This document shows, piece by piece, positions 1 to 24,000 of a stretch of 24,000 nt of DNA. This DNA comes from Atopobiaceae bacterium. GTDB taxonomy: Bacteria; Actinomycetota; Coriobacteriia; Coriobacteriales; Atopobiaceae. The position numbers and the translations under genes were made by a program. The number at the start of each line of letters is the position of its first letter. Position 1 is the stretch's first letter. The notes under the pieces are model-generated. The model was not told the origin of the DNA. It was given only the letters and a program-made list of their open reading frames with translations, and searched no databases. The stretch spans positions 7,286 through 31,285 of the forward strand of contig JAGAVX010000102.1 of the NCBI GenBank assembly GCA_017941705.1. The letters run 5' to 3'.

Positions 1-1250
1 TCACCAAGTTCTCGAGGGTGGTCGTCGCGCTGGCCGACCAGATTGCCGCGATATCGGCGATGGGCGTTCACATGGATCCCACGCTGCTCGTGATGCCGCT
101 GGGAATCTCCTACTACACTTTCTCCACCATCGGCTACCTGCTGGACGTCTACTGGAAGCGCTATCCCTGCGAGGAGAGCTTCCCGCGGTTCTTCCTCTAC
201 ACGATCTACTTCCCACACATCCTGCAGGGCCCGATCTCGCGCTACAACCGCCTGGGCGCCTCGCTCAAGGAGGGCATGTCATTTAGCGAGGAGAACATCA
301 CGCATGGTGCCGAGCGCATCATTTGGGGCTTCTTCAAGAAGCTGGTCATCGCCGACCGACTGAACCTCATGGTTTCGACGGTCTATGATGGCAAGCCTCA
401 CGCGGGGAGCATCTTCTTGGTCACGATGCTCCTCGACGCGCTCATGATCTACACCGACTTCTCGGGCTACATGGAGATCGTCTGCGGTGCCTCGCAGCTG
501 TTTGGCGTAGAGCTCGAGGAGAACTTCAACCATCCGTTCTTCTCGCGTACGGTCGCCGAGTTCTGGCGCCGTTGGCACATGACGCTCGGCGGCTGGTTCA
601 AGGACTACGTCTATTACCCCATCTCGGTGTCGAGCTGGATGAAGAAGCTCAACCGCAAGAACGCCAAGCGCCTGTCAAAGCGTGCGAGCCGTGTCATCAG
701 CGTGGCGATTCCGTGCCTCTGCACCTGGTTCCTCACGGGCCTTTGGCATGGAACTGGCCCCAACTACGTGTGCTGGGGCATCTACTACGGCGTGCTCATC
801 ACCATCTCGAACGCCTTCCAGGAGGAATTCAAGGCCTTCGACGAGCGCTGGGGAATCAATACCGAGTCGCGCTCGTGGCGCCTGCTGCAGATGGTCCGCA
901 CGTTCTGCATCTTCATGGGTGGACGTGTGCTGACGAGCCCGGGCAACCTTGCCAACACGGCGATGGTGTTCGACAACATCTTCCACAACCTCCAGCCGTG
1001 GCAGTGGTTCGACGGAAGCCTGTGGACCTACGGTCTCAAACGGCCGGATGGCAACGTGCTTATCCTTGGCTTGCTGCTGGTGCTGGTCGTCAGCTTCCTG
1101 CAGGAACGCACGCACGTTCGCGAGGAGATCGACCGTCGCGGCGTGGTTCTGCGCTGGATCCTCATGTATGCGGGCATCATCGCGGTCATCGTCTTTGGCG
1201 TGTACGGTGCCGGCTATGACGCCGCAAAGTTCATCTACATGCAGTACTAG
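1..1250 (+). CDS. MBOAT-family membrane-bound O-acyltransferase (AlgI/DltB/PatA-like), 5'-truncated by the window edge
   Basis: The frame is open from the window edge (TKFSRVVVALADQ precedes the first Met at 18). The protein is polytopic and hydrophobic. It carries the MBOAT blocks FWRRWHMTLGGWFKDYVYYP (His codon 576-578) and LTGLWHGTG, and codon position 3 is strongly G/C. Confidence 0.85.
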   Translation, partial: TKFSRVVVALADQIAAISAMGVHMDPTLLVMPLGISYYTFSTIGYLLDVYWKRYPCEESFPRFFLYTIYFPHILQGPISRYNRLGASLKEGMSFSEENITHGAERIIWGFFKKLVIADRLNLMVSTVYDGKPHAGSIFLVTMLLDALMIYTDFSGYMEIVCGASQLFGVELEENFNHPFFSRTVAEFWRRWHMTLGGWFKDYVYYPISVSSWMKKLNRKNAKRLSKRASRVISVAIPCLCTWFLTGLWHGTGPNYVCWGIYYGVLITISNAFQEEFKAFDERWGINTESRSWRLLQMVRTFCIFMGGRVLTSPGNLANTAMVFDNIFHNLQPWQWFDGSLWTYGLKRPDGNVLILGLLLVLVVSFLQERTHVREEIDRRGVVLRWILMYAGIIAVIVFGVYGAGYDAAKFIYMQY

Positions 1251-1260
1251 GTAGGCTTTT

Positions 1261-2043
1261 GTGGCTGTCTTCGCAACAGGTCAAGGTGAGGCGCTGCTCA
1301 TGCTGCATGGCATCATGAGCGGCGCCTCGTTCTTTGACGAGGCGGCCGAAGCGCTCTCGAACGACTATCGCGTGATTACATACGACCGTCGTGGCTATGG
1401 TGGGGAACCGGCGCCTGCCGACGGTGACTATACGGTGTCGACGCAGGCGGAGGATGCCGCAGCGGTCCTCGCATCGCAGGCCACAGGCCCGGCGTGGGTC
1501 TTTGGCAACAGTGCCGGTGGGCTGATTGCCGTCGAACTATGCCTCAGGCACCCTGAGCTGGTGCGGGGCCTGGTCCTGTTGGAGCCGTCGCTTGTGGTTG
1601 ACGATGAGTCTCGGCAGGAGATAGCCGCGTGGAACGCGGAGCTTAACGGCTATCTTGCCAGCAACCGCATAAAGCGAGCCCTTCCTGCGTTTGCGCGGGT
1701 GGTGGGGGACCCGAGCGGGGGCAAGGGCGCCACGTCGCTTGCCCAGATGCGCGCGGCCTATGCCAACCTCGACAACTTCATGCATGGGGAGCTCAACGAG
1801 GTGCAGCGATATGCGCCTTCCCCGAGCGTGCTTGCGACCATTGACGTACCGGTATGCGTGCTCGTCACGACGGAGGGAAGGGCTGGCATGTTTGGCCGCA
1901 CCTCCGAGAGTGGCGCTCGGGCGTTGGGGTGGCCGGTGGCCTTTGTGGAGGGCTATCACAATGCCGCTCGCGACAATGCTCGGGCATTTGCCAAGACGCT
2001 GCGCGATGTGTTGGGCGACATGTCGCGAGGCGGGCACGCATAG
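1261..2043 (+). CDS. alpha/beta-fold hydrolase (260 aa), apparently cytoplasmic
   Basis: GTG start lies 10 nt after the MBOAT stop, with GGTAGG 5 nt upstream. Motifs include LMLHG (oxyanion-hole type), the GNSAGG nucleophile elbow (G-x-S-x-G) and a C-terminal His in GYHNAA. No signal peptide or TM segment is evident. Confidence 0.7.
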   Translation: MAVFATGQGEALLMLHGIMSGASFFDEAAEALSNDYRVITYDRRGYGGEPAPADGDYTVSTQAEDAAAVLASQATGPAWVFGNSAGGLIAVELCLRHPELVRGLVLLEPSLVVDDESRQEIAAWNAELNGYLASNRIKRALPAFARVVGDPSGGKGATSLAQMRAAYANLDNFMHGELNEVQRYAPSPSVLATIDVPVCVLVTTEGRAGMFGRTSESGARALGWPVAFVEGYHNAARDNARAFAKTLRDVLGDMSRGGHA

Positions 2044-2155
2044 CATCGTTCCAAGGTGTATTCAAATATATGTTGAACGCGTATGCGCCCTTGCACGTTT
2101 TAAGGATATCCGCGGCTCGTGGGTTACGATACAGTAACCCGACCGGGAGGTTCAT

Positions 2156-4621
2156 ATGGCTCGATATAACGCGTTAGCCCCAAAACTCGCGCTTGCTAGT
2201 GCCACCTTGGCTCTCGTAACCGCATTGTGCCCCACGGCTGTGATTGCAGAAGAGCTTGTCGCCGACGAGCTCGTGGCCAACGGGCCCGTACAGGAGCAGG
2301 TGGCGGAGGAGACGGCTCCCCAAGTGGAAGGCGAGGCACTGCCCGAGGCATCGGTCGATGCGAACGCCAGTGACACCGTTGACGAGGCGTTGGCTGCCGA
2401 CACCGCTGCGCAGGAGGTGACCGAGGTCGCCGACGAGGAGGACTCGGAGGCCACTGCGGATGTCGAGGAGGCGCTCGTGGCGGATGCCGCCGAGGGCGAT
2501 GAGCTGGCCGATGAGGCCGCACAATCCGAGACGGAAGTCGGCGACGCAGGCAACGCTACCCCTGCGCCCGAGAGCGGCGCTATGGAGCAGTCCACTGCCG
2601 CGGCGGACGAGCCTCTGCAGGAGGAGGCTGCGCAGCTGGAGCCGCAGGCGACTAACAAGTGGGCCTCGGGCAAATGGAACGTGCGCAAGATCAATGGCGT
2701 GTACTACCGGTTCTGGATCTCTCAGGACGGAGAGGCCTATAAGAATGGCCTTGTCCTGCCCGAGTGGGGAACCGGGAGCAACAAGGCAGGCTACTACGCA
2801 TGGGCTAAGCCCGACGGCACCATCGTGACGGGCACAGTGCCCTATACCGATGGGACCTATATATGGCTTGCCGATAACGACGGTCGCCTCATGAACGTCG
2901 GTTGGAACGTCACCTCGTTCTACACCGGCGACCTCCAACGCTATTACATCGTCGACGAGGGTAAGCATGCCGCCAAGATCGGCCTTGACACCGGGAATGG
3001 CTCTGGCAACTGGGCCCACTACACCCTCAAGGAAGGCTATGTGCTCCGCGGCAAGTACAAGCAGAGCTCCTCGGTGACCTATGTGGCTGACAACGATGGC
3101 AAGCTGCCGACGACCAAGGGTTGGTCCGTTACTGGCATATATGACGGCCAGCTGCAGCGTTACTACTTTGCCGACTACGCTGCAAAGACCGGCACGTTCG
3201 TCGTCGACGGCGCTCACTATCTTGGCGTGGAAGGCGCGGGGTATGTCCTGCGTGGCTATGATACCGATCATCTGGCCTATGCCGACAACGACGGAAAGCT
3301 GACGACCAACGGATGGATGGTAACGGACCGTTTTGGGCATGGCCTGCAGCGCTACTGGCTTGGCTCCGATGGTTTTGCGCTCCGCAGTGCGGTGGTTAAT
3401 GCCAAGCAGGCCGGCTATTACGCCTACGCGCGTCCCGAGGGATATGTGGTGCGTGGCAAGTACGTCGTTGGCAACAACATCTACATCGCGAACAACGACG
3501 GCAGGCTGGCCTCTGATGGCTGGGTGGTTTCCAGCGCGTACGGCGATGGGCTGCAGCGCTACTACATCAACGCAAAGACCCATTCGGCCGTGGTGGGCTA
3601 TTCCACCGATGGCTACGCGCACTACACGCTGCCGCAGGGCTATGTCCTGCGCGGGGCCTACCAGAAGGGCGACTGGGTGTATCTGGCGGACAACGATGGC
3701 CGTGCCCCCACGCTGACGACGGCGGGCTGGCTCGTGTCCGACAAGTACCATGGCTCTGGCCTGCAGCGCTACTACCTGCAGAAGGCCTCGGACGGCGCAT
3801 GGGCCGCAAAGGTGGGCTACTCTTCTGACGGCTATGCGCACTACACGCTGCCGCAGGGCTATGTCCTGCGCGGGGCCTACCAGAAGGGCGACTGGGTGTA
3901 TCTGGCCGACAACGATGGCCGCACGCCTTCGCTCTCCAAGGCCGGCTGGCAGGTAACCGACAGGTACGGCTCTGGTTTTCAGCGCTACTACCTGCAGAAG
4001 GCCTCGGACGGCGCATGGGCTGCCAAGGTCGGCTACTCGGAAAGTGGCGGCTATGCGCACTACACGCTGGAGAAGGTAGGCTATGTCCTTCGCAACGGCG
4101 AGATCAACGTCGAGGGCAAGGGCTGGCTGTTTGCGGACAACGACGGCAAGCTCGAGAAGGCAAAGAGCGGCGTGGCCGCAATCATCGAGAAGTATCTCGG
4201 CTGGGCGATCAACATCGCCAATGACAACAGCCACGGATATAGCCAGATCGATCGCTGGGGGCCGGACTACGATTGCTCGTCGCTTGTGCTGTCTGCTCTC
4301 GAGTACGCCGGACTTGACATCGGGTACGCGTCCTACACGGGCAACATGATTTCCGAGCTTGTCCCACGCGGCTGGACCCAGATTTCCTACAACGGGATTC
4401 CTGCTTCGCTCGTTCGCGGAGACATTTTGCTGGCTCACAACCAAGACACTCAACATGTCGAGTTCTACCTCGGCGGAAACATGCGCATTGGCGCCCACAA
4501 GGACGAAAATGGTGGAATTGGCTATGGCGCCCGGGCGGGTGACCAGACTGGCGAGGAGATATGCACGCGCACTGATGTGGGAAACTGGTTCACTTGGGTG
4601 CTGCGGCTCGCACGCGCGTAG
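2156..4621 (+). CDS. secreted cell-wall-associated repeat protein with a C-terminal NlpC/P60-superfamily (papain-like Cys/His) peptidoglycan hydrolase/amidase domain (821 aa)
   Basis: GGGAGG RBS precedes the ATG. The N-terminal signal peptide is MARYNALAPKLALASATLALVTALCPTAVIA. An acidic E/D/A-rich spacer covers aa ~31-165 (nt ~2246-2650). About 7 repeats of ~72 aa follow, of the form GW-x-V...LQRYY...YAHYTL-x-GYVLRG-x-Y...ADNDG+L. The C-terminal 149 aa (nt 4172-4618) carry GYSQIDRWGPDYDCSSLV (Cys codon 4274-4276), QHVEFYLG (His codon 4454-4456) and AGDQTGEE. Confidence 0.75.
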   Translation: MARYNALAPKLALASATLALVTALCPTAVIAEELVADELVANGPVQEQVAEETAPQVEGEALPEASVDANASDTVDEALAADTAAQEVTEVADEEDSEATADVEEALVADAAEGDELADEAAQSETEVGDAGNATPAPESGAMEQSTAAADEPLQEEAAQLEPQATNKWASGKWNVRKINGVYYRFWISQDGEAYKNGLVLPEWGTGSNKAGYYAWAKPDGTIVTGTVPYTDGTYIWLADNDGRLMNVGWNVTSFYTGDLQRYYIVDEGKHAAKIGLDTGNGSGNWAHYTLKEGYVLRGKYKQSSSVTYVADNDGKLPTTKGWSVTGIYDGQLQRYYFADYAAKTGTFVVDGAHYLGVEGAGYVLRGYDTDHLAYADNDGKLTTNGWMVTDRFGHGLQRYWLGSDGFALRSAVVNAKQAGYYAYARPEGYVVRGKYVVGNNIYIANNDGRLASDGWVVSSAYGDGLQRYYINAKTHSAVVGYSTDGYAHYTLPQGYVLRGAYQKGDWVYLADNDGRAPTLTTAGWLVSDKYHGSGLQRYYLQKASDGAWAAKVGYSSDGYAHYTLPQGYVLRGAYQKGDWVYLADNDGRTPSLSKAGWQVTDRYGSGFQRYYLQKASDGAWAAKVGYSESGGYAHYTLEKVGYVLRNGEINVEGKGWLFADNDGKLEKAKSGVAAIIEKYLGWAINIANDNSHGYSQIDRWGPDYDCSSLVLSALEYAGLDIGYASYTGNMISELVPRGWTQISYNGIPASLVRGDILLAHNQDTQHVEFYLGGNMRIGAHKDENGGIGYGARAGDQTGEEICTRTDVGNWFTWVLRLARA
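2657..4171 (+). repeat. array of ~72-aa (216-219 bp) cell-wall-binding-type coding repeats inside the hydrolase gene; the last two full copies (3611-3829, 3830-4048) are near-identical at DNA level in patches
   Basis: The L/FQRYY(W) motif recurs 6 times, plus degenerate first and last units. By eye, 3611-3702 versus 3830-3921 differ at 2 of ~92 nt. The 3' ~60 nt of each copy (CAGCGCTACTACCTGCAGAAGGCCTCGGACGGCGCATGGGC...) are also nearly identical. Confidence 0.8.
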
Positions 4622-4653
4622 GCATAGCTGAATCGTAAGGCGAGGATATCGTA

Positions 4654-4685
4654 GGGGGTTCGTCGGGCACATGTGACGAACCCCC
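4654..4685 (+). terminator. putative intrinsic terminator after the hydrolase gene
   Basis: An 11-bp GC-rich stem GGGGGTTCGTC (4654-4664) pairs with GACGAACCCCC (4675-4685) around a 10-nt loop. The downstream T tract is weak (CTTGTG). Confidence 0.45.
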
Positions 4686-4832
4686 CTTGTGCGGCTCGGG
4701 GCAATTTGCGGCGCTGACCCACTGTTATGTAATGGCGGCGAAACTGATGCGGACGGGAGCCGTATCGTGGCTGCTTGTGCTATCGTTCACAAGGTATCTT
4801 GACGCTAAGTATGGAAACATGTCCAGACCTGT

Positions 4833-5696
4833 TTGTCGTGCAATTTGGAGTGCGTTTTGAAGGAAATCGAAACAGTGGCTGCCGATGAGGAGCTGCGCAA
4901 GAGCTATGCAGACGAGGTCTGGTCGCCTGATTCCCAGCGCGATCGGAGCATCCTGTACGAGCTCGTGTCAAAGGACTTCAAGCTCAAGTATCGCCGCAGC
5001 GCTCTTGGTGTGGCTTGGAGCGTACTAAACCCGCTGCTCATGATGTCGGTCATGGCTGCGGTCTTCTCGCACATGATGCGCTTCTCGTCTGACGCGATTC
5101 CCAACTACCCGCTGTACATCATCTTGGGCAATATCACCTTCAGCCTGATGAGCGAGGCGACCAGCTCGGGAATGGGCTCGATTATCAATGCCGCGTCGCT
5201 GCTCAAGAAGGTGCGCGTCAACCGTTGGGTCTTTCCGGTCGAGAAGGTGCTGTTCGCCGTCATCAACTTTGCGCTGTCCCTTCTCGCCGTTGCGATCGTC
5301 ATGATCGTGTTCCGCATTGCGCCTACGTGGCACGTCATCATGCTGCCGCTGTTCCTCGTGTACATTACGGTGTTCTGCGTAGGCCTCTCACTGTTCTTGG
5401 CCACCGCCTCGGTCTTCTTCCGTGACGTGATGCACCTTTGGGGCGTCTTCCTTACCGCGTGGACTTACGCGACGCCTCTCTTCTACCCGCAGGAGATCCT
5501 TCCCGAGTGGATGCTCAAGCTTGAGACGTTCAATCCCATGTACCACTACGTCAACTACATCCGCAACTTGCTGTTGTACCAGGTCACCCCTTCGCTCAAG
5601 CTCAACCTTGCCTGCGCGGGCTTTGCGGTCCTGTCGCTGTTGGTGGGATGGGTCGTCTTCCGTCGCAACGAACGCAAGTTCATCCTGTTTATCTAG
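4833..5696 (+). CDS. ABC-2-type polysaccharide/teichoic-acid exporter permease (TagG/Wzm-like)
   Basis: Carries the family N-terminal block DFKLKYRRSALGVAWSVLNPLLMM, followed by ~6 hydrophobic segments. It lies directly upstream of the matching ATPase. The start is uncertain: TTG at 4833 is the ORF-track start, while GTG at 4875 preceded by GAAGGA would give a typical 273-aa protein. Confidence 0.8.
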   Translation: MSCNLECVLKEIETVAADEELRKSYADEVWSPDSQRDRSILYELVSKDFKLKYRRSALGVAWSVLNPLLMMSVMAAVFSHMMRFSSDAIPNYPLYIILGNITFSLMSEATSSGMGSIINAASLLKKVRVNRWVFPVEKVLFAVINFALSLLAVAIVMIVFRIAPTWHVIMLPLFLVYITVFCVGLSLFLATASVFFRDVMHLWGVFLTAWTYATPLFYPQEILPEWMLKLETFNPMYHYVNYIRNLLLYQVTPSLKLNLACAGFAVLSLLVGWVVFRRNERKFILFI

Positions 5697-5707
5697 GGGG
5701 TCTAACG

Positions 5708-6805
5708 ATGGCAGAAACAGAACCCCGCAATCAGGGCGACATGAGCACCCGCTCTTGGTGGATAGATGCCGAGCTCACACGCGATGTGATCAAGGACACC
5801 GAGTTCACGCGTCTGGACGTGACCCCCACGCTGATCAACCCCAGCAAGCTGAAGTACGTCTATCGCTACGAGAACAGCGATGGCACCTTGCAGGGCGAGA
5901 CGCCGACGCAGAACGATCCGGTCTTTCTCTTCATTCCACCAGATGCAGGCACCTATACGATCACGGCTGTCGCCACGGCGGTGGATGGCGAGGAGGACTA
6001 TGCCTCAGTTACGTTGAGGGTCGAGAGCAGCGAGCCCTTCACTCGTCCGGCGCTTCCCGATGACGACGCTCCGACCATCATCAAGGTCGATGACGTGTCG
6101 ATGGTGTTTAACATCGCCTCCGAGCGCTTCAACTCGCTCAAGGAGTACTTCATTGCGATGCTGAGCCACGAGCTTCGCTTTAAGGAATTCCGCGCGCTCG
6201 ATCACATCAGCTTCGAGGTCAAGCGTGGCGAGGCCTTTGGCTTGGTGGGGACCAACGGCTCTGGTAAGTCGACCATGCTCAAGATTATCGCCGGCGTACT
6301 CGACGCAACTGAGGGCAGCTGTCAGGTGGTTGGCAGCATCGCCCCGCTGATTGAGCTTGGTGCCGGCTTTGACGCCGAGCTGACCGCTGCCGAGAACATC
6401 TACCTCAACGGTGCGCTCCTCGGCTACAAGCGAGAGTTCATCGAAGAGCACTTTGATGACATCGTCGAGTTCGCCGAGCTCGAGGGCTTCATGGACATGC
6501 CGCTCAAGAACTATTCCAGTGGTATGGTGGCTCGAATCGCCTTTGCCATCGCGACTGTCGCCGAGCCTGACGTGCTCATCGTCGACGAGACACTTTCGGT
6601 CGGTGACTTCCTGTTCCAAAAGAAGTGCCAGCGCCGCATCAAGCAGCTTGTCGAAAACGACAATGTCACAGTGCTGCTGGTCAGCCACAGCATTGATTTG
6701 GTTGAACACCTGTGTGATCGCGTGTGCTGGATCGAGAAGGGCGAGATGAGGATGCTCGGCCCCACCGAAGAGGTCTGCAACGCCTACAAGAGTCTGGAGA
6801 AGTAA
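5708..6805 (+). CDS. polysaccharide/teichoic-acid ABC exporter ATP-binding protein (TagH/Wzt-like) with a ~120-aa N-terminal extension
   Basis: ATG 5708 follows a GGGGG RBS 8 nt upstream and lies 12 nt after the permease stop. Motifs: Walker A GTNGSGKST, signature YSSGMVARIAFA, Walker B VLIVDETLSVGD, H-loop LVSHS. The nucleotide-binding domain starts near IIKVDDVSMVFNI (nt ~6074). Confidence 0.85.
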   Translation: MAETEPRNQGDMSTRSWWIDAELTRDVIKDTEFTRLDVTPTLINPSKLKYVYRYENSDGTLQGETPTQNDPVFLFIPPDAGTYTITAVATAVDGEEDYASVTLRVESSEPFTRPALPDDDAPTIIKVDDVSMVFNIASERFNSLKEYFIAMLSHELRFKEFRALDHISFEVKRGEAFGLVGTNGSGKSTMLKIIAGVLDATEGSCQVVGSIAPLIELGAGFDAELTAAENIYLNGALLGYKREFIEEHFDDIVEFAELEGFMDMPLKNYSSGMVARIAFAIATVAEPDVLIVDETLSVGDFLFQKKCQRRIKQLVENDNVTVLLVSHSIDLVEHLCDRVCWIEKGEMRMLGPTEEVCNAYKSLEK

Positions 6806-6808
6806 GCC

Positions 6809-7930
6809 ATGCCCGATATCGACGTTTCAGTCATCATCCCGTGCTATAACACGGAGAAGTACCTCGACCAGGCGCTTTCCTCTGCCGAGCAGAACGATCG
6901 CATAAACCTCGAGATCATCGTGCTCAACGATGGCTCGACCGATGGGTCGCTTGAGATCATGCGGGCTCACGAGGCTGCCGACCCGCGCGTGCGCGTGATC
7001 GACAAGGAGAACCAGGGCTATGGTGCCTCGGTCAACCGTGGTATCGCAGAGTCACGAGGCACCTATATCGGTATCCTCGAGCCTGATGACTGGGTAAAGC
7101 CGCACATGTATGACGACCTGTTTGAGTACGGCGCGCAGTTTGATCCCGCTCCGGACATCATCAAGAGTCCATACACGCGCGTGGTGCTTCCCGAGACGCC
7201 CGACCAGTATCTCTGCAACTGCTCGTACTACAAGCGTATCGATCCGGGCTTCCAGCCCTTCCGCCTGTCGGATGCGCCGCATCTGATTCAGCACCATCCG
7301 TCCATCTGGTCGGCTCTGTACCGTAAGGGCTTCCTCGAGGAGAAGAACATCCACTTCATGGAGGTCCCGGGTGCTGGATGGGTCGACAACCCCTTCTTGA
7401 TCGAGACGCTGTGCCAGGCCGATCGTATCGTGTACAAGGAGCAGCCGTACTACTGCTATCGCGAGGACCTGCCCGGTTCGTCGTCTGTGTTGCGTAGGGC
7501 TCGCCTCAGCTTTGATCGCTGGGACCAGATGGCCGACATCATCGAGAACCTTGGGATTACCGATGACGGCATCCTCAAGGCCTTCTATGTCATTGGCTTC
7601 AGGTATGTGGGTGGCGGTTTTGCCGACTTTGGCGATGACAATCCCGATATCGCCGCATGGGCTGGCGACATGTTCCGCCGTATGGATCCCGAGCGCGTCG
7701 TGCGCATCGACAACCTCTCGGGCCACATGAAGAACCTCTACTTCAAGTTGAGCGGTTACGATCCCATCCCGTATAGCAGGATGGGATACTACCGCGAGCT
7801 GGTGAAGGAGTTCATCTACTCCACAAGCACCAATGGCATTGGCTTTGGCCTCGGACGCATCAACCTCTATATCCGGCAGAAGGCCACGGAGCAGGGGATT
7901 CTAAAGCAAAAGCTGAACATACAGGAGTAG
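6809..7930 (+). CDS. family 2 glycosyltransferase (373 aa)
   Basis: ATG lies 3 nt after the ATPase stop. GT-A/GT2 blocks are present: VSVIIPCYNTEKYL, LNDGSTDGS, NQGYGASVNRG and EPDDW (DxD-type). Confidence 0.85.
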   Translation: MPDIDVSVIIPCYNTEKYLDQALSSAEQNDRINLEIIVLNDGSTDGSLEIMRAHEAADPRVRVIDKENQGYGASVNRGIAESRGTYIGILEPDDWVKPHMYDDLFEYGAQFDPAPDIIKSPYTRVVLPETPDQYLCNCSYYKRIDPGFQPFRLSDAPHLIQHHPSIWSALYRKGFLEEKNIHFMEVPGAGWVDNPFLIETLCQADRIVYKEQPYYCYREDLPGSSSVLRRARLSFDRWDQMADIIENLGITDDGILKAFYVIGFRYVGGGFADFGDDNPDIAAWAGDMFRRMDPERVVRIDNLSGHMKNLYFKLSGYDPIPYSRMGYYRELVKEFIYSTSTNGIGFGLGRINLYIRQKATEQGILKQKLNIQE

Positions 7931-7937
7931 CAAGCGG

Positions 7938-7964
7938 TGCGCCACGGGATTGCCCCGTGGCGCA
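7938..7964 (+). terminator. putative intrinsic terminator after the GT2 gene
   Basis: An 11-bp stem TGCGCCACGGG (7938-7948) pairs with CCCGTGGCGCA (7954-7964) around a 5-nt loop, followed by TTTCATGTGTT. Confidence 0.5.
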
Positions 7965-8044
7965 TTTCATGTGTTGGGGACGTCCTCAACCACGATTGAC
8001 ATTTTGGTTCTTTCCGACCGATGGTCGAATCCACTCTGGCCCGC

Positions 8045-9573
<1,529 letters not shown>

Positions 9574-9620
9574 AGCTAGGCATATACCTGGTGCTGGCAG
9601 CTGACGGCATCGAACAGGCG

Positions 9621-9663
9621 AAGGGGCAGCCTCATCGCATACGCATGCGACGGGCTGCCCCTT
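9621..9663 (+). terminator. putative intrinsic terminator after the GH1 gene
   Basis: AAGGGGCAGCC (9621-9631) pairs with GGCTGCCCCTT (9653-9663). An inner stem TCGCAT/ATGCGA (9635-9650) sits inside the loop, and TCGTATG follows. Confidence 0.5.
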
Positions 9664-9708
9664 TCGTATGCCCACTTTGCTCGGCTACGTGCGCTCATGT
9701 AAAAACGC

Positions 9709-9714
9709 TATAGT
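9709..9714 (+). promoter_or_regulatory. candidate -10 element (TATAGT) for the DUF1295-like gene
   Basis: CGCTATAGTGTTTGATG lies ~28 nt upstream of ATG 9742. The same 13-mer CGCTATAGTGTTT recurs at 21504-21516, and TATAGTATTTGATG occurs at 22861-22874. All three sit just upstream of genes. Confidence 0.3.
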
Positions 9715-9741
9715 GTTTGATGTTTTGTCGATTACGGGAGC

Positions 9742-10563
9742 ATGCGTTTTGTGCAAGGTGGTGTTGGCATGGATTTGTTTCTGATGGCCTTTGTCGTTGC
9801 GCTGGTGTTCAGCAGCATCGGCTTCAAGAAGTACGTTTGGTTCATATCAATTGGCTATGGGTTCTCCGTCGCGGCTATTGGCATCGCGTTTCTGATCGCC
9901 GCACGGGCGTATCTTGAGCCTGCCACGATTGCCGCCTGCCTCCTCTTTGTGGTCTACGGCCTGCGCCTGGGTGGTTACCTGGCGATTCGCGAGCTCAAAA
10001 GCTCCAGCTACAACGCAAAGATGAAGACCGAGATCAAGTCTGGCACCGACATGTCGCTTGTGGCAAAGTGCGGCATTTGGGTATCGGCCGCCCTGCTCTA
10101 TGCGGCCGAGACGGCGCCCGTCGCCTTTCGCCTCTCCGCTCATGTGGGCACCGACGCGCTGCTAATCGTGGGGATGCTTGTGAGCGTGGCTGGGCTTGTG
10201 GTCGAATCGATGGCCGACGCCCAGAAGAACGATGCAAAGAAGGTCAACCCGCGGCGCTTTGTTGACACCGGGCTCTATCGCATCGTGCGCTGCCCCAACT
10301 ACTTTGGCGAAATGCTCTTTTGGACGGGGGTCTTTGTGGGCGGGCTTCCCGTGTACCACGGCGTGGGGCAGTGGCTTGTGGCCCTGCTGGGCTATGTCGG
10401 CATCATCTATGTCATGTTTGGCGGTGCGCGCAGGCTCGAGCTGCGTCAGGATCGAACCTACGGCGACGACCCTGCCTACCAGCGCTACGTGCGTACGACC
10501 CCCATCATGATCCCCCTCGTCCCGCTCTATAGCGTGAAGAAGTACGCATGGCTTGTGGCGTGA
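9742..10563 (+). CDS. DUF1295 / steroid-5-alpha-reductase-ICMT-like polytopic membrane protein
   Basis: Multi-TM protein with the family block GLYRIVRCPNYFGEMLFWTGVF (compare RHPNYFGE). The start could instead be ATG 9769 (MDLFLMAF...). Confidence 0.7.
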   Translation: MRFVQGGVGMDLFLMAFVVALVFSSIGFKKYVWFISIGYGFSVAAIGIAFLIAARAYLEPATIAACLLFVVYGLRLGGYLAIRELKSSSYNAKMKTEIKSGTDMSLVAKCGIWVSAALLYAAETAPVAFRLSAHVGTDALLIVGMLVSVAGLVVESMADAQKNDAKKVNPRRFVDTGLYRIVRCPNYFGEMLFWTGVFVGGLPVYHGVGQWLVALLGYVGIIYVMFGGARRLELRQDRTYGDDPAYQRYVRTTPIMIPLVPLYSVKKYAWLVA

Positions 10564-11043
10564 GGGAAGATCAAGGTCAGGCGTTCAATTGGCAGCTTGC
10601 CGTGGTCGACATGCTGCCGGTGGCGTTCTTTGGGCTGGCAACCTTTGTGCTGGGCGGTCGGCTGGGCAGCGCGTCCTTCTCCCTGGGGGGCGCTTCTCTG
10701 TCTTCTTGCGGGAGCGGGAAAGGTGCTGTGGAAGCTGCTCATTGCCCTGTGGGGAAGGGATGTGTCCGTCCTGGGGGCCCAGCTTCGCTTTCTCATGCCA
10801 GCGGGCTTTCTCCTGATGGCCATAGGTGCGGCGACGGCCGACCAAGAGGCGGCAAATCAACTGCTCGCTGCTGCGGCTCGGCCGCCTTCGGCGGTGTGCT
10901 TCGCGCTCACCCTTGTGGGCATGTGCGCCATGATCTTCTGTGCCAGGCGGTTTGACCGCTACGACGTAAGGGGCAACTGGATCGAGCAGGGCATCAACGC
11001 CGTCGCTCAGGGGTGCCTCTTGCTGGGGGTCCTGTTCCTGTAG
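10560..11043 (+). pseudogene. small (~160 aa if repaired) 4-TM membrane protein, apparently interrupted by a +1 frameshift at a G6 run (10685-10690)
   Basis: Up to ~10690 the frame of 10548/10560 reads membrane-like (NWQLAVVDMLPVAFFGLATFVLGGRLGSASFSLGG) with G/C-rich third positions. Over the same stretch the ORF-track frame (10597) reads W/R/C-rich junk (MPWSTCCRWRSLGWQPLCW). After the G run the 10597 frame becomes the plausible one (ALLCLLAGAGKVLWKLLIALW...GVLFL). GTG 10560 overlaps the upstream TGA (GTGA coupling). Confidence 0.5.
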
Positions 11044-11190
11044 CGCATGGGGCGGGATTGCGCGCTCTCGCCGGCGCGCGAGCTGCGCGTGCCCTCGTGG
11101 CGAGGCGCCTGGGCATGCGGCGCATTGTCATGTGCAGGGGAGTCATATCCCGTAGTACCATGAGAGACTAGCGTAAGGGAGGGAGCCGCT

Positions 11191-11961
11191 ATGAAAGTGC
11201 TGGAAGTCAAGGGCGTGCGTGTGGGCGAGGGGCGTCCCAAGACCATCGTCTCGCTGATGGAACGAGACGTGACGGGGCTGCTTGCCAAGGCCGATCAAGC
11301 GCAGTCCGCGCGCGCCGACTGCCTCGAGTGGCGAGCCGACCACTTTGCTCAGATGGATAGTCCAGAGGCGGTCGCGGGGGCCTGCCGCGAACTCATGAGC
11401 GTCTGTCCCAAGACGCCGCTTATCGCCACGCTGCGCACCAAGGGCCAAGGCGGAGAGGCCGAGCTGTCGGTCGAGCGCCACCTGTCCTTGCTGCGCGCGC
11501 TCATATGCGAAGGCCGCCCCGATCTTGTCGATATCGAGCTTGGCGTGGGCGACGATGAGGTGCGCGAGCTGGTGGCCTTGGCGCATGAGCACGGAAGCCA
11601 TGCGATTGTCTCGCACCACGACTTTGATGCGACGCCTTCCGAGGGGGAGATGGAGTCGCTGCTGCTACACATGGCAGAGCTAGGCGCCGACATCCCCAAG
11701 CTTGCCGTTATGGCACGTCGCTCCCAGGATGCCCATGCGCTCATGCGTGCGACGGCGCAGGCGCACGAGAAGGTCGACGTTCCGCTGATCACGATGGCCA
11801 TGGGCACGGCTGGCCAGACCACGAGGCTAACGGGCGAGGTCTTTGGCAGCGCCATGACATTCTGCGCGTTGGGAAGGGCGTCCGCGCCAGGGCAGGTGGA
11901 GTTGGAAAGCGCCCTCGTCACCCTCGGTGCGATCCATCGCGACCGCACGGCGGGGGAGTAG
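11191..11961 (+). CDS. aroD: type I 3-dehydroquinate dehydratase
   Basis: Collinear similarity to E. coli AroD as I recall it: KTIVSLM, LEWRADHF, ATLRTKGQGGE, VSHHDFDATP, IPKLAVMA (Schiff-base Lys block), ITMAMG and SAPGQ. The RBS is AAGGGAGGGA. Confidence 0.92.
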   Translation: MKVLEVKGVRVGEGRPKTIVSLMERDVTGLLAKADQAQSARADCLEWRADHFAQMDSPEAVAGACRELMSVCPKTPLIATLRTKGQGGEAELSVERHLSLLRALICEGRPDLVDIELGVGDDEVRELVALAHEHGSHAIVSHHDFDATPSEGEMESLLLHMAELGADIPKLAVMARRSQDAHALMRATAQAHEKVDVPLITMAMGTAGQTTRLTGEVFGSAMTFCALGRASAPGQVELESALVTLGAIHRDRTAGE

Positions 11962-12002
11962 GCCTATACTCGTTGCACAACGCATCTACGCTAGGAGGAA
12001 CC

Positions 12003-12644
12003 ATGCAGCTCAACGCCATGATCGATCACACCAATCTCAAGCAGGATGCCCGTCGCGCCGACATCGAGCGCCTTTGTGACGAGGCCGTGCAGTATGGCTT
12101 TGCCACCGTGTGCGTCAATTCCTGCTGGGTTTCGCTGGCGGCCGCGCTTCTCGCCGAGACGAACATCGGCGTGACCACGGTGGTCGGTTTCCCGCTGGGT
12201 GCCGCCTCGACGCAGGCGAAGGTCGCCGAGACCATACAGGCAGTTGCCGACGGGGCCGACGAAATCGACATGGTGCTCAACGTCGGGCGCTGCAAGGACG
12301 GTGACGATGACTTCTGCACGGAGGACATCGCAGCCGTTGTCAAAGCCGCTGGTGATGCCACCGTCAAGGTCATCCTCGAGTGCTGCCTGCTGAACGACAA
12401 CGAGATCGTGCGTGCCTGCGAGGACTCGGTTGCAGCCGGTGCCGACTTCGTCAAGACGAGTACGGGCTTTTCGAAGGGCGGGGCGACAATCCATGACGTG
12501 GAGCTCATGCGCAAGACCGTGGGTGACCGCTGCAAGGTCAAGGCCGCTGGTGGCATGCACGCCCGCGCTGAGGCTGAGGCCATGGTCCAGGCCGGCGCCG
12601 ATCGCCTAGGCACCAGCGCCAGCATCGCCATTGTGGAGGGCTGA
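12003..12644 (+). CDS. deoC: deoxyribose-phosphate aldolase
   Basis: AGGAGGA RBS sits 3 nt before ATG 12003; the ORF-track start at 11973 lacks an RBS. Motifs: IDHTNLK, VCVN, VVGFPLGA, EIDMVLN, VKVILE, FVKTSTGF (Schiff-base Lys) and KAAGG. Confidence 0.9.
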   Translation: MQLNAMIDHTNLKQDARRADIERLCDEAVQYGFATVCVNSCWVSLAAALLAETNIGVTTVVGFPLGAASTQAKVAETIQAVADGADEIDMVLNVGRCKDGDDDFCTEDIAAVVKAAGDATVKVILECCLLNDNEIVRACEDSVAAGADFVKTSTGFSKGGATIHDVELMRKTVGDRCKVKAAGGMHARAEAEAMVQAGADRLGTSASIAIVEG

Positions 12645-12646
12645 GC

Positions 12647-13645
12647 ATGCCCGTGAGTTTTGCCGACCTCTATGGCCGCCTGATTGACCTGCACCTGCAT
12701 ATCGATGGCTCGATCAGCGTGCCTGCCGCGCGCAGGCTTGCCGAGCTTGACGGACGTCCCATCGACCTCACTGATGCCGAGGTATTCGACCGGCTCTCGG
12801 TGGGAGAGGAATGCGAGGACCTCAACGAGTATCTGGACAAGTTCTCGTTTCCGCTCTCGCTTGTGCAGACGAGCACGCAGATCGAGGAGAGCGTCTACCT
12901 GCTCCAGGAGGAGCTGCGCGAGCAAGGCTACGCATATGCCGAGCTTCGTTTTGCGCCGCAATCCCAATGTGCCCGTGGGCTGACGCAGCGGGAGGTGATC
13001 GAGGCATCGCTGGCGGGGCTTAGCCGTTCGAGCTTCGAGGCACGTCTCATCCTTTGCTGCATGCGCGGGGACGACACGCTTGCGGCAAACCTCGAGACAG
13101 TCGAGCTGGCCGCAGAGTATCTCGGCAACGAGATCGTGGCGATTGACCTTGCCGGCGCGGAGGCGCTCTTCCCTACGAGCGACTATGCGCCGGTCTTTGC
13201 GCGGGCCCGCGAGCTGGGCGTCCCCTTTACCATTCACGCCGGCGAGGCAGGTGGTCCCAAGAGCGTGCGAGCGGCGCTCGATATGGGCGCCACGCGCATT
13301 GGCCACGGCGTGCGGGCAGTCGAGGACTCCAGCCTGGTCGCGGAGCTCGCCGAGCGAAGGATGCCTCTGGAAGTCTGCTTTACCTCCGAGGTCCAGACGG
13401 GTGCCCTGGAGTCATATCGTCATGCGGGATCATTGCGCCAGCTTCTGGATGCAGGTTGCATGGTGACCATCAACAGCGACAACTGCTCCGTCTCGAACAC
13501 GTGGGCCGCACGCGAGCTGGTAATCGTGTCGGAGGCGCTAGGCCTCACGCAGGCAGAGGTTGACCAGCTGCTGCTCAATGCGGTTGAGGCGTCCTTTGCC
13601 GACGAGGCGACCAAGCATCGCTTGCGCGAGATTGTGGTGCGCTAA
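12647..13645 (+). CDS. add: adenosine deaminase
   Basis: ATG lies 2 nt after the deoC stop. Metal and catalytic blocks present: DLHLHIDGS, YAELRFAPQ, IDLAGAE, FTIHAGE, RIGHG and VTINSDN. Confidence 0.9.
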   Translation: MPVSFADLYGRLIDLHLHIDGSISVPAARRLAELDGRPIDLTDAEVFDRLSVGEECEDLNEYLDKFSFPLSLVQTSTQIEESVYLLQEELREQGYAYAELRFAPQSQCARGLTQREVIEASLAGLSRSSFEARLILCCMRGDDTLAANLETVELAAEYLGNEIVAIDLAGAEALFPTSDYAPVFARARELGVPFTIHAGEAGGPKSVRAALDMGATRIGHGVRAVEDSSLVAELAERRMPLEVCFTSEVQTGALESYRHAGSLRQLLDAGCMVTINSDNCSVSNTWAARELVIVSEALGLTQAEVDQLLLNAVEASFADEATKHRLREIVVR

Positions 13646-13652
13646 GAGAGCG

Positions 13653-14513
13653 CTAACGCAACTCCACTGTGCCAAATCCCGCCTTGCACGCGAGGGCTTC
13701 GAGCTCGACCATGCGCTCGTCAGTCGGCGATTCGGCGTCAGCCAGCTCTCCCACTACGCCAAACCTGCGGAACCTGATGAGTTTGAGCTTGGTCGACGCA
13801 ATCTTGCTGCCCAGTGTCGAGGCAATGCCGGCAATGGTCTCCTCGGGGTCGTTCCATCCGGGCACGACCACGATGCGCAGCTCCTCGATCTTGTCGTGTT
13901 CGGCAAGGAGGGCAAGGTTGCGCTTGACCACGCTTGCGTCACCGTTCGTGAGCCGCTTGAACACGTCAGTGTCCCATGCCTTGATGTCGAGCATCACGCC
14001 GTCGGCCACCTCGAGCAGGTCCTCGTGCTCCCAGAACGGCACGCATCCGTTACTGTCTATCAACGTTCCGAGGCCGGCCCCGCGGCAGAGGCTGAACAGC
14101 TCGCGCATCCAATCTGGGTGCAGCATGCACTCGCCTCCCGAGACGGTGATGCCACGGATGAACGGCTGGTACGAGTGCACGACCTCGAATACCTCGCTCG
14201 GCGTGAGCCGCTCGATCTTGGGGCTGGCCTTGTGAGGGCACACATGAATGCAGGTGTCGCACTGCACGCAGGCGTCTTTGTTCCACATCACCTGTTTGCC
14301 CTGCTTGTGCAGCGCGCCAGCCGGACACTGCTCGACGCACAGCCCGCACGCAACGCACAGGTTCTGCGTCTCGGGGTTGTGGCAGTACTTGCAGGCGATG
14401 TTGCACCCCTGCAGAAAGATGGAGCATCGCGATCCCGGACCATCGACTAGCGAAAACGGTATGACCTTATTCACGGGTGCGGTAAGACTATCAGCCAAGG
14501 CCATCATGAACAC
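13653..14513 (-). CDS. yjjW: glycyl-radical enzyme activating protein (radical SAM, YjjW type, 286 aa)
   Basis: VDGPGSRCSIFLQGCNIACKYCHNPE carries the CX3CX2C radical-SAM cluster. Two ferredoxin-like motifs follow: CVACGLCVEQCP and CVQCDTCIHVCP. It lies directly downstream of the glycyl-radical enzyme. The start is GTG 14513 or ATG 14507/14504. Confidence 0.8.
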   Translation of the reverse strand: MFMMALADSLTAPVNKVIPFSLVDGPGSRCSIFLQGCNIACKYCHNPETQNLCVACGLCVEQCPAGALHKQGKQVMWNKDACVQCDTCIHVCPHKASPKIERLTPSEVFEVVHSYQPFIRGITVSGGECMLHPDWMRELFSLCRGAGLGTLIDSNGCVPFWEHEDLLEVADGVMLDIKAWDTDVFKRLTNGDASVVKRNLALLAEHDKIEELRIVVVPGWNDPEETIAGIASTLGSKIASTKLKLIRFRRFGVVGELADAESPTDERMVELEALACKAGFGTVELR

Positions 14514-14560
14514 TCTTTCATGTTAATTGATGTTCCCCGCCGCGATGGCGAGGACAAAGA

Positions 14561-14705
14561 AAGGGGATGCAAGCGTGCCTTCCCCTTGGAGCTTGGGGTG
14601 ATACGAAAGCCCGACCTTCATGCTTCCGGCGACCTCTGAGCCGCTTGGTCTATCAGCTCTTCTTGACGAGTCAGGCGAAGCGTGAGCCGGAAGCATGAAG
14701 GTCGG
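14561..14705 (-). promoter_or_regulatory. structured intercistronic region between yjjI and yjjW: a long-range 20-bp stem plus a terminator-like hairpin
   Basis: Perfect inverted repeat CCGACCTTCATGCTTCCGGC (14611-14630) pairs with GCCGGAAGCATGAAGGTCGG (14686-14705), with a 55-nt spacer. A second hairpin AAGGGGA (14561-14567) pairs with TCCCCTT (14581-14587). On the minus strand the second hairpin is followed by TCTTTGT. Confidence 0.5.
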
Positions 14706-14718
14706 ACATAGGTTTGTG

Positions 14719-16233
14719 TTATCCCAGACGCACCTTTCGATCGGCCAGGTCGTTGGCGCGCCAGTTGCCCTCGCCATCGTGGCTGGTGTCGGCCAGCACT
14801 GCCTCGCCGCGTGCGAACTTCTCCATCTCGGAGCGCTTGACGAGGAAGCCCGTAATGCGCACGAGGTCGGAATCGCTGGGATAGAACGAGAGGTACTTGT
14901 CGTCCACGGCGAACGCGCCCTTGACCACATCGAGCAGGGCATCCACGTTCTGGGCAGCCGTGGGCTCGACGGGGAAGATGTCGCTCACGCCAGCGGTGAA
15001 GAAGCGGTGCATGCGCGCGCAGTGGCGAATGTGGTCAAAGAAGACCTCGGGTTCGGAGCCGACGCGGATGCGCACGCCGGGGGTCGAGGAAGTCTGGTCA
15101 CCAAAGCCGGCCTGGGCATGCATCATGTATTTGCCGCCACCAGCCTCGGAGTACGGCGCGTCCCAAGCCTGAACCTGAGCGGTCATCTTGGTCATGATCT
15201 CGTCGGCAAGGTCGTTCGCCTCGGGGTCGCTGCCATAGACATGGTCGGGTCCGAGCAGCTTCTCGATGCACTCGTGCATGCCGATCATGCCGAACATGCC
15301 CACAAAGCGCTCGCGTTCGATGAGGCCTTCCTTCACGAGGAACGAGGTCTGGAAGAAGTTGGAGTCCTCGACGAGGAACTTGATGCGTGCGTCCATGTAT
15401 TCGAGCAGTGCGCCGGTCGCGTTGGGGAGCAGCTCGTTCATGAAGTGGTCCACGCTGGTGGCAAGGTCAGCGAGCTGGCTGAGCTTGACGCGGTCGAGGC
15501 AGTAGGCGCCGCCACGCACGGGCAGCACGTTGTAGCAGCTGACGACGGTGTAGGCGTCCTTGGGGCCGTCCTGGGCCAGCGGATAGATGTCACGCAGCAT
15601 GCGGTCGTTGGCATATGCGGGATTGGCGCAGGCCATGGAGGTCTGCAGGGCCAGGCGAGCGAAGTCGTCAGGCGTCACCTCGGGGTCATACTTGAGCGTG
15701 AAGTTTGGCACGGCGTTTTGGACCTCGGCGTCTGCCTTGAGGAGCAGGCGACCGGCGCGCGTGTCCTCGGGACCAAGGTTTGCGTGGCAGTAGCCGCTGG
15801 CCACGGTGCGATCGATGTAGTTGAGGAAGCGCTTGAAGCGAGGGAGGATCTCCTCGTCGGAGAGACCGTCCAGGAACGGGTCGAAGACGCGGTCGAGCTG
15901 GCCGACGTAGACCGGGCGACCGGTGACGGAGGGGACGTTCTGGTACAGGATCTGCAGGTTCATGAGCAGGTCGTCGAGGTTGTCCGGTGCGTCGAGGCGC
16001 AGGAAGTCGCTGCCTTGGCGAGCGAAGCGCTCCATGTCGCAGCAGATGTAGCGTGGACGGTACGGGGCATTGCCCTCATGCATGTCGCAGATGGCGTCAC
16101 GCTCAAAGAACCAGTCGAACTCAGGAGTCGTGGGAATGGGGTGCTCGCAGTTCTCAGCCGCCTGGGCCAGGTGAATCAGCTTCTGGCCATAGGTGAGGTT
16201 GCCTGCCGTGATGATGTCCATGAACTCGCTCAT
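14719..16233 (-). CDS. yjjI: YjjI-family (DUF3029) short glycyl-radical enzyme, 504 aa, substrate unknown
   Basis: ATG 16233 has a GGAGG RBS 5 nt upstream; the ORF-track extension to 16386 runs through a palindrome and is rejected. The C-terminal glycyl-radical-type motif is DLVRITGFLV (Gly codon 14848-14850, 42 aa from the C-terminus). The ~500-aa size and the adjacent YjjW-type activase match the E. coli yjjI/yjjW pair. Confidence 0.7.
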   Translation of the reverse strand: MSEFMDIITAGNLTYGQKLIHLAQAAENCEHPIPTTPEFDWFFERDAICDMHEGNAPYRPRYICCDMERFARQGSDFLRLDAPDNLDDLLMNLQILYQNVPSVTGRPVYVGQLDRVFDPFLDGLSDEEILPRFKRFLNYIDRTVASGYCHANLGPEDTRAGRLLLKADAEVQNAVPNFTLKYDPEVTPDDFARLALQTSMACANPAYANDRMLRDIYPLAQDGPKDAYTVVSCYNVLPVRGGAYCLDRVKLSQLADLATSVDHFMNELLPNATGALLEYMDARIKFLVEDSNFFQTSFLVKEGLIERERFVGMFGMIGMHECIEKLLGPDHVYGSDPEANDLADEIMTKMTAQVQAWDAPYSEAGGGKYMMHAQAGFGDQTSSTPGVRIRVGSEPEVFFDHIRHCARMHRFFTAGVSDIFPVEPTAAQNVDALLDVVKGAFAVDDKYLSFYPSDSDLVRITGFLVKRSEMEKFARGEAVLADTSHDGEGNWRANDLADRKVRLG

Positions 16234-16270
16234 GTGCGCCTCCGCGTGCGATGTGTCGTTAGTTGCCGTA

Positions 16271-16276
16271 ATGATA
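16271..16276 (-). promoter_or_regulatory. candidate -10 element (TATCAT on the minus strand) for yjjI-yjjW
   Basis: The minus strand reads GCGCGCGTTATCATTACGG about 38 nt upstream of ATG 16233 and downstream of the 37-bp hairpin. A similar CGTATCAT lies upstream of psuK (19472-19477). Pattern match only. Confidence 0.25.
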
Positions 16277-16330
16277 ACGCGCGCGCGAGCTGTCGCATGG
16301 GTGGGTAGAGAAGAAGCACAAGAAGCTGTG

Positions 16331-16413
16331 CGGCACGCCTGCTCCCCGGGAAGAGCTGTGCCATGGGACATGTTGCCCCATGGCACAGCTCTTCCCGGGG
16401 AGCAGGCGTGCCG
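16331..16413 (-). terminator. perfect 37-bp inverted repeat (83-nt hairpin) between the DUF1963 gene and yjjI; probable, unusually long, terminator
   Basis: CGGCACGCCTGCTCCCCGGGAAGAGCTGTGCCATGGG (16331-16367) is the exact reverse complement of 16377-16413, with a 9-nt loop ACATGTTGC. It starts 15 nt after the DUF1963 stop. On the minus strand a pyrimidine/U-rich stretch follows (CACAGCTTCTTGTGCTTCTTCTCT). Confidence 0.6.
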
Positions 16414-16428
16414 CTGGATGAATTGCTC

Positions 16429-17337
16429 CTAGTAGCAGTCCCAGTTGAAGAGCACGCGCGAGAAGTCGCCGCGGCTCAGCGCCTCTCCGTTGATGAAGAA
16501 GCCGCCGATGCCAACGTCTCCCCAGAGGATGCGATCCTTCTTGGTGTCAGGGTCACCTTCCGAGTCAACCTGCAGCAGGAGCGTGTCAAACTCGTCGGCA
16601 AGCTCGCCGTAGCGTGGGTCCGATTGGGTGAAGAACGGGTGCCCAAACACAAAGTGCGCGGGTTCGGGGGTCTTGAGCTCATCAAAGAGCAGCGACACGC
16701 CGTCGTTGTCGAGCAGGTCCCAGTAGCTGTCGCGTCCGGCCACAAAGTCGTCGCCCATGATCTCGCGGCAGCATGCGACGAACAGCTCGTCGATGCGTCC
16801 GTCGGCCGTGTTCATGGTGCTGGTGGTAGGCTCGATGCGCAACGCGAACTCCCCTGCGAGCACGTTGCCCAAATAGTCCTCGTCAAAGCCCATGAGCGAG
16901 GTGGGCATGCCAATCGCCTCGACCTGCTCGGGTGTGACTGCCGGGTCGACCACCTTGTGCCATATCACGCGGAAGCCGTTCTGCCGCGTGGAGTCGTCAA
17001 AGTCCATGCCCGAGCAGTCGTCCTCAGCATCGATGAAGAACTGCAGCAGCCCCTTGCCGGGAAGCCGCTCGTCATCGCCAAAGTCCGCGAGGTTCAGCTG
17101 GGCGAGCAGCATGAGCTTCTGCCCTTTGGGAGTTGCGGGATAGCCCAAATCTGCCGGCCAGTAGGGGAGGCCGCCAAACTTGGTGTCGGTGAGGCCCGGC
17201 TTGCGGCCAGCCTCGATTCTCAGCCGGTAAGCCGGCATGCTCGTGCGCTTGCGGATGGCCTCGGCAATCACTGGCACCTTGTCAGTCGGGACGAGCGGAA
17301 GTGCGGGAACCTGTGCCTTTTGCTCTTCCTGTGTCAT
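16429..17337 (-). CDS. DUF1963 / YwqG-family protein (302 aa), function unknown
   Basis: Family blocks present: TKFGGLPYWP, LLAQLNLADF, GLLQFFI, GHPFFTQSDP, LLLQVDSE and ILWGDVGIGGFFI. The RBS GGAGAGGTGA precedes ATG 17337, which lies 37 nt downstream of the psuG stop. Confidence 0.8.
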   Translation of the reverse strand: MTQEEQKAQVPALPLVPTDKVPVIAEAIRKRTSMPAYRLRIEAGRKPGLTDTKFGGLPYWPADLGYPATPKGQKLMLLAQLNLADFGDDERLPGKGLLQFFIDAEDDCSGMDFDDSTRQNGFRVIWHKVVDPAVTPEQVEAIGMPTSLMGFDEDYLGNVLAGEFALRIEPTTSTMNTADGRIDELFVACCREIMGDDFVAGRDSYWDLLDNDGVSLLFDELKTPEPAHFVFGHPFFTQSDPRYGELADEFDTLLLQVDSEGDPDTKKDRILWGDVGIGGFFINGEALSRGDFSRVLFNWDCY

Positions 17338-17374
17338 GCGCTCACCTCTCCTCTGTGGCCTTTTATGTCGCTTG

Positions 17375-18310
<936 letters not shown>

Positions 18311-18380
18311 GAGTTGCTCCTTTCGATGACAACCACATGGTAGAAAAGTTGCGGTCGTGCAGATGCGCCGTGATCGGAAA

Positions 18381-19325
18381 CTACAGGCTATCGTCGTATG
18401 ATCTGAGCGTTGACATGCGTTCGAGCAAATGACGCTCGCTCATGGCGGCACTCACGGTTCGGTCGCTCTCCACGGCGATGGCCGACGCGGCCAGGCCGGC
18501 AAGGCCGCTCTGCCGGAGGTCAAGGTCATGCAGGTGCGCCCAGATGAGACCTGCCATCATGGCGTCCCCGCCACCTGTGGTGTCGACGACGCGACAGGGG
18601 AGTAGGGGGAGCCTGCATGACTCGCTTTGCTCCGCGCAGTGGAGGCCGTCTGCCCCAAGAGAGATGAAGACGCGTTCGAGCCCTGAGGAGACGAGTGTCT
18701 GCGCGGCACGGTCGAGGGAGCTTCCGTCGTGGATTCTCTCCCCGCTGAGTGCCTCGGCCTCGAGCAGGTTCGGCTTGAGCGTATGAAGTGATCCAAGCAG
18801 GCCGCCGAGCTTCCTTGCCTTCACGGTCGAGATGGGGTCGCAGAAGATGGGGGCGCATACGTTGCGGGCCACCCATTCCAGCGTGGCAGCGGGGACGTTG
18901 GTGTCCACGAGCACGAGAGACGCTCCGTTAACCAGGTCTTTGCGCGCTTCCAGCCTCTCGCCAGTCAGTTCGTCGAGGATGGCCATGTCGTTGATGGCGA
19001 CCTGCATCTCCCCGTGGCTGTCGGTGACGTAGAGGTACGTGGACGTTGCGTGTCCCGGCACGGTAAAGGAGTGCGCGATGCCGATGCCTGCCTCGGTGCA
19101 TCCCTCGACGAGGCTGTCCGCCAGCGCGTCGCTGCCAAAGGTGGTGATGAGCTCGACGTCGATTCCCAGCAGTGCGAGGTTGTGGGCGATGTTGCGTGCC
19201 ACTCCGCCGTGCGAGAGTCGGATGGAGCCGAGGTTGGAGTCCCTGGCGACAAGCGGTCCGTTGGGTCTTCCGGCTATGTCCACGTTCGCTCCGCCTATGG
19301 CCACGACATATGGCCTGTCACGCAT
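18381..19325 (-). CDS. psuK: PfkB-family kinase, pseudouridine kinase type (314 aa)
   Basis: ATG 19325 is preceded by GGAGG. The N-terminus YVVAIGGANVDIAG resembles E. coli YeiC, and DTTGGGDAMMAG is the PfkB signature. It lies directly upstream of psuG. The 779-aa ORF-track entry is this gene fused to antisense read-through of deoB. Confidence 0.8.
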   Translation of the reverse strand: MRDRPYVVAIGGANVDIAGRPNGPLVARDSNLGSIRLSHGGVARNIAHNLALLGIDVELITTFGSDALADSLVEGCTEAGIGIAHSFTVPGHATSTYLYVTDSHGEMQVAINDMAILDELTGERLEARKDLVNGASLVLVDTNVPAATLEWVARNVCAPIFCDPISTVKARKLGGLLGSLHTLKPNLLEAEALSGERIHDGSSLDRAAQTLVSSGLERVFISLGADGLHCAEQSESCRLPLLPCRVVDTTGGGDAMMAGLIWAHLHDLDLRQSGLAGLAASAIAVESDRTVSAAMSERHLLERMSTLRSYDDSL

Positions 19326-19362
19326 GAAAACCTCCTTCGGATCAACACCGCCGTGCGAGGAA

Positions 19363-19460
19363 GCCTGTCCCCGATGCACGCCCGTGTGCATTGGTGCCTG
19401 TCCCCGATGCACGCCCGTGTGCATTGGTGCCTGTCTCCAATGCACGGGGGTCGTTTGGGT
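19363..19460. repeat. 33-bp tandem direct repeat (2 perfect copies plus 1 degenerate), each carrying the palindrome ATGCAC-N6-GTGCAT, in the psuK/deoB divergent intergenic region
   Basis: GCCTGTCCCCGATGCACGCCCGTGTGCATTGGT occurs at 19363-19395 and identically at 19396-19428. A third copy at 19429-19460 matches 16 of its first 18 nt and then diverges. GTGCATTGG (19419-19427) can also pair with CCAATGCAC (19437-19445). Confidence 0.9.
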
Positions 19461-19471
19461 TACTGAAAAGA

Positions 19472-19477
19472 ATGATA
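19472..19477 (-). promoter_or_regulatory. candidate -10 element (TATCAT on the minus strand) for psuK-psuG-DUF1963
   Basis: The minus strand reads CTGTCGTATCATTCTTTTC. This placement would put the tandem repeats in a ~140-nt leader or operator zone. Pattern match only. Confidence 0.25.
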
Positions 19478-19504
19478 CGACAGGCAATCGAGACTGTCCT
19501 CGCG

Positions 19505-19510
19505 TATTAT
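19505..19510 (+). promoter_or_regulatory. candidate -10 element (TATTAT) for deoB-deoD
   Basis: CGCGTATTATGTATG lies ~38 nt upstream of ATG 19548, with a GAGGG RBS. Pattern match only. Confidence 0.25.
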
Positions 19511-19547
19511 GTATGCGAATGCTTGAGTTGCGTGGAAACGAGGGCCT

Positions 19548-20738
19548 ATGAGTAAGCGCGTTTTTGTCATCGTGCTGGACAGCTTTGGCATCGGCGAGGC
19601 TGCCGACGCGGCCGCCTGGGGAGACGAGGGTTCCAACACCCTCTGCGCCTGCGCCACCAGCTCCTACTTCTCTATCCCCAACCTCACCCGGCTCGGACTC
19701 TGCAACATCCACGGGGCACTCGAGTCGGTCTACGCCCACAGCCTGGCGCCCATCGATGCGCCGACCGGCGCCTTCGCGCGCCTTACAGAGGCCAGCCAGG
19801 GCAAGGACAGCACGGTGGGTCACTGGGAGATGGCCGGCGTCATCTCGCCCAAGCCGTTCCCGACCTACCCTCAGGGCTTCCCCGACGAGGTCATCAGGCC
19901 GTTCGAGGAGGCTACGGGTCGCAAGGTCATCTGCAACCTTCCGTACTCGGGCACGAAGGTCATCAAGGACTACGGCCGCGAGATGGTCGAGACCGGCGCG
20001 CTCATCGTCTACACCTCCGCCGACAGCGTCTTTCAGATCGCGGCACACGAGGACGTCGTCCCGGTCGAGCAGCTCTACGAGTATTGCCACATCGCGCGCG
20101 AGCAGCTTCAGGGCGAGCATGGGGTCGGGCGCGTGATCGCACGGCCGTTCAAGGGCGAATGGCCCTACAAGCGCACGAGGCGCCGCCATGACTACTCGCT
20201 CGAGCCGACTGGCACCACGATGCTCGACGTGCTCAAGTCGGAGGGACGCGACGTTCTGGGCGTGGGCAAGATCTATGATCTCTTTGCCGGTCGCGGGACG
20301 ACCGATCACGTGCTGACCGCCAACAACCCGGACGGCATCGACAAGACCATCGCATGGATGGATCGCGACTTTGACGGCCTCTGCTACACCAATTTGGTCG
20401 ACACCGACATGATCTATGGCCATCGCAACGACGTGGATGGCTATGCCAAGGCAATCTCGTACTTTGACGAGATGCTGCCCACAATGCTCGACAAGCTTCG
20501 CGAGGACGACCTCCTCATGATTACAGCGGACCACGGCTGCGACCCCGTGACGCCCTCGACCGACCACAGCCGCGAGGACGTCCCTTGGCTCGTGGCGGGA
20601 CCGCGTGTGCGCGCCGGTGTCGACTTGGGAGTCCTTCCGACCTTTGCCGACCTCTCGGCGACGGTGCTCGACTACCTTGGAGCGTCCGCGTTGGACACCG
20701 GTACCAGCAGGCTTTCGCAAATCATCGCCGAGGGATAG
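19548..20738 (+). CDS. deoB: phosphopentomutase
   Basis: N-terminus RVFVIVLDSFGIGEAADAAAWGDEGSNTL. Also GKDSTVGHWEMAG, VYTSADSVFQIAAHE, DLFAGRG, TNLVDTDMIYGHRND and ITADHGCDP. Length is 396 aa. Confidence 0.92.
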   Translation: MSKRVFVIVLDSFGIGEAADAAAWGDEGSNTLCACATSSYFSIPNLTRLGLCNIHGALESVYAHSLAPIDAPTGAFARLTEASQGKDSTVGHWEMAGVISPKPFPTYPQGFPDEVIRPFEEATGRKVICNLPYSGTKVIKDYGREMVETGALIVYTSADSVFQIAAHEDVVPVEQLYEYCHIAREQLQGEHGVGRVIARPFKGEWPYKRTRRRHDYSLEPTGTTMLDVLKSEGRDVLGVGKIYDLFAGRGTTDHVLTANNPDGIDKTIAWMDRDFDGLCYTNLVDTDMIYGHRNDVDGYAKAISYFDEMLPTMLDKLREDDLLMITADHGCDPVTPSTDHSREDVPWLVAGPRVRAGVDLGVLPTFADLSATVLDYLGASALDTGTSRLSQIIAEG

Positions 20739-20785
20739 GAATCTCCCTCAGCTGCTTCATACAACCACTTCGAAAGGACTGACGC

Positions 20786-21502
20786 ATGCCCACTCCAACT
20801 CCTCACAACAATGCAGAGCTCGGCGATATCGCAAAGGTCGTGCTCATGCCAGGAGACCCCCTGCGCGCCAAGGTCGTAGCCGACACCTATCTCGAGGACG
20901 TGACCTGCTTCAATGAGGTCCGCAACATGCTGGGATTCACTGGCTACTACCAGGGGCATCGCGTCTCGGTCATGGGCAGCGGCATGGGTATGCCCTCCAT
21001 CGGCATCTACTCGTACGAGCTCTACCACTTCTATGGCGTGAACGCCATCATCCGCATTGGCAGCGCCGGCGGCATCAACAAGAACGTCCAGGTGAGGGAC
21101 ATCGTCTTTGGACAGGGTGCCTGCACCGACTCCAACTTTGCCTACCAGTATGGCCTGCCGGGAACCATTGCCCCCATCGCCGACTTCGGTCTGCTGCGCC
21201 GTGCCGTCGAGGCTGCCGAGCGCCGCGGCGCGCGCTACCACGTGGGCAACCTGCTCTCCACTGACATCTTCTACAACGCCTACAACTACATCAAGGAGTG
21301 GGACGAGATGGGAGTCCTCGCGACCGAGATGGAGGCGGCCGCGCTCTACCTCAATGCCGCGAAGGCCGGCAAGAAGGCCCTCGGCATCATGACCGTCTCC
21401 GATCATCTGGTCACCGGAAAGCAGCTTTCTGCCGAACTGCGACAAAACTCCTTCACTGAGATGATGGAAATCGCTCTTGAGGTGGCGGTATCCGAGGCGT
21501 AA
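20786..21502 (+). CDS. deoD: purine nucleoside phosphorylase, DeoD (hexameric) type
   Basis: Close collinearity with E. coli DeoD as I recall it: TPHNNAELGDIAKVVLMPGDPLRAKVVADTYLEDV, VRNMLGFTGYYQG, SVMGSGMGMPS, IIRIGSAGG and TEMEAAALY. Length is 238 aa. Confidence 0.92.
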   Translation: MPTPTPHNNAELGDIAKVVLMPGDPLRAKVVADTYLEDVTCFNEVRNMLGFTGYYQGHRVSVMGSGMGMPSIGIYSYELYHFYGVNAIIRIGSAGGINKNVQVRDIVFGQGACTDSNFAYQYGLPGTIAPIADFGLLRRAVEAAERRGARYHVGNLLSTDIFYNAYNYIKEWDEMGVLATEMEAAALYLNAAKAGKKALGIMTVSDHLVTGKQLSAELRQNSFTEMMEIALEVAVSEA

Positions 21503-21506
21503 GCGC

Positions 21507-21512
21507 TATAGT
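21507..21512 (+). promoter_or_regulatory. candidate -10 element (TATAGT) for the BMP lipoprotein gene, giving a ~115-nt leader
   Basis: CGCTATAGTGTTT (21504-21516) is identical to 9706-9718 and starts 2 nt after the deoD stop. Confidence 0.3.
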
Positions 21513-21630
21513 GTTTCTGGTTTGTGAATCAATGGGGTTCGCGGACTCGTGATTGGACGGGGGAGACCCCGTGAGCGTACGTGACCTACGGCAAAAGGCC
21601 GCAGGCACGCATACCAAAGGGAGAGTGCGT

Positions 21631-22701
21631 ATGTTCGATGCCAAGATGACTCGTCGTACCTTTGCCGCCACCATGGGTGCCGGCGCTCTTGCTGCCCTCG
21701 CTGGCTGCGGTGGCGGCGGTGGGGCTGCTGAAGAGGGCGGCGACGCTGCCGAGGGCAACGTCAAGCTCGAGATGGTCACCGATACCGGTGGCGTCAACGA
21801 CCAGTCGTTCAACCAGCTCGCCTGGGCAGGCATGCAGCAGCTCAACGCTGACAACGGCTGGGAGGTCAGCTACATCGAGTCCAAGCAGGATTCCGACTAC
21901 ATGACCAACCTCGATAAGGCCGTCGACGATGGCGCCAGCCTCGTGTGGGGCATCGGCTTTGCCATGGCAGAGGCTGTCAACACCGCTGCCGACCAGAACC
22001 CCGACATCAAGTTCGCGCTCATCGACGGCACCAACGACAACGGCGCCGAGAACCTGACGGGCGTTCTGTTCAAGGCCCAGGAGCCTTCCTTCGCCGTGGG
22101 TTACATTGCTGCCCGCATGAGCGAGTCCGGCAAGATCGGCTTCGTCGGCGGCATGAGCTCCGAGACCATCCAGCAGTTCGAGTACGGCTTCTACGCTGGC
22201 ATCGAGTACGCCAACAAGGAGCAGAGCAAGTCCTGCACCTATCAGGGCCAGTACGCCGAGTCCTTCGGTGATGCCGCCAAGGGCAAGTCCATCGCCCAGA
22301 AAATGATCAAGGACGGCTGCGACGTCCTCTACCACGCCGCTGGTGGCACGGGCGTCGGCATGCTCGAGGCCTGCAACGACGCTGGCGTCTGGAGCATCGG
22401 CGTCGACCAGGACCAGGCTGTCCTGTTCCCCGACTACAAGACCATCATCACCTCCGCTCTCAAGAAGGTTGACGAGGCCGTCATCAACGTCTCCAACGGC
22501 ATCATCGACGGCTCCATCGCCGGTGGCGAAAACATCATCCTCGGTGCTGCCGAGGATGCCATTGGCATCGCCCCCACGCATGACAACCTGCCCGACGAGG
22601 TCTACAACGACGCCCTCGAGGTCATCGAGAAGATCAAGGCCGGTGACATCGTGGTTCCCTCCACCGAGGCCGAGCTCAAGGATTACATCGCTTCCCTCTA
22701 A
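21631..22701 (+). CDS. BMP-family (PnrA/TmpC/Med-like) nucleoside-binding ABC transporter lipoprotein
   Basis: ATG 21631 follows an AAAGGGAGAG RBS. The signal MFDAKMTRRTFAATMGAGALAALAGC carries a Tat-like TRRTF and the lipobox LAGC (Cys codon 21706-21708). BMP blocks present: TDTGGVNDQSFNQLAWAGM, FALIDG, IGFVGGM and VWSIGVDQDQ. Confidence 0.85.
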   Translation: MFDAKMTRRTFAATMGAGALAALAGCGGGGGAAEEGGDAAEGNVKLEMVTDTGGVNDQSFNQLAWAGMQQLNADNGWEVSYIESKQDSDYMTNLDKAVDDGASLVWGIGFAMAEAVNTAADQNPDIKFALIDGTNDNGAENLTGVLFKAQEPSFAVGYIAARMSESGKIGFVGGMSSETIQQFEYGFYAGIEYANKEQSKSCTYQGQYAESFGDAAKGKSIAQKMIKDGCDVLYHAAGGTGVGMLEACNDAGVWSIGVDQDQAVLFPDYKTIITSALKKVDEAVINVSNGIIDGSIAGGENIILGAAEDAIGIAPTHDNLPDEVYNDALEVIEKIKAGDIVVPSTEAELKDYIASL

Positions 22702-22724
22702 GGTATATGGCAGAGAGAACGTGC

Positions 22725-22756
22725 AAGGAGCGTCCCTTTGGGGCGCTCCTTTTTTA
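22725..22756 (+). terminator. intrinsic terminator after the binding-protein gene
   Basis: AGGAGCG-T-CCC (22726-22736) pairs with GGG-CGCTCCT (22741-22750) around the loop TTTG. A run of T residues follows (22750-22755). Confidence 0.75.
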
Positions 22757-22860
22757 GATGCAGACATGCGCAGCGGATGCGGTTGATCCATCTTTGCTTG
22801 CGTGTTCGTTAAGCGATGGCAAAAAGAATGGGGCCGCCGCTAAAAATGCCTTAGGTGTCA

Positions 22861-22866
22861 TATAGT
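22861..22866 (+). promoter_or_regulatory. candidate -10 element (TATAGT) for the ABC ATPase gene
   Basis: TCATATAGTATTTGATG lies ~35 nt upstream of GTG 22901 and resembles TATAGTGTTTGATG at 9709. Confidence 0.3.
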
Positions 22867-22900
22867 ATTTGATGCAGCTGTCAACAAAGGGAGGTGGCAC

Positions 22901-24000
22901 GTGGAAGCAAGTCCCGAGTATGCGGTGCAGATGCATGGCATCCTGAAGACTTTTGGTGCCTTCACAGCCCTCGACCACGTGGATCTAGACGTCAAGAAGC
23001 AGACGGTCCACGCTATTCTGGGCGAGAACGGTGCCGGCAAGACCACGCTCATGAACATCCTCTATGGCCTCTACCAGGCTGACGAGGGCGACATCTTCAT
23101 GGGTGGCGAGAAGGTAAACATCACAAGTCCGACCGACGCGATCAAGCATGGCATCGGCATGGTCCACCAGCACTTCATGCTGGTCGAGAACTTCACCGTG
23201 ACCGAGAACATCATCCTCGGCGACGAGGTGTGCGGTGCCGCGGGCGTGCTCGATATGGGCCGCGCTCGCAAAGAGGTCATGGAACTGGTCGACGAGTACG
23301 GCTTTGACGTGGACCCAGACGCCAAGATCGAGGACATCACCGTTGGCATGCAGCAGCGCGTCGAGATCCTTAAGGCACTCTATCGTGGCGCCGAGGTACT
23401 GATTCTGGACGAGCCGACGGCTGTCCTGACGCCGCAGGAGATTGACAAGCTCATCGAGATCATGCATGACCTGATTGCCAAGGGCAAGACGATCATCATC
23501 ATCACCCACAAGCTGCGCGAGATCATGCAGTCCGCCGACGAGTGCTCCATCATCCGCCGTGGCGTCTACATGGGTACGGTCAACGTCAAGGAGTCCAACG
23601 AGACCGAGCTTGCCTCCAAGATGGTCGGCCGCAACGTCAACCTGACCGTGGAGAAGACTCCCGCTCATCCTGGCGAGACGGTGCTCTCGATTCGCGACCT
23701 GACCGTCAAGGACGATCGCGGCATCGAGCAGGTGCGCGGCCTCAACCTCGACATCCGCGCGGGCGAGATCGTGGGCATCGCCGGCATCGACGGCAACGGT
23801 CAGCAGGAGCTGGTCGACGCCATCACAAATATCGTCAAGGCAGAGTCGGGCAGCATCAAGATCAATGGCCAGGAGATCGTCAACACCACACCCCGCACGA
23901 CCTTCCTCAACAAGATCGCGACCATCCCCTCTGACCGCCATCGCTGGGGTCTGGTGCTCCCCTTTGCCGTGAGCGAGAACTCGGTGCTCGAGCGTCATAC
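22901..24000 (+). CDS. nucleoside/sugar ABC transporter ATP-binding protein with duplicated ATPase domains (BMP-system type), 3'-truncated by the window edge
   Basis: Not in the ORF track because it has no stop before the window end. GTG 22901 follows an AAAGGGAGG RBS. My translation reads VEASPEYAVQMHGILKTFGAFTALDHVDLDVKKQTVHAILGENGAGKTTLMNILYG (Walker A), LSVGMQQRVEILKAL-type signature region, ILDEPTAVL (Walker B) and IIITHKL. The second domain starts LSIRDLTVKDDRG...GIAGIDGNGQQEL, and the frame is open to 24000 (...IPSDRHRWGLVLPFAVSENSVLERH). Confidence 0.85.
   Translation, partial: MEASPEYAVQMHGILKTFGAFTALDHVDLDVKKQTVHAILGENGAGKTTLMNILYGLYQADEGDIFMGGEKVNITSPTDAIKHGIGMVHQHFMLVENFTVTENIILGDEVCGAAGVLDMGRARKEVMELVDEYGFDVDPDAKIEDITVGMQQRVEILKALYRGAEVLILDEPTAVLTPQEIDKLIEIMHDLIAKGKTIIIITHKLREIMQSADECSIIRRGVYMGTVNVKESNETELASKMVGRNVNLTVEKTPAHPGETVLSIRDLTVKDDRGIEQVRGLNLDIRAGEIVGIAGIDGNGQQELVDAITNIVKAESGSIKINGQEIVNTTPRTTFLNKIATIPSDRHRWGLVLPFAVSENSVLERH

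Follow-up and report, generated by a model that had tools for sequence, protein, structure and literature searches.

Conserved linkage of the glycyl radical enzyme YjjI and its activase YjjW to nucleoside genes suggests a possible radical step in ribonucleoside catabolism

Introduction

A 24,000-nucleotide stretch of an Atopobiaceae genome (the window) carries the genes of a YjjI-family glycyl radical enzyme and its activase YjjW among nucleoside catabolism genes, which raises the question of what a radical enzyme contributes there. None of the papers that we found gives YjjI a function. In enterobacteria, FNR activates yjjI and binds upstream of it (PMC3688515), and in Yersinia intermedia yjjI expression was 4.3-fold higher in the absence of oxygen (PMC3792023). 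In E. coli, a radical probe labelled the YjjI residue Gly465 in vivo (bioRxiv 10.64898/2026.08.13.742689); this labelling and the activation by FNR were all that we found on the E. coli protein. The initial annotation had read the adjacency of yjjI to deo genes, here and in E. coli, as functional coupling.

Results

Organisation of the locus

Profile matches identified all of the genes that had been named in the island, in the orientations and essentially at the coordinates first given:

12003..12644, + strand: deoC, deoxyribose-phosphate aldolase (TIGR00126, 259 bits against a cut-off of 117)
12647..13645, + strand: add, adenosine deaminase (TIGR01430, 249 bits against 217; PF00962, E = 6e-68)
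13653..14513, - strand: yjjW, radical-SAM activase of a glycyl radical enzyme (TIGR04041, 361 bits against 250)
14514..14718, - strand: yjjI-yjjW spacer with an inverted repeat, unusually long (205 bp)
14719..16233, - strand: yjjI, YjjI-family glycyl radical enzyme, 504 aa (TIGR04040, 580 bits against 498; PF11230, E = 7e-196)
16234..16428, - strand: yjjI upstream region with a palindrome, a TATCAT-like box and a GGAGG ribosome-binding site
16429..17337, - strand: DUF1963 (YwqG-like) gene (PF09234, E = 2e-53; PDB 1pv5 (YwqG), E = 2e-32)
17375..18310, - strand: psuG, pseudouridine-5'-phosphate glycosidase family (PF04227, E = 3e-136)
18381..19325, - strand: PfkB-family kinase, probably pseudouridine kinase (PF00294, E = 9e-44; NCBIfam PRK09850)
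19363..19446, no strand: 33-bp tandem repeat, 2.5 copies, in the divergent psuK/deoB control region
19548..20738, + strand: deoB, phosphopentomutase (NF003766, 490 bits against 256)
20786..21502, + strand: deoD, purine nucleoside phosphorylase (NF004489, 341 bits against 230; TIGR00107, 297 against 232)
~21632..22701, + strand: BMP/PnrA-like substrate-binding lipoprotein of a nucleoside ABC transporter (PF02608, E = 2e-73)
22901..24000, + strand: ABC transporter ATPase with two ATP-binding domains (PF00005, E = 2e-40, two stretches)

The deoC gene starts with the ATG at 12003, preceded by an AGGAGGA ribosome-binding site, and add converges on yjjW with a gap of 7 bp. YjjW matches PF04055 and Fer4 families and has a ferredoxin-like two-cluster insert at residues ~50-96. 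The best NCBIfam match of the PfkB kinase was pseudouridine kinase (PRK09850), but at 218 bits it lies under the cut-off of 540; the name psuK is therefore plausible and unproven. The in-frame translation upstream of this kinase gene encodes no HTH; Atopobium homologues carry an N-terminal HTH domain. Copies 1 and 2 of the 33-bp repeat between psuK and deoB each contain the exact palindrome ATGCAC-N6-GTGCAT. The reading frame of the BMP/PnrA-like gene is open from 21553, with the ATG at 21632 as the likely start, and a terminator-like hairpin follows the gene (22725-22751). The nearest solved chains of its product were Borrelia BmpA and BmpD and T. pallidum TmpC (PnrA). The ATPase gene runs off the end of the window at 24000, and its product clusters with the ATPases of BMP systems from 69 loci.

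The yjjI-yjjW spacer contains a perfect 20-nt inverted repeat (arms 14611-14630 and 14686-14705); in the closest relatives its length is 1-72 bp, and in most loci the two genes are 0-20 bp apart or overlap. A palindrome with 41-nt arms (16330-16414) separates the DUF1963 gene from yjjI, and a conserved TATCAT-like (-10-like) box and then the GGAGG ribosome-binding site lie between it and the yjjI ATG. This ATG (16233) is supported by homologues of 504 aa and by DNA conservation that begins there. Because of the palindrome and the conserved -10-like box, yjjI-yjjW probably form a transcription unit of their own. The pair does follow psuK-psuG-DUF1963 on the same strand, as had been noted, but is probably not the tail of that unit.

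Nucleoside genes recur beside yjjI in many lineages

We collected 167 YjjI loci from Coriobacteriia, several Bacillota classes, Enterobacterales, a Pasteurellaceae-like lineage, Spirochaetota and Elusimicrobiota; the neighbourhood test sets comprised 80 species-level genome loci and 80 metagenome loci. Unbiased clustering of the neighbouring genes, counted over 68 YjjI groups at 80% identity, placed nucleoside genes directly after YjjW as the most widely shared neighbours. YjjW was present in 64 groups, followed by the ABC ATPase (31), permease (26), BMP protein (25), DeoD (22), a Crp-type regulator (19), DeoB (14), PfkB (13), DeoC (11), Cdd (9), PsuG (8) and Add (7). The DUF1963 gene was near yjjI in 4 of the 167 loci; it is lineage-specific and no conserved partner of YjjI.

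When each 80%-identity group was represented by a single locus, 32 of 62 groups had a gene for a nucleoside transporter or enzyme within 10 kb of yjjI, and 19 of 62 had one in the same co-directional gene run. The binomial probability of the former is 2e-16 at an assumed chance rate of 10%, the upper end of our own rough estimate of 5-10%, which is not a measured background. The linkage occurs in at least 15 different gene orders and at least five phyla. The enrichment thus extends to lineages beyond the two of the initial annotation, whose proposal of functional coupling is strongly supported by these counts and by the exchange of transporters and ribose 5-phosphate routes described below; YjjI is very probably coupled to nucleoside utilisation. 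About half of the YjjI lineages have no nucleoside gene near yjjI, among them Proteus (L082), Providencia (L086), Bacteroidota (L080 and L081) and a Clostridia type with ruvAB-queA-tgt.

Unrelated partners alternate beside yjjI-yjjW

Locus L148 is a tight operon (Udp-BMP-YjjI-YjjW-ABC-perm-perm-DeoC-Add-DeoB-PunA), with gaps of at most ~100 bp; NCBIfam was used to check its flanking enzymes and binding protein as well as YjjI and YjjW. In some operons yjjI-yjjW are inserted between the transporter genes for the binding protein and the ATPase. In Lachnospiraceae the order was YjjI-YjjW-BMP-ABC-perm-perm-Crp-DeoD-DeoD-Cdd, and an Elusimicrobiota genome had PsuG-YjjI-YjjW-BMP-ABC-perm-perm.

Three or four unrelated transporter families alternate beside the pair: BMP-ABC, NupC, NupG and possibly an ECF system. 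NupC lies 69-70 bp upstream in L084 and adjoins yjjW in Edwardsiella and Pasteurellaceae-like loci, NupG is directly downstream in Neobacillus (PF03825, E = 4e-161), and ECF components occur together with DeoD in L038-L043. The enzymes alternate as well. Phosphorylase and DeoB are replaced by nucleoside hydrolase and ribokinase (334-356 bits, over the cut-off) in L114, L119, L123 and L124, and PsuK and PsuG form the third route, which recurs beside yjjI in Coriobacteriia, Bacillota and Elusimicrobiota in four or more gene orders. All three routes end at ribose 5-phosphate, which favours the sugar over the base.

DeoC is in or beside the cluster in Enterobacterales, Atopobiaceae, L040, L067, L070, L125-L128, L146-L149 and L157. 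An iron alcohol dehydrogenase family was near YjjI in 17 of the 39 Coriobacteriia loci of the genome set, just past deoC in Atopobium-type loci. Many tight operons contain the transporter alone, or transporter and phosphorylase, with no DeoB or DeoC.

The predicted fold of YjjI is closest to class III ribonucleotide reductases

YjjI contains a glycyl site (R459-I-T-G462-F), a finger-loop (S232-C233-Y-N235) and a second near-invariant cysteine among its homologues, C202. The top Foldseek matches of its AlphaFold2 model (pLDDT 92.4) in the PDB were all class III RNR: P. copri NrdD (8p2s, E = 6e-17, TM 0.77) was best, with T4 (1h7b), S. thermophilus and T. maritima enzymes also matched, and PflD and YbiW followed (8id0, 8yjo, 8id7). 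In the alignment with E. coli NrdD, C233 falls on the thiyl cysteine C384. Where NrdD has C175, the YjjI family has M, L or C and not a conserved Cys, and the Met that stands two positions ahead of the thiyl Cys in NrdD (M382) is absent from YjjI; both statements rely on a low-confidence alignment (6% probability). The ATP-cone and the C-terminal zinc ribbon are absent. The C-x-E motif of glycyl radical eliminases/isomerases is also absent, C-Y-N standing in its place. The Pfam search gave no PFL-like or Gly_radical match, and the score against NRDD (24.9) was under the threshold of 26.2.

Discussion

A candidate role in ribonucleoside catabolism

The reading that we prefer, at about even weight, is that YjjI-YjjW provide an oxygen-sensitive radical step in a pathway of ribonucleoside scavenging and catabolism. 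Nucleosides would be imported by the BMP/PnrA-type ABC system here, and by NupC, NupG or possibly an ECF system elsewhere. Add and Cdd would deaminate the base, and DeoD, PunA, Udp or DeoA phosphorylases, nucleoside hydrolase, or PsuK with PsuG would remove it; DeoB or ribokinase would then bring the sugar to the 5-phosphate level. The radical-SAM activase YjjW is predicted to place the radical on Gly462 of YjjI, from where it would be transferred to the finger-loop tip residue Cys233, which would abstract a substrate hydrogen.

The caution that the substrate cannot be deduced from sequence still holds. The linkage to nucleoside genes nevertheless narrows the search to a few nucleoside-derived sugars, and we lean modestly towards the sugar part over the base. 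The likeliest substrate would be the ribose moiety, as ribose 5-phosphate, ribose 1-phosphate or the nucleoside itself, and the likeliest chemistry RNR-like, with 3-hydrogen abstraction and then loss of the 2-hydroxyl. The product may be a 2-deoxypentose derivative, formed by reduction or as a 3-keto-2-deoxy intermediate, which DeoB and DeoC could split into glyceraldehyde 3-phosphate and acetaldehyde. This 2-deoxygenation feeding DeoC is a tentative proposal that we consider less likely than not. By our own stoichiometry, the ATP yield of the deoxy route would not exceed that of the pentose phosphate pathway. Counted against the preferred reading were the features of NrdD reduction and the C-x-E motif missing from YjjI, the unlinked half of the lineages, and the tight operons devoid of DeoB and DeoC.

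Alternative explanations

YjjI might instead act on the released nucleobase, by anaerobic reduction or cleavage of the ring of uracil, hypoxanthine or xanthine. Free bases are made or modified by the phosphorylases, the hydrolases, PsuG, Add and Cdd. The uracil (Rut) and purine oxidation routes of E. coli are oxygen-dependent or have special requirements. An anaerobic replacement for them would fit the control by FNR (PMC3688515). However, the bases differ with the partner (purines for DeoD and PunA, uracil for Udp and PsuG, thymine for DeoA) and pentose phosphate is the only product common to the partner enzymes. The ribokinase beside yjjI is unconnected with bases, the closest fold is that of a ribose-acting enzyme, and no ring-opening amidohydrolase or dihydropyrimidinase-type family was among the conserved neighbours. 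We regard action on the base as improbable.

Salvage is a similarly doubtful explanation, with YjjI as a minimal reductase at the ribonucleoside or ribose-phosphate level that supplies deoxyribosyl compounds for DNA from imported ribonucleosides. It agrees with the NrdD-like fold, with two conserved cysteines (as many as in formate-dependent NrdD) and with minimal operons that pair yjjI-yjjW with a nucleoside importer alone (L084, L092, L069, L098). But the recurrent partners DeoC, Add, Cdd and alcohol dehydrogenase are catabolic, the NrdD reduction residues are not conserved in YjjI, and YjjI has none of the ATP-cone/specificity-site apparatus expected of a DNA-precursor enzyme. Moreover, E. 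coli without all three RNRs requires deoxynucleosides (PMC10121223); that paper barely mentions anaerobic growth, so its bearing on an oxygen-sensitive enzyme is probably limited.

Equally unlikely, in our judgement, is that YjjI handles a modified RNA nucleoside resistant to ordinary phosphorylases, for example in 2'-O-methyl removal or conversion of a modified ribose by radical elimination. The recurrence of PsuK/PsuG suggests that the clusters scavenge RNA-derived nucleosides, modified ones included, and the RNR-type step is precisely one in which a 2'-substituent is lost once the 3'-hydrogen has been abstracted. Against this, the clustering gave no demethylation-related, methanol- or formaldehyde-handling genes among the conserved neighbours, and the E. 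coli, Edwardsiella and many Bacillota loci carry general nucleoside genes only.

That the adjacency means nothing (inherited synteny, shared anaerobic regulation or chance) is very improbable: the association is absent from about half of the lineages, the background rate is an estimate and Proteus keeps an E. coli-like flank of yjjI-yjjW (smp, serB and radA homologues, by Pfam family) with no deo genes, but the many gene orders and phyla, the insertion of the pair inside a transporter operon, the exchange of unrelated transporters and ribose 5-phosphate routes, the top rank of nucleoside genes in the unbiased clustering and a binomial value that stays minute at 10% all oppose it.

Comparison with known systems

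YjjI and YjjW of E. coli (b4380 and b4379) are the founding members of TIGR04040 / PF11230, the family of the YjjI studied here. As the initial annotation stated, in E. coli K-12 they adjoin deoC-deoA-deoB-deoD (b4381-b4384), and the two groups are transcribed divergently. The two YjjI proteins are 38% identical over their full length and share the glycyl motif, the finger-loop Cys and the second Cys. Both loci have an adjacent YjjW activase and deo genes in the neighbourhood, but gene order and orientation differ, and the window adds psuG, the PfkB kinase, add and the BMP ABC transporter and is without deoA. E. coli YjjI is itself uncharacterised.

NrdD has the closest fold (TM 0.69-0.77) and shares with YjjI the glycyl radical, the finger-loop thiyl Cys and a link to ribosyl compounds. 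However, sequence identity is only 12-14%, YjjI is without equivalents of the ATP-cone, the zinc ribbon and conserved C175/M382, and YjjW, which has an additional ferredoxin domain, resembles activases of the PflC/CutD type and not NrdG.

YbiW and PflD are glycyl radical C-O lyases (isomerases) of 1,5-anhydrohexitol 6-phosphates, and a neighbouring aldolase cleaves their product (PMC13450708). These E. coli enzymes thus combine a radical step on a sugar phosphate with an aldolase, a logic that parallels YjjI and DeoC; they are PFL-like proteins of 770-810 residues with C-x-E, whereas YjjI has 504 residues and C-Y-N.

The window contains equivalog-level deoC, deoB, deoD and add and a PnrA-like transporter, as in the classical nucleoside operons (E. 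coli deoCABD and BMP/PnrA-type importers). Those operons, as described, include no radical enzyme, but in several lineages yjjI-yjjW are embedded in operons of this kind.

Gene content of the window

HMM searches recovered every gene that the initial annotation had named around yjjI and yjjW, which encode a glycyl radical enzyme and its radical-SAM activase. The genes are as follows (window coordinates, strand).

12003-12644, +, deoC, above the curated NCBIfam cut-off
12647-13645, +, add, above the curated cut-off; deoC-add converge on the yjjW block
13653-14513, -, yjjW, immediately downstream of yjjI; TIGR04041, 361.5 bits vs. a cut-off of 250.2
14719-16233, -, yjjI; TIGR04040, 579.6 bits vs. 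498.3; PF11230, 651.7 bits, profile positions 1-485 of 485
16429-17337, -, DUF1963/YwqG-like gene (HMM search)
17375-18310, -, psuG (PF04227, E = 3e-136)
18381-19325, -, PfkB kinase; best match pseudouridine kinase, 218 bits vs. a cut-off of 540
19548-20738, +, deoB, above the curated cut-off; divergent from the PfkB kinase gene
20786-21502, +, deoD, above the curated cut-off
~21632-22701, +, BMP/PnrA-like binding protein (HMM search)
22901 to the window end, +, ABC ATPase, after the BMP gene

DeoC, DeoB, DeoD and Add are all equivalog-level assignments (4/4, over the curated NCBIfam cut-offs). Among solved proteins, the binding protein is nearest to Borrelia BmpA and BmpD and to Treponema TmpC/PnrA, which are nucleoside binders. 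The yjjI start (ATG at 16233) is backed by homologues of 504 amino acids and by a preceding GGAGG ribosome-binding site, and DNA conservation across five related loci sets in exactly at this ATG. The window has a G+C content of approximately 60%. Its description as DNA of a high-GC Gram-positive anaerobe was right, the closest genomes being rumen 'Coriobacteriaceae/Atopobiaceae' MAGs (92-94% YjjI identity among the matches listed). The parallel drawn with E. coli K-12 also holds: there, yjjW and yjjI (b4379, b4380) are divergent from deoCABD (b4381-b4384).

The DUF1963 gene was rejected as a pathway member, since beyond the window it was found in just three close relatives (L004, L008, L035). 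It occupies the slot directly upstream of yjjI that is taken by a Crp-family regulator in most other Atopobiaceae and many Bacillota; a regulator of this kind is absent from the window. An HTH domain on the window PfkB kinase, as in Atopobium, was also rejected. Unrelated genes, of cell-envelope and miscellaneous types, fill the left half of the window (18-11961). They encode an MBOAT acyltransferase, an alpha/beta hydrolase, a protein of 821 aa that ends in an NlpC/P60 endolysin-like domain, an ABC-2 exporter pair together with a family-2 glycosyltransferase, a GH1 glycosidase, a DUF1295 protein and, directly upstream of deoC, a type I 3-dehydroquinase.

Nucleoside genes near yjjI across lineages

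YjjI loci were taken with up to 10 kb of flank per side. The genome set comprised 80 species-representative loci among the matches listed (39 Coriobacteriia and 41 others, mainly several classes of Bacillota, with Spirochaetota, Elusimicrobiota and Bacteroidota). The metagenome set comprised 80 contigs among the matches listed, retrieved with a divergent family member as the reference in order to spread the sample across the family; five loci from Enterobacterales and relatives were added. All ORFs were extracted, antisense shadow ORFs were removed and the remainder was clustered all-against-all. Clusters were ranked by the number of YjjI groups containing them (68 groups at 80% identity), and the families were named only afterwards using Pfam and NCBIfam.

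YjjW ranked first (64 of the 68 groups), followed by the BMP-system ATPase (31), permease (26) and binding protein (25), DeoD (22), a Crp-family regulator (19), DeoB (14), a PfkB kinase (13), DeoC (11), Cdd (9), PsuG (8), a YitT-family membrane protein (8) and Add (7). No non-nucleoside family ranked comparably in these 68 groups, except regulators and generic ABC ATPases.

A conservative count used one locus per group with at least 6 kb of flank and ignored nucleoside hydrolase, ribokinase and ECF genes. At 80% identity, a nucleoside transporter or enzyme was present within 10 kb in 32 of 62 groups and in the same co-directional gene run in 19 of 62. The corresponding values were 16/31 and 10/31 at 70% identity, and 5/12 and 5/12 at 60%. 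The chance rate, 5-10%, is an estimate derived from about a dozen nucleoside loci in the 4.6 Mb of E. coli, and not a measured background. At an assumed rate of 10%, the binomial probabilities are 2e-16 (80% groups), 7e-9 (70%) and 4e-3 (60%). The association is not confined to the two lineages first compared, since nucleoside genes are found near YjjI in several lineages and phyla. The survey thus supports, and considerably extends, the proposed functional coupling of YjjI to nucleoside breakdown, which we regard as very probable.

Gene orders, transporters and enzyme routes

At least 15 gene arrangements were found around yjjI. Representative orders are listed below.

Gene orders around yjjI-yjjW (perm, permease)
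Atopobiaceae: perm-perm-ABC-BMP-DeoD-DeoB, divergent from PsuK-PsuG-(Crp)-YjjI-YjjW, then convergent DeoC and iron alcohol dehydrogenase
Lachnospiraceae: YjjI-YjjW-BMP-ABC-perm-perm-Crp-DeoD-DeoD-Cdd
Tissierellia: Crp-YjjI-YjjW-BMP-ABC-perm-perm-Cdd
Oscillospiraceae and a spirochaete: DeoD divergent from YitT-BMP-ABC-perm-perm-GntR-YjjI-YjjW
Elusimicrobiota: PsuG-YjjI-YjjW-BMP-ABC-perm-perm
Metagenome locus L148: Udp-BMP-YjjI-YjjW-ABC-perm-perm-DeoC-Add-DeoB-PunA, gaps of ~100 bp or less

In ten metagenome loci, yjjI-yjjW lies between the binding-protein and ATPase genes of the transporter. In L148, Udp, YjjI, YjjW and the four downstream enzymes all score over curated NCBIfam cut-offs.

BMP-ABC is the commonest transporter beside YjjI-YjjW. 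A NupC/CNT transporter is encoded 69-70 bp upstream of yjjI in locus L084 and adjoins yjjW in Edwardsiella, and a Pasteurellaceae-like lineage has the unit YjjI-YjjW-NupC-DeoD. In Neobacillus, a NupG-type proton symporter (PF03825, E = 4e-161) follows Crp-YjjI-YjjW, while Caproiciproducens-like genomes have ECF transporter components, whose nucleoside role is only putative, with DeoD near yjjI. Three enzyme routes also occur beside YjjI: a phosphorylase with DeoB; an inosine-uridine nucleoside hydrolase (PF01156, E = 9e-93) with ribokinase (over the TIGR02152 cut-off, and ~210 bp upstream of yjjI in L124 and L135); and PsuK with PsuG. All three finish at ribose 5-phosphate. This swapping of unrelated parts around a constant YjjI-YjjW core is hard to explain other than by a shared pathway, and adjacency as meaningless synteny is the least likely of the explanations considered.

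In Atopobium-type loci (L009-L042), two families with no Pfam match, c36 (e.g. L030:13341-14369) and c19 (e.g. L009:18083-19147, in tandem pairs), lie just past deoC and the iron alcohol dehydrogenase gene, with a transketolase-like fragment (c55, judged by eye) further beyond. Convergent with yjjW in another locus (L119:8393-10297) is a gene for a 634-aa LacI-type repressor (HTH and periplasmic-binding-like domain) fused to a PfkB kinase, near genes for a nucleoside-hydrolase-like protein, a ribokinase and a sugar-binding protein.

Loci where the association is absent

About half of the YjjI groups have no nucleoside gene near yjjI. Among Enterobacterales, the deo adjacency is present in Escherichia and Edwardsiella and absent in Morganellaceae: Proteus retains a flank like that of E. 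coli, with homologues of smp, serB and radA (assigned by Pfam family) and no deo genes there, and the Providencia locus has no nucleoside genes by yjjI. In place of nucleoside genes, the two Bacteroidota loci have an OPT transporter or a C69 peptidase, and one clostridial YjjI type lies in a ruvAB-queA-tgt neighbourhood.

The Pasteurellaceae-like metagenome lineage is marked by RNase T2-pgk-fba-heptosyltransferase synteny. Its sublineages differ (L094, L099, L101-L103, L106, L107, L113 and L122 vs. L095-L097 and L100): one has YjjI-YjjW-NupC-DeoD, and in another a convergent recQ comes directly after a full-length YjjI, YjjW, NupC and DeoD all being absent from the vicinity. In the latter, the activase may be encoded elsewhere or the system may be decaying.

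Family, conserved residues and fold of YjjI

The YjjI family is compact: when 1.84 billion representative proteins were scanned in full, 75 matched at E < 1e-30, and roughly 20 of these are full-length clusters (50% identity). We aligned 65 sequences (36-85% identity to the window protein). The C-terminal glycyl radical loop, R459-I-T461-G462-F, fits R-[VI]-[TS]-G-[YF], with R459, T461 and G462 invariant. The finger loop S232-C233-x-N235 is also invariant (C233-Y-N235 in the window), as are the polar residues E53, R61, Y62, D114, D141, R142, H150, N152, N209, R248, R283, H372, Q374, R388, E394, H401, H409 and D418. The only conserved cysteines are C233 and C202, the latter in 63 of the 65 sequences.

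A confident AlphaFold2 model of the window YjjI built on this alignment (pLDDT 92.4, pTM 0.91) has a two-times-five-strand (10-stranded) barrel with C233 and G462 at hairpin tips, C233 lying between strands 228-232 and 235-238. All top fold matches in a Foldseek comparison with the PDB are glycyl radical enzymes. Class III ribonucleotide reductases (RNRs; NrdD) all rank first (E = 6e-17 to 1e-12, TM 0.6-0.77, 11-14% identity), followed by PflD, YbiW, hydroxyproline dehydratases, propanediol dehydratase and PFL. A family profile search against PDB sequences gave only a marginal match (P. copri NrdD, E = 0.036); therefore, no solved relative can be found by sequence.

A low-confidence hhalign alignment with a single NrdD sequence (6% probability) matches C233 to C384, the thiyl cysteine of the E. 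coli NrdD, NrdD C175 to residue 64 (M, L or C) and NrdD Met382 to the position two before C233 (V, S or A). In NrdD, the bottom-face cysteine C175 and Met382 serve formate-dependent reduction. Family members have Met (29), Leu (24) or Cys (11) at residue 64. Residues 64-65 of the window YjjI (~16039-16044) are Cys-Cys, aligned at the same low confidence with the reduction cysteine C175. C202 could take the C175 role from a different position.

Regulators, control regions and repeats

The commonest non-transport neighbour is a Crp/Fnr-family regulator (cNMP-binding and HTH_Crp_2 domains), seen at L010:9243-9980 and in 53 further loci. Within the genome set, 98% of these regulator genes share the strand of yjjI, and their median distance to it is 149 bp. 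The L010 protein has no N-terminal cysteine cluster of FNR, so small-ligand sensing is more likely than oxygen sensing.

FNR/CRP-like near-matches (TTGAT-N4-ATCAA) are in modest excess across the whole window (10 vs. 5.1 expected; 10 was reached in 3 of 100 shuffles). The region upstream of the yjjI start has none; the one closest to the start (16211-16224, 2 mismatches) falls within the coding sequence. An Rfam scan of the window gave no match, and hence no known riboswitch is present in it.

Between the DUF1963 stop and the yjjI start, 16330-16414 is a near-perfect palindrome (41-nt arms, 3-nt loop) followed by a small T-rich hairpin; possible identities are a terminator and a small mobile or repeat element. 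The equivalent region of related MAGs (L002, L004, L035) is variable and visibly repeat-rich. The 205-bp yjjI-yjjW spacer (14514-14718) contains a perfect inverted repeat of 20 nt around a 55-nt loop. This spacer measures 1-72 bp in the closest relatives, and in most other loci it is 0-20 bp or the genes overlap. The extra length has the look of an insertion, which might uncouple activase expression or regulate it. The divergent psuK/deoB intergenic region has a 33-bp tandem repeat (19363-19446; 2.5 copies, 96% matches) with an exact palindrome, ATGCAC-N6-GTGCAT, in each of the first two copies. From its sequence, the repeat looks like a putative operator array for some regulator; the palindrome is limited to this region and recurs near neither yjjI nor deoC.

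Proposed role of YjjI

The common product of the three enzyme routes, ribose 5-phosphate, points to the sugar rather than the base as the target, and we lean, with modest confidence, towards a reaction on the sugar. A reaction on the nucleobase is the rival that this product speaks against. Two further rivals are a salvage role, in which YjjI would make deoxynucleosides, and the processing of modified nucleosides.

Within the sugar-directed reading, a 2-deoxygenation feeding DeoC is a tentative proposal. YjjW would make the Gly462 radical and Cys233 would turn into the working thiyl radical. The substrate would be a ribosyl unit supplied by the neighbouring genes. On the model of the nearest fold, loss of the 2-hydroxyl would follow abstraction of the 3-hydrogen and give a 2-deoxypentose derivative. 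This product might be formed reductively (C202, formate or a thiol being possible helpers), or a 3-keto-2-deoxy compound might be reduced or cleaved later. DeoB and DeoC would convert the deoxypentose into glyceraldehyde 3-phosphate and acetaldehyde, the latter being removed in Atopobium-type loci by the alcohol dehydrogenase encoded beyond deoC. With formate as the reductant, our stoichiometry gives a redox-balanced conversion of ribose 1-phosphate to ethanol, acetate and CO2. The calculated ATP yield of the deoxy route is slightly below that of the pentose phosphate route; the benefit would therefore be simplicity or an electron sink, not yield.

YjjI would then be a glycyl radical enzyme of a kind not recognised before, a stripped-down NrdD relative taking the 2-hydroxyl off a non-nucleotide ribosyl substrate, an anaerobic shortcut to deoxyribose 5-phosphate that we consider possible but on balance doubtful. 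Ribose 5-phosphate, ribose 1-phosphate or a ribonucleoside would be the candidate substrates. If true, RNA-derived ribose would pass through deoxyribose 5-phosphate to the DeoC products, bypassing the pentose phosphate pathway, and the retention of yjjIW beside deoCABD in E. coli would be explained. Sugar deoxygenation would be a new reaction class beside ribonucleotide reductase and a new anaerobic use of RNA-derived ribose in gut and rumen bacteria.

Relation to previous work and to known enzymes

To our knowledge, YjjI is the last E. coli glycyl radical enzyme without a function, and we found no publication in the literature assigning one. The gene family and the superfamily are already known; we found in the literature neither the conserved placing of YjjI-YjjW within operons for nucleoside uptake and catabolism in multiple lineages nor the resulting candidate substrate list. 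The comparative evidence narrows an open search to ribonucleosides, ribose 1-phosphate, ribose 5-phosphate, their deoxy forms and perhaps modified nucleosides, and the function of this enzyme, long an orphan, can now be tested directly, with clear genetic contexts for the candidate substrates.

E. coli YjjI is labelled by a probe at Gly465 in living cells (bioRxiv 10.64898/2026.08.13.742689), the one piece of published evidence we found for a glycyl radical on a YjjI protein. FNR binds upstream of yjjI and activates it (PMC3688515), and anaerobiosis raises yjjI 4.3-fold and yjjW 2.1-fold in Yersinia intermedia (PMC3792023). A 2011 bicluster study suggested 'nitrogen metabolism' from co-expression with nar genes and noted that the predicted structure is NrdD-like (PMC3228777); we read the co-expression as shared FNR/NarP control and not as an assignment to a pathway. 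Neither YjjI nor nucleosides come up in a June 2026 review of the superfamily (PMC13450708).

YjjI is not an RNR. Its match to PF13597 (NRDD) is partial and below threshold (24.9 vs. 26.2 bits), and a Pfam search found neither the ATP-cone nor the C-terminal four-Cys zinc ribbon of NrdD. In the low-confidence alignment, the residues opposite C175 and M382 are unconserved. The activase is not NrdG: NrdD has a small NrdG-type activase, whereas YjjW is of the PFLE_PFLC/HypD-activase (PflC/CutD) type with a Fer4 ferredoxin insert, and NrdG models score far below their cut-offs on it.

YjjI also differs from the glycyl radical 1,2-eliminases and isomerases, which have PFL-like and Gly_radical domains, whereas the window YjjI matches neither PF02901 nor PF01228. 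The functions of YbiW and PflD were reportedly solved in 2024. CutC, glycerol dehydratase, HypD, YbiW and PflD share a C-x-E motif on the Cys loop (PMC13450708), but YjjI has C-Y-N. YbiW and PflD act as C-O lyases on sugar phosphates, and a neighbouring aldolase then splits what they produce (PMC13450708); they set a useful precedent for YjjI.

Follow-up and report, generated by a model that had tools for sequence, protein, structure and literature searches.

What reaction does the glycyl-radical enzyme YjjI catalyze, and on what substrate? We addressed this question at a locus of a rumen Atopobiaceae genome, in a stretch of 24,000 nucleotides (the window) that places a yjjI gene and the gene for its activase, yjjW, among genes for nucleoside breakdown. 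TdcE is counted among the E. coli glycyl-radical enzymes that have a known reaction, PflB and NrdD have long been characterized, and ligand-bound structures are available for PflD and YbiW. YjjI appears to be the last E. coli enzyme of this kind without a known reaction. The literature searched, which runs to late 2026 and includes work linking a glycyl radical with nucleosides or deoC, assigns no reaction or substrate to YjjI, YjjW, or DUF3029, in agreement with an earlier, sequence-only reading of this DNA. A preprint of August 2026 calls the E. coli protein "an uncharacterized putative GRE" and reports that its Gly465 was labeled by a radical probe in live cells (10.64898/2026.08.13.742689). 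The sole earlier hypothesis, "nitrogen metabolism," came from expression biclustering (PMC3228777), which shows anaerobic/FNR co-expression and not a reaction.

Identity of the Gene Pair

In a Pfam profile search, YjjI matched PF11230 (formerly DUF3029) with an E value of 5.2e-196 and 652 bits (cut-off 23), and it scored 580.1 bits against TIGR04040 (curated cut-off 498.3), covering model positions 2-497 of 497. YjjW scored 361.5 bits against TIGR04041 (curated cut-off 250.2) and 156 bits against the general activase model TIGR02494, and it gave Radical_SAM and Fer4 Pfam matches. The sequence-only reading had called these genes a YjjI (DUF3029)/YjjW pair, and our searches with the YjjI, YjjW, and DUF3029 models bear this out: the scores lie far above the cut-offs, and both proteins exceed the curated equivalog thresholds. 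On this sequence evidence, we regard the assignment as nearly certain. The 504-residue frame, with its DLVRITGFLV motif, is also as first described, and the glycine of the motif is Gly462. We preferred this frame to a 555-residue ORF that begins with GTG because a GGAGG 5 nt upstream of ATG 16233, the homologs, and the TIGR04040 model, which begin at that same ATG, all fit the shorter protein. For yjjW, starts at ATG 14507 or 14504 are as plausible as 14513. The features of the locus are collected in Table 1.

Table 1. Features of the window discussed in the text (positions count from its first nucleotide)
Feature	Position	Strand	Description	Basis
yjjI	14719..16233	-	504-aa YjjI-family glycyl-radical enzyme	HMM, AF2 model, RBS
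Cys233 codon	15535..15537	-	Predicted thiyl-radical site in S232-C233-Y234-N235	Alignment
Gly462 codon	14848..14850	-	Predicted glycyl-radical site in R459-I-T-G462-F	Alignment
yjjW	13653..14513	-	286-aa YjjW-family radical-SAM activase	HMM
CX3CX2C motif	14382..14405	-	Radical-SAM cluster motif (C37, C41, C44; CNIACKYC)	Translation; kept in 68/68 YjjW homologs
Two CX2CX2CX3CP motifs	14235..14357	-	Ferredoxin-type motifs (C53-P64, C82-P93)	Translation, Fer4 matches
yjjI-yjjW spacer	14514..14718	-	205 nt; perfect 20-bp inverted repeat and GC hairpin, then TTTCTTTGT	Sequence
Inverted repeat	16331..16413	.	Perfect 37-bp repeat between DUF1963 gene and yjjI	Sequence
deoC	11973..12644	+		TIGR00126 259 bits
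add	12647..13645	+	Convergent with yjjW, as is deoC	TIGR01430 249 bits
psuG	17375..18310	-		PF04227 E 3e-136
psuK-like	18381..~19325	-	PfkB kinase	PF00294; pseudouridine kinase model 217 bits, below equivalog cut-off 540
deoB, deoD, Bmp/PnrA-type substrate-binding protein, ABC ATPase	19548..24000	+	Operon continues past window	NF003766 490 bits; DeoD NF004489 341 bits; Bmp PF02608 E 2e-73

The two genes lie on the same strand, with yjjW 205 nt downstream of yjjI; they are neighbors in 21 of the 23 lineage groups and at 19 of the 20 loci sampled. YjjI proteins make up a small, tightly conserved family: clustering at 50% identity leaves about 20 clusters of full-length members among 1.84 billion representative proteins. 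Even so, its hosts range over gut and rumen Actinomycetota, Bacillota, Pseudomonadota, Mollicutes, and one archaeon. The window copy is an intact new member of this already catalogued family. Neither frame is interrupted or truncated, YjjI keeps all 27 residues that are invariant in the family, and close relatives share 92-96% protein identity. Together with a highly confident AF2 model, these properties argue against a decaying or noncatalytic remnant, for example one that acts as a regulator or as a spare donor of a radical domain. Logan contigs of relatives, 85-90% alike and drawn from four bovine metatranscriptome libraries chosen by way of the related protein, tile yjjI and are weak evidence to the same effect. 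Nothing specific favors a remnant apart from the structured spacer, which is atypical beside the gaps of a few bases in most relatives, and we consider this explanation highly improbable.

The radical-SAM motif of YjjW is kept throughout its homologs. The two ferredoxin-type motifs, which are predicted from the sequence to hold two auxiliary [4Fe-4S] clusters, are kept in 61 of 68, and the whole insert is absent from the other 7. The description of YjjW as a three-cluster activase was correct as to CNIACKYC and the two CX2CX2CX3CP motifs, but this arrangement is not distinctive, being common among the activases of non-PFL glycyl-radical enzymes. When YjjI and YjjW were co-folded, the ipSAE was 0.79, compared with 0.00 for the best control; 55 of 80 solved complexes attain this mark, as do 3 of 110 mismatched pairs. 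The model thus supports a specific YjjI-YjjW interface.

The pair resembles E. coli K-12 YjjI (b4380) and YjjW (b4379) in being a two-gene unit of the same length class, with R-[IV]-[TS]-G-[YF] and S-C-Y-N motifs, a three-cluster activase, and adjoining deo genes. Identity to the E. coli proteins is 38.5% for YjjI and 42% for YjjW. The arrangements differ: the E. coli genes overlap by about 30 nt and diverge from deoCABD, whereas the window genes are separated by the structured spacer and sit between deoC-add and psuGK-deoBD-bmp.

Active Site and Fold of YjjI

Our statements about the active site rest on alignments. Among 30 diverse family members, the glycine motif reads R(30/30)-[I/V]-[T25/S5]-G(30/30)-[Y25/F5]. 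The threonine before the glycine, at first taken as a sign of a noncanonical motif, is therefore the family norm (25 of 30), and Prevotella copri NrdD has LQRITGYLV; the YjjI motif aligns with the glycine motifs of that NrdD and of PFL. R459, G462, S232, C233, and N235, each invariant in the 30 sequences, are all found in the window protein. Cys233 aligns with PFL Cys419 and with E. coli NrdD Cys384 (hhalign probability 90.5%). It is the sole invariant cysteine (30/30); the 30 aligned members contain no second invariant cysteine and no conserved C-terminal one. The invariant residues R61, R248, R283, and R388 are candidates for a phosphate site near Cys233, and E53, E302, H150, H372, and N235 may belong to the substrate pocket.

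The AF2 model of YjjI (pLDDT 92.4, pTM 0.91), a structure prediction that the sequence-only reading had proposed, has an NrdD-like barrel, in which Gly462 and Cys233 were placed by alignment. The PDB entry closest to it is 8p2s_B (Foldseek E 1.6e-17, TMq 0.77), a class III ribonucleotide reductase (RNR). YjjI thus shares with NrdD the ten-stranded barrel, the finger-loop cysteine, and the C-terminal glycine loop (Foldseek, hhalign), as well as the RITG[YF]LV motif of the P. copri enzyme. In other respects, it is not an NrdD. It scored 25.3 bits against PF13597 (gathering cut-off 26.2) and 16.5 bits against NF006732 (cut-off 657). N174-C175 of NrdD fall in an alignment gap, and M382 aligns with V231, a position occupied by Ala, Val, or Ser in the family, so that both the bottom-face cysteine and the methionine are missing. 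The alignment begins at NrdD residue 144, which leaves out the first ~143 residues of the E. coli enzyme, the part that contains the ATP-cone; YjjI gave no ATP-cone Pfam match and has no conserved Zn-Cys4 site. The activases also differ, as YjjW is of the three-cluster PflC/CutD type and NrdD is served by the small NrdG.

The other known classes fit no better. YjjI shares the ten-stranded barrel with PflB, and its S232-C233 aligns with PFL C418-C419, but of the two adjacent cysteines on which PFL depends, the first is replaced by serine in all 30 sequences; YjjI is also about 250 residues shorter, and its PF02901 match (E 0.004) lies under the cut-off. Glycyl-radical eliminases carry a glutamate two residues after the catalytic cysteine (C-x-E). 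Those compared here (glycerol and propanediol dehydratases, CutC, HypD, IslA, PflD, and YbiW) form the second tier of fold matches and resemble YjjI in their single catalytic cysteine, their redox-neutral chemistry, and their three-cluster activases. They are 750-850 residues long, however, and YjjI is shorter and has C233-Y234-N235, with an invariant asparagine in place of the glutamate. According to their PDB titles, PflD and YbiW were solved with bound anhydro-hexitol 6-phosphates.

Because YjjI has a single invariant cysteine and lacks a second conserved redox Cys or Met, an ATP-cone, and a Zn-Cys4 site, we favor redox-neutral chemistry over reduction as the most likely type, at about an even chance. 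The missing second cysteine is still compatible with a reduction in which a small molecule supplies the electrons.

The Nucleoside Gene Island

Beyond the window, the same contig carries permeases, cdd, and pdp (whole-genome tblastn). In this 2.81-Mb rumen genome, add, psuG, psuK, deoB, deoD, bmp, cdd, and pdp are each single-copy (tblastn), and all eight lie within ~17 kb around yjjIW (contig C23, 19.2-36.1 kb). The pair therefore sits midway in the genome's only nucleoside-breakdown island. It is not co-transcribed with any deo gene, being convergent with add and separated from psuG by the 37-bp inverted repeat. The island suggests an oxygen-sensitive radical step whose substrate is a sugar derived from nucleosides.

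Such a setting could also suit a stripped-down reductase, in which YjjI would carry out an RNR-like 2'-deoxygenation of a nucleoside, ribose-1-phosphate, or ribose-5-phosphate with an external reductant such as formate, so that DeoC could split the ribose carbon into glyceraldehyde-3-phosphate and acetaldehyde. NrdD is the nearest fold, and the glycine motif equals that of an NrdD. Ribose-5-phosphate is the product of both DeoD plus DeoB and PsuK plus PsuG, and deoC is a neighbor of yjjIW in this genome as well as in E. coli and Olsenella/Tractidigestivibacter, and shares the strand of yjjI in Clostridium merdae. Against this proposal, Cys233 is the only invariant cysteine, the position of NrdD Cys175 falls in a gap and that of Met382 is Val, Ala, or Ser, and the genome already has an ordinary NrdD. 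Nor is ribose-5-phosphate a metabolic dead end, given split transketolase genes (C40 and C72) and a TAL/FSA gene (C58). Co-occurrence with deoC proved uninformative as a test of whether YjjI feeds DeoC: deoC is found in 22 of the 23 YjjI-positive Bacillota genomes, but also in 341 of all 401 sampled (85%), so there is no enrichment. We judge the reductase explanation distinctly unlikely.

Neighborhoods in Other Genomes

The company of nucleoside genes extends to other lineages. E. coli yjjW-yjjI is divergent from the neighboring deoCABD. In Clostridium merdae, yjjI, yjjW, deoB, deoD, bmp, an ABC ATPase gene, and deoC follow one another on one strand; deoC comes last, ~10 kb downstream of yjjI. 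Bmp-type ABC genes occur near yjjI in 12 of 23 lineage groups, and distant homologs adjoin IU_nuc_hydro, ADP_ribosyl_GH, PfkB, PNP, and A_deaminase genes. In an even sample of Bacillota, nucleoside-type genes were found at 7 of 20 YjjI loci (4 of 20 without queries derived from those loci) and in 1 of 20 random control regions.

Conversely, no nucleoside genes were found around the archaeal copy, 3 of the 4 other Actinomycetota copies, or most Bacillota loci of the even sample. These absences (archaeon L093-95, L056-58, L065-70, L083-84, L087, and L088) would be expected if the substrate were unrelated to nucleosides and the neighborhood reflected common regulation, anaerobic or by catabolites, or the assembly of a genomic island by transfer. 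Expression of E. coli yjjI, which clusters with the FNR/nitrate anaerobic regulon and not with deo (PMC3228777), points the same way. However, nucleoside genes adjoin yjjI in at least eight separate lineages (Actinomycetota, Bacillota, Pseudomonadota, and one Mollicute), the control regions had them in a single case, and Clostridia have yjjI and the Bmp ABC genes on the same strand. We consider an unrelated substrate rather unlikely. The gene company suggests instead a nucleoside- or pentose-derived substrate, for which we put the chances at even or marginally above.

A Proposed Reaction for YjjI

Taken together, our best explanation is a working two-gene radical system in which YjjI catalyzes a redox-neutral reaction on a nucleoside or a pentose (phosphate) that feeds the Deo enzymes; we hold this to be about evenly poised between right and wrong. 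Besides a single SAM-binding [4Fe-4S] cluster, YjjW would contain two auxiliary clusters of the ferredoxin type; it would cleave S-adenosylmethionine and take a hydrogen atom from Gly462 of YjjI. We infer that this radical forms in the window copy. The stable Gly462 radical would convert Cys233, at the finger-loop tip within the ribonucleotide-reductase-like barrel, into a thiyl radical, which in turn would abstract a hydrogen atom from the substrate. The reaction itself would be an elimination or a rearrangement, after which Cys233 would give the hydrogen atom back. The substrate may be a nucleoside taken up by the cell, or the pentose, free or phosphorylated, that is split off from one, and the product would go to the Deo enzymes.

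A more specific version, which we consider unlikely, is that YjjI derives from an RNR that has lost its reducing half and retains only the radical 2'-(or 2-)elimination, acting on a ribosyl compound from scavenged RNA nucleosides. Candidate compounds are ribose-5-phosphate, ribose-1-phosphate, a nucleoside, and 2'-O-methylated or otherwise modified ribose. If true, this version would provide a novel anaerobic route by which ribose carbon reaches the Deo pathway, and E. coli would be left with no orphan glycyl-radical enzyme.

This genome offers an unusually clean context for YjjI. As the single-copy nucleoside genes lie within ~17 kb and the active site is RNR-like with one cysteine, the list of candidate substrates is short and purchasable: nucleosides, pentoses, and pentose phosphates. 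The same two features predict that YjjI needs no reductant. The redox-neutral reaction on a nucleoside or pentose, if true, would be a new reaction class in the anaerobic scavenging of nucleosides and RNA in gut ecosystems.

Spacers and Transcription

A scan of positions 13500-16600 for sigma-70 promoters and terminators gave no promoter, nothing in it exceeded what shuffled sequence would yield, and the spacer hairpin was not listed. From its sequence, the perfect 37-bp inverted repeat probably terminates the psuK-psuG-DUF1963 transcript, and yjjI would therefore have its own leader of ~100 nt. A structured spacer of 205 nt between yjjI and yjjW is unusual in the family. Its inverted repeat and hairpin may attenuate read-through, in which case less activase than enzyme may be made.

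Identity of the Gene Pair and State of Knowledge

The sequence-only reading had taken this gene pair for YjjI and YjjW, and the HMM searches it proposed placed both proteins above the family cut-offs. YjjI scored 580.1 bits against TIGR04040 (cut-off 498.3) and matched PF11230 (YjjI-like) with E 5.2e-196; YjjW scored 361.5 bits against TIGR04041 (cut-off 250.2), and Radical_SAM and several Fer4 models also matched it. Translation gave a 504-residue YjjI whose C-terminal end contains DSDLVRITGFLVKRSEMEKF, in which the codon singled out for the radical glycine (14848-14850) indeed encodes Gly462, and a YjjW product with the expected CNIACKYC and two CX2CX2CX3CP motifs. An alternative GTG start found in an ORF search extends yjjI to 16386 (555 aa). 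We favor the shorter form because GGAGG precedes ATG 16233 with 5-nt spacing, the 51 additional codons cross a perfect 37-bp inverted repeat, and the family model and homologues begin at this ATG. The pair is genuine and intact and is newly added to a known orphan family, and the earlier interpretation is upheld apart from one point on the glycine motif.

The family is compact: a phmmer search of 1.84 billion representatives returned 421 matches, mostly fragments; clustered at 50% identity, the full-length ones form only about 20 groups. In the literature searched, YjjI appears merely in lists, save in a 2011 biclustering paper, which assigned it to an FNR/nitrate co-expression module and mentioned a predicted NrdD-like fold (PMC3228777), and a 2026 preprint, which reported labeling of Gly465 in vivo and, in keeping with the earlier statement that no chemistry has been assigned, still terms YjjI uncharacterized (10.64898/2026.08.13.742689). 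YjjI is absent from a 2026 review on glycyl-radical enzymes.

Features in and around the yjjI-yjjW pair
Feature	Position	Strand	Description
GH1 6-phospho-beta-glucosidase gene	8113-9573		
yjjW	13653-14513	-	286-residue product
yjjI-yjjW spacer	14514-14718	-	205 nt; perfect 20-bp inverted repeat around 55 nt; GC hairpin, then TTTCTTTGT
yjjI	14719-16233	-	504-residue product
Inverted repeat	16331-16413	both	perfect 37 bp, 9-nt loop; between DUF1963 stop and yjjI start
DUF1963 (YwqG-like) gene	16429-17337	-	between psuG and yjjI
yjjIW flank, one side	window		aroD, deoC, add
yjjIW flank, other side	window		DUF1963 gene, psuG, psuK-like kinase, deoB, deoD, Bmp/PnrA-type binding protein, ABC ATPase

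The Glycine Motif and the Activase

The exception to the earlier interpretation is the glycine motif, which had been called non-canonical and is ordinary within the family. Across 30 YjjI-family members (32-80% identity to the window protein), it reads R(30/30)-[I21/V9]-[T25/S5]-G(30/30)-[Y25/F5]-L-V-[K/R]. In a profile search against PDB sequences, its counterparts were LQRITGYLV in the class III ribonucleotide reductase (RNR) of Prevotella copri and RVSGYAV in PFL, and E. coli YjjI reads V-T-G465-Y (10.64898/2026.08.13.742689). Thr or Ser before the glycine is thus the family norm, common to an NrdD.

In the activase, CX3CX2C is kept in all 68 collected YjjW homologues and both ferredoxin Cys4 motifs in 61, the entire insert being absent from the other 7. 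Co-folding of YjjI with YjjW gave an ipSAE of 0.79 in 3/3 runs (best of three controls, 0.00); among solved complexes 55 of 80 attain that mark, as do 3 of 110 mismatched pairs, and a passing score may owe something to the memory of complexes like this one. The predicted contacts join YjjI 397-443 and 502 to YjjW 19-29 and 114-120, and the co-fold model supports, as a prediction, binding between the two proteins.

Contig C58 of the same genome (~3357-7565) carries another homologue of glycyl-radical activases (30% identity to YjjW), with a TAL/FSA-family gene some 3 kb away. We take this arrangement to resemble E. coli ybiW-ybiY-fsaA, of anhydro-hexitol phosphate dehydration.

Fold and Active Site

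We built an AlphaFold2 model of YjjI on the 30-member alignment (mean pLDDT 92.4, pTM 0.91) and compared it with the PDB, which holds no YjjI structure. Class III RNRs top the Foldseek ranking (8p2s_B, E 1.6e-17, TMq 0.77, then Streptococcus thermophilus, phage T4, and Thermotoga NrdD), followed by a second tier of PflD, YbiW, hydroxyproline, propanediol, and glycerol dehydratases, and PFL; the ESM Atlas neighbors agree with this ranking. In hhalign, the YjjI profile matched E. coli NrdD with a probability of 90.5% (YjjI 33-436 against NrdD 144-624). Cys233, the sole invariant cysteine of the family (the runner-up, Cys149, is shared by 18/30 members, and 9/30 have Val there), aligns with NrdD Cys384, which we take to be the thiyl site. 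The residues that are presumably its reducing partners, Cys175 and Met382, fare differently: Asn174-Cys175 align to a gap, and Met382 aligns with an Ala/Val/Ser column (Val231 in the window protein). YjjI has nothing that matches residues 1 to ~143 of E. coli NrdD (the ATP-cone region) and also lacks the conserved C-terminal Cys4 of the NrdD Zn site.

Assignment of YjjI to PFL was rejected because PFL requires a Cys-Cys pair, and the counterparts of PFL C418-C419 in the PDB profile search are S232-C233. NrdD was rejected on the lack of a second redox Cys, ATP-cone, and Zn site, with a PF13597 score of 25.3 bits (cut-off 26.2). The eliminase glycyl-radical enzymes carry the signature C-x-E, and YjjI was rejected as one of them because it has an invariant C-Y-N instead.

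In outline, YjjI would work as PFL, NrdD, and the eliminases do, with a glycyl radical generating a cysteine thiyl radical that attacks the substrate. The single catalytic Cys argues for a redox-neutral reaction, because the abstracted hydrogen would be given back. The further invariant polar residues are E53, R61, Y62, D114, D141, H150, N177, T187, R248, E302, H372, Q374, and R388; the three arginines among them, together with R283 (28/30), would suit a phosphorylated substrate.

A Single Nucleoside-Utilization Island

The nearest relatives are rumen Atopobiaceae/Coriobacteriaceae metagenome-assembled genomes. In a tblastn search of the whole assembly (2.81 Mb, 96.7% complete), add, psuG, psuK, deoB, deoD, the Bmp protein gene, cdd, and a pdp/deoA homologue were each single-copy, and all eight map to 19.2-36.1 kb of contig C23, which carries the window at 7286-31285; deoC has one extra copy elsewhere. 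yjjIW therefore lies centrally within the sole nucleoside-utilization island of the organism, which makes up ~0.6% of the genome. What the window contributes is this exceptionally clean context, along with an argument, from the single cysteine, for redox-neutral chemistry.

The position of the DUF1963 gene is kept in close relatives (loci L001, L005, L006, L014, L020, and L047; 68-82% identity). The genome also has one complete NrdD (contig C73) and a second that seems to be divided between contigs C16 and C53, at their ends.

YjjI Neighborhoods in Other Genomes

The 52 loci that we retrieved with the window YjjI were hand-sorted into 23 lineage groups. Of these groups, 21 have yjjW next to yjjI, 12 have a Bmp binding protein, ABC ATPase, and permeases, and 10 have a Crp/Fnr regulator immediately upstream; deoD is found in 8, deoB and deoC in 6 each, and psuG and cdd in 5 each. 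Clostridium merdae has yjjI, yjjW, deoB, deoD, bmp, ABC ATPase, and deoC in order on a single strand, and the E. coli K-12 yjjW-yjjI pair diverges from deoCABD, with CRP ChIP peaks at the common yjjI/deoC region (PMC4287617).

Distant homologues (35-43% identity, neighbors by precomputed Pfam calls) add further cases. Locus L085 carries IU_nuc_hydro, ADP_ribosyl_GH, PfkB, PNP, sulfatase-like, YjjI, YjjW, MFS transporter, and Bmp genes on a single strand; IU_nuc_hydro, ADP_ribosyl_GH, and a Bmp-type permease are near yjjI at L090/91; and A_deaminase, PfkB, YjjW, and YjjI occur together at L097. At L096 (a GCA_024449855.1 contig), a Bmp-type ABC permease is directly upstream of yjjI, and yjjW is not directly downstream; this YjjI is legible only with TGA as Trp, a Mollicute-type code.

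ADP-ribosylglycohydrolase-family and inosine-uridine nucleoside hydrolase genes co-recur near distant yjjI (L085, L090, L091), which may point to a ribosyl substrate that is modified or of the ADP-ribose type. One Bacillota genome (L075:5246-8140) has yjjW, an IF-2B-family isomerase (MtnA or ribose-1,5-bisphosphate isomerase type), a class II aldolase, and a Bmp ABC system on the same strand, a 5-deoxyribose/methylthioribose shunt-type context.

Other loci depart from this pattern. The YjjI homologue of the metagenome contigs L093-L095 has an archaeal context (eIF-1A, NMD3, RIO1, eIF-2B; translation and sulfur-carrier genes) with no nucleoside genes nearby; its activase is short (247 aa) and lacks the ferredoxin insert. 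Four other Actinomycetota yjjI copies have no deo genes nearby, and one of these four adjoins a LysR regulator and a xanthine-dehydrogenase-type molybdoenzyme.

YjjI was present in 23 of 401 evenly sampled Bacillota genomes. A nucleoside-type gene lay within ~9 kb at 7 of 20 fetched Bacillota loci, a count that drops to 4/20 without the phosphoribosyltransferase and MtnA-like queries, which came from the same loci; the control, random 19.5-kb regions of YjjI-positive genomes, gave 1/20. The nucleoside link is thus strong in the window clade, recurs in unrelated lineages, and is partial over the family.

The window YjjI shares 58-60% identity with Clostridia copies and 36-38% with the other four copies from Actinomycetota (loci compared, L021-L027 and L055-L058), and the family is above cut-off in 5 of 401 sampled Actinomycetota genomes. 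The closer match to Clostridia and the rarity in Actinomycetota suggest gene transfer between gut Bacillota and Coriobacteriia.

A Possible Reaction

From this genomic association, we put the chances that the YjjI substrate derives from a nucleoside at even or marginally better, and no higher because the link is partial across the family. DeoD with DeoB, PsuK with PsuG, and nucleoside hydrolase with a PfkB kinase each lead to ribose-5-phosphate or something closely related to it, DeoC requires a 2-deoxy sugar phosphate, and the YjjI barrel is RNR-like without the RNR reducing apparatus. Given these features, the best-fitting reading would be a radical elimination or rearrangement of a ribosyl compound. 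Cys233 would initiate by abstracting a hydrogen from it, a neighboring leaving group would be lost, and the hydrogen would then be returned.

It is also attractive to see YjjI instead as a true reductase that would convert ribose to deoxyribose and feed DeoC. We disfavor this because the second Cys and the Met are missing. Co-occurrence lends it no support (deoC is in 22 of 23 YjjI-positive Bacillota genomes, against a background of 85%), and the window genome, which has NrdD and pentose-phosphate-pathway genes, would not need such an activity.

Spacers and Transcription

In most relatives the yjjI-yjjW gap is only a few bases, against 205 nt in the window. A consensus terminator scan called no terminator inside this spacer, which may act by attenuation and so hold the activase level under that of the enzyme. 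The 37-bp inverted repeat probably ends the psuK-psuG-DUF1963 transcript. It divides that unit from yjjIW, which is convergent with add, and co-transcription of yjjIW with its neighbors is not obvious from this arrangement. The repeat leaves open reading frames on both strands.

The exact window DNA was found in no RNA library. Contigs 85-90% alike tile yjjI 14755-16233 in four bovine gut metatranscriptome libraries, from runs that were picked via a related protein and may include DNA, and they weakly support expression of yjjI relatives in the rumen.

The GH1 6-phospho-beta-glucosidase belongs to an unusually large paralogue family, with 27 tblastn matches, each covering at least half its length, in this 2.8-Mb genome.
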